From contig CM120640.1 in NCBI GenBank assembly GCA_051362555.1, positions 5,022,001-5,086,000 of the forward strand: 64,000 nucleotides of DNA, read 5' to 3'. The notes beneath the pieces were generated by a model, which made no database searches, was not told where the DNA came from, and saw nothing but the letters and a program-made list of their open reading frames with translations. Both the position numbers and the translations under genes were made by a program. How positions within the stretch are numbered: the first letter of the stretch is position 1; each line of letters begins with the position of its first letter. This DNA is from Lingula anatina (Eukaryota > Animalia > Brachiopoda). Shown here one piece after another: positions 1 to 64,000 of this stretch.

Positions 1-429
1 AAAACTGCGGTACTACCAGAGTACATATATAATTTACTGTATATACAGACTTGACATTTAATATGGAATATTTCAGTTTTGAAGGTATACCTAGGTAAAA
101 ATACGTTCTTTTTTCAAAAAACTCCGATCTCATATAAGATTTATGAATGTAAAAGTGTGCAGTCAGGTGTGTCACTACCAATTAACTGACTTTCATGCCT
201 GTTGCGCTGCTACATTATGTAAATTGCAGTGATTTAATTGGGTAGTGTTCCTTTGGGCTGATCAAAGCTTGGCTTAGGCAAAGCTTGGTTCTGTCAAAAA
301 AATATCCATATTTCGGCAACTACTGGATAGAATAATTTGAAATTTTGCATGCAAGAGGTCAGTTTTGCAGTGCGTAAAATGAGCCAAGTAGTGCTTTACA
401 AATTTGTTAATCTAAGGCAGAATGGCGCG

Positions 430-1420
430 AAAAAGACAGACATAACCAGACAGATCATAGCGCCAAACGGAACGGTCCCCACAGTTTTATAGAGTAATGC
501 CCAGACTGATGTACCTACACAGAGGTGACCCCCAATGTATCAAAATTTTACCTACAGGGTACAGGACCCACTGTCTTTCGGTATACGCTGCTGCAACTCA
601 ACAAAAAGCACTTAGTCCCTTCAGAACGAGGGGTAAATTGCCACTAAAATGCATTTTTCAAAGCCCTTAGCGAACACTTAACTGGTTTTAGCAGGTAAGA
701 ACACCAAATGACCTCCGAGGTACCCACTGTATACAGCAAAACATCGTCGTCTGTTTCTCTAATGAATTGGGGGCCATGAACGATTCTGGGTAGAACACTG
801 AAACTGCGTGGCTTTCTTTATTGAGGTCAGATTTCACCTGTACCGCCCAATTAGTCAAAACAGAGTTTACAGATATCCAGAAGAGGCCTGCGACGAAGCA
901 TATGCCGGGTCTAAAGTGACAAGGGTGATTGACAGCGTCAGTATTTGGAGTAGATTCCACATTGGTGCCAAAACACCAACGGTAGTCATCGACGAAAACC
1001 TGAACCAGATCAAATAAAGGAATAATCTCGGAACCACTTGACTATCATTTGATAGGGGGCAACTTAGGAACAATTCTAGGTTGCACGATGAGGTTGCAGG
1101 TTCACACAGAGCACTTTTAATAGCAGATAACTTACAGAACCAAGGGAATGAGCAGCTACCCTGGTCATCAAAATCGCCACATTTGAACCACATAGACAAT
1201 ATTTCGGTAGACCATTACTCACCAATCAACTGCCTACATGTCCTACAACAAAACTGGACCAGATTGGACAATTTTAGACCTATGCCTGGAATGCTATTCC
1301 AGATTGAACTCTTAAAACCTACCCCCAAGAAATGCCTTGCCGCTTGAGAGCGCTGGCAACAGCCACGAAGAGGCCAGGCGTAACAACGACCATTACTGTG
1401 ACTAGCAACTGACATGAGGA
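430..1420 (+). mobile_element. Degenerate Tc1/mariner-family DNA transposon (transposase remnant with stops and frameshifts)
   Basis: ORF fragments 808-1017 (EVRFHL..RVYRYPEE..SVSIWSRFHIGAKTPTVVIDENLN) and 1081-1347 (HDEVAGSHRA..LQNQGNEQLPWSSKSPHLNHIDNI) match the Tc1 DDE-domain motifs SDESRF..RVYRR, GSVMVWG, QDNAxxH and WPSxSPDLNPIE in the expected order. Ends are approximate. Confidence 0.8.
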
Positions 1421-1956
1421 TCTTTTGTGGAGCGTATTACCCTTTTACAGACGATAATTTGGAAAATATGGAGATCTAAAATATCTCTTTTAATGGGAGT
1501 CGTATGACATAGAATAGGCAACGTGTTTTTGTTTGCTTCTCTGGCGAATTCCATTAATGAACTGATGTCACAATGACATCCAAGAGATAATTTAAAGTTA
1601 TTAAAACACGATTTTAATCCTTATTTTCATTTATCAGTCAGCAAAATAGGAAAAAACTGATAAAAAATTATTTAGAAAAAAATATTCCATATTAAATGTC
1701 AAGTCTGGATATTTCTTGGCGAGTTACACGCCGTTATGCAAAGGTCTCAGCTAGGCGCCGAGTAAAGGATCGATGAATATGTATCGTACGATTTAATGTT
1801 ACTGCCGTTTATGCATTCTTTAAATTACTTTTGGTGTAACACAGTTTCAAAAATAATGTGAATGTGTTAACCATAATTTCATGTTCAATGATGTGTTAAG
1901 AATACTGAAATGATGCCATGAAAGTTAAGCGGCTTTAATACGCAATATGATTTCAG

Positions 1957-3256
1957 ATTTCAACATTCATTGCATCCATTTGGAATGGACTGAATCAAGA
2001 AACCAAAAACCTTGTCCAGAGAGATGTACGTATAATGTTAATATTTATCGTGAATATTCATATCATTACATGTACAGTAGCACAAACATCTCAGTTCACA
2101 TCCCTATGACTTTTATTTTTAAATAATCGACGTAACACTAAAAGTCAGTGGACAGGCACTTAATGTATTGTAACATATGTTCATGTTTTGTTGATTGAAA
2201 TTTCAGCTAAAATGCTGTGGTTTCAACGGAACAGAAGAATATAACAGCAATGGGCAACTTAATGTCGATTCCAGCTGTGTCAACACCACCTCATCTACTA
2301 CAACGCCATCTAGTGTGGACCCCAGTCAACTCTACAAGACAGGATGCGGAGAAAACATCTTGCAGTGGCTGAATAATAACAGGGTCGTATGGGCTTGCAT
2401 ACTTGGCGTTCTGGGTTTACTAGAAGTAAGTTAACCGCTGTTGATTAGGCCTATCTATGCAACTTTTTTTTCTGTTTGCGTTACAAGCCACATTTGTCGG
2501 CCAGTAGAAACGTGTTTTTTTTTCGCAAGTACATTGTAACATTTCACTGGTGGTGTTGCCTTCATTTGCCACTGACGATTTTTTTATTTTCACTTCCACG
2601 CGCACAAAAGTGCTAGATCTAAGATTACCATACAGTGAGAACGTACAATAATATGTTTGTAGATGGTTTAGTAATTAAACGTTAAAGATGCTTTGTTTAT
2701 TGACTTCATTCTTCTATTTTTTCTTGGATTTAAGCCTCTGTGCGTCATATACGGTTTTTTATTTATTGTTCCAATACATAAAGTGAAATGTTTTAAATAA
2801 AACATATTAAAAAATATTGCTGTTCCGTCACATAACTCGCATCATTTTGAAAAATTCTAAAATAATTACCACCAATTTGACATTTTAATGGTCCTTTTTT
2901 TTCTCAATTTTCCTACTTGATTCCCATTTATATATAAAGAAAATGTTTTGTTTTAGTTAGCCGCTATCATGGCCGCGAGCAACGTGGCAGCAACGCTTCA
3001 CGTAATGCAGAAAGTGAATGTGTCAAGTGAGCGTGTGACGTCTGCTACGACTTCCACCACAGACGGCACGGAACTGTCGGAATTAGATTCCGATGATTCC
3101 GAGGAACCATGGGATCCTCCTCCTGCATGGAACACGAGATCTAACAACAAAAAGAAAGGGGTGGCTCCTCATAGTAATCAGTTCTCAGTACCAGGACACT
3201 CACCCCCTCCGTACTTCAGCGGGAAGCGCCCGCCGCCTAACGCGCATAGAAACTAG
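1957..3256 (+). CDS. Tetraspanin-family protein, last three coding exons (1957-2025, 2207-2425, 2957-3256); 5' exons lie upstream of the window
   Basis: AG/GT-bounded phase-0 exons join to ISTFIASIWNGLNQETKNLVQRD|LKCCGFNG...SSC...LYKTGC...VVWACILGVLGLLE|LAAIMAA...*. This contains the CCG motif, the EC2 cysteines and TM4 with the conserved Glu. Confidence 0.88.
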
Positions 3257-5639
3257 ACAATCAGGAAAAATATTAAAATGAAAACCAAAATGAAAATTAG
3301 ACTGTAGACTTATGAATGGTTGTAATTTGTGACTAGTGAAACTGTTTACAAGGATGTGAAACGTTTTTGATCTCGTTTCTTCATGGCTGTTTTATTTTTT
3401 ATTATATTTTGTTTACCAATTTAATATACAAAGAAAATATGCCCACCACATAATTTTTGAATTCTAGGATGTAAATATTTCTTCCCAATTGTACAGTATT
3501 ACGGCGTTGAGCGCATAACGTTGTATATAATTGTTATTTAAAAAAATTATCAATCAATATGTATATGCTATTACCGGGGTATAGGCACTCTGAGCCTCAG
3601 AGATAAGCTTGAAACTTATCTCTAAACTATATAATATCCTTGCCGTTACAAGTTTTCTGAAACAATAAGGGTATGATTTAGTGTAGAGGTAAGTTTCAAG
3701 ATATCTCTGTAGTTCAGGGTAGATATAGGGGGAACTGTTGAGGCCGGCCTGAGCATACATCATTTAAAATCCTGTTTTCATTTTCACGAGATATACTGCA
3801 TGTAGATATTAAAAGAAAGAAATGTTTTTCAGTAGGAACAGGATGAATATGCTCTTTGATAGGGCCTATAGATGTATGTAGGCCTATATATATATAAGTA
3901 CCTATATTTAGAGATGAAGTTAAAACAAATATTCTAGCTGTATGTGGGGTATTGACTAAAATTGATTTTCTATGAAGATATTATGTACAGCACTTTCCAT
4001 TTTTGCATATATAATGTAGATATTTGTTTTTTTTTTCAGGAGAAAATGTACATAAGCCAGAGTTTCAAATTTATAATATTATATTTTTTACAGAAAAGAA
4101 TGCCGTCCTCTTCGACATGTGTGCAAAGAAATAAAAAATCTATCTTTATGTATAATATTTTCAATGCCTGTTGTTTTTTTATTTTTTATTTTTTTTGATG
4201 ATAAACTCTGTGGATATGCTTATTCAACCACGTCTTTTAATATCAAATTTCTAAACAAAAAGTCCAACCCAGAGGTGGGAGAGGGGGGGTGAGAGAAGGG
4301 AGGGGTCAATGTGCCTGTTTCATCAGATATGCTCAGGGTGCATTCATTCACATAAATGAAAAGGTCATTGGTAAAATCAAAACGCATGATCAGTAACATC
4401 AGAACGGAATCCATTCTATAGTGAGACGGAGAGAGAGCGAGAAGGTCTGATCGCGTGCATTATATTTTTCGTCTGCCTCCCTCACCTATTGTTGCAATCT
4501 AGTGAATTATTCATGGTGGTGAAAGAAGTAATTTGGCAATTCATTGTAAGTTCTACTGTTGGTTTCACACCTTGAGTCGTTGAGTCTGCTACAGAAAAAA
4601 GTAGTTAACACGCAAGTAAGACATTACTGAGGAATTTACACATTATACATGTACGTGGCTGCCAGGAGTACAAGTCAATGTCTGTGATGGACACTTCACT
4701 TACCAAATGATTCAAGTATAAACGTACATATACAGAAATACAAAGAAATTAAAAAATACACTCTTGGTATTTAGAAGAACGCTTATCCTTACGATATAGG
4801 ATAAGCGATATAGACTGTTTAGCAATTGTTTGTGAAAGAGCGAAATTCATTTAACAAAGCCAAAACAGGAATGGTGCGCTCACCTGGTGTATGTGTGGTG
4901 AGAGTCGGGCAGAATATAGTGCCACAAATGAGGGAGTTGATGATGGGATGGGTGGATTGAAGTAGCATGTCTCACCGCAGTTATACACACTCGTCTATAT
5001 ACAAACTTGGTGTAGAGTTTGAAATGGCTTCTGAATCCACAAAGTGGCGTTCCTCTGGCACTGACAGGCATGTGCTTTCATGAGTACGATGTTAGGTGTT
5101 CATCAACTTTGCGTTTTCTTTCCATCCCAAGACAGTTTTTATTCAGGCACAGAAATCCGATTCCCCGCAGAGAAAATCACGGTTGGAAAAAATCCTTAAA
5201 AGGGGGTATTATGGTGGGTACCACGAGTGAAGATTCGTGGTAGATTTTTTCCTGTGAGATCATATCGATCGGATGGTACTTCTCTTTTGTAATGGTTTAT
5301 TGAATTCTGCAGAAATCGATGATCAATTATATCATTTACTCAAAATAATTATTTTTAAACATTATTAAGTGGAACAGTTGGGAATAAGCTTCCTTTGTCT
5401 CTACACGTGTATGGAATGTTCTCCCGACAGAAAAAAGTCCTTAGTCTCGTGTTGGACTGAAATGCAAATTTTTACATGTTCCGAAAGTGAAACTTCCTTG
5501 CGGAGAGTGTTAGCTCTGACTGGGGTGAGCATTGATTTTATAGCCAAACACGGTGATTAAGTGGAAAAATATCAATAAGAGGAGTCGCCAGGTGTGCAAA
5601 ATGCATGAAAAAGGGAGGTTCGTATTTGGGGAGATCACG

Positions 5640-6851
5640 CAAAGCCACTACGACACACCTGCAATAGCTACAGGTTACTCCTGGCGTCTGACGGAAAACG
5701 AAGCGTCTGTGGTAAGTAAAATTGGTTGGCCGTTGCCCCTTGTCGGCTGTGAAAGCCTGGTGTTATTTTATTAGAAGGTTGTATTTCTATATCGCTTTTC
5801 TTTTTATTTAATCCAAAGAAGTAAATAGCTGTGTTGCAGTTAACTATTCATAACCCGTTCATGTGATTGCTTTGGGACGTTTCATGTCATCAGTAAATGA
5901 TTTTAATTTCAGTTTTCAAATTAAAATTAAGAAATGGGCGTTTTATTAATAACATGTTAGTTGATAATTAGCGTTTGTTGAATTTGTATTTTTTTTTTTA
6001 TAATTGCGGTTTTAAGAGGCGTAGCAACAACAATATTAGAATCAGTTGCCTACTAAAATACAACCCTAGTTTTGTAATATTGTCCCATATTAACTCATGC
6101 TTTAAGGTTAATTTTGACAAAAAGGTTGGGGTCAACCCAATGAACATTACATCATTTAACATAATTTGTGCAATAGCTGCCGAGAGGTTGTGATCATCTG
6201 CGTTGATCTCGGGTTAATCAATGGTTAATAATTAACACACACCTCGATTACATCTGGAACGATAAGCTGTACTATGCGTGTCAAACGTCACTGACTAAGG
6301 AGTCAAAAGGGTTCCGTCTTGCTGGTATAACTAACATCTACAGCGTTTCGATTATTGCATACCCTGTATTTTAGTTGATGGGCTGTAAGGGGCGGGGCGT
6401 GGAGAGTGGATGTGTAATTTTAGTATTCAACGTAAAGATAAGAGGGGTGTTTTTTCGCCGCCGAAATTGAGTGTGTTGTGCGGTTTCGAATATTTTTTAG
6501 AAACACGAAAGGGTTGCTGCACACATCAAAAAGGTATTGTTAATCGACCACTATAGGTATGTATTCTTAACGTGGTCGATCGGATATCGATAAATGCCTT
6601 TGAACTAAATCAAGCTCCATATATTGAACTCAATATCTTCAAATTTGCGTTGTCTTCAGTTTATTATAAACGAAATCGACAAGCTAAGATTACCATTTAT
6701 CTGGTTGGTGGTAGATCTTTTGTTCTCTGGTGGTTTCTTAAAATAGAATTTTCGTCCATAATTGTAAACAGAAATTTCGATCTTTTTGAGGTGAAAGTAT
6801 TATATATAAAAAACAATTAACGATTAATTCTGTTCCTCTATAATTTTTCAG
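5640..6851 (+). other. Probable non-coding 5' exon (ending 5711) and first intron of the 6968-7738 gene
   Basis: Strong donor TG|GTAAGT at 5711/5712 and a polypyrimidine acceptor TTTTTCAG ending 6851, upstream of the CDS. The exon start is not determined. Confidence 0.45.
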
Positions 6852-6967
6852 TGAATTAGGACACCTATCTGGAATCCAAAAGTCGCCTCAATTCCGTGTA
6901 GGGTATCCGAGGAAATCTTTGCAAAATTTTTTGTGCGTGGGGGACATATGTGTACGTGTGGTTCACC

Positions 6968-7738
6968 ATGTCCAGTTTGATCATAAAAGGTGATTTTCAG
7001 TGCAGGAACAATACGTTGGTGCTGAGGGACACAGGGCTGTTGTTACCATTAAACTGCTCGTGTTTAGTTCAAAGGTCATGTAATACTGGTAAAGTCTGGA
7101 ACATAGTAAACAGCAAGGCGAACAGCAAGGGCGAACTAGACCCAGAAGGCGCCATGACGTATATAGTTATTGTTGTTGCATTTTATGCGCTTGCGTTGGT
7201 GCTTGTCATGGTAAAACTGATGAAAGGTAACAGGGCTTTGGACAACGCCGACGAGGAGAAAGAACTGAAAATGTTCATTAAGAAACGCCAGCTGGCGAAA
7301 CTACAGACTGCAAGTCCCGTGGGACCTGACATCAGAAAGGGCCTTGTTGAAGCAGCGCAGAGTATGAAGTTTGAATTCCCCATGGGTTTGGCAAACATTT
7401 CACCACGGTCCAGTGTATCCTCAATGGGGGCGGGTAGCGGGAATACCTCTCCATCACAGTCCCTTGGCTTACCGTCGCCAATTGAGCGCAGGTCCCCAGT
7501 GTTAAGCCGTATGTACTCCGTAGACATCCCCTCTATACAGCCAAATAATTCCTCAGTACTCTCTCTCACTGATCCCAAGATGACGTATAAGCGGATGTCG
7601 TCACTGGACGCGCCGTCGCCATTTGTTGAGAGAAAACGGAAACAGTCGACGATATCTGTCCCCGAGGTGATAGTGACAGGGCCAGAGGAATCTGAGAACG
7701 TGTTCTGCTCGGAGAGGGACAAATGTCTACCACCTTAA
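6968..7738 (+). CDS. 256-aa single-pass membrane protein (KCNE-like TM helix, long Ser-rich cytoplasmic tail), single coding exon
   Basis: Long ORF in AT-rich DNA with start context ACCATG at 6968. One hydrophobic segment YIVIVVAFYALALVLVMV followed by KLMK, N-terminal sequons NNT and NCS, no signal peptide, AATAAA at 8415. Confidence 0.8.
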   Translation: MSSLIIKGDFQCRNNTLVLRDTGLLLPLNCSCLVQRSCNTGKVWNIVNSKANSKGELDPEGAMTYIVIVVAFYALALVLVMVKLMKGNRALDNADEEKELKMFIKKRQLAKLQTASPVGPDIRKGLVEAAQSMKFEFPMGLANISPRSSVSSMGAGSGNTSPSQSLGLPSPIERRSPVLSRMYSVDIPSIQPNNSSVLSLTDPKMTYKRMSSLDAPSPFVERKRKQSTISVPEVIVTGPEESENVFCSERDKCLPP

Positions 7739-9377
7739 ATTTAAACTTGTAGACTATTTAAATACTTTATACTGATGTCATGTCAATACTTACTGCACCT
7801 TATGATTCATTACCATCTAAGATACTGTGACTCAGCAAAGAAAGTCATACGTTGCTCTTTGGTTATGACGTACATGTATGTATATGTGCGTGCCATCTGT
7901 GTGGACATAGATTAGATGTTTAAATGTAATGAATAATGAATTTCCAAGGGTTAAATCTGCAGATGCTATGAGTATGGGCCCATGGAATCATATTCTATTC
8001 AACAAACCTCATTTTAACCAACATAACATTATAATGGTTTTAAAAGGAAGCGCTTCCGAAGTTTATCCGTCCAAAAGTAATTGCTTAAGGAAAAGTTAAG
8101 AATATCAGTATGATTTTTCAGTATTCGACAGTTTTCCAAATTCTAAAAAGTTTTGATTGGATGGGAGGTGTCGGATTAGCATATATAATCTTCTTCATCT
8201 TTTTAATCTACATGTATGTCAGTAGTTTCTGTGAAGGTGTCCGTAAATCTTAACAGACATTTCTCCGCACACAGTATCGCTTTTACATGTGTCACAAAAC
8301 ATACTTCAGGGTTCACATATATTATCAAGAAGCTAGGGTGACGTTTCTTGTATCACACATATATAAAAGTCTGAAATAATCGAATATTGTTATGCCTTTC
8401 ATACATATTTTATCAATAAAACAAAAAACGATTGTATTTGCAGTACAAAATATATACAATATATATTCAAAGTTAATCATCGTTGACAATATATATATAG
8501 TTACACAAACATTGAGATAATTCTTATATGGGAATGATATGCCTGTGCCTACCTAAAATATATATTATAGTCTTTGTTGCCAGGACATACGGAACGAACC
8601 CAATAACATTTTGATGAAAACAGAATAATGAACGTCACGCACTTTTAATTTGATTCACTCAACACAGAAGGCAAAATAAAATAAAGCATAAGCAATTGGC
8701 TGTGTTTTTTGCCATATTTTAAATTTTTACTTATTTATTTATTTGGCAATTTTGCATACCGCAATTTTGTCAGTCGCATCTAAAACAGCATTTGAATGGT
8801 TTCCACAATATCAAATGTCCAGCTTATGGCTACTCAGGTCATGGGTACGTAACCATATGGTTGAAACTTATTATCTTTAGTGGCATACAGATATGATCAC
8901 ATTCCTTCTGGACCATCCTCATGAGAACGCAACAACTGTTCTATAAATATGGTGATTTTCGTTATATATATCAAGGCGATTTACGTAACTAAGGGCCTTT
9001 TAAAAATGGAGTTAAATTTTTTCTTGTCTCTGCTAAAATAACTTTTTAACAAATATGAACAAACAAAAAAGCCAAATATTTCAAATGAACATAACGTGTT
9101 CATTTTGTAACGTTTTGGCATTTGGCAACGTAACAATGATAACCTTTTTAGGCAGCAATGCCCTGAATTTCTTATCTTCATAAATTTCGTCATAGCCATA
9201 CAACGTGACCCCCGCATTCTAAGACTTCTTTTAACTATACATTCTTATTCGGCAACAGCCTTTATTTCGAACAGTTGACACGAAAGTCGACGTTCAGGAT
9301 TCAACACGTGGATTTCCATGTGAGTTTCAGTTTTAACCTCTGTACGCTTAACACGCTTACCTAACGTAGGAACGCCG

Positions 9378-9412
9378 CACGTCACACCACGTGCTTACGG
9401 TGACTTTATAAG
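9378..9412 (+). promoter_or_regulatory. Putative proximal promoter of the secreted repeat-peptide gene (CRE-like CACGTCA, E-box CACGTG, TATA-like TTATAAG)
   Basis: Motifs cluster about 90-120 bp upstream of the ATG at 9499. Confidence 0.45.
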
Positions 9413-9498
9413 AGCCGCTAGCCTGCCGTATCTGTCTCTCTTACTTGGTAAACTAGGCAGTCAAAGACCAATCTCTCTTAGAAAGAACCACAGTCGAC

Positions 9499-11403
9499 AT
9501 GAACACATTTGTTGTTGCGTTAGTTATAGCTGTAGTTGGAACTGAAGCTGCTTCCCTCAATGGGCAAAGTGAGTAGTACCTGCAGTATTGTCTTCTTCGG
9601 TAGTAGGGACAACAAGTTGTGGGAAAAGAAAGGTCCTTTCTGACGATAATTTGCTTTTAATTTTGAAATATTTAGAGAAAAATTAAAGAATTATTCTGTT
9701 TAAAAATGAAACTAATATTGACATTGGTGAGCATAAAATGACTTACATGAAAATGTGTCAAATTAACTCGAAAAGGCGCTCAGTACTCATTTCGGTGGAG
9801 TATTTTATGCCAAGATTTCGCCACCTCTGCCTTTGAGTACTAACATTAATTATGTGAAATTGACATCCAGGCGGCTGTTTATATGACGGCAAAATATACG
9901 CAAAGGGAGCAGAGATAAGATTTGGGAATTGTTTGGGTGCCATGACTTGCGATGGCGACAACAGTTACTCCAATCTGGTCCAATGGGGGTAAGTTAAAAC
10001 CAAATATTTTATTTTGGTCTGATGGGGCAAGTCAATTTTCTTCAATGAAACTCTGCAATATGTTATAGTTATACGCATACATGTACATGCAGAAAATATT
10101 TAAATTAAGTAAAAGTTATGTAAATGGTTAATGAGTCCAAAGTTTTTCTGAATTTTTTAACGGACTGGAAATCATTTCAGGTCGACTCCTTCGTTGTAAT
10201 TATTAGTATTGACTTGGAAAGATCTATTTCAGTGGAATCTGCCCAGAAAAGGACAGCAAAAGAGAGAACAAAAGTGAGTACGAATTTCTTTCCTACTCGG
10301 TATTCTGATCTCAAACACCATCCAGGCGTGCATGTACTTTATAATATAATTTATGTCGTTACATTTAACCAGGTCCCAATCTTCATAATACTTGTAACTT
10401 AACTTTAAATTCCAGATGGCTGTTGGTTTGATGGCAAAGAGTATGCCAAGGGAGAGCAGATAGTTTTCGGCAATTGCCTGGGCGCAATGACGTGCGATGG
10501 AGACAATAGTTATTCAAACTTGGTCCAGTGGGGGTGGGTGAAGATGTTACGTTTAGTCACAGATCAGAAATGCCTCTTAATCATATATCTTCTACAGTGG
10601 ATAACTATATGTGCTTATTTGTAAACAATGAATTGAGAATCAAGTGTTTTTTTATACACCGTATATCAACTTGTTAACATGCAAATGTTAACTTCTACTG
10701 TATATATTAATCATAGCAGCACGTTAGAAAAGTATACCGTAGCTACCATCTATATTTCATTATATTTGATGACCTTAACATATTTAAATGAAGCAAACTT
10801 TTGTTTTGATATATTCAACTTGATTCACAAAATTGTATTATATTCTATATGTATTTATCTTGTGTTTCAAAAAACGTCTTTGTTAACATTTGTATGTTTA
10901 TCTCACGTTTTGCAAACTGTTTTTAATACTGTTACTGTTACATGTGTACAGGAACGTCTGCCCTAATAAAGATAGCAAGAGAGAAAGCATGGGTGAGTAT
11001 CATAATCTCTACTTTCATTCCTTTCATCCCCTTGGTTGTTTGTCGGTCTTAACACACCTCCTGCGTAATTACTGATCAAATGTCATCAAAAACAACTTGA
11101 AAGTCATCTTTTTTAAACTTTCAGATGGATGCTATTTCGATGGAAAAATGTACGCGAAAGGAGAACAAATAAGGTTTGGAAACTGTCTAGGTGCAATGAC
11201 TTGTGATGGCAACAACAGCTATTCAAACTTAGTCCAATGGGGGTAGGTGCCACTTTTAATATAATTTTAAAATATTAATAAATCTAAAAATAGCTTTAAT
11301 GTAAAGAACATATTTTGAAAATAATGTATGTCGACATGAGTGAAATGTTCATTCTAAACTTATCATTTATATTTTCTCTAGGAATGTTTGTCCCGGCAAC
11401 TAA
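9499..11403 (+). CDS. Secreted 175-aa precursor with three tandem 4-Cys (VWC/SVWC-like) modules separated by KR sites; exons 9499-9568, 9871-9988, 10233-10273, 10416-10533, 10952-10992, 11125-11242, 11382-11403
   Basis: All junctions are GT-AG with compatible phases (528 nt total). Translation: MNTFVVALVIAVVGTEAASLNGQSGCLYDGKIYAKGAEIRFGNCLGAMTCDGDNSYSNLVQWGGICPEKDSKRENKNGCWFDGKEYAKGEQIVFGNCLGAMTCDGDNSYSNLVQWGNVCPNKDSKRESMDGCYFDGKMYAKGEQIRFGNCLGAMTCDGNNSYSNLVQWGNVCPGN*. Signal peptide at the N-terminus, AATAAA at 11489. Confidence 0.92.
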
Positions 11404-11793
11404 CAATGAAGACCAAAGGGATCACTAACAAGAGTCAAATTTTACATTACATTAAAAAGTGATGTATTGAGATTTATATAATTTTTGTAATAAAAAGCGA
11501 AAGTTTACATGACACTTTTGTTTTATGATAATCTTTTCAATATATTTATTAAAACCAAACATTAACAAATGTTGCATTTGTGGTCATATAAAATTACTTC
11601 TCAATGAAATGTGAAGGAAAACAGTAAACACAATCCAATCGCACTGGATAATATACGTACAGTACATGTAAATGTGCCAATAATGTAACTCCAGTGTGTC
11701 CATATAATAAGCATGACGTTCAATAATGTAAAAAGGGAATAGTATGCTAGCCGGTATAAATGAAAACCACCAAGTAAAAACAAGGCGCAAAAA

Positions 11794-14700
11794 TCACCAT
11801 AAAAGACAACAATACTTCTTAAATTGTTTTCCCATATCCTCTTCCAGATTTGGAGGTGGTTTCTGAGAACGTGTAAAGTTTAAGAAAAGTTGCTGTAAAT
11901 TAGATTTATATATCACAAAACTTTCAATGCAAAACCTGCCCCTCAATCGTTCCATGATGCAGAATAGTTTGGCAACAGGAATAGAAGTGTCCGTGACCAC
12001 GTAGTATAAAACATCCTGGTAAGCGTTCTTTAATACAGCTCCTGGTATTGAAGCTTCCAAACTGGCCATGAGCGGCTGCACTTCGGGTTTGCCTCCCTTG
12101 CTTGGGTATCGGATTCGTACGAGAATTGTGTACGTGTTGCAGAATTTGTTGCGCAGGTGCTCTATGCTGCCTAAACATGCCAGTCTTCCGTTGATCATGA
12201 TCGCCATTTTGGTACACAGGGCCTCGCATTCTTCAATGCTGTTGGAAAAAGCAATCCAATCAGAGTATTCTATACTTACTTCACTCTCATAATCAAACGT
12301 TAAACATAAAAAATGGAGCTACATTTCGCCCATAAAATAAGGCTTTCAGGTTCCTATTTTCTAACAAAATTTAAATGAAATGAAACAAGGAAACATCTTT
12401 TACAATCAAATATCGATTTGGTCAGCTGAACACGATATTTCAATTACCTATTGGAGAATATTACGATAGTCCTCCCGCGGGCATGGATCTCTTGTAGAAT
12501 AGCCCACACTCTTTGACGGCTATCTGCGTCCATTCCCGAGAGAGGATCGTCCAAAAACACCACTTCCGAATCCCCCATCAGAGATATGGCGACGCTCAGC
12601 TTTCGTTTGGCGCATAAACTGAAATACGTTTTTATATGTGTGTACTTGTATGGTGGATGGTTTTATGATACAATTCCCATGTGTGACACAATTTTAGCAA
12701 TACGTATTTAACTAAGCACTTGTAGCACACCCAGAGGTAAAGGGGCGATCAAAATAAGTTATCCGCGAGATTAAGTTGACATTATGGAGTACATCTTCTT
12801 CATATAGTACCTGTATTTGCATATCTTCTTATGTAGGCAATCCTCAATGTTCAGAGTTCTTCCCATGGCGCCGATCACTTTGGTAATGTGCTCTTTGTCA
12901 ATGCCCCAAAGCTGGCCTAATAGCTTCAACACCTCGCCGCCTGTTAGATGACCAGGGACAACGTCGTTTTGGGGACAGTACCCGATGCGCTGTGGTACCT
13001 ATTTTGATCATTTGGAAATTATATTCAAAAAAATTATTAAAAAATATAAAAGGCCATAGCACATAACTTTTATATAAAGCGACCATGATAACTGAAACTT
13101 TTGGGAATGATTATAAAAACATGTTGAAGTTTAAGTCCAGCAAATTTTCTTGAAATTTGATGGACATTTATAGGATTTAATAAAATTTTCATTTTTTTTT
13201 TTTTTTTGGGGGGGGGGGGGGGGGCACCCTGAATAAAAGACGCTAGCATGACTGGCATAGCGTACAGTCTTTACAGAGATAAACTGAACATGCTTACTTT
13301 GCCAATAGACCGTCGTAGATTGCGTCCTCTCAGATACACGTCTCCGGCTGAGGGTCGTAATGCACCCGTCATCAGTTTCAGGAGAGTGGACTTCCCTGCC
13401 CCGTGCGCGCCAATAAGTCCAAATATTTCACCTATTAACGAATTCCTGTAGATTAATATACGAAATGGCACTTGTTAGAATGAATCAAATGCTAACAAAC
13501 AATTTAATTTTTTTATCTCGTCAGCTGCGTGTTTAACAGAGTCCTAGCGCGTTACAGTACCTGGATATTCTCAAACTCAGAAACCTTTACGGGATACTGA
13601 ACGTGGCTATAGTTCCATAATTTAATCTACTGGCATCATCTTACCTTTGGGCACGCTAAGACTCACGTGGTCTATGGACACAAACTCATTGTGCTCCTTA
13701 CAGACCCTGTGTAGTGACACCGCCTGCATTTGGCGCAACTGATACTCTGGGGTTTCCGTCAGCCGTTGCTCCTCCAACGTGACATCATTATCCTCCGGCA
13801 CGGAAACTTTCAAGTCCTGTTCACGAAAGAGCATAGGGTATATGTTTTTATCTGAGGAAGAGAGTAGTCCTCTATAGAAGCGATACAGCATGCCGCTCTC
13901 CGAAAGAGCCAGCAGGACGAAGTAGAACGCAGCCTGTATGAGGAGGAAGACGAGGATCCGTCCGATCCCTAGTGCATATATACTCACGGGGTTGCTCTGG
14001 TAGGCTTTGCAGGCATCGTCACAGAAACCTGTAGTAACAAAGTGATCGTGATGTCAGTATGCAAATGAAAAACGGGCTATAAGCATAATTTCGGCTACCG
14101 GTTATGTATTGGAACGATGTACATGTAGGCCTACATACATAATTGCCGCAATTCAGGAATTGCTGATAAAACAAACTTTGGCATTCACAACGCAAACTCT
14201 TTAAGTTTCCCCAATAACAAATATACAATGAATGTGATCATGAAAAAAGATATAAATCAAAAAGTCCTAAAATGAATCCGTTTTGAATCACTGTGTAGCT
14301 GTATAATATGTACTAAATTCCATACTGAAATGTTAGAAAGACTCAAGTAAAAGCTGTCTACAAACCGTGACAGCATACAAAATCAGCCATATGTAAAACG
14401 TCTTGGCAATCTAGTTTGATGTTGTAGTTGACATAAAGTTCCAGAAGCCCCTCTCCTAGGCAGTACTGTGGAAACAGGGCCAGGAAGAGCCAATCCAAGA
14501 CCTCGCCGATCAGTCTTTGGTCAACGGACTCCGATGTTCGCAAAAATATGACAGTTGTTAAAGAGCCAATTCCTGAAAGGAAACCAATCTGAATAATTTT
14601 AATTATTAAAACAAATAGTATCCACACGCTAAACGTTAGGATAAATAGATATATCCCAACTGAAAAGAGATTAAAAGGTCAGTATACAAAATCAGACCCG

Positions 14701-17700
14701 TCGCTAGCTGCGCCCTTAAATGTGACGTTTTAAATGAAAAGTATTGGTCATCAAATTCACATTACATAGCCATAGACTAACCTACGATGAGATTGAGGAA
14801 GACCAGCGTTGCCACTACCCTGACTGATGTCTCCACGGACAGTGACAGGCAGTACATCAACGGAATTACAGCAAGGCCGTGAAAGAGCATCAGTAGCAAT
14901 AACCCGATGAGCTGGTAGTCGGCAAAATATGCATCAACTTGGAAGGCAAGGATTGTCAAAACCATCAGAAAGCAAAGTCCCATATAGATGATCAGATCCC
15001 ACAAAAAGTTTCCTAGCCAAAATGTCAAAGGTCGGGCGCCATTAATGAACTGAAGATGCTTAAAACCGGAGATGTTTTCTTGCTCGACCGGACTTGTGAG
15101 AACGCCCAAGAATATAGCCATACCGGAGACTATGATCACTGCAACAGTGTAAGCAATTTCGAGTTGTTCTTGATATTTTTGCTCAACAGATAGAGGCAGG
15201 GGGTGATTGATCACCTCGATAGAATGGTTTTCGGGTGACATCGTTCTTAGTAACGCATTTGTCAGAAAGTTAATGGAAATTGGTCTGCTGTGGTACGCTT
15301 CGCCCCCGTAATAAGCCGTTACCAGTTCCACTTTTTCCATTTCTTTCGAGTAAGAGGTAGTGTTACCAACAAGACCAAATGCTGCACCTGCTATATAATG
15401 TCTGTTGTAGTCTGGGATGCCAACTTGCTCGACTTCTTGCAAAATGGCGGAGTCAATGTCAAGGTCAGTGTAATCTAACATGAAACTACTAAAGTTCACT
15501 AAGCTCATGCCGCGTTCTTGGATCTCTCTTGAGTACACATGACCAAAAGTGTCTATACCAGTGGTAGCGTTGGGAGCAACAACGGCCACAACCTTGGCGT
15601 GCTTGCTCATGGTCTCCATGCCAACGTTTAACGGTTCGTAGTTGTGGATGTCCCTGTTGACAACATGTACGGAGAGTGCGATGGCAAGGACCAATAACGG
15701 TACCAGAATATGACAAATTGTGAACACAGGGTTTCGTTGTGAATATAAAAACCTCTTCATAAAGAGACTTTCCACTTGCTGAACGAAGAGTGCAGTTCCA
15801 CTTTCACGTATGCTTCCTTCTGGAAGCACCAACGCTTAAAAGGTGAAAAAGTATGTCTTGAAGACAAGTTGCATAGATTTATAAGTACATCGACTCTAGT
15901 CAAATCTATGAAAAATCCAAAAATTATGAAGGATAGAAAATGAAAATATAAAACAACGCCAGCATAAGACGATTGCTATATACACACTCCTACTACTAGT
16001 ATGTATTCTTATTTGGCGTATTCGTATTTATGCAGTAGACCCACTTTATCGTTATACCATTAATTCCCCACGTTTAAACAGTACAATACAGTATGTCATG
16101 TACAATGCATTCAATACAATAACAATGCTGCCTTAAAACTAAGCTTTCATAATATCTTACTCAAGGGCTGTTTCCCAAGATCCTGAAGAGGAATGGCTTC
16201 TTTTTCGTGTCCTTCAAGAATAACGTGTTCTGAGTCATTCTGTTCCGATGGTTTCAGGGATGACGTGGACAGATAGGACGAGTAGGACGGGTCAGACTTG
16301 AAGAGATCAGGACCACCTTCGGCAAGCCTGGGAATAGTTACGTGGGAAACAGGTAGAAAGAAAACTGACAATATATAGCCTCATATTTACGTCAACAGTT
16401 TGTAACTCTTCTCTTTTGCAACTTTACTGAGCGGTTGAAATTGTTGATGAGTAATATAATAACAATACCGGACGTAAAAAAAACAAAGTAACAACTGACA
16501 ACACCGTGAGTATTTACTCATCAGTTGAGAATATTAATGTAATCAAGACAACTTTAAGACCAATGGAAAACAGGTCATAACTTCACCATCGTACGATCAT
16601 AATTCGAGATGGAAGACCTTTACCTCTCATACACTTCTTCCATTGTGTTCATCCCTACATCATATGTGCCAACTCCTAAGGAAGGTTTGTGGTCATCAAG
16701 GTCTTGAAACAATGCTTCAAATTTACCATTATCTTTCGGTATAAGAAACGTTGCCCGCGTCGGTGACTCACACTTAAGATGCGAATTAGGAACATGTGAT
16801 TTGATTAGCGACGACGTATCTTCTATACGACACTGGATGTCTTTGCTGACCTGTATTTGGTAACCGATTCCTGGAAAATTAAATTCAACTTAAGAGACCT
16901 CTGAGTAAGGAACAAAATATGTCATGATTTGGAACACGTTAAAGAATACAAGTATAAGCTACATGTATGAATACAATTGCATACTATTTCCTAATTCGAT
17001 TTATAGTGCAACAGGTTCTACGTCCTGGAGGGAACAATATTTTCCTCCAAACCAGGCAAGTTTTAATGGCATGAAAGGGATTTAGTACAGACATCAAACT
17101 AACCGTAGCAATTGTTAATAAAGTCTGCACTTCCGCAACAACGGACTCGCCCACCCATCATGAAGGCGATTCTGTCCCCCAGGGCCTCCGCCTCCTCAAT
17201 ATCATCAGTGGCAATGATGATGGTGCGGCCGTGCTTGGCGCTTCTGAGGACGTCCCAGGCCTTTCTTCTTTCGCACGGATCCAGACCCGTGGTGAAGTGG
17301 TCCAATATTAAAAACTGCAATCATGATTTTCAGGTAATTGATGGAAAATAAATGTACAGTAGCACTGGCATTAGAAGTGAAATTATCAAAGTACAGTCCC
17401 AAACATCATAAATTTGATACAATCGTTTCCAATTGCCACATCACGGTAAAGAGAACCGTGTTTTAAAATCGCAAAGGTACTCTGTGCGAATTCTATGTAG
17501 AAAGCTTCATGTTTTATGCATAAATTCGTTTTAAGAATCTCGCGGGCCCTATAGCCTACAATTACATTATTTGCTAATTAAAACCCTTATCGGCTTCTGG
17601 CGCTTGTATCAAATCTCTAGCGAGTCTCGTGTATATCATCAGCTGCCAGCACTGCATCATACCTTGCTATCACCAAGAAGAGCAACAGCCATGCATAATC

Positions 17701-17963
17701 TCCTTTTCAGAGAATCGGGGAGTTTGCTGGCCTTGGTATTGCGTTCTGGTGCCAAATTGAGCAAAATCATCCATCTCTCTGCCTCGGCAACTATCTGTTT
17801 CTTTGGTAATCCTTTTAACTGAACGAAAAAAATGTATGTCTGATTTTAAAGAAAAGTTCGTAATGATACCAGAGACCAGCGACTGAACTTGATGTTAAAG
17901 ACTAAGCTCTTTTCATTGGACATAATTTCAAGTAATCAAGAGCATACTATTTACTGGAGGTAT

Positions 17964-17997
<34 letters not shown>

Positions 17998-20900
17998 CCT
18001 TGGTAAACAATTTCATGTGTTCCCATACTGTCATATCGTCAAACAACACGTTCTTTTGTGGACAGAAGCCAAGCTTTGGACGTATGGCGTTCATGTTCTT
18101 TGTGACGTCATATTTCTCGAAAATAGCACTGCCAGAACTTGGCTGCATTCTTCCTGCAACGGGGATAAAATAAGTGGATTAATTTCATACTTATATTTCA
18201 TTAACGCCCGAACTTGTAATATTAGGTTGATAAATAATTCAACATGGACCTGTGTTCTTGCAGTGACGTATACAATTGCTTTGTTGTTTGATAAACTGTG
18301 GAACTGCATATCTTGCAACATTCAGCTATGCCTATGAAGAGTTTGCATAATACTTCTTACGCTGATTTTAAATACATGTAATTTCACATGTCAATAAAAC
18401 ATTTACGCCTGTATTGACTACTGCAGAATTCATAGTATAACAGTACCAGTTAAGAATGTTAAGATTCACTTGTTGGCAGTATTAATCTTGGCAGTCCTGT
18501 CGGCAAAAGATCATACTCACCAGTGATTATAGAAAGAAGTATCGATTTCCCTGCCTTGGCTTTGCCATACAGTACAAAGATTTCGTTAGCGTATATTGTA
18601 ATATTCACTCCGGAAAGGGCCGCCTTCTTCCCAAAATTCTAAAATATTAAATATAAAAACCAGTCAGGGATGAAAAAAATTTCATTTAAAAATTTGATGT
18701 GTACAATATAGATACAGCTTGAAATTTTTTTCTTCAAACCCCAATTAAAGTGAAATAAAACTATTTACATAAATCAGTTGTGGAAAATGCTTAGTATGAT
18801 TCTTTTGTCTTTTGTCGTAAAGATACATGTAGGGGTACAATGTCTAACTGTGTTTTTTTTTGTTGTTGTTACAGTAAATTACTCCGTAACTTAGTAAATT
18901 CAGTACAACTCATCTTTCTTTAAAAGCAAGGTATTTTGACTCATCTACCTTGGTGAGCTTTTTTATGACTATTTCTGGAACTTGTTCCTCAGCCACATCT
19001 TCAAAGAATTGCGACTCTTTCTCCGTGATCATATAGTCTGTTGCTCTTGCACTGTCTTTGCCACTTGGGTCACTTCGCCAATATGTAACCTGGATTGACA
19101 TAGAGCATAATCATAATCATAATCATTTCAACTCACCACGCTGAAGTTATGACAATACCCTGAGGTATCCAAAAGGATCATTTTAAACAACCGCGACTCT
19201 ATTGGATTATGCGTAATGGGAATAAAAATTTATGCAAGATGACATATTTCAGCGGAAAATCGACCCCAGCCTGGAGACCTGCCTTGGAAATTGCCCAGAA
19301 ATTAGCTTAGGTCGTCAATAAGGTTTTTCCAAGAAAAATACTGCATACATAATTCCATATATTAACTAATTAAGGCCATGGCCCTGCCATAAATCATTGT
19401 TTGACACGTCACAAAATATTGGGTCTACGTACCGTAAATGGGAAATACCAAGGGTGAGCCCTGCCGTAGGGGCCTGGTGTGACCTCACCCAGGTACCACG
19501 TGACCACTATTAAGATCAAACTATCCACCAGGAACATCAGCATCACGTGCAGGAGGGTGAAATTGTCATCTTCTACCGCCGGCTTGTAGAAATTCGTCCA
19601 GTCCGCACCCTCGCCTAAAATTATCTCCTGATTAAAGCCAGTTATATCTTTCTTCTTTCCATCTATACTTTGTATTTGATCTTAATTTTGTCTACTTCTT
19701 TGTTTTCGTACTAATGCATTTTATTACTATGATAAGTTTTGTATTTTTGTCTTTCATTTTCTATTTGAAAACTATACAATAATTTGAAAACAATAAATGA
19801 ATATATTCCTTTGCATAATATGAACTTTACACTTTACAAGCAAATGTGGCAATAAAACTTCATTTAAATACATATACATGGGTCATGACCATGGGCACGC
19901 CCTGAGCCATATGGGGTCAACAAACTCAAAGTGTCACAAGTGTCCTTAGTTCTTACCAGCTGCTTCGTGCAATCCAATTATTTTGGTTCCAAAGGCAAGA
20001 GCAATATTAGGTAGCAAGCATGCAGCGAACTTCTCAGTTGTCGTCATGGTGTCATAACTGCGAGCATGCTCAATATAGATGTACGGGACATAGGTCAGCA
20101 GGAAGACAATGCTTGTGATGATGGCGGCCACATCGGCTGAAAATACCATTATAAAATCAATACACAAATTTTTATAATTCATATTCTATAATCTTAAAAT
20201 GGGACCCGATGTGCAGAACTCTCCTAATTTCATCAGTCACACAGGATTTGATAATCATCCTTTCTACGCATATAGGCTACTAGCAGGTGCAAAAGTAATA
20301 AAAGTAAGGAGCATTACGATATCAATAAGAATTCAATTAGGTCGAAACGTTCTCAAACGAGTTCACATCCCACAATAACAAGTTTTATTCTGAAAATGAT
20401 AAGAGACCTTAGTCTAAATGCACTTTTCACAAAGTGCCAATTGGCATTATTTGATAAAACTATTGCGCTTAATACAGTTCCCAAACACATTAAGCGCTTG
20501 TGACACTCTTGACAATGACTGCGTACTAAGAGCGTTCTGAAAGATAGGTAAGGCATTATTCAAAACACGTTCCTTCCACATCGCGCAACTCAATTATTAT
20601 ATGAGCGCACAAATAAGCACGCATGTAAAGCATGTCATTAAAAAGTCCATTACCTTTCTGAAAAAAAGCACTGGCGGCAAAACAAAACCAGGTGGTTGCT
20701 ATGCCATACAGTACCAACAGCAGGTAAGTTAAGATACCGGAGGTTTTGGTCAGAATACTAACATCCCCTGCGTCCAGCTTGAAGAGAGCAGTCAATATAC
20801 CCATTATGATGGCGTAATAGACGAAATCCTTGATGAACCAGGAGAGCCACTGGAGGGTAGAGCTGACACCCACCATGTTTAGGCAATCCTACAAAGGAGA

Positions 20901-23024
20901 ATGATCTGAGTAAATATCCCCATTGCAAATAAAGTCAGTGTATGGAATAATGTGGAACTCAAGTCCATGCACGAGGTAGGCAAACTGCCTTTGGCATATA
21001 AAATCATAGATCAGACCTAAAATGGAGGATAATTTAAAGAAAATATATCGATTGAAAGTAAAGCCCATATTCACGTATAATAAGATTACATAACAAATGC
21101 GAGGTATTCATACTGCCTTCATACTTTGTACATATATATATATAAACTTCAGTTAATAATTAATGTAACAAACAGCCAACTGAATATATTGCAATTAAAA
21201 TTGTAGAAAATATCTAGATTGATAAATTTTTTTCTTTCAAAATCCTGTAACTAATCGTATTTCTAAAAAATATGAATGCTTTTTTTTTTTGCTACAAAGG
21301 CCTGAGATTTAGCTAAGGAATTATTCAATCGATCTGCCGTCATCCTGGGAGAGTGGCAATTAGAATCAAACACACGCCAATGAATTCCAGAGCGAATGTG
21401 CAATTAAGAGCAGGTCAATTAAGTCATATTTATCTAATTAAACTGACCTGGAGAGATTGCAATATCCGACCTATATGATATAAGTCTTAGATCAAAGAAT
21501 ACAGTCTAGCAATTAATATCTCTGTCTAAATAGTCTTTTCCTTTGGGATTGATCGCATGATATTTCTGGCACGTCTCTTCTACAAGTAACTTAGTAATTT
21601 TCTCTACATTTTTCGATATGAACCATTTGTATTATAATTGCTGATTATTTTAATTATCCTTACCTTCAGCAATTTCTCTTTTTCGTATACCACTGCTCTG
21701 GTGATGTGAAACGTGTTGAATAATAAACTGAAGACGATGAACAGCGCTAATCGAGATTCGATCATGTTGACAAAGACGTCATGGGAATAGAAAGCATGGG
21801 GCATGCGTTTTAGGGTTGTTGTCAGGTTGGTTAAAAACGCAGTAGCGTTCTTTTGCACTGCTTCTATGATACTTATGTCCAGCGCATACTGCAGGGTAAT
21901 GAAACCAGTTTGCCAGTAGTCTGAAATAAGGTTTTGGTTATTAAAAAGAGAAAAAATGAAAAATGTATTCGACTGCATTGCAAATCTATTGTATAACATT
22001 TAGCAGGAACACAGTATTCGTAGTAAGGCTGAAGCAATAGAAGTGTATATTAAGGGTGTGGTGTGAAATGTAAGGACATCATTAAAATACTCACCTGGAG
22101 GCGAGTCTGAGGCTCTCGGTCTCAAAGTATTGACAAATGGAAAACGCTCAGTCGTCTTCCACGGTTTGTCTGCCGTCGACTTTAAACGGATCTTGTAACT
22201 TATTACTTCTGGGAACAATTTGCTTTGGTTCGACTTCCCTTCTTTTGTCAGCATGAGAAATGCAATTCCGCCGAGAATACTGCAGTTTGTGCGGTTCTGT
22301 TTTGTTACAAAGTCTAGCATTTCATCCTCAGAATTGAAAGGAATAGCTGTAAAATCATTAATTCCAATTTTTAACTTGTGAATATTACGGATCCTCTAGT
22401 TATTGTAATCTATAGCAGACTATGAGCGATGATCAGAATCTTTTGAAGATTTGCCTAAGTAATGCATTTTGTGTCGCTAATGAATTATTTGACCAAAAAA
22501 ATGACAATCAATCTTATTTCTATTATTCATAATATCGACAATGATATTTGATAACGAAAAAATGTGACTGAATTAGCTTTATATTACCTATGTTTAAAGA
22601 AACAGTGTGGCTGAGCATATTTTCAGTTGTCGCTTTTGTGAAGGCCTATGAAACTCAAGCATGTATGAAACGCGTCTGTTTGTGACTTCTCACCTGTGAT
22701 ATTTAAAGCGTGTTCAAATTTCCGAGTCACTTTGTTCATTATGTCTTCTGTTTTTCGCGTGTATGGCGTATAAGCAATAATCAATGTTTCATGCGTCTCC
22801 GAGCCGGGAAATGCATAATCCGACAGAATTGTTCCATTGTAGGTCGTGCTCTCCTTCTTTTCTATGGCAATCCCCATCCGAAGAAATAATAAAACAGCCG
22901 CAAAGAACACAGGGAAGACGATTTCAAACAGCGTCACCCAGGGTTTGCGCTTCTGAAGCAACCATATTTTCTTGAGCAGGAGCACTACCTGCGCTGGTTT
23001 TGATACACCCGTGGTTCCCTTCAT
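11794..23024 (-). CDS. Full-length ABCA-subfamily transporter (ABCA3-like), divergent paralogue with degenerate ATPase motifs; about 20 exons
   Basis: N-terminus QVVLLLKKIWLLQKRKPWVTLFEIVFP; EKEKLLK motif; NBD1 exons 18521-18638, 17663-17818, 17104-17314; large TMD2 exon about 14781-15834; NBD2 exons 13298-13431, 12811-12998, 12448-12618; terminal exon [25 protein letters not shown]. Exon structure mirrors the 40981-55131 gene. Confidence 0.93.
17964..17996. repeat. (GA)n microsatellite immediately after an ABCA splice donor
   Basis: Direct dinucleotide run. Confidence 0.9.
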
Positions 23025-26000
23025 CCTTTTAGCGGGAGCTGTACGTCCTGATGTTAGCGTTCTAGATATACCCCTGCCGTGTATTTATCTGGCGATGAGT
23101 GGGCTTTTACGGCTCTCTGCGTTCGGTAATAATGAATCAGCAAATCCTGGAGGAAGTGCATTGCAAAATCATTATGCCAACAGCAACACAGTCCTCTTAG
23201 CAGGAGTCCTGCTTTCGGAATACAAACATTGTTTAAAGTACAGTATGTATTAATCCCCAGCTCTCCAAAGAACAGATCGTCAAGCACGAGCGTTGCTACG
23301 AGCCATCGTTTTAACTAACTCTAATTGTCGATTTCACAGAGCATCATCAAACTGCAACAACCACTGAGGCAATATCATAATCGTGAACAACGCATCGTGA
23401 AATAGTCTGTGGTTTTGGTAAATGTGAGAACCCTCAAGGGTTTGTGAATTGTCAATAGTATCGACTTCTCCTTCCCCGTTGCACCTTCATAAATGCTGTT
23501 GTCAGAAAGCATTCCACGGTGAAATAAAAAACAATAGTTTTTTTTTCACTCCTGTTCCCTATGCTTCCAGTAATAGCCAGTTATTGTGCGTCACTGTCAT
23601 CAATGATAAGCTGTAGCTGTGGATTGGTTGAAACTGTCGCTGATATCCAGGTGGCATTGACTGCATAGTTCAATCCAATACAGTAAGAAATGCCACCCAA
23701 CGCTCAATGTTCCCTGTGTCTCGCAGCCTGCAGCACGGCGTAACTGTAACATTAGACAATAAATAAAATGTTCGGTGGAAGGATTCCATTAAGAAGGACT
23801 ACATCCATGCAAACTGCCTCGGCATCACTGGAATTATGTATCATCTAAACAAATGAGTTCATACAGCTTTCATAATATACACTGGGGAGAAGTTATCAGA
23901 CATGTAAGATATTTCTTGCATAATTGGTTTTTTAAATGTAAAACAGCGACCGGAAATTCACTTTAGTCACACACAGAGAGTGATAGACTGGATATTTGCA
24001 CCCAGCCTTTTCATCGTTAGAAAAACCAGCCAAACAGAAACAGGAGAGCGTGCGCTATACCCAGGGCTCGTTAAGAGCAATTCGCTATTTGATCCGTGAT
24101 ATTCCGCATCATAGAACATCATGGTGTTAACGAATCCAAAACAATTAACTGTAGATAAATGTAATTAAAGTTACTTCAATTAACAGACGCTTTACGAATC
24201 CTGCACACCACATGTGTGTCAAAATGAAAGTTTTGATTCGTCCAGTTATATTATACTAAGAAAATGAAAAAATTATTTCTGTATCATTTCACCCGAAGAA
24301 GACCTTAAGTCATAACATCATGATCTCCGTTTCAACATAGGATCCAGTATTAGATATTATTCATTGTCTTTACAAGTATGTTGTATGCGTCAATATATCA
24401 CGCGCATTTAAGACAAAGTTGTTTACAGAATATGTGCACTTTCAGCTGAATTTGAAACAGATAAAAGAAACGTGTAGGCATTAGCCATACCAGTGCATAC
24501 ATCCAGATGATGGGTACAAATGTGAAACTTTCCTCAATGTAAATAACATACTCTGAAAATTATATTGAAAAGGTTGGGAGTAATTGGACACACACAATGC
24601 AAATGGCATCGTGTACGGTAGATCCATGTATGAGTGCGTAAGGAAAAGCTGTATGCCTTGTACAGCAGTATACGAAAACTGCGCAGAATTTCAAGGTCAA
24701 ATTATGACATCTTTGACAAACTACGTATTTTTCTCATTAATAACAATTATCAATTGCAGATCGTGGGGGGGGGGGGGGGGATGGGAGGGGGTTTGTATAT
24801 ACCTGTCTCTAACGCACGCACACACATACACACACAAACGCAAGCACACACTACAGTTACAAAAAATTAAAAAATGAAAATAAAATAAGAAAAAAAATGT
24901 TCTCGTCTCGTTTCAAATAGACAAGTCTAATTGACAGCAAGTCTAGTCACCAAGAATAGCACTGATATCGATCTGCAAAGCTTATCCAGATGAATGTTGT
25001 CCTGCAGATATGTACCTTCCAAGACACAGTTTCAGATATCAACTGATTACGGATTTTGTGTTAACCTAAAACATGTGACACAGATCCTTTTTCTTTTTTG
25101 TCGGCGGAATGACATCACTTTCAGTTTGCTGCAATAGTTATGTTGCTGCTGAACAATTGCGCGCGTGTGTGCGTAAGTTAGTGCATGATTCACATTATGT
25201 AGGACGACACACGCAAACGCCTGCAGGCACACATACATACATTGGGTATGAAAATACACTCTTCAGGGCAACACCAGGTAAAACACTTGGCTGCTATACT
25301 TTGAAACAGAATATTGCAAAGTAGATAACATCGTGACTGAAAGCTCAGTACAGGAATCCTAATGGAACATCATTTTCTATGGCTTCCTAGTAATTCAGAA
25401 GATCGTTAAAATATCCAGGTGTGCACAGTTAAAGCAAGATATCTATAATTCATAAAACTATTTGTATGGATTTTTGCAGCGAATTTACACATTATAGAAT
25501 ATCCCATCCTACAGTCAAACAAGGCCAAAAGCATTAAACCGGGCCTACATCATTCCGGGCCAATCTATGTCTTTATACAAACGTCAGGTCAAGATATTTT
25601 TTCTGTACAAGGTTTATTACCCTTCTTATTCTTTGACGCACGGAATGTATGCATAGTCCGCGTGGCCTGGGTTGTTTCTAAATAAAACGAAAAATGCCTC
25701 AATTACACAGTATCTTTTATAAGTGCTTATTTTAGATTAATGTCTGTTATTTTATATAAAATTGCACTCAATATCAATACCAACGCCAAGCACGTTCGCG
25801 TGAAAAAGCCAGTTTCTGTAGTCTGCTCGACATAACCCTTCTCTCACTATTCTGGTCTACTATATGCAGAACGACGTCAGCCGATTAGCCCATGGTTCTC
25901 ATATCCAGTAATCACCACAGCAAATGCTATGTTGTTTGTTGTTGGTAAAAAATGCCTTACACATTACCTTCAAGCAGTTGGACTACTCAAACTACTTACC

Positions 26001-29000
26001 GTAAAGCACCGTATCTTCTTTCATACATAGGCCAACGTGGCTTAGGCCTACACTAGCTATATGCCGACTGTTGCTGAATATCGACAACGCATATATCGCA
26101 ATGCTGAATATATCTTTGTAGACTAATGTAGGTTTCGGCACAGAATTATCTCTGCTTATTTATGACTACAGATGATTCCTTGACATCATCAGCCGGGAGA
26201 TGTTTCTGCTCTTGGACATAAGATTGATTGTTTGCTTCTCTCGCGGTGAAAACTCAACACACTCCTATCAGCCTCATCAACTTGTCATTATCCCTCTCTC
26301 GTCCTCTGATCCGTTAAAACTTTACTTGATTTCTTATTAGATATACCGGCCACTTAAGCCGAATATGACAGGATTCCATTGATCATGTACGCTAATGTGT
26401 TACAAAGCACCCCAAGTAACCATCCTCCCACGGAATCAATGTTCACTCACACACAGACAGTGCAAATAAAGGCATGTTTTTACCGATGTCTTGCATAACA
26501 TGATTCGATTTGCTGGGTAATTATTACATTAAGGCCGACGCACGACACTAGCATTAACGATGAAATATATCACTTGCTGCTTCAACGCAGGTAAATGTTG
26601 AAGATGTTGAACGGCAGAGTTCCAGCGGGGCCCCGGGATATTCCCCGAATGTCCCTTTGGGGCGTGATACGTGTAGTTACTTAGACCATTCTCATACACA
26701 TTTGTGATGGTCAGAAAAAACTTTGATATACAAGCAGTCGCTAACTTGGCTAATTTTGCTAGTTTAATTTTTTTGTGTGCCAGAAGAGGAGTCCGAGACT
26801 TTACTCTAGACGCCATAGTCTCAGGTTTATACTAACCAGTTGAATTCAATTGTTTTCATGGTATTGATCACTGTCATTTTGGAGGTTTCATTGGATGGAT
26901 ACCAAACAACAAACTGAACGAAACAATGCCACGTATTATAAATGCCTTTCGCGTCTCTAAAATGATTTGATCGCAGTTTCTTATAAATAAATAATCGTGC
27001 AGTGATATTGTTCCCAAAAGCATAGGGCCTTTATATAGACGACAATGACATATACAAAATAATTAACTTTGTTTATTTTGTGCCGATAATGCCTATTTAA
27101 AAACTGGAAATAGCATGTACTCTTTATGTTTTATTCAGTATAAAGCATACACAGTGAATCATAAGTAATTTGATCATTTCCAACTTTGCTGTTTTTAGCT
27201 TGTATTGTTATTTTTGCGAAGCCTGAGAGAATAGTCGACTAATTCAGTTGGCATATCTGCAATAAAACAAGCCTTTTTAGACCACAGGGTTTCTCTTTTT
27301 TTTAAACACAAGTTATTGACGACAAGAACCCTCTATACAAAGTACATGCCACTGGAAATATTTCCTTTGGGGTCAATGGGAATAAAGATTCCCAGTAATC
27401 CTTGATATTTGCCAAGATTACCGTGGGGCAATCAAATACGTATTAAGGAACTAAATTAGTATCGTCTGCGCCAACCCAACAGCAAATCACTTCGGCAGTA
27501 AAAAAGAGGTTACCGGCGTTAAAACACCACGTTGCGCGGTGGCCAATAGACCCTATGTAACTTATTTAGTCATCCGTGCCAAGTAGGATTGATGGCATAC
27601 TAGAGGGAGAAAGGGATTGGAGTGGGTGCAGTATTTTCTTTTATCCATTATTCGAGAACCTAGTCTTGCACAAAAGTCCTCCGCGTTTTTTTCTTTATTT
27701 TCCCAAAAACTCGGGAGGCATGGTGATATTTTTATTTCACAATGTTAGACCGGTATTAAAATCTATATTGAATACACTAGTAAATATGTAGGTCTACGTT
27801 ACATTGTTATTGCCTTAGTAAATACATGTATACACACTACAAGGTGAAGGTCGTCGCTCGGACGGATTGAAGGTCAAGCTAATGTCTAAACAAAGGTTGC
27901 TGCATTTGGACTTTCACTATGCGTAATTGATTAAGCCCTAGAGCAGAGACACTCATAACATTCAGAACATACATTGTTTATATCAATAACAGACAACGTG
28001 ACGCTTATACCTCGATTTTTGCTTTCGAAACGAATTCAATTACAAGGTTTTTCAAAACAGTTCTTAAAATCCCCATAGCTACATGTACTAGTAGAATGAG
28101 GCTATAGATACATGTCATACTAACTTGTTACATATGATGATATTTTAAATTATTTCCGTAAGCATCCATACACATAAATACACGCCAGAAAAAGAAATTA
28201 CCTTACGAAGCTATGGCTTACTGTAAACCGATGGTAGGCCTATTGCTTTGATGAGCTCTACACTCACAGTTTAACGCGCTATATAGTAGAACTATCCCCA
28301 CAATATGTTGCGATCCGCCTATTGCACGTGTATTCACCTCAACGTGAAATAGATTTCTTGGTGGCCGCTCCACCTGGATTATGGTTCACCTTGTTGTATA
28401 TGGGATTTAAGCAGGTGTTGCAATATTCTCCGTGTACATGTATAAACAACGAGCTCTATTGAAGGCAATGTAATGGATGTCTACAAATTACGGTTAACCA
28501 CAGCAAAGATTTCTGTTTATATATCACTATATATCATTTTTATTGGCTTGAAACCATCAAATTAATAATAAAACACTTCAGTTTTGCAACCTCTGAAATA
28601 TTATCATTGCGTCTTCTGCTAATTAAGGTTTCTGAATAAATTTGTTGCGGTATTTTATGAGAGAGTCTCGTCTGGGGAAGGCATTTGGTTAAAACAATAA
28701 TAGCGAAAAGGTCATTTTAACAGAACAAACAGCTAGAATGGTATTTAAGTTCTGACTCATTGCGCATCTCTCGTTATATTATTGTGTCTATCACAGACCA
28801 GGAAACAATTACCCAACTGCCATCTCTTTTCTTACATGAACACTCTGAACCGATACAATCTTCGGAAACCCGAAATGCCATAGCAATAAGTCAGTCTAGA
28901 TGAAAACTAGTGGCTCCCCAATGGCCGCATGACATGTATCAATTCAGCTAAGATTAATGTTATTGGCAATGATTTCAGAAAATGCGGCACTTTCTAAACT

Positions 29001-29045
29001 GACAGCAAAATCTTGACGTTTCAGGGAAAGCTACAATGTACTTCC

Positions 29046-29050
<5 letters not shown>

Positions 29051-29096
<46 letters not shown>

Positions 29097-29113
29097 GCAC
29101 ACGCACACGCACA
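29051..29113. repeat. Compound (TC)n(AC)n/(ACGCAC)n microsatellite
   Basis: Direct reading. Confidence 0.9.
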
Positions 29114-32100
29114 AATGGCTGCCCTTGTATTTTCAATCTAAAACAGATTGCAGTGAGTGTCAAAGCAGGACAATTTTAATTCACTCCACAAAACGTGCAA
29201 AGAAGTCAGTATAACGCTATAGAAGTCTCTCTAGATACCACATACCTACAACAAAAAACCATTCTTTAAAGCTCCAATAAGAAAATCATAGCGTCTTTAA
29301 AGTCTGGCGGCCTTGGGTCAATACTACATTAACTGGACACAACCCTCTGGAGCAAGGTTCTAATCATCTGGTTTAAAGCCCGCAACCGTTACAGAACGTC
29401 AATCAATGTCTTGTTACTACTGGACGTGTCCACATCAATCAGGGCCATCCAGTCAATCCAATTCTTGAGGAACGTACATGTACTTTATCACTGGAAGATA
29501 AAATTGATGATCCAATGTCAGTTCTGTTTGGGGATCAGAAATGCATTGGTGACTTTCTGAAGTAACATGATGTCACTGTGAACGAAAATAATTCTACTAC
29601 ATTCCGGATTTTTTTATATGGACATCATTGAAGTAAATAGTTTTTAAATGCGTTATCTATTCAATTATTTATCATTTTCAATTTTTTTTCCTACATGGTA
29701 CTCTGCACTGTCATTGGCCCGATGCGGGATATCTCAAAACCTGGATAGCATGTGATCGGATAACGTCTACACCTTGCACTGTACATGTTCTTTAACGTTA
29801 TTAGGCATCATATGCCGCCGTCAATTTGATTAAGATACGTGTAGGTTCAGAAGAGGAGGCATTAATGACCCTTTTGCAGTTTCTCTGCACTTTCAAGTAT
29901 AGAGCTAATCTATCTATTTTTAACGTATTTCCCTTGGTGAAAAGTATAATCAGCAAATTAGAATATGAAGAATGTGTAAATCAGATAAGGGATAATTTGA
30001 GGTTTTAAAGTACTAGTGAAACCGCACGGATGAACCTATGGATTTTTTTTCCAGATTAGATATACTAAAGACCATTAAGCATGCTCCTTCAAAATGGAAT
30101 CACCATTTTGCAGGCTATTGTATATATCTTTATAATGGGATTTGAATTGCTTTCATGGCTTTCCCGGTGGGTATTAAGTAAAACCATATATATTTTATTT
30201 TACCTCCTCCTCTTCTGAGAAAAAATAGAAAAATGGAGCCTAACGATAGAATAACATACGAAGTTTGTTTTATTTTTCAATACATATCATATGAAGACGG
30301 TAAGCTGCAAAATTTGGAGTTTCAAATACGCTCTTCTCTTTATACCATATTCGGTCAAATCACGATTGCTTTATAGAATAAAGATTTTGAATTGCATTTG
30401 TCCTAAGAGGAAGCAAGAGTGTAAAGATCGATCCTACAATCATGAATAAATAATTGGTCATAACTGCACAAGCTCCGCAATAAGTAAAACTGAAGGGCAG
30501 TAAATAGTGCTGTGGCAGTCAATTTGCATGCAGCGGGGTGTCGTTGAGGTAAATGACACTATAAATCAATGGCAACTCAACCAGTCAAATTAAAGATACT
30601 TGAAAGTATATATACTAAACATCATGGCTGCTGCCGTTGCTTCCCAGTCTTCCAGGCAGATTCGTGAACTAGGGCGACGTCGGTTCGTATATAACTAAAA
30701 AATCGATTTCATTTCCGGAAAGAGGCGCGGTAAAGGCTGTAAATAATGGTATTACATGCTAATAAAAAATTGAGTGTAATGTAGAAGCCTTGCTGAAAAA
30801 CACCCTGTTCTACTCTTCTCTTTCATGTTCGGAAATTGGCTGACGTGACAAAGTGATGATATTGAGTCGGATACTAATGTGCGGATACGCCGAAGTCGTT
30901 AATGAATTTTACAGTCCAAAGCCCGGATATGGGATCAATGAAAAGGGGATAGGTGTTCGGTGGGTGAATGTTATAATACTTCACGTGGAATTTTCCGTTT
31001 TATGAATGCATACATTTAGGAGAACTTTGTGACCAAAGAAAGGTGTCTGCAAGGCACTGCATTACTCTGTACAAAACATACGGGTTTATTGTCTGTAGAG
31101 TAGAGTGTTTTTTTTTTCTTGTCATTGGATCATACATGATAACCACGTCTTGGCTGGAAGGAAACTTTCTGCACAATCCATCCTTGGGCCTATGTATCTG
31201 CTTCAAAAAAATGAACTTGGTAATTGAAATCAAGCTGATATTAATCTAAATACTGTGAGTGAGTTTGAAGTCATTCAGAATGAGAAGAGCTGAGAGACCA
31301 TTACAGGATTAAGCGGTCTTCCTTTCATGTAGGTCCGAAATATTAAGGCCGTGAATCAGCTAGCACTCGGCTCTTCTCATTCTGAATGGACCTTTTGTGC
31401 CCTACTTTTAGCACAATTGCTAAAATTAATTCTGCCTTTGCTTCACTTTTTTACAAACCATCACGTTCCCAGTGCTTTTTTTCACATTAGGCAGGAAACG
31501 GCATCAGTCATTAGTTTCAATGGAAGACACTTGTTGATATAGGCATTGCTCACAGGGTGATTAAACTGATAAGTTTTACATTGCCATTAAGCTTGCTCAT
31601 GATATTCAGACAATTTGTGCATCGACTTTCCTTCATAAGCCATGGGAGTAATATATCATTTTTTCTAAAGTGAATGAAAGCATCGTTTTGTATAAGTGTT
31701 CATCAATCCTTTGTAATCGATTTTTTTCATTAAATGTGTTTCTTTTGTAAATGGCTGATATTTGTTTAATTCTTTATGATGTTTTTGTGAGCTTTTGAAT
31801 TCAAGCAAAGTTAGGTTTGATGATTAAGACCGTCTGTGGAAAAATTGCAACCAGTTTTTATACCCAAAACTTACAATTCACACCTTTTGAAATTGTGATT
31901 CTTACAGTTTTTAACTCTGTGTCAACGAAAAACATTCGAAGCAATACATTTTTATATACGTATGTTACAGTTACAAATGTTTTGTGTAGCTACGAGTAAG
32001 GGCTGAGTCATATGCGGTGACTTTGACATATTTAATTGATTATAAAGGTTGTCGAGCATCATTCACGCTTATCAGAGCCATTGAAAACTCCCCATGTGTG

Positions 32101-35100
32101 CTCTGGAAGTGCTGTGACAGATAACGGCAAATGAGTACGGTATTCATCATAGGACCTTGTCAAGAAAATAATGTTCGACGCCACCACTGTCCTTGCTATC
32201 ATAAAATACCTTGCTTAAAATGATGAGCCATAGGAACATTTGAACACAAGTTGAGCACGCCACGTGCAATTGTGAAACACCAGGATGTACACATGAACAA
32301 ACCAAACAGACCAAGAAAGAATAAAAAACACCATAGAGGCATCTTGGAGGATACGGAAACCCATTACTTACTGACAGGCTGTAAAGAATTAATGCTTTTT
32401 ATGGCCCTCTTAGAGAAACTCTCTAATGGTTTGGCGAGATGCAGCAAACTAAGTCGCTCAGGTGTGATAGCCTTTGAAATGGGTTTATTCAATCCAATTC
32501 TCGAGATCGACTCTATTACTGAGTATGCAATATCGTTAGCTAGTGCTTGCACACTAAGTGACGTTTATAATCACCATATCCGTCCATCAACCGCAATTTT
32601 TCGTGGCAATAAAATTAGTTGACGTTGAATTTCTAATTATATTGTTGCAGTTTTACTTGAAAAAAAAGGAAAAAAGAAAAACAAATTGAAACTAACTTAA
32701 AACATACAAATAAGTAGCCAATTTAATATTCTAGATCAGATTATTGAATTGTTAACAAATTTAGAGCATTAAAAAACACGCTACGCGCTGAGAAGACAAT
32801 TTCCACTAACAGCCATGGAGTTTTATTCTCTGCCTAGGGTCCTACATCTTTAGCTTCAAATCACATATATCTGAAGAGAAAGTTATCAGAGCTTCAGAGA
32901 TCGATCTGATGAAAAATCGCACCAGAAATGCTATCAGAGGTACGATTCAGAAGCACAGAAATTCTTAGAACCCCCATGAAGCGGAAATGGTATCAAAGTA
33001 TCTAAAGGAATATACTGACTATGCCTTTTTGTTGCTTAATTCATTATACCACTCACCTTTACGCGAATCTCTCCATATCACCCCTTACTAGAACACATCC
33101 AATGTTACGTGAAGACTCCCGCGGTTGCTTTTTATAGAGACCACGGCTACATGTAAATTTGCGGAGAACTAATCGAGTAGAACATTCCTGCTGCATTAAG
33201 GCGAAATTCCCAAGACAGTACCACTTATTTCTTTAAATGTGGAAATGAATAATTAACTGTTCTTCTGTCCTTATCTCTACATTAAAGCGTTGTTAAGGGC
33301 ACTTGCTTCCGAACAGAATGGATAAGTGCTAGTGCACTGCGTTCGATGCACTACGAAAGTTTATTTTATAGGGCTGCAGCTAAGAGATATGATAGACGTG
33401 TCCGGGCAAACGAGGCTCACACTTTCACTTTGCAAAACTCAGTTGTATTACTTTGTCTACGCTGTATGATACATCAACAAGAAAAAGGTAAAAATGCTCA
33501 TTTGCATACGCAAGGGAAATTCTATATTATTTGAGACTTTTACATAATCATTTTGCACCAAGAACTGTTTTTATATTATAGAAAATGTCAAAAAATGAAC
33601 TTTTTTACTTCATTTCACAAGATTGAATGCTTTTCCTCTCTTTCTTATTGTCTAGATGCTCTCATCCAGTTTATGGCGCGTCTGTTTTCTCAGAAGAAGA
33701 CCTTTGGTATCCCGCAGCACGCCACATTGCATTTACATGAAAAATTAAAGAAGAACATCAGAAAACACCGTCACTAATTCATACTGACATCATGTTTTCT
33801 TTAAATAAAACCCGTGTGGGGAGTTGGAAATGTTCTGTTCTTAGGACGTTGAGCATTCAAACATCTTCGCCATCTTTGCTATATCAAAGAAGACAGCAGC
33901 TGTCCCATGGGCAACGCAGTAAACGAGGGAACGCCGGGAAGTTATAGTTCACTTACTTAATTTTTAAATGACGCAATATGAGCTTAATGCGAAGCTGATA
34001 TCAACCAATAATGTCTGCCTCCAATTAACACTGGATTAAAGTCATTGGATTTTTTGAAACAATCCCGGTTCTTTTGGCTTCAGAATTATCTGACTCACAC
34101 CGTATTACGTCATTCTAATTACCGCCCCAAAGATAAACTGTAGGATGAAATCAAGCAACGAGCTAATTAAGAAAAGGCAATCTATGTTAGTTCAAAAAGA
34201 AATTAATGAATGATTCTTTCTGTCTAATGGATAACCTATATCAGCCATTTGATATATTTTTTTAATTTTTACGAGAACAAAAAAGGGTACTTTGGAAATA
34301 AGCATTTGGTTAATGTCTGGAGGAGAAATAAAATAATATTTCCTCTGCCTAGACAGACGACTTATCTTAATGATACACAGGATGGAATCCACAAGATTTA
34401 ATGACTTCTCAAGACAAGATTGTATGAAAAGGATGGATAGATCTTCACGCCATTAATAGACCATTCTTTGTATATCACATCATATTGTTAGTGGAAATCT
34501 TTCATTTCTATGATCCGTATCTGAAAGCACACAAAGCGGCAAAATTGAAACAAAAATCGTCTGGATATGAATTGTTCAAAATGCAATGATCATAATGACG
34601 AGTGAATGGCTATGATAAGATTTCCAGCAGCACTTCATTTTGACCAAATAAGAATTAAAGTTTGAAGACAAGATTCACGGTCCATTTTCTGAATGCGGAC
34701 TTAGCTACATATACATATGTACATATGCCAAAGTTTACAATAATGCTTTAGAATTCTATTTTGGCAAAATCTACAATACTCCCCTTTGAAACAGCTCGAG
34801 GGTGACAACTATAAGTTTCATTGTTATGCTGTAAATTATTAGATGACACACTATACATGTATCTCATTTTGGGGACAAAAAATATTTCCAAATAGTGACG
34901 CCAATGTGTTTCTCGACTGTTTTCCCACAAATACTGTGAAGCGCAACGTGGTAAAGCACGGGTAGACAGAAGCAAAACATTTACCCATTTTAATTCTCGG
35001 TCTGTCAAGAAATGATTCATTTATGACTGATTTTGATGGTATTCATTTAAATCTTAACACGCAATAACGCATCTTGCTATCCGTCCGTCGGTCCGGTCCA

Positions 35101-36848
35101 TCCTCGACACAAAGCTAATGACTTTGACCATTGCGGCCGTGGCTTGCTCACCATCTCATTACTGTTGATCTGAACTCTCGTGGGATAAAACTTTTGCCAA
35201 ATGGTTTTGCGGAGTGGCGATGTTTTCTGTGTTTGGCCAGAAACGGATTTATCTATTATAATGGTGAAGGCCTCACAGTATTTAAAGTATGTTGACCTTG
35301 ATTTGCCCTTTTGCAGAACTTATTTTGTACGTGCACCGATGTGATTTTTCCTAGTCGTGGATTATGTTATGATGTATTCCTCGTTGGCATAGTCACAATC
35401 AACATATACCAAGATCTACCAAGGGCAGACATTTCAAGCAAAAATTGTAATTCCTTAAACCCCTTTTTGTTCATGACATGCCTACAGCTTTATCTAACCA
35501 TGATCTACCATAAGCCAACAGCAAAATCTTTCCACATATTGTTGAGTAAACTCTTTCTTTTCGGGACACAGTTCAGTGCAGTACATGCATTTCAGGGGTA
35601 TGTACACTACCTAATTATGAATAACATTCATGCTTGAAAGCAGGTAATGTAATTGCTTTGACATGAAATAACATGGAAAATTTTGAAGTTGAGAGAGAAA
35701 ACAAACAAGCAAAGTCACCGAAACGCTACAAAATAGATAACACCAAGAAGTTATACTTCTTGATAACACTAACAAACAAATTCAAATACATGTACATAGA
35801 GAGAGAGATATCTTATTTTATTCACTCGTCACTCTGTAATGCCATGATTTTTTAACTTTACTGGCATAAACAGTCAAAGACCTGAGTATTGCCACTGAAG
35901 GGGTATGGACGCTACAAGGATATGGACATTACAAGGGTATGAATACTAAGAGGAGAATTAGTGAAATTCACACGGAAATTATCTTATCAGCATAACCGAA
36001 AGGAGAAGACGGCATGTTAGAAATATTTAAATTTAATCTGATTACTTGATATTTCAGTCTTATGTTGGTTTAAACCTGAAATCATTATGACCATTATTGA
36101 GATAAACACAGTTTTGGAATGTTGAAGCATTGCACATAATTTCAGTGAATATTTTTTTATTTCTGGACATTTTATGTAGTCTAATAGCAATGCACAGTTA
36201 AACTACTGATTATTCATACTTGCACGGATTTGTCTCACAATCCATTTTAAGCCCAGTAAAATAAGATTTGGGTCGATTATCCAACATTATTATGTTATAT
36301 AGATTTTATTATAGGTATATTAAGACAATGGCGCTTGCATATGAATAACGACGTTGTCATTTTAAACGCTATAAAGGTTACAAAAACCATTGCACATCTG
36401 TTTGAATTAAAAGTAAAACATGATAAGATAAAATGGATTATTCTGAGAATAATTTCATTCTTTGAATATAAAAGACACTAACTAGAAATGTGATAGCTTA
36501 CCTCAAGAGAGTTGAATAGACACGCGTAGATTTTACATCCAGTATACTTTTACCGTACAAGATTGATACAACCTATATATCTTTCTTATATATTTTACCC
36601 TCTCTCTTTCTCTCTCTCTCTCTCCTGAATTTCACAATTAAATTCCTTTACATGTGATTATACCCTCTGCCAGGAGCCAGCTTAGTGATAACGTCACTTC
36701 TGTGCAAATATTCCGCACTAAAAACCTGACAATACAGAAATGGGTACAGAATTAGGCAGCAAAAATATCTGTATATCTGTGACTATCCACTGGAAGTTAT
36801 CCTTGTCACTCAAGGAGATGGTAGAGTGATTGTGTTGAGTGATATCTT

Positions 36849-37021
36849 CAGGCCCTTAGCCGGGGGGGGGGGGGGGGGGGGGTCGAAAAAAAAAAAAAAC
36901 CTTTTGCCCAGATTTCATTCCCTCTGGATAAAATATTATCTTGATATACACAGTTTTCATGGTAAATGGTCCATTTTTTTAGAAAAGACACTCCCTTTTG
37001 AAATTACTGGCTACGGTCCTG
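36849..37021. mobile_element. MITE family A, copy 1 (termini CAGGCCCTTAGCC / GGCTACGGTCCTG, internal poly-G)
   Basis: Imperfect terminal inverted repeats. Shares the internal sequence TTTCATGGTAAA..TTTTT.AGAAAA..CCCTTTGAAAT..TGGCTAC with 52506-52725. Confidence 0.7.
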
Positions 37022-39616
37022 TTTTTCATCGCCTCCGCGCTAGTCCTCTTCAACGGGTCCACTATTTCGACTTTGTGACATCGCGAGACGATATGAGACC
37101 ACAACCAATGAGAGAGAGAGAGAGTTGATCAAAACCCGCCAAACGATGGTGGTTTAGTCTAGTTGTGGTGAATCGTAAAACTAGTTTGCAAAAGTTGCTC
37201 GTTTTGAAAAGGTGGGAAACATGTAAAGATTCCAAATATTTATTAGACTACTTACAGAGCAGTATGATTAACTCAAAGCGACGAGGCCGCCGTGCAATTA
37301 GTTTTGGTGTGATTTCAATTTCCACAATTTTCAGATAAAAAGTAAGACAACGTTTACTCCAAGTTCCTATAATTTAATAACGATACAGTGTGCTCTATTT
37401 CGTGTCCCTTGATGGTTGCTTTCTGATGAGACTCGGATGTCAGACAAGGCCATTTGTAAGAGATGTTTATATCCTTTGAGACTGTTACAATAGGCTCTTA
37501 GATAAAACAAGAGATACATGTACATCTTAACGAGGTGAAACCTAAATTACAAGTTTCCCCACACCCACCCTTTTATTTGAATCTGGAATAAAATTTTATA
37601 AACCACAAATGTAGTTTTGAAAGACAAAAGTGATTCCAATATGACAATAATGAACATTCATTATTAGGCCTATCATGGGCAGTGCCACTTGCTGGGTTTT
37701 TCCAAGCACAACGTGCGCATCACGTCCGTTAGCTCACAAATTCAGGTGTAACATTATCATTTCGTTCAAAGTGAAAGGAAAAACAGCTTTAGAGGCATTG
37801 ATCTTTGCATGAGGAGTGTGTGTCGCAGTTTATCGTTTCGTTATAATCGCATGTAAACACAAGGGGTTAGATTTAGTATTAGGCGTTCGTTTGGCAAGGT
37901 GGCATTTTGCACAGTATTCCTTCGAGTAGCCTTCCTTCATTATTTTCGGAACATTGGGATGTTGCTGATTGCAAATAAAACAGTTTGGAGTGGGAATATA
38001 GCTCAAACTGTAGTGTCCTAAGCGGGAATTATTTTATTCAGTTTTTGAGATTAACGTACGTTCAGCTTTTGTGACAACGTAAACTGACACGATCATGTAC
38101 GACAGAGATCCATTAGACGATGGCTGCGGTCTGATACTAGAAAAAAATATACCGTAGGAAAAAGTCTGAAAGCAATTGACACATAAAACATTTATTTCTC
38201 CTAAAAGTTAGAAACTCGTTTTTTTTTTTTTCTTTCCGGTAATGGCATGTTAAGAGCGTGCTTATTCCACTTCTTACACACTTAAATACGCCCAAAGGCA
38301 TTTTATACATAAGTTTACTGTCAGAATATAACAAGGCAAATCCTCCATAAAACCTGAAAACACTCAACGTAGTTCTTCATTTGGTTCATAAAAAAGCAAC
38401 AAAAGTTGAAAAAGACACTTTTATAATTGGCTTGTTCGCTTCATGTTAACTGCCCTGTTCTCAATGTCTGTTCTTTAATTTCTAGACAAGGTTATAAAAT
38501 TTAATTTCCGCAAATGTACAACAGATAACTTTTACATTTCCTCTAAAACCTAGGTATTCGTGGTTCCTTTATAGCTAGTCACCTTTTATAATCTATGTTA
38601 AAATATATTCCTTTTATAATCAAATGTATCTAAATTTCCTTTTATAGTTTACACATTTTGAAAAACAAATATATCTCAAAGAAAAAGTATTCTCTTGACA
38701 TAGTTGTCATTCTAAATAAAAGCCCTGAACACATCTCTCTAGAATAAAATACTGCCTATTCTTTAAAGCTTATCCAACTTGCTAAATAAAAGATTGCTTG
38801 AAGTTAAACTGCATGCCGACTGGTCTTAACTAAGCAAATATAAATTAATAACCCATTTCCATTTTCTGTTATAGTCAAACCATCATAAAATAGAGGCACC
38901 CGATGAGCAAATATCTGCTGACAGTGGATACCATTTTGTAGCTCAATTTCCTTAACGCATCACTAGAGCATAATACGGAGAAGTCTCCAAAATTTCATCC
39001 AACAAGTTGAGTACAACCTTCTTTGGCAGTTACATTGTATGTTACCAAAAGAAGAAATATGCAATATGAACCCCTTCTCCACCATATGAAATAATAATTA
39101 ATCAGTTAAAAAACAAAATAATAATAAAAAAGATGGGGAAACTTGACCTCAAATGTTGAAATCCTGGAACAAGGTTGACGATGCCATTGTCACCAAATAG
39201 TTGCATCTTCTGGGGTTCATCTGTTTTAACAGATTTAAAAATGTTCTTTTCAACTGTTCATTTTAGTCAACAGAGAGTTAAGAAAATCACAACATTCGGA
39301 ATGTTCACATGCATGTGCTTACATGCATTATCACAGTGATGCACTAAAATAGGGTTTTCCACATATCAAGGTGTACTGATAAATAAACAATAATAATAAA
39401 ACCTTAAGAATAACACATGGCCAAACTTTGAGTGCTGTAGAGGTAATCATGAGACTTTGGTCCAATATAGATTTATGATTATCACATTGAATTCAAATTA
39501 TGATCACAAGAATGGGAGAATATACAACATACTGACAAATAAATACAGCAGAATGTAAAAAGTTTACATGTTATGAAATGTAAAATTTTCTCTTCAGATA
39601 ATAATGAACATAGACA

Positions 39617-39970
39617 CAGACATGCTGAAACTGTCAGTCCGATCAGTCATGACCGGCAAAATTTGTCTGGACCGGTAAAAAATTAGACTTAGTCGGTCCA
39701 AACAAGAGTTTAAGAGCTGCAATTTTGAATTCACAGCCATCATTTGACAAACTTCACTAATAAAATTATATAAGACCCAAAGCGTTTTTCCCTTCCATTT
39801 CAAACCTATCACATTCACAAAAAAAGTAAGCTACCCTTATATTACTGGTAGTTTCTGTCTCAAACGAATAGGGTGTATTTTGGTCTGACAAAAATCCAAT
39901 CAGTCCAGCAAATTTTTCATTACGGCCGGTCCAAATGTCCAACCATTCTGAATAGTTTTCAGCATGTCTG
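39617..39970. mobile_element. Non-autonomous TIR element (MITE family B) with a 6-bp target-site duplication
   Basis: TIR CAGACATGCTGAAA ... TTTCAGCATGTCTG, flanked on both sides by TAGACA (39611-39616, 39971-39976). Subterminal GGACCGG/CCGGTCC motifs. Confidence 0.8.
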
Positions 39971-40980
39971 TAGACATATATTTATTTTTTAAATCTAAAC
40001 TTAAATAATCATTCACTAAAGCCTTAAATTTTAAATAATTACGTACGTTTGGCCTTCAGGTACAATAAATATAATTTTAAAAATAAAAATCTATTGTAAT
40101 AATCACTATTTTACAAATAATTTTATCTTAATAATTTAAATCACTGACAATACTGCAAAAATAATTTACTTGTACAATTAGCTTTAATAAACAAGCGCAA
40201 CAACTGAGTACAACACTATACTCATTACATTAGGCAACAATAAAAGGCAATAAATACAAGTAACCAACAAAAATTGGTTGTTAGATTCAAACACATTTAC
40301 ACATACTTGTTTGTATAATTGCAGCCTACCCTATCAAAGTTATGCTGTCACGATGGGATGGTTGTACTATCAGGCCCTATTTCACATCAAACAGTTTACT
40401 GGAGGAGTCCACTTACATTGACAATGTAATAGCCTGGTAATTACATAAGAGGATCACCTTAACAGAATCCCTGAGCTGGACAAAAGTAATAAATTATTAA
40501 TTAACTAAACAGTGACTTTAGGAGAATTACAAAGGTAAATACTGCTTATTTCTGTGTAGATTCTTTGGCTAGATGTCTGATCAATTAATTTTAAACCAAC
40601 TAAAACTAATAAATAAAAATGTATAAACCTTTGATAAAATTTAGTTATTGAGCTGTATAGAATTAAGTTACTGACTTTGCTGTCATGGATAACAATATAA
40701 GCGACAATAAAAAAAAAAAAAAATCAAGGCAAGATTGACATCTTGAATAATAAACATCAGTTACACATATAAAAAAATACCACCAATTTTAGCAACTGAT
40801 GCCTCACATAAACACAATAAGCAATCCATACCACATATAGTATAGTATAGTATAGGTAAAATACTGAAAAAATGTAAACACAATACATAACAAACATTAT
40901 ATTCCAGATATTTAGGCAAAATATACTTAAACTTCAGTTTTCAAATAAAATTGCTGCAAATCATTAACACCTGAAGAGCA

Positions 40981-43900
40981 TCAGAAACAACAGCAGCCTC
41001 GCTTCTTCTCATGGGGCTGCCTCTGCCTACGTGCAAAATTCAGAAACACCTGCTCCAACGTTGTCTGGCTGATGGAATAATCCTCAATGCCATACACAGG
41101 TTTAGCTTTTTCCATTGTACCGAACAGATAAGCCCAGGAAAGGGAGGTGTCGGGGAGATTATACTGGACGTAACCCTGGTGGACGTCCTCCAACTCACAC
41201 GTAGGAAACGTGCTCTGGACGAATTCCATGAAAGGGTTTACATTGACAGGCCCTCCACTAGGGGGTGCTTGGATCTTAGCCAGCAAGGTGAACCCCTGGC
41301 CAAATCTGTTCTTGAGGTGCTGGACACTGCCCAGGCACATGAACTGCCCATTGACCATGATGGCCAGACGTGTGCACAGGGCCTCGCATTCCTCCATGCT
41401 GTAATAAACAGATAGACAACTGTGGATGAGACTTGCCTCTCATAAGTCTGTTATCAATTGCAGTCAAAATTCATCATATTTAATTTCATAGGGTTGGGTA
41501 AAACATGGTTAAAAATGGGACAAGTGAATCGTAAATTTTAAGATGTAAACACCCTGTGAACATGACTGTAATTGTTTTTAACTGACAATACTATTGTTAA
41601 CTTTCATTCAGAATTTTCAAAGTTTAACATGATTATAAGTGCCTGTGGCTGTGACCAGACTGACCTGTGTGATGTGAGTACCAAGGTGGTACCACTCACT
41701 CTCACTTTCATCAGTGTATCCCACAGTTTCCTCCTGGCTGCTGGGTCCAGGCCAGTGGATGGTTCATCCAGGAACACCACAGGAGGGTCACCAATCAGAG
41801 CCAGGGCCGTGCTCAGCTTTCTTTTGTTACCACCACTTAAACACAAACATAAAACTTGATTTAAAATCACAGGCAAGTAAATATCTACATACACACACAC
41901 ACTATAAATCTACTGTAAATGAAACCTGTAAATGAAAAAAAGTGCAAAATATATTACAAGTACAGTACTGAGAAATGATGAAAAAATATGTGAGAACTGT
42001 GCAGAAATATTTTAAGCCTGCAGCGCCCGGACACGGAAATAAAAGAGTGGAACTACACATACGAGCCTGATGTCCACACCAGTGATACATCTGTTCTCTT
42101 GGATCAAGAGGAGGTTGCTGACACCAAAGACAAGAACAAGGTGACATTTGTGAAGATTCAGTATTGAGGAAAGAGCCAATATCAAAGACACAAGCACTGT
42201 GACAGATGCTGAGGGCATTGTAGAAAGAGGTAAGACAGTTGATATCAAAGACACAAACACTGTGACAGATGCTGAGGGCATTGTCAAAAGAGGGAAGACA
42301 GTCAATAACAAAGACACAAACTATGACAGAGGGCATGGAGGAGAGAGTTTCCAAGGTCCACCGCCCATCATGCTGGAAAAGTGTTTAACCTGTTGACATC
42401 TTACTTCAGGTGCAGGTCAAGCACATAATTGGATCCTCACTGCAGATCTAGCCTATCGATACTTAATCCGCTCTACAGTAGGTGTACAATTCAATGGATC
42501 CCTTTCACCAGAAAGATACCAGTACAGATAAAATTGAAGAATTTCAAAGACAGGTAGCACATTTCATAACTGGTAATTATGCTGATAGAAAACAGGGTTG
42601 TGCCTCCAAAATGTTAAAAGACCTAGGCCTAACCCCTTTATGTGACAGGTCAGATGTAAAGAACACAGATCTATATTCTTCTACAAAATGATTGAAGGTC
42701 TCATGCCATCAATGTGTCACCAGAAATACCTGACCAAAATCCATGGTAGTAAACATAGAGTCAAAGTCAAGGACTTTTCTGCATATGACTCAGACAATCT
42801 GGCTGACAACTATGCAAAAATAATGGCAGTTGTTTCCATTCACTACAAGACAAGACAGAAATTTACAGGAACTTCTTTAGACTGAAGCCACCTAGGGGAC
42901 AGGGTAGTTTGTTCATAGTGTATCGACTCTTTTAGAGCAGCAATACTAAGACTAAACACCCTTCACAATTACGCCTTGCTAGCCCTGTGATGTAAATCAA
43001 TTTGGATTTTTTTTTAACCTCAGACTAGTACTGAAAAGTATACAGTGCTCTAATAATTCGATCATGCTCCTGTATAAAACATGACCAACTTATCTCAATT
43101 TGATTCAATAGATTTAATTTAGGTTTTATGCCAGCTTGATATGTAGACCTGAAAATGAAGAAGCTGACCTGAAGCTCAGGGTAGTCAACTATGTAGTTCT
43201 ACATGACTGAGCCTAGTAAAATTCTACAGAGGCAATCAAGTACCTGTAAGTTCCACACTGCTTGTCTGCATGCTCCTCTATGAGCAGAGCTTTGAGGATG
43301 TCATCAACCACCCTGGATATTTCTGTCGAGGAAATACCACGGAGCCTAGCAAAGAATACCAGCAGCTCTCTGGCTGTCATCTGCTCAATCAGGGCATCAA
43401 ACTGGGGACAATAGCCTATCATCTGTCTCACCTTAAATAAAAAGCAACAAAAATATTTTCTTCTCTAGAATAGAGAAAACATTCAACTAAATGAGCAATA
43501 CAAAAATAAACATAATGAAGCAGGCATTTATAATGATGTCACTTTCTTAGAAAAAGAGTAATTTTGAACCATGCCATTTTCCATGAATTCATGATGGTGC
43601 TAGCCTTATGTATAACTACTACAATGGGACAATGATGCTAACATGGCCCTCTGATATGAAGAACAGGCTGAATCTGTGACCAGTGTTATTTGGTATACAA
43701 CCTGATCCTTGTCTCAGTCAATGCCATGTGGGAGAAGGGAGGCATAGTTCAAACATCAGAAATCACTCTTACCTTATCAGCCTGTTCCCTTATTCCATAA
43801 TGTCCTATGAGTGCATTGCCAGAGGAAGGGAGAAGGTCCCCAGTCAACATCTTGAAGGTTGTAGTCTTCCCTGCTCCATTCACACCCAGAAGACCAAATA

Positions 43901-46900
43901 GTTCACCTGATAAAATTATAAAATGTTGCAACAGTATTTCAGAATCTGTGTTTAAACTATTTGGTTGATGTATGCAAGGAGCAAAGAGCTGCTTGACAAA
44001 TTTAGTTCTACTTTAGTGACATTAATACGAAGTTGCCTGATGTCCAAGATAAAGGAAACAAGGCCATTCTGTCAAGGGGAATAACTGTCAGATCTTGTTG
44101 TGGTTATACTATAACATGCAATGGGTAAGGTGTTTTCACTAAGTCTAGATGTAAATATAATTACCTGTTACCATGCTACATCCTTTGATATAAATGAGCA
44201 AAAAACTGCTATTTTGCTGAATTCAGAATCTGTTTTTGTTTCTTAAATTAAAACTTCTGCTTTAAAACATTACTATGATATTTGCAATGGGAATTATTGC
44301 TATTGTCAAAGAAGAAGCAGTAAAATATCCACACACCTTTCGGTATACCTAAACTGAGATGGTCAACAGCTAGCATATTCTTATAATATTTGGTCAACTT
44401 CTTCAGCACCAGAACATCATTCTCACAGGCTATTTCTTGCTGAACTCTCCCCTGTTCTGTTAAAACATCCTGATCTACAGCCTCCCCAGACTGGACGAGG
44501 TCCCCATTGGCCACCCGGGCTGACTGCCTTCTGTATACAGTGTTACTGATGATCTCAGACTCCAGCAGGGCCAGGATGAGGAAGTAGAATACCCACTGTA
44601 CCACCAGGAATATCACCATACGTCCGATTCCAGGGGCAGGCCATGCAAGGTAGTTCTCTTCATACTTCAAACAATTGTCTCCACAGTTATCTAGAAAAAT
44701 ATAATACGTAATCAGAATAGCTGTACCTCCCCTGGGATACTTTTTGATGAAAACATTTCTTTAGTAGTTGTGGATGATCCCCAAATAGGCCATTGCTTGG
44801 GTCATATGATCACCAGGGACGTGAGATCCTTTCAGGATCCAACAGACCCATAAAGGCAGATCTTGCTTTATATCAAAGATATCAGTCTACAGATCCAACC
44901 TTTACTTTTATCAAAAACACCAAATACCTTAATATCCTCAATTTAGCACAATGAAGTAATAAATACACTGAAGATAAATAAGAGAGCTCATCATAAACAT
45001 TACATATATGTACAGATGCATGTGGTGTCTTATTATTAGTTGCTAAGAGTGCAATTCAATAATCATTACATTAATTTAATTTATGCCACTTATTTCATAA
45101 TACCTCACTCTCAGAAATTTTAGAACACTTGGTGCCTAAATTACCTTTGCAACAGGGATTACCAATTCCAAGGTCACACAAGTCCTGTACCTTGGTGTCT
45201 GTGCACAGTTTGATGTTCTGGTAATTATTATACATGTCCTGCAGGCCCTTGCCCAGGTTGTAGTTTGGAGCCAGGACAATGAATATCCAATCCAGGACAA
45301 CAGCTATAGGCCTGGTGTTTGTGTTGGTATCTGGGTCATGGAGGGCGTCCAGGAGGTACACTGTCAGCGTGGCAGTTAGACCTGAGATAAGTTTGAGGTA
45401 AAAAGAATATGATAATGGCTACTTCATAACCCGTACAAATAAATGCCAAAACCTAGGCTCTATTCCCATAGATTTTAGATCGATCTATCCTCGCGGGGAG
45501 TCTCACTAGATTACTTTCAGATAATCCGACTTAAATGTCCGTCCCGCCTACTACAAGCTGTAAGGTGGTAATTAACTTTCGTGTCCGCCCTGCTGACAGC
45601 TATTTAGCGTGAACCCCCAGGGAGTTAGGTCGATCTAAAGTAGGTCGATCTAATCTATGGAAATGGGGTGCTAGAGACACTGCAAGAACACATTAGGACA
45701 TCAAAGGAATATTAATTCACAGATTCAAAAAATTATTAAGAACAGCATAGAAGACAGTTTAAAGTTTTGTCTATCAACAAACATTTGTTCACTTATGCTA
45801 AAGAAAAATCAATATGAAATCATATTAAAATTCAAAATACATTATAAACATCAATGCATAAAAACCAACAAAATGTCAATACCTAAAAGAATGTTGGTAA
45901 AGGTCAACAGAGTTGAAGCAGTCACTGGCGTCTTGAAGAAGAATGACAATAAATACATTAATGGTAGCATGCCAAATGGAAACAGTAGCAACAAGAGAGC
46001 AACAAAGCCCAGACGTCCACCCTGTGAGTATGCCTCTGGTTGGAATGCAGCAAATACTATGATAATCAGTGCAAACACAATTGCGTAATTGATGAGATCC
46101 CAAATGAAGGTGGACAACCAAAATGTCACAAGGCGTCCTCCGCTGACTATCTGCAGGTGCTTGGCATTGTTGTCCCTCTCCCTGACGAGGAACACCACAA
46201 AACTGCTGGCCAGGTAGGACATCCCAAACAGTATGCACAGCTGGATCAAGAAGCCAAACAACATGCTGGAGTTGCTCTGCAACTCTCTCTTGAAATCGGA
46301 GGGAAAGGGCAATGGGTGGTTAGTGACTTCAATGCTGAAGGACTCATTGACAAAATATCTCAATAGGGTATTGGTGACCAGGTTTACAGCTATAGGAGAG
46401 TTATGTAGAGGCTGTCCATTGCTATGAGCTATGATTTCCTTCACTGCTGATGAGGTATTGGTATCAAAGGAGGCTGCTGCAATGAAATACTTGTTGTAGT
46501 TTGCAATACCAAGTCTATCAGCTTCTTGAAGTAGGTAACTTTCCACATCACCAGAACCATTAGCAGAGGCAGCATTGACATCCTGAACTTGTGTATTGCT
46601 TGGCATTTTCAGACCATATTTCTGGCTTATGTTGCTCAGCACCACGTCCCCTGGCTGGTACCCTGCGGCAATATAATTGGGATCACTGCCAAACATCTCA
46701 GTATTCATCTTGAGGGCTGGGTAGTCACTCTGTGTGCTGGCGGGGATCAGGTCCAGCGCCAGTGCCAGCATGGTGAAAATGGCTGGCACCAGTAACTGCG
46801 CCAGTGTCACCACTCTGTTGCGCCAGGTGTGCAGAGCTCTCTTCACGAGCATGGCATACAGCTGCTGGAGGTGGAGTTTTAGGCCAGAGTTTTTCTTCAA

Positions 46901-49900
46901 GTCAACATTAAATGCTGGAAAAAATTATACCACAAAAAATGTCTCTATACATGTAGGTAAAGGTATAAGCAAATGTTGGTGATTTAATTTACATGCTTGG
47001 GTAATTAAAAATTCATTATTTTTTTCTCTGCAATAACATTTTGTTGGTATTGTTCAAAATATAAATCTATACTATATAAAAATTTCAGTTAATAGCAAAT
47101 TTAAACTGACAACAAATGCTAACAATTTATATTTTAATCTACTTGTTCACATTGTACCTGGTCCTTTGGTCACTCCCCCGACTTCCTGTAGAGGGATATC
47201 ACCATTGCTCTTCACCATGATAACACCACTGGTGCCGTCCTGTTCTTCCTCCAGACTGGCATATCCAACAGCTGGTTTGCGCACACTCAGTTTTCTTGAG
47301 GGGCTCTTGACTAGTTCTTCATTCACATCAATACCTTCGCCAACTCTGTACAAAGTATTAATAGGAAATAGAAGCATGATGAATATCTTTTTATTGGAGT
47401 TTTACTCAAGTGATCTGGTTACATGTTTGTGTAGAATACCAAATATTTCCAAGACTACATAATTAATTTACAGTAATCCCCATCAATGTTTAATAACAAA
47501 ATGACACAAAAGACATAAAAACCTGGTCCCCTATTTGTACCTTACTCCCAGGCTCAGTTTACAAAGATACTTTGAAGCCCTTACTTGAGAAACACCTCCT
47601 CCATGGTTGTGAGAGACACACCAAAGCTGGACACCCCCAAGTCTTTGTGCCTCACCTCCAGGTCAGCAAACAAGCCTTCAAAACGACATATTTCTTCCCT
47701 GGGCAGGACATAAGACAGCTCAGCACCTATGTCAGTCTCCAAGGTGGAGGAAGGCACATGGCCCTGGATCATCTGGGTCACTGCATCTATATTACATGCC
47801 TGTTCTTTCACTAATACCATGTGAAAACCAGCCCCTGTTAAAGTACAAGTGAACACTGATAGTATTTGCATTGTGCTCTACTTCACAAATGACACATCTT
47901 ACAAAAGGAACTATAGTCTTGAAAAGCACAAATAAAAACAAACTGTATGTACTCAAGCTATCTAAAACTGATAAAATTCAGTCAAATGTTTTCTTATGTG
48001 CCTTTACTAAACATCAATCAACTCTGGTTGTGACAAGCAATGTACATAAACACAATATCTGTTCTTTGAAGAAGAGAGGTTCATAAATATTTCCTGTAAA
48101 AAGCTTTACCAGTAAATAAAAAAGCTTCATGTTGTGGTATTTTGCCAGAGATTGAAAGAGGGTGGCTGGTAAGTTAATTACCCTGCTTTGTTCATCACTA
48201 TGCAGAAGAAACACTGGTCTCATTGTATACGTAAATAAGTCAATCTTAAATATCACCCTCACCATATTTATTCTTGAGAAAGAGTGAGCTCCCACAGCAC
48301 CTCAACTCCCCCTCAGCCATGATGGCAATCCTGTCTCCCAGCAGGTCTGCCTCCTCCATATAGTGTGTGGTCAGAACTATGGTTCTGCCTTGCCTTGCCC
48401 CCTGGATGATGTCCCAGGTCTGGCGACGGGCACTGGGGTCCATACCAGAGGTGGGCTCATCAAGCATTACAATCTGAAAATTTATTAAATTCAGGGTTTT
48501 CTTTTTTCATTCAAGTTTTATGTGTTTTCTGAAATTCTTATAATATATGTTTCAAATTCAACTTGACCCTTCATTTTTGCACAAAAAAAATCCCACTAAG
48601 CTTAGATACAATACTCATTTTGATATAGAATTTATCTGTAATAATAGGAAATGTGCACAGCCTCTACTCTGACTTCCATTTCTGTGACATGGCTAGACAC
48701 AGGTGTTTGCTATAAAATCAATCACTGTTGTGTACTTAATAACCGGATGTAATCAAGAGAAATAAGTAACTTAAACTTGGAGAAAAAGGTAGAACGTCAT
48801 CATTAATCGATTATTCAGTCTAAGGAAAGTCATTTTGGAAACTTCAACATAAAGCTGTTGCTACTCATACATGCATATAAATAACCTTGAAAGAGCACAA
48901 ACAAAAAGATTAACTCAAGTAGATAAAAATCAATAACAGGAAATATCACGGTATATAACAATATTTCCGTAGGTGGATATACAGCAAAACAAATTTGTCT
49001 CTTGCCATTTTCAATCTTGAATTCATGGCAATAAGCAAGTTACCATGGTATTGTCTCTCCACGTGTTGTTACTAATGAACACTCATGATTCAGCTTCTTA
49101 ACAAGGCCCCACAGAGATAAATTACCTTGGAATCTCCAATTAGAGCTATGCCAACAGACAGCTTGCGCTTCATCCCTCCAGACAGGCCTGAGGGGAAAGA
49201 TTTCCTTTTGTCTAGCATTCCCATGATGCCAAGTGTCTTGTCAACCTCCATTTTAACAGCAGACCCAGTCACACCTTTCATCTTCAAAAGACCAATATTC
49301 AAGAAAAATTTATGGAATGCAGCACAGCTCCTTTTTTCTTTCTTTTTTTCTTTCTTTCTTTCGACAAATGTTATTTTGGGGATGGGTAGGTGCTAAAAAA
49401 AGAACACATTTGGCAGGAAGGGTTGTTCCTGCTCTCATATTAACTCTAAGAAAGAAAAATTCAAAATCAATAAACAACTTAAAAAGGTTAATAATATGCC
49501 ATTTCTAATGGCTATTTTATATGAAGCAAATTTGTCCTCATCAACAAATCTGACATTCAAATAACATCTTACTGTACCTGCACATAAAATTCCAAGTGTT
49601 CTTCTACTGTCAGAGCCTCAAACAAGACATCATGTTGAGGGCATAATCCAAGGCTCTCCCGAGCTTTTGCAATGCTTTTTCTTATGTCATAACCATTGAC
49701 GACTGCTGTGCCCTTGCTTGGGGGGATGAAACCTGAAATCATCATAAATTGGACATTCATAAATGCTGCATTAAAATGTAATGGTAATAAAGCTTAGATA
49801 AAAGCACAATAGATCATTCAAAATGCCATCCCTTTATTGAAAAATTCTCTTACCAGTCAGCATGGACATGGTAGTTGTTTTCCCTGCACCATTGTGCCCC

Positions 49901-52900
49901 AGCAAAGCAAACACCTGGTTCTCATACATAGTCACAGACATCCCAGCCACTGCTACTTTCTTTCCTTTAAACGTCTGGAAATACAAGGAAAAAGGAAAGT
50001 GCACATATTCTTATAAAATAACATGGATCTTTGATTAGTAACTTAAGGGAGCAGCCGCAATGCAGGAAAATTGTGTGCTATTCACATGCTTAATAATACA
50101 TAAAAAAGGGAATTTTAATGAAGTGCAGATTTCAAAGCATGGGAAAAATAAATGTTTGGTACAATATGAGTATTATGAGAGTGTGTCTTACACCCCATTT
50201 CCATAGATTAGATCGACCTACTTTAGATCGACCTAACTCCCTGGGGGTTCACGCTAAATAGCTGTCAGCCGGGCGGACACGAAAGTTAATTACCCCCTTA
50301 CAGCTTGTAGTAGGCGGGACGGACATTTAAGTCGGATTATCTGAAAGTAATCTAGTGAGACTCCCCGCGGGGATAGATCGATCTAAAATCTATGGGAATA
50401 GAGCCTAAGTCATACCTTTCTTAGACCCTTGACCTCAATGCCAGCATTAAACCCTACAGGATCAGCTTCAAAGAACTCTTGTTCCTGACCAACTCCTTGT
50501 GTGTGGTGTTCCTCATCATGATCATCGCTCACCTTCTCCCCGCACCAATAGCTTCTCTGCAAACAGAACAACCAAATACGTAAAAAGCATATATATTTTG
50601 TTGTCTTTTTTTTTTTCTTCTTGAACTCAAACGTGTGTGCATCAAAAATTCAACTTCAAGATCGTTTACAGATTTCTTTCCAGTCAAATTAGACAATTAC
50701 AATGACTCAAAAAACCTCTGGATAAGACCTGTGGGAAAAGGACTGCATTAGCTATATATAGAAGAAAACTGTCAATGGCTTACAGTGCAGCAGAAATACC
50801 ATGGCTGTGGCACTCCATACTTCCCAGGTCTGACTGCCTCCACATACCAGGTAAGTAGAAAACCAAGCACGGCATCAAAGAGTAACATAAACATGGCATC
50901 CGCCAGGGAAAAGTCATCATCTACCACAGCAGGCTTGTTAAAGTTGGACCACTGCACTCCCTCACCTGGACAACAAGAAAAGGAGGTTGGGATGAAGTAA
51001 AAACAGAAGTACAATATGCCTTGAATTGCTTCTGTTTGTTTCATTTTCATACCTTTCTCCCAAAGAGCAACTAAATGATTTAGCTAACATATAATGTTGG
51101 TTTACAACCAGGCAGCATACCATCTATGCAGTTTATAACATAATACAACCATTTTTTAAAGTTACTCTTATGAGTTGATATTTTGCAAGGAACTACCCGG
51201 CATTAAATACAGGGGAAATCCTATGTAGCTGTTACAACAGCTTTTCTTCAATGGACATCAACCATAAAAAATGTTTGAAACAATATGCCTGTACAGTATG
51301 TTACTAATCTATTCTATCGTGAGATTGATAAGATAACTCCCTTGTATTGCAATTATCAGACCTACAAGGATCATGTATCGCTTATTGGATTAGAAACCCA
51401 GTCACAAAATTCATTTGGTTGTCAAGGTGATTGAAGCATATAAGGCTTATCATGAAGGATTCACTCTAAAAATATCCTTATCCCTGTACTTTACTGATTA
51501 CTTGTACATATATAACTTAGATGATCAGAACCTTCTTATTAGGAACGCATTTTGCACTTATTTTAAAATAATCACCATTATTTCCCCTATGCTGTGTTTA
51601 TGTTATGAACAGCAGTGCCCCTTAAACAAAGATGGTTCTGGCCAACATACTAGTAGACCTGAGCTTGCATACCATTCATTATATTTGTTTTTACAGTATA
51701 TGTTGTCAAAGGGAAAAAAGTGGAGGAAATTTCATTTTAGCAGAGAATGCACTTTGGTAAAAATGTTTTGGCAACCTTTTATCATAATCTGTTGGTTATT
51801 GTATATAGCTCAACTTTTTTTCAAATGAATGTCATCAATAATTCATAATTTAATACCAACATGAAAGTAATATTGATTTTCTAATACTTTACCCTCAAAT
51901 ACAGCACAGGCAAACAGCATACTTTATCAACACATGCAATAACATGACTTCTTTTCACTTGACAACTTGAATAGCAATCATAAAGTACAGACCTCAGCCA
52001 AGGCAGCTCAATTAGTATCATCAATTAATTAACTAATGAGAAATGAATCACCACCAAAATCTAATTCATTCTGAGTTAACCATGAAAAACCACAAAAATA
52101 CTATAAAATCTGTGCAGAAAATTTTGAGTTAGGCACTAAACCAACAAATTAACAATACAAAGGGGAAAAAAAAGCCTAGGCAGAGGTGATAATGCTTTTC
52201 CTGCTGAGGTACACCGTTAGCTAGCATTACTGCAGCAGTAGCTATTCTGCGTGCACATATCCAGATATTTATGAAGGAGTTATATACATAGTCATTTACA
52301 ACCTGTAACATGCCTCATGTGTGTCTGTATCCAATACTGTATGCAAGCATTTAGTAATTTTACTGTATGAATAGGTCAACAAAGAGTATACAAAATTATT
52401 GAATCTGCAGGGTATTCATTTAGAGCTAGCTGTCATTGTAATATGTTTGCAAATTAAATGAATGATTGTATGTTGTCATCTGTTCGATAATCCAATTACT
52501 GGCTGCAAGCCCATAGGCGGGGGGGGGGGGGGGGGGGGGATTCGGTGGTGGTGGTGGTGGAGGGGGGGGGGGGGGGAGGGGATTTACCAACAAACTGCCT
52601 TTTTTGCCAGGAAAAGGTCCTCTCTGGGCAAAATTTGATCTATGTACACAAAAGTTTCATGGTAAAAAGTTCACTTTTTTCAGAAAAAGATCCCCCTCCC
52701 TTTGAAATCGTTGGCTACCGGCCAGGGATGTGGATTATATGTACAAAGTATGGTAATAAATGAAAAATTATTGCAATACAGCAATATACACACATTAACC
52801 CCATTAACACCCTACCTGTTGACATGTGTTGTCCTACAGCATAGGTGCCCAGAGAAAGAGCCAGGTTGGGAATCAGGCAAGCAATCACCTTGTGGAACCT

Positions 52901-54443
52901 TGTCATGTTCTCATACTGGTTGGATAGAAAAAACCATGGGACATAGGTCAGGAAATAGAGCAGTCCACACACACCAGCCCCCGCATTAGCTGTAATGAAA
53001 AAAAAATGTAGCATACTTATCATAATTTCTAGTATAAACCTTAATTCAACCTATGGAACACTGGCAGAGGGTAAAAAGAAAACGTGCAGAGCTGAGATAT
53101 AGCCTTGGCCTATGCCTTAAGACAGATTGGGAAATTTTCAACTGTAAGTAATACTTGTTTATATCTTTAGCAGCACAAAATTTTGCACATGGTTTTAAAA
53201 CTCACAAGGAATATTGATAACATTTTGAACTAAAAAAAAATGAAATAGCATAGAATAACAAAAAGTTTTTATTTTCATCAAATTGAACATTTTACTCACC
53301 ATTGTCAAAGAACACACAGCAGACAAAGCAAAAGGATATTGTGGCAACCCCATAGATCAGAAGGAAAATAAACATAACAGAAGCATCACTCTTTCCCAAG
53401 ACGCTGAATCCGCTATTCACTTTTAAACTGAACAGCACAGTCATTATTGCTACAGCCACCAAAATGTATATGAAGCATTTGAGAAACCATGTCATCCAGT
53501 AAAGCCAGTTACTTGTCCCCATCATACGCATATACTCCTGTGGAAAAAAAGAGTTAATACTTTTAATACATCTTGTAATCATAAATGCATAATGAGCATG
53601 CAAAGTTGAAACTCATCAACATTTTCAGGATTACTGTGCATGTTACCAATACAACCAATTTCTTTTGAAAAGAATGTCAAAATTCAGGAACAGGCATAGG
53701 GTTTGATCTCAGAGGTATCGGAGGTATATTATGTAGACTAACCTTCAATCGCTTCTCCTTCTCATATACTATTTGCTTTGGGATTTGCAAAGCAAACAGC
53801 AGGAAGCTGAGGATCATAAAAAGTGGCAGGTTACCAGTCACTATCAGCACGTATACATCCACAAAGTAGGAGGGATATGGAAACCGCTGGATATGAACTG
53901 CATAATCTGCAACATCTGCTGTTGGATCCAGCTCTAGAATGATGCTCATGTCTACTGCTTGTTGGATTTGAAGAAAACCCTTTCCTTTGTATGCTAAAAT
54001 ATATTTCGAAAATGTTTTATGAATAAAAACCTAACTTAAATCATTGTCAAAAAATAAATAAAATTGTAATTTTGTCATCTTTCTTTATATATGGTTTTAT
54101 AAAGCTTAATAATATCTCTGCAATGCATAAACCATAATATTTTTACATGTTATTCCCTTCAACTTACGGTCATTAGTTCCGTCACGAGGTCTTGAACCAA
54201 TATTAAATGTAAAAACTCGGTCTGTACGCCAATTTCTTCTTGTGTATGAGCCATCAGGTAAGAGGTCTGTTGAGTTGAGCCTAATTTTGTATTGAATAGC
54301 TTGTGGCAGGCTTGAATTTTCAACATTGGTGAACACAACTCCACCAAGAGCACGTATGGCACTCTGATTACTGTCCATGAAAAAGACCATATCCTCTTCT
54401 GAACTAAATGGCAAAACTGCAAAATAAATAAATAAAAGAACAA

Positions 54444-54479
<36 letters not shown>

Positions 54480-55131
54480 TAATAATAATAATAATAATAA
54501 TGATGATGATGATGATATTTGTCTACTGGAAATCATGGTGGTTGAAAATAAACTGTTTGAAAAATTTAAAATAGCCACATTTAAAGAGCAATCAGGTTTA
54601 TTCATAAAAAGGACTTTCTTTATCTTATTAGGTTAGTTATGATGGTGTATACGTGTGTTAATGTTCTGATTAAACAAGCAACATGTTGACAGACTACAGT
54701 ACAGAGTTCACATGCCTACCTTCAACTTTATTGTCAAGCCATGCTGCACTTCTCTCTATGATTCTCTTGATAAGAGGTGTGTCTGGTGTGTATCCAATTA
54801 TTCCCACTATCCCAGGCTGCCCCCCACCAAAGGAAATAGCACTGAGAGGAAACCAGTACGGGAGTGAAGCACTTGCATTAGTGGCTTTTAAAAGTGCTAG
54901 AGCCTTTAGTTGGAGTGGATACTGAAACTCAGGAGTAGTGTTTAAACTTTGTGCAGGATAATAGGTAGTTAGTTCTTCCCTGGTGGACACCAAAAGCCGT
55001 ATGACTATCAACAGCGCAGTGAAAACCACAGGTAGAAGAACTTCGAAAAAAGACACAGCCACCTTGCGCTTTTGAATGAGCCAGTTCTTCCAGAGAAGCA
55101 GAGTGAACTGCTTTCCTGAGCTTGCAACCAT
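40981..55131 (-). CDS. ABCA3: Full-length ABCA-subfamily lipid transporter (ABCA3-like) with canonical motifs; about 20 coding exons
   Basis: N-terminus [19 protein letters not shown]1: [41 protein letters not shown]2: [42 protein letters not shown]-terminal [12 protein letters not shown]. Strict orthology to ABCA3 is an inference. Confidence 0.95.
42181..42330. repeat. 63-bp tandem repeat (about 2.4 copies) in an ABCA intron
   Basis: ATCAAAGACACAA.CACTGTGACAGATGCTGAGGGCATTGT..AAAGAGG.AAGACAGT is repeated at a 63-bp period. Confidence 0.85.
42420..42960 (+). mobile_element. Decayed 3' fragment of a non-LTR retrotransposon (CR1/L2-group ORF2 C-terminus)
   Basis: [45 protein letters not shown] matches the post-RT W.P..KDI..LE.VQRRAARF..L.L..L..RR..FYK pattern; frameshifted. 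Confidence 0.75.
45456..45670 (-). mobile_element. MITE family C, copy 1 (215 bp, intronic)
   Basis: Near-identical reverse complement of 50191-50405. Imperfect TIRs CCATAGATT..AGATCGA / TCGATCT..AATCTATGG. Confidence 0.9.
50191..50405 (+). mobile_element. MITE family C, copy 2 (TA-flanked)
   Basis: TA|CACCCCATTTCCATAGAT...ATCTATGGGAATAGAGCC|TA; homologous to 45456-45670 and 63557-63773. Confidence 0.9.
52506..52725. mobile_element. MITE family A, copy 2 (poly-G rich, intronic)
   Basis: Homologous to 36849-37021; termini CAAGCCCATAG / GGCTACCGGCCAG. Confidence 0.65.
54445..54516. repeat. (AAT)n/(GAT)n microsatellite
   Basis: Direct reading; lies just upstream (in transcript sense) of an ABCA acceptor. 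Confidence 0.9.
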
Positions 55132-55969
55132 GTTGCGTTTTCTGTGGTTACTGCAATGCCTACAATACTTCTATAAATCAGTTTGGTTCATGCAGGTCTT
55201 TATTGTGAACCTGAAAAAGAAAAGATGCATGTACCGTATTTGCTTCTGTACTTCAAACAATTCTGCCTACTACTGCCTAATACGTGGTACGTGTCATCAA
55301 AATTATATTCCCCACAAACAAAAGGTGTAAAATGCACAATCTGAAATATTCTAGATTCTCACATTCATATGTGCTACTTTGCCTTTGGAAGAGGCACCAT
55401 TTCTCCTTAATTTAATTTTATCAGTGAATCGTAAGTCTGAGGCATGTACAAAAACAATAAAGAAATGATTTAGGCTTTATACATTAGTTTAGCTGAAATA
55501 AATAACTATAGTCTACCCTAGCTCCCTTAAGGGTGGGGTTGTGGAAGGATCTAAATGTCTTAAAGATACAATCATGCAACACGTGATGAATGTGATTTAT
55601 TTATTTATTTGATATGGCATGCCCCCTCCCCCAATAAATAATAAATAATTTATCTTTGGTTTTCAGTGTTTTTCCAAATTCATTTGTGTGATTACATTAA
55701 TCAATGTCTCTGCTCTTCAACTAAATTAGTTTGACAATCCCCTTAATACTTCTTCGGTGTTTTAAAAAGAAAATTTCAGCCCTTTCAAATACTGTACAAA
55801 ATGAAACCTGAGGTACATGTACATGTTATTTGAGTGGGTCTACAGACGAGAGTTTCAGCAAAAAGAAAAAAAAGAAAGAAAAAGAAAAAAAACAGTGAGT
55901 AATTTGCAAAAGTAATTTATGACATTAGTCAAAGTCTCTGCATGAGTGAATACAGAGCCATTTTCTTAC

Positions 55970-56110
55970 CTGTGCCATTCTGTGCGCGAAACGACCACAC
56001 CACTTCCTCCTTGCCACACAGCGTCGAAGTCTGCCTGACGACTGCTCAGTAGTTGTGTAATATAACGCAACTAAGTCACCTCCTGAAGATGGCGCGTCAG
56101 GCGCTGATGC
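55970..56110 (-). promoter_or_regulatory. Probable non-coding first exon and CpG-containing promoter of the ABCA3-like gene
   Basis: Minus-strand donor CAG|GTAAG at about 55970, locally CpG-rich, YY1-like AAGATGGCG at 56086. A matching acceptor at about 55211 lies upstream of the ATG. Confidence 0.55.
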
Positions 56111-56454
56111 CAAGACAAACCTTAGCACCAGCAGAAGCTTTCGGTCATAAACCGCAACAATCGCAACACTCTAACACACTCGCCTTCACGTTTCGTGAAC
56201 AGTTTACGCAGAGGATAATTAAAAGACAACAATCAAATGCTTATCAAAAACAATTCAATATCTGCTCAGTGATAAGATATTTTTTTGCACATGACGCTAT
56301 AAAAAATTAATCTTCAAACTTTCAAAGTGTTCTTTAATTTATCGTTCTAAATGGCCACATTTAGGCATTTTCATTACAGTTAATAGAACATTTAATAATG
56401 GGATTTTAATCAAGGCAACACGTACTCTCACATTCGACTTGTAAAGACACTGAT

Positions 56455-56497
56455 CACCCAAACCCAATATAGAGGTGCATTTCACATGCTGAAGTCT

Positions 56498-56534
<37 letters not shown>

Positions 56535-56550
56535 ATAATAATAAAAAATA

Positions 56551-56599
<49 letters not shown>

Positions 56600-57202
56600 T
56601 ACTGGGTAAGGTATGTTCCCTAGAAAAATTGTAAAAATGTTTCATTTTGTTTAAGTACTGTACTTGGTGCAAGAGAAAACAATGTCTTCTTTTGCTGACC
56701 GAAAAATATATTTTGATTTAATGATAGTTCTGTAGTTTGACATTTCTGATATATTTGGAGCACGAGGGGGAAAATAATTTATTTAATGCTTATCTTACTG
56801 TTGGTAGGATGTATTTTCCCTGTTTTTTTTCTTCTTTTTTTAATATTCAGTGACAAGCAAACTAAAGTTGCTCAAAGAGCTCTATACAGAAGACTATTAT
56901 AACTCTTTACAACGTTATACTTGTAGGAGATAAATCAAAGAACAAAACCAGTGATGACTGAATTTTCAAAGTGAGTAAAACGTTTCATAGTTGAACGCTT
57001 TGCATTTTTGACAGTAACGTATGTTCCCTTTTTGGAGATAGAAAATGAATTATTTTCTAAAATCATGGTTCCAGGACAGTGAAAATTTGATACAAACTTC
57101 TTCACATGGGACCCTAAAATAATCAGACATAGTTTGCAATCATAGCACTAAATATTTTTAAGAGCATGCCTGTGAATTGCACCTCTATATTAGGTTTGGA
57201 TG
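56455..57202. mobile_element. Non-autonomous element of about 750 bp bounded by 32-bp inverted repeats, containing poly-A and (AAT)n
   Basis: CACCCAAACCCAATATAGAGGTGCATTTCACA (56455-56486) versus TGTGAATTGCACCTCTATATTAGGTTTGGATG (57171-57202): 29/32 complementary. Confidence 0.7.
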
Positions 57203-58472
57203 TGGCTTGCACTTCACATTAGACTTCCTCATTGCGATAGTTGTGACGGAAAAATTGACAAAAACAACCAAATGCATTTCGTTCAGAAATTTTTATTTAG
57301 TCACATTGAGGGAGCAAATAATATATCATTTGTGTGATATCATTCAAAAATTGATGGAACTAAACAGTTGGCCTATGCTTTGGCCTGAGGCATCATATTT
57401 CATCAAAACTTTATGAGAAGCGCCTTTTACCTGTCCAATATTTCAGAAGCAACTTGCTCTATCTTTTAAAAAAAAGATGCAAAAGCGAGTTAATTTGAAA
57501 AAAATAATAATAAAATAAAAATAATAAATTTAAAAAAACATTTAAACTAGGTAAGAATCAGTTAAGTAATACATAACCTAGATTAAAGGTATATGATTAT
57601 TGCACATGAAAAATTGAAATACAAGTTTAAACAAAGGCTTCAAATGGAGAAAGAAGGCAAATAATTTGTCAGATTTATGTGGAATACATGCACAATTGAT
57701 CAGAAATTGTATTTAATGCAACTTTTCACATGGAAAGGGCATGTACAATTGACACTGGTAGGTAAAGTTCAAATCAAAATGGTCATTTTAATTAGGAATT
57801 CCCTATCCATTACATTTGTTCATTTGATCTTCAACTGCACTGAACAGTGCTACACTGGTTAGTTTACTGTTTTCAGCAAATTTCTTGAAGGTACATATAG
57901 TTCACATAATTTTCATTCTTTCTTTAAAATTTTATGCCTTCTTACAGACATCAGTCTAAAATTATTAATGCAATACTACTCTGTCATCATAATTAAGGTA
58001 ATAGTAAGGTACTCCACAGGTTGTAAAGCATACATGTAATTTTTTTTGCACAGTATGTATAGTTTTATAGATTGAAAATAACTTACACCTTGTACTTTTT
58101 TTCCTGTGTTTCAGCACCCTATGTCAGACTTATTTTTACTTTTTTGCCTTTTTTTTCTTCTACGCAATTCCTTGGGTCTACCTTTCTCCCAAAACCAATT
58201 AACATTGATTTTTACGCCAAAAATGACTTTGTTGCATGAGTTCTTTCATATAGTTTCAGATATAAACATACATTTCATGCAATCATCTGTTATTTCAAGA
58301 TCATTTAAATGGATGCAATTATCTTACTTCATGGCTTGAAAATGCTGAAGTGTCAATATTGGTGTTCTGGATCCCAGGAAACCTCTTTGAAGAGATTGAC
58401 TGCCTTAAGGTTATTGTCATTCTGTGATCAATACTAACTTGTTAATACAATATTGTAAGCTAGTGTTAATGT

Positions 58473-59583
58473 CTATTCCAGTTCTGACGTACTTCTAGAC
58501 CTTGCCTTCCGCACATTGCAAAGCCATTTTATTATCCTAGCATTTCTCTCCACTACTGAAGTTGGGGTTGCCTGGCCATCTAAGTCCAGTCGAGAATCGC
58601 CGCTGCATACACTCCATTTAGCAGGAGAAGCTAGAGAGCTGGCACTCTCAAAAATCTGTAATTCATCTTTTGACTCAGTCTGTGACTTCAGCATGGGTCC
58701 AATGACACTACCCTCCAATCCCATCTCATTGAAAAACTTTTCCAAGTCTGTACTGGTGCGAGAAAGCCGAGAGCTCATATCTGAGAAGTCATTACTATTT
58801 CGGTTGAACCTGTGACTGAGATCTGATCGTGAACGCTGTATACTGTATCTTCTAGGACGAAGGCGTACGATGCTATCTCCTGTACCTTCACCCTGTGAGC
58901 TGCTCTGCTCATCTGTGGTGTACTGATTATCTGATGAGTTGGCTGTGCCACGGTAATCTCTCCATCCACTCTGGGGAACAGGGTGGGAGGAGGACTCGAG
59001 ATGGACAGGTTCCAGAATGGTTATCTTAGGCCTGACATCAATCCTTCGAGGTGATCCATGTCCAGTACTACCTCGAGAAGAAGTAGACTTAATACTGGAC
59101 TTGGTTTGACTGTTTCGATCAATAGAATTCATTTTTTGATTAAGCTGCTGTGAAGTAATATTGACAGAATCCTGCTGACGAGCTCTTTTAAAATAAGGTG
59201 ACTGTCCAGAGCCTGTCGCTCCCCCATTACTACTAGCTATTATTGCACTTGCATCGCCTCCAATTTGCTGCCTTGTTCTTTTATACAAGACTGATTTAGG
59301 AGGGGGACTGTCACCAACTGGATCCCTGGAACTCTCTGTAAAACTGTCTAAATCTTTGGCAATCTGAGCATTTGGTCCTGAGCAGCAGGACTCTTGGCCT
59401 TGCAGTTTCAGTCTACAATGAAGTTCAGCAGAACCTCTTACATGTGCCGCTGAAAAGTTTGGGCTGGACCTACATTGAGCTGTGGCTGTATTGGAAAGAA
59501 CATCTGCCTGCAACTGTCCTCGATCAATGGTAGCAATGTTGTTTTTACCATCCAATTCACTGGGGGGTGCTAAATTCTTCTGC
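58473..59583 (-). CDS. FAM110: FAM110-family protein, large terminal coding exon (upstream exon(s) not identified in the window)
   Basis: C-terminal motifs RSRSDLSHRF, DLEKFFNEMGLE and SVVERNARIIKWL match the FAM110 C-terminal domain. Acceptor TTTAG at 59584. Confidence 0.88.
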
Positions 59584-61774
59584 CTAAATGCAAAAATGAG
59601 AAATAGAAACATATGAGTCAGCAGTGGCAGATTCAATATACAATCTCTATTATTTATCCCATGATAGCACCAATATTTAGGAAATACAAATTACTAGATC
59701 CAACAGACTTGTGGGACTAATATGTTTCCCTCAGCCTGAAAGCTGATTGTGAAATAAGTAACCTGAGAGATGCTCTGAAATCAATTTTCTGCAATCATCC
59801 TTGCGTGGTATCCTTTAGCAACTAGGCTAGTTTCTTTCTTTTACCTCTTGAAAATAATGATTTTATCTAGGTTACAAGTTCATCTATTATAAGCTGTTAG
59901 CATTATTCAGGGAACTGAGCAGTCTTGTGTGCACATGGCCTAAGCTTGATTTGATAAGGCAATCAAGCAGTGTCTAATGGTAGATTTTTCTGGACCTTAT
60001 TGATTTAAAGAGTATTCTTACAAAGAAATGGCTGTATTCAGGATCTTGGCTTAGATTAAGTAATAAAAAAACACATTCTTTTGCAAATGATTGATGGTAA
60101 CTGAGTTGACATTTTAACACAGCAAAAGTGGCCTTTGGGTAAATTGTTATTAATTCACAATTGAAGTAGACCCAACATATGTGTTCTCTACCCACATTTC
60201 CACTCTTCCAACTATAATTTTCAAATTTTACCAAACTGTTCATATTATTACATTATCATTAGTATGGATTCCAAAAATCTGAATTGATGTCTTGAGACAT
60301 CAAGTCCACCTAATGAAACATCTGAAAATAGGTATTCATTTCTAAAAAAAAAAAACATACCTTAAACTTATTTTTATTCAATATTTTACCATTTTTAATC
60401 TTATGTGCCATGATTTCTTTATCTCTTTGTTAATTGGCATATATAATATAAGAAAAACAAAGAAAGAAAAAGAATATTATACTATTACAACTTCTTTAAT
60501 GAAAAATAAATACAACAGACTAATGAAAATTTTCAGAAACTGAAATCGCTTAACAAAAAGTACACCATGCATCTATGTCATAAAATTTTGCCAGCAAATA
60601 AAAATTGTAAATCAGATCCTGTATGAAGAGTGCCTGAAGTGTAAAGACCTCATTTCCTGACATGCAAGTTGGCAGCATCCATATTGATTTACCATCAAAT
60701 AACACCTTTTACATTGTTACTGCGATTGTACAGCTAGCCCAGTCACATGTTTGAGGAATGTAAATGAAGGTATATAATTACATTATGTCTACATCTGCTT
60801 CCAATCTGAATTGTATTACATGAGGTGCTCCACAGAATTGCATGAAACAATGTCAAATACATAAATGTCTGGTAGCAGAGTAGTGTGTTAATTCTGATAT
60901 GGAATTCAAGTTTCAATATTAACAATATTGTAAATCAACAAAGGACACCCTTGATTCTTGCCATACATGTATATGCAAGTAACATGTCCTTTACTTTATG
61001 AACATAGCCATTTTCTTATGTGTGAGCCTGGTCAAGGGGACATGATATCTCCCATGATAAATAGCATTGCAGAATCAACTACACATGTAAAAATATACCA
61101 TAAACACAAAATAATCATCTTGATTATTGCTTAAATTTGTTTTTTTTTTCAAAAATGCCCAAAAAAAATTATTTGAGAATTTCTTATAGAAAAATCTGAC
61201 AAATGTTCTGCGTTTGAGAGGGCTATATTAGATTTGAAATTTAGCTCTGGCAGATTCACAAAGAAAATTAAATTATCTGTTAGAACCAAGTCCCATGACA
61301 GTTGACAGCTGAGTAGAGTTCTTGGCCATTTCATGATTTGTATTCTTATTTGTATCCATATTTAGAGTTAGATGTGTGTTATGAATGCATATTTTAAATA
61401 CTATGACTGAAATCCCATTCATCCAATCTAGAATCCAAAATAATGAAAAGAAGCATTATGGTTTGAAATATATGTTGACACATTATCATGCTGGTAGTAT
61501 GACATTAAGTTAAACAAATTACATCATATTTTACCTATGAATTAATGTGGGGATTGATGAACAAATTAAATGCAATAGAAAATGTCAAATGCACAAATAA
61601 AATACATAGGGTCTTAAAAGGAAACAGTTATCAGTACAACTAGTCTAGTCATACCAGAAAGACATACAGTATTGTTACCTAGTAGGATTGCAGTAGAGGA
61701 GATGGTCATCAATTAAAAACTATCCAACCCTACATATATACTAAATCCTTTTCATAAACTGAAATTACTCATAA

Positions 61775-61925
61775 AGGAAATGTGGGCAACAGCATGAAGA
61801 AAAAGGGGGATCCTAGTAACCCAATGTTTCTATAATAGGACTTCTTTCCAGGAAATGTGGGCAACAGCATGAAGAAAAAGGGGGATCCTAGTAACCCAAT
61901 GTTTCTATAATAGGACTTCTTTCCA
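61775..61925. repeat. Perfect 75-bp tandem duplication
   Basis: GGAAATGTGGGCAACAGC...GGACTTCTTTCCA occurs twice head-to-tail (starts 61776 and 61851). Confidence 0.92.
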
Positions 61926-63556
61926 CTACAGTTTGGTGAGCATCAATAATTTGCTGATGATTCTGAAACATTTTTTGAATGTTTTTTTTTCTTTGATATA
62001 CGTAACATTTGATGAAGTAACATATGACAGGACCAATAACGCTTTACAAAATGTAAATAAATGTTTAATAAAATTATATCCCATAATAAGAAATTAAACA
62101 AACCTGGTTCCAACTTGAAGATTTTCAGCATTCCTTGGTTTCTGCTTGTTGACTAGAACTGTTGTACTTTTCACATACTGGGATTTTGTTTCTTCCAGCA
62201 GTTGAACAGCACTCTTACATCTACTTGGCACCATCATCATACCTGATTAAGAAGTCATTTAAGCCATTAACTGATATCACATAACTATAAGATAAATATG
62301 AAAAGTAGAAACATTATATTGAATTCAGTAAGTATACATAAATAGACTGTATTTTAACTGTTGGAGATGTTCTCAACTTCTTCCAATCTGTGAAATGCAA
62401 TTCTGACATCTGTTAGAACTGCATAGTTGCTTTAAATACTGTTACTTGATATTATGTTTGTCCCAAGTTTGTTGGTACTAAGAAATGTACTAGGCATTAA
62501 AAACAGGCATCCATGTAGACTAAACAATTCTGATTATAAAGAAGTTTTAGTGCAATAAAAAGTATTAAGTATCAGGTATCAATTGTACCAAAAAATATAC
62601 TAAATGCAATCAATGTTCAAGCCAAGTTTTATCATGCGATAAATACCAACTTCCTCATTCATTCTACAAAATTGTTTTCATTGTTCAATAAAACAATCTT
62701 AAGGAGCTATATGAGGGGAATAAGCTTTCTTAAACCTCCCCATTTTCCTTTTCGAAAGCCTACATTCATTGCATCCTAAAATTTTAAATAATAAAATTCC
62801 TCTTCAAAACTATATATTTGCACAAATTAAAAAGAAGAGAGGTGCGGCTGTAACTGTTCTCTTGGTTTAAGCCATGTGGAGGAAAAGGCCCCATAAAATG
62901 TGTAATTGGATCTTGACATCATATAGTGGCAGACATCTTAAAGAATGTCAAAACAACAACAAGAATATTTGTGTTTGTTTTTTACATTAAGTCCCACATA
63001 TAAAAAATACTCAAATGCTAACATAACAGTAGTCAAATGCCAGATTACATGATGCTATTAGTATACCCAGGAACCAACTACAGCAGCTTGAATTCCTGAT
63101 TATAAAAACCAACATCTGTGCCTGTGTACTAAGAGCACTTAATGTGAATTTTATACTGCTTCACTCTGCTGGGTCTTTTCCTGTATTAAATATGATGAAA
63201 AAGATATCAGTCTTTGTAAAGAAGTCATCTGAGTTGCTGGTTGAAACCAGTGAACAGCGAAAATGGCAGCATTGTCAGCATTCTATCTGTGTTAATGTTC
63301 ACTCAACCACAAATGCTCCAATTCCATCAAAGCTTGTAAGAATGTTATCATTTGTCATTGACAATCTATCCCATTACTAGACCTTGTCTTGAATTCAAAG
63401 ATGTTTTCAAACCACAAGTCTGTTTGTTCCCAAAATATATATAAAGCTAAGTAGCTATGACAAAATATATGTCTAGTTTCTTTTGCAGTCAGAAATGTTC
63501 CCAAGTTGTCTGAGTGCCTCCTAGTATTAAGTCTCTGACATAACTTCAGGTCTCTA

Positions 63557-63773
63557 AGACTGGGTTCCCACAGATTTAGATCAATCCATCTAGACTGACC
63601 CAACTCCCTGGGGGTTCACGCTAAATTGCTGTCAGCCGAGTTTGCACGAAAGTTAATTACCCCCTTACAGCATTTAGTAGGCGGGACAGACATTTAAGCC
63701 AGCTAAGCTGACAGCAATCTAGTGAGACTCCCCTCAGGGATAGATCGATCTAAAAATCTGTGGGAATGCAGTC
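63557..63773 (+). mobile_element. MITE family C, copy 3 (diverged subfamily)
   Basis: Shares CTCCCTGGGGGTTCACGCTAAA..CACGAAAGTTAATTACCCCCTTACAGC..TCTAGTGAGACTCCCC with the other copies. TIR AGACTG..TTCCCACAGATTT / AAATCTGTGGGAA..CAGTCT. Confidence 0.85.
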
Positions 63774-64000
63774 TACGGTGTTAAAAATATTGGGAGCCCT
63801 TTTCCAGAGAATACAGAGGTTCTATGATATGTTCCTGATTTAAATAACCTTAACATTGTGTCATAAAATTATGCAATATAAAATGATCATGATAATGATA
63901 TTTCGTAAAAATAAATAAAAATATAAAATGAAGCACTCAGGAAATACTTGGTCAGGTTGTGGGTAGTTGTCACGTATAATGAATGTTGACTGTGATAAAT

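Follow-up and report, generated by a model that had tools for sequence, protein, structure and literature searches.

An apparently undescribed mollusc-brachiopod family of putative convertase-cut polyproteins built on a minimal VWC/FnI-like module

Introduction

Fibronectin type I (FnI) modules have a C-x-C in the middle and pair their cysteines 1-3 and 2-4, and tandem FnI and VWC modules usually work as uncut arrays. The sequences KR and K-x-x-R are prohormone convertase sites. Many toxins and antimicrobial peptides are small and disulfide-bonded and come from multi-copy precursors, and DUF1496 consists of small bacterial proteins without known function.

Several systems of cysteine-rich modules have been described, and are summarised here from the accessible parts of the sources cited. 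The pacifastin domain follows the pattern C1-x9..12-C2-N-x-C3-x-C4-x2..3-G-x3..6-C5-T-x3-C6 (PMC2689174), and its reactive loop, C5-x-P1-P1'-x-C6, carries the specificity residue at P1 (PMC13388995, section 6). The VWC domain has ten cysteines and the SVWC domain eight; proteins of the SVWC type serve as recognition receptors to which bacteria are bound, and granularin is, according to a title cited in the same source, a molluscan single-VWC opsonin (PMC11515477). Proteins with dibasic linkers are removed from the ScrepYard collection as processed (PMC9885460).

The window analysed here is the whole 64-kb stretch of Lingula anatina DNA in which a preliminary description had placed a hidden micro-exon gene for a secreted precursor of three KR-separated four-cysteine peptides. 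The Lingula gene was already known as an uncharacterised model. What is new is the family to which it belongs, which extends across bivalves and gastropods and whose exon borders recur in two metagenome contigs.

Results and discussion

Structure of the gene

Splice reconstruction from the ATG at 9499 gave seven coding exons (528 nt, 175 aa) with a single stop, at the end (Table 1). The six introns, of 132-418 nt, are all GT-AG and have phases 1,2,1,2,1,2, giving a single open frame, and the six-junction model first drawn, with its signal-like start and three modules, was reproduced exactly. The 12 cysteines form three modules separated by spacers of 12 residues, and both the spacing of each module, Cys-17-Cys-5-Cys-15-Cys, and the KR linkers were exact on re-computation; apart from the KR at residues 72 and 125, the protein contains no dibasic pair. 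Exon 1 encodes a hydrophobic, signal-peptide-like N-terminus (about 18 residues by hydropathy) and the N-G-Q-S tail of module 1. The exon sizes of 22-118 nt given earlier are right as numbers, but for the last exon 22 nt counts coding sequence alone, and the true micro-exons are the two of 41 nt. With a module profile, the 118-nt exons scored E 1e-19 to 1e-21, and no further module copy was found in the window below E 0.6.

Table 1. Positions of the features assigned to the three-module gene within the window.
Feature	Position	Strand	Remarks
Putative TATA-like box	9407..9411	+	motif scan; about 90 nt 5' of the ATG
Exon 1, coding part, 70 nt	9499..9568	+	phase-1 end; as in RefSeq XP_013413223.1
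Exon 2, 118 nt	9871..9988	+	core of module 1, Cys1-Cys3
Exon 3, 41 nt	10233..10273	+	module 1 Cys4, KR linker (10258-10263), start of peptide 2
Exon 4, 118 nt	10416..10533	+	core of module 2
Exon 5, 41 nt	10952..10992	+	module 2 Cys4, KR linker (10977-10982), start of peptide 3
Exon 6, 118 nt	11125..11242	+	core of module 3; intact splice sites; absent from the RefSeq model
Exon 7, coding part, 22 nt	11382..11403	+	module 3 Cys4 and stop
Candidate polyadenylation signals	11451..11494	+	motif scan; ATTAAA 11451, AATAAA 11489

The window also contains two multi-exon genes for ABCA-subfamily transporters (matches to ABC2_membrane_3 and R1_ABCA1) on the minus strand, at 11794-23084 and 40981-55170, the first of which ends tail-to-tail with the peptide gene. 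A FAM110 C-terminal domain protein (E 7e-17) is encoded on the minus strand at 58473-59690. On the plus strand, 6902-7738 forms a single long ORF of 278 codons between stops. Its product has a single hydrophobic stretch and a tail rich in Ser and Pro, and no Pfam match above the cut-off was found for it.

Annotation and RNA reads

The gene is hidden only in the sense that it is absent from the ORF track, as a search with exon 6 matched RefSeq XP_013413223.1 (Lingula anatina LOC106175667), in which it is annotated as an 'uncharacterized' two-module protein of 144 residues. This model, identical at 143 of the 144 residues, consists of exons 1-5 and exon 7 and gives independent backing to introns 1-4 and to the two outer splice sites in the region of exons 5-7. 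Codon 41, in exon 2, encodes Phe in the window and Ile in RefSeq, so that the window carries this gene in a different allele or assembly. In the RefSeq model exon 6 is skipped, which shifts the frame of exon 7 and moves its stop to 11428. The sequence favours the three-module form: the splice sites of exon 6 are intact and its dN is just as low (0.08-0.09 against exons 2 and 4), and in the three-module frame the first four codons of exon 7 (N-V-C-P) match those of exon 5 apart from silent third-position changes. The public Lingula model appears to lack the third module.

Four of nine same-species RNA runs were mapped, at 6-30% of each, and no spliced read was found for the six junctions proposed in the preliminary description. 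Runs X1 and X7 yielded zero reads, so the result is that of X4 and X9, whose reads included no splice junction of the peptide gene. The organism-matched run X4 gave 30 reads, 29 of them at 99% or more; nearly all fall within 11487-11700, and their first mates map to the plus strand. One read pair lies over exon 6, runs into the introns and has the same antisense orientation as the other X4 reads. The position and orientation of these reads fit the 3' end of the minus-strand ABCA-like gene, the 3' reads of which reach at least 11487, and X4 thus represents the minus strand only. Run X9 gave six reads of 90-95% identity.

Age of the module duplications

Pairwise comparison of the three long exons shows changes at 19-24 of the 38 third positions, against 3-5 first and 3-5 second positions, with saturated pS (0.84-0.96) and dN of 0.08-0.10. 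The likeness among the six introns is not above that of shuffled sequences. Taken together, these values indicate old duplications and purifying selection on the protein, and bear out the initial remark that third positions vary freely in a near-constant protein. The long and short exon pair is a frame-preserving cassette in the Lingula gene; duplication of this pair would have changed the number of modules and would explain its variation among the relatives.

Relatives in bivalves and gastropods

Searches with the Lingula protein and with the alignment each returned 28 proteins at E ≤0.001, and another search returned three. Members were found in at least 13 bivalve genera (Mytilus, Crassostrea, Saccostrea, Ostrea, Pecten, Argopecten, Ylistrum, Tegillarca, Mya, Mercenaria, Mactra, Dreissena and Sinanodonta) and at least five gastropod genera (Littorina, Batillaria, Aplysia, Elysia and Plakobranchus), and the named matches included no annelid, cephalopod or nemertean and no second brachiopod. 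This range is a minimum, since genes with short exons are easily missed. All of the named relatives are 'uncharacterized' or 'hypothetical', and UniRef gives two Elysia members the automatic name 'Single domain-containing protein'. The match lists, which come from protein searches and are not genome counts, contain about one locus per species.

Complete members consist of a short hydrophobic leader and 2-4 modules, with no membrane anchor. Of 20 relatives, 15 begin with a hydrophobic N-terminus, and the models of the remaining five are truncated or fused. The 'merc' source, a catalogue that we take to derive from marine metatranscriptomes, supplied relatives that are complete multi-module proteins. 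In two metagenome contigs (L001 and L002), all six module exons (five of 118 nt, one of 115 nt) have AG and GT at the Lingula phases, and the linker exons are of 38-44 nt. A third match (L003) was rejected as a G+C-rich false match and one protein (P0024) as a chance match. Six public models (P0001, P0007, P0011, P0031, P0034 and P0039) look mis-spliced, with a skipped long or short exon, intron read-through or a fused leader, and databases containing many such models understate the regularity of the family.

Literature searches by accession, motif and concept, in which subscription journals and bioRxiv supplements were thinly covered and a proteomic mention under another identifier is possible, found no description of the family; the motif search gave one irrelevant NOTCH1 paper. 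With all relatives uncharacterised, the suspicion of an unnamed family is upheld, and the Lingula protein apparently represents a family, shared by molluscs and brachiopods and so far undescribed, of convertase-type polyproteins whose repeated unit is a minimal VWC/FnI-like module.

The cores of different genes share a mean identity of 54% (988 pairs, two phyla). Nine columns (C1, D4, G5, Y8, C19, L20, C25, G27 and C41) are invariant in all 48 cores, of which 44 carry either no net charge or a negative one. These properties bear on the possibility that the peptides are toxins or membrane-active antimicrobials, which they resemble in being small, disulfide-bonded and encoded in a multi-copy precursor. 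Such roles are highly improbable given the acidic charge, the slow evolution, the lack of any sign of gene expansion in the match lists, and the carriers, which are marine and freshwater filter feeders and grazers; furthermore, the conserved mature region is the reverse of the hypervariability described for mussel MgCRP-I in the accessible part of PMC4558851.

The Lingula cores are closest to module 1 of oysters and ark shells (63-68%), which is as close as mussel to oyster. All three Lingula modules belong to the Q-W-G type, which apart from them was met only in modules of oysters and ark shells (P0038, P0036, P0002 and P0006 were compared), and the modules of gastropods and heterodont clams are of the L-G-G type. 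Horizontal transfer from a pteriomorph bivalve is not needed, as the mollusc modules group against Lingula in a rooted tree. In this tree (unstarred, 41 columns), rooted on mucin-type repeats, all 36 mollusc modules fall on one side with support of 89, and for this reason we prefer, without regarding it as proven, a vertical descent in which the Trp-type module is ancestral.

Four of the proteins matched carry related repeats and are not family members. These (P0017, from a chiton, P0019, P0021 and P0027) are large and Thr/Pro-rich, with 3-17 four-cysteine repeats of a reduced VWC/FnI type and a spacing of about 18-23, 3-5 and 10-13; P0017 and P0027 end in a hydrophobic tail. Weaker matches, including a chiton 'kielin/chordin-like' protein, have similar four-cysteine repeats in Thr/Pro-rich spacers. 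Mucin-like repeat proteins of this kind are a plausible source of the module, and the four may possibly form a second unnamed family.

Predicted processing of the precursor

Linkers were compared in 20 proteins, one or two per genus or record, containing 40 linkers and 51 cores; this set excludes near-duplicates, two records with a single module and the linker-less Aplysia model. Arg is present in all 40 linkers (KR or RR in 29, K-x-x-R in 10, a lone R in one), and none of the 51 cores contains a dibasic pair. The Arg lies exactly seven residues before Cys1 in 35 linkers (mean 3.7, maximum 12 in 5000 shuffles) and a basic pattern is found in 39 (shuffled mean 11.5, maximum 21), although these counts represent non-independent trials, the linkers being kin by duplication and descent. 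The pattern persists between the phyla while the flanking linker residues vary. The N-terminus that would be freed is also conserved, as x-V-D/N-G-Q-T/S-G-C at a fixed distance from Cys1 (G in 38, Q in 39 and G in 39 of the 40 linkers). Lingula module 1 keeps this tail, and the tails of peptides 2 and 3 are shorter and lack the conserved G-Q.

A signal peptide predicted by hydropathy and conserved basic sites flanking conserved peptides make up a prohormone-like arrangement. The presence of Arg in every linker and the lack of dibasic pairs in the cores argue for convertase cleavage, and the precursor is probably cut into single modules, in agreement with the KR-separated secreted precursor originally proposed. 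In Lingula, a prohormone convertase would cut after both KR and a carboxypeptidase would trim the ends, releasing three acidic peptides of about 50 residues. Assuming signal cleavage after residue 18 (hydropathy), the predicted products are of 53, 51 and 49 residues, 5.3-5.6 kDa and pI 4.4-4.5.

Alternatively, the protein could be secreted whole as a multivalent tandem-repeat ligand (SCREP) in which the basic residues are incidental, as in the uncut arrays usual for FnI and VWC modules; 11 of the 40 linkers are without a strict dibasic pair. However, the Arg is fixed at a constant distance, a basic P2 or P4 accompanies it in 39 linkers and none is seen in the cores, and ScrepYard itself drops dibasic-linker proteins, which makes an uncut product quite improbable.

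Predicted fold and disulfide bonds

The AlphaFold2 model of a single module (24 aligned sequences) has five beta strands and a pLDDT of 85. In that of the two-module Lingula protein (pTM 0.37), the KR falls in a low-confidence stretch, 70-75, between two confident modules. Structures matched by the module model were FnI, the VWC domains of CCN3 and collagen IIA, the E modules of VWF and mucin, NELL2 and beta-microseminoprotein. The best matches were FnI modules (Z 4.7, rmsd 3.1 over 46), which fill the top six VIA-align rows at Z 4.0-4.7, and the beta-microseminoprotein/FnI group also gave Z 4.1 with rmsd 2.0 over 39. The CCN3 VWC domain gave TM 0.56 and rmsd 1.8 over 37 columns at 35% identity, with TM 0.5-0.6 and E > 0.1 for the CCN3, collagen IIA and VWF modules together. 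These fold scores are modest, with no Foldseek match at E < 0.001, but the top rows consistently belong to one superfamily and the weak sequence matches (CCN3; chordin, E 0.011) agree. PDB sequence searches gave only the weak CCN3 and chordin matches and one chance match to a coronavirus protease.

The VWC profile PF00093 scored 11.7 bits on the Lingula protein (cut-off 27.6) and matched weakly in 10 of 14 relatives, the best E of 1.8e-05 applying to a whole multi-module protein, and in one of 24 single modules (E 0.094). Fn1_2 scored 13-17 bits, below its cut-off of 27. DUF1496 (PF07383) reached 24.4 bits against a cut-off of 20.2 on the two-module Lingula protein, a sum over two partial stretches that spans profile positions 10-41 of 53; single exons gave 13-16 bits and four of 24 modules matched at all. 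Several relatives carry precomputed DUF7210 (PF23843) or DUF1496 matches, and DUF1496 is likely a fold cousin of the module. The module is predicted to adopt a fibronectin-type-I/VWC-like beta fold with two disulfides, and the kinship to the start of VWC domains first suspected from the motif GC.xDG..Y..G is consistent with both this fold and the weak sequence matches.

The terminal modules of five pteriomorph-type precursors (P0002, P0008, P0036, P0038 and P0040, from oyster, mussel, scallop and an ark-shell-like record) have lost Cys2 and Cys4 (C19 and C41) jointly and kept Cys1 and Cys3 (C1 and C25), probably in one event. Their paired loss points to Cys1-Cys3 and Cys2-Cys4 bonds and, with the predicted fold, favours the two-disulfide modules assumed at the outset. 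The shortened last module of these precursors is a conserved one-disulfide variant.

Because the closest folds are those of matrix and mucin modules, the modules could instead be parts of extracellular matrix, mucus or shell, or BMP/TGF-beta-binding modules of the chordin/CCN type, released or trimmed on secretion. The weak matches to chordin and the CCN3 VWC domain, the similar four-cysteine repeats of Thr/Pro-rich mucin-like proteins, the acidity of the peptides and the fact that every named carrier either is a shelled animal or belongs to a related group with a reduced shell are in line with such a role. However, cutting into monomers removes the multivalency that matrix proteins use, the family is kept in shell-less sacoglossans, and its motifs were not found in the accessible part of the Lingula genome and shell-proteome supplement (PMC4595640), which may hold no sequences. 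A matrix or growth-factor-binding role is considered improbable.

Possible functions

The proposed course of events is that the three-module protein, with its predicted signal peptide, is secreted and cut, that each peptide folds into a small two-disulfide beta sheet, as predicted, and that the released peptides would bind a conserved receptor or partner as cytokine- or hormone-like ligands. The conserved surface, the conserved N-terminal tail exposed by cleavage and the protein-binding fold point to a ligand for a conserved partner. Given cleavage, this role has about an even chance; the complete proposal of a cut, secreted precursor releasing signalling ligands, which draws on sequence and predicted models, is tentative and falls somewhat short of that. 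Of the functions listed in the preliminary description, the secreted signalling type was kept as the leading one, the toxin and antimicrobial roles fit badly with acidic, conserved peptides, and the inhibitor loop of the pacifastin type is absent.

The accessible supplements of neuropeptide catalogues and ganglion peptidomes (PMC8557429, PMC6425005, PMC8398477 and PMC5996578) and of PMC9396074 were searched and the family motifs were not found, the files of PMC8398477, PMC9396074 and PMC5996578 being small and possibly without sequence tables. This result lends no support to a neuronal origin and counts against a neuronal source. QSGamide was rejected as a relative, being an unrelated iPTH orthologue in the accessible part of PMC8557429. 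The more far-reaching idea of an ancient, overlooked mollusc-brachiopod hormone or cytokine system, in which a mucin-like surface repeat would have given rise to two-disulfide ligands of VWC/FnI fold that act on a conserved orphan receptor, is on balance doubtful. Under that idea, the system would have been missed by neuropeptide catalogues because of the frequent mis-annotation of the gene and its division into exons of 41 and 118 nt.

The peptides may also serve in innate-immune recognition or as opsonins, marking microbes or parasites for haemocytes in the manner of snail granularin or arthropod SVWC proteins. A shared structural superfamily, the activities reported for these proteins and the UniRef name of the two Elysia members agree with this role, but the modules have four cysteines and not eight, the cores evolve slowly, and the single locus or so per species in the match lists is no expanded cluster of the kind seen for housefly SVWC. 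An immune role is unlikely on this evidence.

A peptide family that has kept nine invariant positions, its exon borders and its cleavage geometry across brachiopods, oysters, mussels, scallops, clams and Aplysia probably has a basic role. Its 50-residue products are synthesisable and directly assayable, in aquaculture species and in a neurobiology model.

Comparison with known systems

Like the pacifastin precursors, the Lingula gene encodes a multi-domain secreted precursor with a signal peptide, repeated small disulfide-bonded beta domains and dibasic sites between them, and two exons contribute to each domain, as they do in Trichoplax (accessible parts of PMC2689174 and PMC13388995). The Cys1-Cys3 and Cys2-Cys4 bonds suggested here would correspond to pacifastin Cys1-Cys4 and Cys2-Cys6. 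On account of this shared plan, the peptides could be serine-protease inhibitors, and the pacifastin cluster ranked second by features in the ESM Atlas for the Dreissena relative (score 0.75); the Dreissena protein gave leads only, and no usable feature match was found there for the Lingula protein. However, the modules have four cysteines with the spacing 17-5-15 in place of six, no C-N-x-C motif and no equivalent of the Cys3-Cys5 pair, and all 48 cores have Leu in place of the invariant Asn after Cys2. The equivalents of P1 and P1' are Gly in 36 and 44 of the 48 cores, a Gly-Gly in place of a variable specificity residue, there is no Cys at the C5 position, and the N-terminal hairpin is longer. 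No Pacifastin (PF05375) match was found among 24 modules at E ≤1. Protease inhibition is very improbable. The matches listed in four fold searches included no pacifastin chain.

The modules resemble the N-terminal subdomain of VWC (PF00093) in being secreted and in the start C-x-F-D-G-x-x-Y-x-x-G. They differ from VWC, SVWC, Vago and granularin in having four cysteines, in contrast to ten (VWC) or eight (SVWC), and no C-x-C, and from VWC in being made, without a second subdomain, as a polyprotein with basic linkers. FnI modules gave the best fold matches for the predicted model, at modest scores, and likewise have four cysteines and a sheet of 2+3 strands, but the Lingula modules have C-x5-C, and FnI modules stay in large uncut proteins.

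Multi-MgCRP-I of Mytilus and neuropeptide or prohormone precursors are likewise secreted, with KR sites and 2-4 cysteine-rich modules. Multi-MgCRP-I differs in its C-C-CC-C-C array and its cationic, hypervariable peptides, in being restricted to Mytilus and in having its modules in one exon (accessible part of PMC4558851); neither that array nor a hypervariable cationic mature peptide was found in the Lingula peptides or their family. Beside the insect pacifastins, the family described here is a second, apparently independent case of a VWC-related module in a cleavable polyprotein, and the smallest version of the fold.

Follow-up and report, generated by a model that had tools for sequence, protein, structure and literature searches.

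The brachiopod (lamp shell) Lingula anatina carries a full-length ABCA transporter gene in which both composite ATP sites are degenerate. The gene is complete, expressed and under strong purifying selection; it is not a pseudogene. A consensus composite site consists of a Walker B glutamate, an H-loop histidine and the opposite LSGG signature, and neither site of the encoded protein has one. With the fold kept, the catalytic residues lost, expression and purifying selection, the protein shows the features of a pseudo-ATPase. Judged from its residues, it would probably bind nucleotide without a hydrolysis cycle and would not carry out hydrolysis-driven pumping. ABC proteins with one degenerate site are already known; this case is a full-length animal ABCA protein with both sites degenerate, supported by expression and selection data and accompanied by a canonical sister gene.

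Gene structure and the two ATP sites

The window, the whole stretch of 64,000 nucleotides analyzed here, contains the degenerate gene on its minus strand (Table 1). The gene model was built by joining exons at GT-AG sites: 20 coding exons yield a CDS of 5214 nt with 1737 codons and a single stop, and all 19 introns are of the GT-AG type. The RefSeq protein of Lingula anatina (P0001) has equal length and is 99.8% identical; its 3/1737 differences all occur as alleles in RNA run X15 and none falls in a motif, so that the motif residues of P0001 are identical to those of our model. Pfam detected ABC_tran, ABC2_membrane_3 and R1_ABCA1 twice each, and Pfam, hydropathy, the structural model and Foldseek together show the ABCA architecture: TMD-NBD-R twice, with a large extracellular domain after the first helix of each TMD. 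P0001 is named ABCA1 in RefSeq; among PDB entries human ABCA3 matches best (residues 11-1723, E 4e-268), and by alignment the protein is ABCA3-type, not ABCA1.

Table 1. Positions of the degenerate gene, its motifs and the canonical paralog in the window
Feature	Position	Strand	Remarks
Degenerate gene, whole	11794..23024	-	ABCA3-type full transporter, 1737 aa
Domain order of degenerate protein			TMD1/ECD1-NBD1-R1-TMD2/ECD2-NBD2-R2 (Pfam)
Exons 1-5	23024-22694, 22346-22095, 21920-21664, 20888-20654, 20136-19957	-	
Exons 6-10	19614-19433, 19089-18949, 18638-18521, 18153-17999, 17818-17663	-	
Exons 11-15	17314-17104, 16870-16624, 16327-16161, 15834-14782, 14572-14366	-	
Exons 16-20	14028-13645, 13431-13298, 12998-12811, 12618-12448, 12238-11794	-	
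Exons 1-6: TM1, ECD1, TM2-6	19433..23024	-	ABCA3 alignment
Exons 14-16: TM7, ECD2, TM8-12, cysteine-rich last extracellular loop	13645..15834	-	Pfam PF12698, E 5.6e-21 (exon 14)
Exon 20: NBD2 end, regulatory domain R2, stop codon	11794..12238	-	Pfam PF23321, E 2.8e-09
NBD1 Walker A GKAKAGKSI	18540..18566	-	Lys557/Ser558 kept; His-Asn-Gly to Lys-Ala-Lys
NBD1 signature LPDSL (consensus LSGGM)	17708..17722	-	faces site 2
NBD1 Walker B Asp674-His675 (LDHF)	17297..17302	-	catalytic Glu to His
NBD1 H-loop Asp706 (ATDD)	17204..17206	-	His to Asp
NBD2 Walker A GAHGAGKST	13385..13411	-	Lys1439/Ser1440 kept; ABCA Asn to His1435
NBD2 signature YSLCA (consensus YSGGN)	12815-12811 + 12618-12609	-	faces site 1; split by intron 18
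NBD2 Walker B LDDP	12543..12554	-	catalytic Glu to Asp1557
NBD2 H-loop FSNS	12458-12448 + 12238	-	His to Asn1589; split by intron 19
Tandem canonical ABCA3 paralog (neighbor)	40981..55131	-	20 exons, 1753 aa, every motif consensus

The initial annotation concerned positions 12448..13431, which are exons 17-19 of this gene, and described NBD2 as having an intact Walker A next to a degenerate signature, Walker B and H-loop. All four motif strings are present on the minus strand, in frame after intron removal. The Walker A is indeed intact with respect to the general GxxGxGK[ST] consensus; it does not hold the asparagine conserved in ABCA proteins (GxNGAGKT), which is replaced by His in NBD2 and by Ala in NBD1. 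The accompanying claims that NBD1 is degenerate as well, so that both composite sites are hit, and that the exons are free of stops and frameshifts were borne out: NBD1 carries GKAKAGKS, LPDSL, LDHF and ATDD in addition to the NBD2 changes, and the whole CDS is open.

Site 1 is composed of the NBD1 elements GKAKAGKS, Asp-His (His675) and Asp706 together with the NBD2 signature YSLCA; site 2 is composed of the NBD2 Walker A, Asp-Asp (Asp1557) and Asn1589 together with the NBD1 signature LPDSL. Both NBDs are devoid of the Walker B Glu, the H-loop His, the ABCA Walker A Asn and the signature glycines, and both keep the Walker A Lys and Ser, the Q-loop Gln, the Walker B Asp and the D-loop Asp. The fourth-position Gly is missing from both signatures, and both carry bulky residues. 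Furthermore, the NBD1 P-loop lacks Gly554, and the NBD2 A-loop position is His in the degenerate protein and Tyr in the canonical neighbor. Nucleotide-binding residues are kept at 10/10 positions (Thr-to-Ser counted as kept) versus 1/10 for residues of hydrolysis and closure (Walker A Asn, catalytic Glu, H-loop His, signature Ser and fourth-position Gly; one Ser remains), with a Fisher p of 1e-4 for groups picked post hoc when the sequence was already known. Junction reads were found for both introns that split a motif: 15 in X15 and 4 in X18 for intron 18, which builds the signature, and 22 in X15, 5 in X18 and 1 in X17 for intron 19, which builds the H-loop. Because RNA reads show both junctions, the odd signature and H-loop do not stem from exons wrongly joined in the initial annotation.

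In order to place these losses we fetched 113 homologs longer than 1450 aa, of which 107 aligned over both NBDs (6 scored too low and were removed); the set was chosen by similarity and contains some redundancy, and motifs were read by pairwise mapping. Both Walker B glutamates are missing together in none of the 107 ABCA homologs. The first glutamate is lost in one (spider P0079) and the second in none; the H-loop histidine is lost in six homologs for the first NBD and in two for the second. At the 102 NBD columns conserved in at least 90% of the 107 homologs the degenerate protein loses 29 residues, spider P0079 loses 28, one tick homolog 19 and the median homolog 2. By this measure the motif degeneracy is far beyond chance. 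Conserved columns kept by the degenerate protein amount to 56/66 in the membrane and extracellular part, 120/187 in the NBDs and 12/21 in the R domains, compared with 62/66, 179/187 and 21/21 in the canonical neighbor; retention in membrane part versus NBDs differs with a Fisher p of 0.002 in the degenerate protein and 0.52 in the neighbor. By these counts relaxed constraint is concentrated in the motor, in the NBDs more than in the membrane part, and it extends to the R domains.

For the C-terminal half, AlphaFold produced a model with a mean pLDDT of 87.3 and a pTM of 0.80 from a 52-row alignment, and Foldseek returned ABCA3 (7w01/7w02) as best matches. As the model leans on canonical homologs, it shows fold compatibility, not activity. 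In human ABCA3 the lipid cavities are lined by Lys21, Arg280 and Lys370, and K21, R280 and R1212, and K370, K924 and N372, are listed as residues of the TMD cavities (PMC8993109). Reading these positions from the 7w01 alignment with the chain numbering shifted by 21 residues (E690 = chain 711), we found K21, R280 and K370 kept as K27, R269 and K358 in the degenerate protein. The Asn372 position is Asp in the degenerate protein, and the Lys924 position is Val both there and in the neighbor, in the latter case as read by eye.

Expression, selection and origin

The initial annotation had suggested that the protein may be retained for a role other than pumping, with expression and selection as tests and related genomes as the place to look for a doubly degenerate clade. 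Expression and selection both support retention: spliced transcript is present in 6/7 RNA runs examined, from 2/3 studies, and allele pN/pS is 0.05-0.08, well below 1. The clade in other species was not found by sequence searches. Reads mapped on positions 9300-23500 comprised 906 of 9.5 million records in X15, nearly all oriented as expected for minus-strand RNA, 161 of 11.1 million in X18 and 72 of 8.4 million in X17; X12 gave 3 of 12.4 million, none of them convincingly exonic. Some X17 reads fall on an intronic repeat. On positions 16600-19700 we counted 158 reads in X15, 103 in X16, 14 in X19 and 22 in X20. Among the read joints listed, at least 15/19 introns are supported.

For NBD1/R1 the complete list of allele differences (23 rows and another 2 changes next to a junction) holds 21 synonymous and 4 non-synonymous changes, corresponding to a pN/pS of 0.05-0.07. 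A pooled set, which adds 35 coding rows among 40 rows listed (5 non-coding rows were dropped; 127 further rows lie outside the set), holds 48 synonymous and 9 non-synonymous changes with a pN/pS of 0.055-0.077 (p < 1e-17), and the synonymous excess has p < 1e-8 under all three kappa values. Since this allele variation is within-species or from sibling populations, it reports present constraint on the gene. In the NBD1 motif codons the only variant listed is a synonymous change that keeps Asp at Asp706, with thin coverage in X19 and X20. The sole indel among the read variants listed falls in the 3′ UTR.

The canonical ABCA3 paralog lies 18 kb upstream of the degenerate gene on the same strand. 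The two proteins are 37% identical, and the genes share all 19 intron phases with aligned intron positions. Our trees place the degenerate protein inside the ABCA3 clade (support 100/100) on a branch of 1.9-2.3 changes per column. A 14-row mixture-model tree, from which long branches and their kin (P0051, P0053, P0079, P0004 and P0214) were left out, pairs it with the neighbor (85/83) and joins the pair with mollusc ABCA3 (100/99); the branch lengths are 2.28 for the degenerate protein and 0.57 for the neighbor, a 4x difference over the whole protein. With 19 rows the pairing is at only 53/34 and the position within the ABCA3 clade is unsettled; holding the degenerate protein with spider P0079 comes out 5.1 log units higher (p-AU 0.71). 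When only membrane and extracellular columns are used, the spider included, the neighbor pair is found at 88/85 with branches of 1.31 vs 0.72 (1.8x), and the spider grouping has a p-AU of 0.36.

FastTree grouped the degenerate protein with spider P0079 (0.95). We did not accept this grouping because FastTree joins long branches and because derived states are shared no more with the spider (19/69) than with snail (19/59) or tick (24/82); the mixture-model trees prefer the neighbor, though the spider grouping survives the AU tests. Taking trees and gene structure together, a lineage-specific tandem duplication appears the better reading than an old clade shared with arachnids.

The ortholog searches were run with three queries. 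Exon 14 gave 5 matches against longer proteins, with the next best at 25-29%, and a best match after self of 28-32% against 1.84 billion representatives. The NBD2-R2 query gave 131 matches with the best at 36-43%, and NBD1-R1 against shorter proteins gave 197 matches with the best at 39-43%. In none of these searches did a match come closer than ordinary ABCA3, and a search of the ESM Atlas returned generic ABC clusters only. As no ortholog turned up, conservation in other species lends no support to a role for the replaced residues.

Possible roles of the degenerate protein

The role that we favor, tentatively and short of calling it probable, is that of a passive, nucleotide-modulated lipid facilitator derived from ABCA3, not a pump. 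The copy would have arisen when ABCA3 was duplicated within the brachiopods, with pumping left to the sister gene. Each RecA lobe of the degenerate copy would still bind ATP or ADP without splitting it at a useful rate. Because the signature glycines and the contact between Walker A Asn and D-loop are lost, the NBD dimer would be weak: instead of the ATP-closed lock of E/Q mutants, the protein would flicker between a lateral-open and a closed state, and its retained lipid cavity would let phospholipid go down its gradient, either from one leaflet to the other or onto an acceptor outside the cell. A precedent is TAP, in which a mutant with a weakened NBD dimer acts as a passive facilitator gated by nucleotide (PMC4242082). 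In ABCA3 the TMDs close when ATP binds, and hydrolysis only resets the transporter (PMC8993109). In ABCA4, the Walker A asparagines touch the gamma-phosphate and the opposite D-loop, and a double Lys mutant shows no substrate release on ATP (PMC11405800). ATP binding by the Lingula protein may itself be weak, given the loss of Gly554 in NBD1 and the Tyr-to-His change in the NBD2 A-loop. The relaxed R domains, the Asp at the Asn372 position and the Val at the Lys924 position likewise tell against a facilitator; the kept binding residues, the better conserved membrane part, the kept K21, R280 and K370 equivalents and the ABCA3 fold of the C-terminal half speak for it. The bolder proposal that this is a natural animal ABC transporter moving lipid without ATP hydrolysis at either site, a nucleotide-gated scramblase or lipid conduit that possibly belongs to an old protostome pseudo-ABCA3 lineage shared with arachnids, we regard as doubtful.

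The bulky signatures LPDSL and YSLCA, both without the fourth-position Gly, may block NBD closure altogether, which would favor a static receptor or scaffold over a facilitator. CFTR G551D is the basis for judging what is tolerated at the fourth signature position. The protein might then serve as a lateral-open, lipid-bound membrane scaffold, as a lipid or ligand receptor via its extracellular domains, or, in a SUR-like manner, as a regulator of a partner such as a channel or the canonical ABCA3. Channel regulation by ABC proteins is known (ABCC8/9, PMC7756269), and the better conservation of membrane and extracellular parts fits such a non-transport role. However, a static scaffold would have less reason to keep the Walker A Lys/Ser, the Q-loop Gln and the Walker B Asp in both NBDs, and the low pN/pS inside NBD1/R1 also speaks against it, unless the need for a stable fold or a sensing of nucleotide accounts for this. 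On balance we consider a role outside transport unlikely.

Rather improbable, too, is a slow or rewired pump with low useful ATP hydrolysis, at site 2 via Asp1557 or at site 1 via a swapped dyad. The NBD1 changes from Glu to His675 and from His to Asp706 are reciprocal, and an acid-imidazole pair could persist. All binding residues are kept, Walker A Asn-to-Ala is among the milder changes in ABCA4 (PMC11405800), and Glu-to-Asp sites as well as double ABCB1 glutamate mutants keep slow or residual ATPase (PMC7756269). According to the latter source, however, Asp sites hydrolyze ATP too slowly for transport to be sustained. In ABCA4 the single glutamate mutants lose substrate-stimulated ATPase, and E1087D alone abolishes it as well (PMC11405800); since both glutamates are thus needed and Asp is no substitute, a hydrolysis-driven cycle would not be possible in the Lingula protein. 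Each site has in addition at least 4 independent losses (Asn, Glu, His and opposite signature), and constraint is relaxed broadly over NBDs and R domains, not at the dyad alone.

A long branch and the failure of sequence searches to find an ortholog would suit a duplicated ABCA3 that is decaying and losing function, a reading made very improbable by a 5.2 kb frame still open and 19 introns still intact although identity to the sister has fallen to 37%, by spliced expression, by the pN/pS and by a lone listed indel in the 3′ UTR. An artifact of assembly or gene model is hardly credible, as P0001 carries identical motifs, RNA reads run across the motif exons and junctions, and 7 DNA runs contain at least half of the words sampled.

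Significance and comparison with known systems

According to published descriptions, ABC transporters with a degenerate site still have one consensus site, and for ABCA proteins two seem to be required. A natural, expressed and selected ABCA3 with no consensus site suggests that the ABCA scaffold can serve a purpose independent of the normal hydrolysis cycle. The canonical sister gene alongside is a built-in control, and the gene pair opens a long-standing question to direct testing, namely whether lateral access and lipid extrusion in ABCA proteins require no more than bound ATP, or even no nucleotide at all. That the case is so far seen in one lineage limits its weight. The RefSeq name ABCA1 is a warning that automatic annotation hides pseudo-transporters. 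A search of the open literature brought up no naturally occurring ABC transporter in which both sites are degenerate, and no work on the ABCA genes of Lingula.

The protein resembles human ABCA3 (7w01/7w02) and invertebrate ABCA3-like proteins in domain order and size. In contrast to ABCA3 with its two consensus sites, Glu, His, Walker A Asn and signature are replaced at both sites. ABC proteins with one degenerate site (ABCC proteins including CFTR, SUR and MRP1; TAP; ABCB11; some human ABCA; ABCG5/G8) show the same types of change, that is Glu to Asp, altered H-loop and altered signature, and likewise keep the binding residues (PMC7756269). According to that review, degeneracy in human proteins is confined to NBS1 and affects 21/29 full-length or heterodimeric proteins, whereas the Lingula protein departs from the pattern of one degenerate and one consensus site in that both sites are hit.

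Among the natural sequences compared, degenerate cases come from arachnids. P0079 of the spider Araneus ventricosus, similarly but less fully degenerate, has lost the Glu of NBD1, the His of both H-loops and the signature glycines of NBD2 but keeps the NBD2 Glu. The degenerate ABCA3-like tick proteins P0053 and P0087 keep both Glu; in P0087, a shorter protein outside our length cut, both H-loops and signatures are altered. Engineered counterparts are laboratory mutants with signatures kept that were captured closed on ATP: ABCA4 E1087Q/E2096Q (E/Q-E/Q) has two ATP bound and no ATPase (PMC11405800), and ABCA3 E690Q/E1540Q has strongly lowered ATPase (PMC8993109). Unlike these mutants and the TAP D-loop mutant, the Lingula protein is natural and under selection, with the D-loop Asp kept and the signatures lost.

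The canonical neighbour and other features around the degenerate gene

The likely source of the duplication behind the degenerate gene is its canonical ABCA3 neighbour, the frame of which is open and carries the consensus at all motifs. Two introns of this neighbour apparently hold copies of one element of ~200 bases with inverted ends, as judged by eye; the copies lie in opposite orientations to each other, and the element is probably a small transposon.

On its other side, the degenerate ABCA gene is arranged tail-to-tail with a small gene that ends ~400 bases from the ABCA stop. Each of the repeats of this small gene is made up of two exons, and Pfam matches were weak only (DUF1496, E 0.012; Fn1_2, E 0.058). 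Sense reads were absent over most of the gene in the RNA runs X15, X18, X17 and X12. For the single-exon ORF a Pfam search gave no match.

Features of the window (window positions)
Feature	Position	Strand	Description
Canonical ABCA3 paralogue (neighbour)	40981-55131	-	20 exons, 1753 aa
Neighbour intron, ~200-base copy	50200-50420		
Neighbour intron, ~200-base copy	45450-45660		
Neighbour intron, open stretches	42480-42900	+	putative retroelement remnant, judged by eye
Small gene	9500-11410	+	start resembling a signal peptide; three near-identical ~50-aa repeats with cysteine
Single-exon ORF	7154-7738	+	194 aa; N-terminal hydrophobic helix, Ser/Pro-rich tail
Open stretch	58476-59690	-	405 aa; FAM110 C-terminal domain (Pfam PF14160, E 7e-17)

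Two classes of RNA reads under one species label

By their divergence from the window, the RNA runs X18, X19 and X20 and the runs X15, X16 and X17 form two classes, with read identities of mostly 99% or more in one and mostly 95-99% in the other. Because reads of the same species label split in this way, the classes suggest distinct populations or sibling species. The degenerate gene is expressed in both.

Altered motifs in ABCA homologues of other animals

Among the homologues from our sequence searches, the rodent ABCA3-like paralogues P0010, P0011, P0012, P0023, P0016 and P0027 have altered NBD1 signatures, and in the squirrel proteins of this set the NBD1 H-loop His is replaced by Pro as well. 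H-loops and signatures are altered in the spider, tick and mosquito ABCA proteins P0079 (Araneus ventricosus), P0053 and P0087 (both tick) and P0060, and an NBD2 H-loop of the form ATQR is common to the spider and mosquito proteins. Arthropods may have degenerate ABCA lineages of their own.
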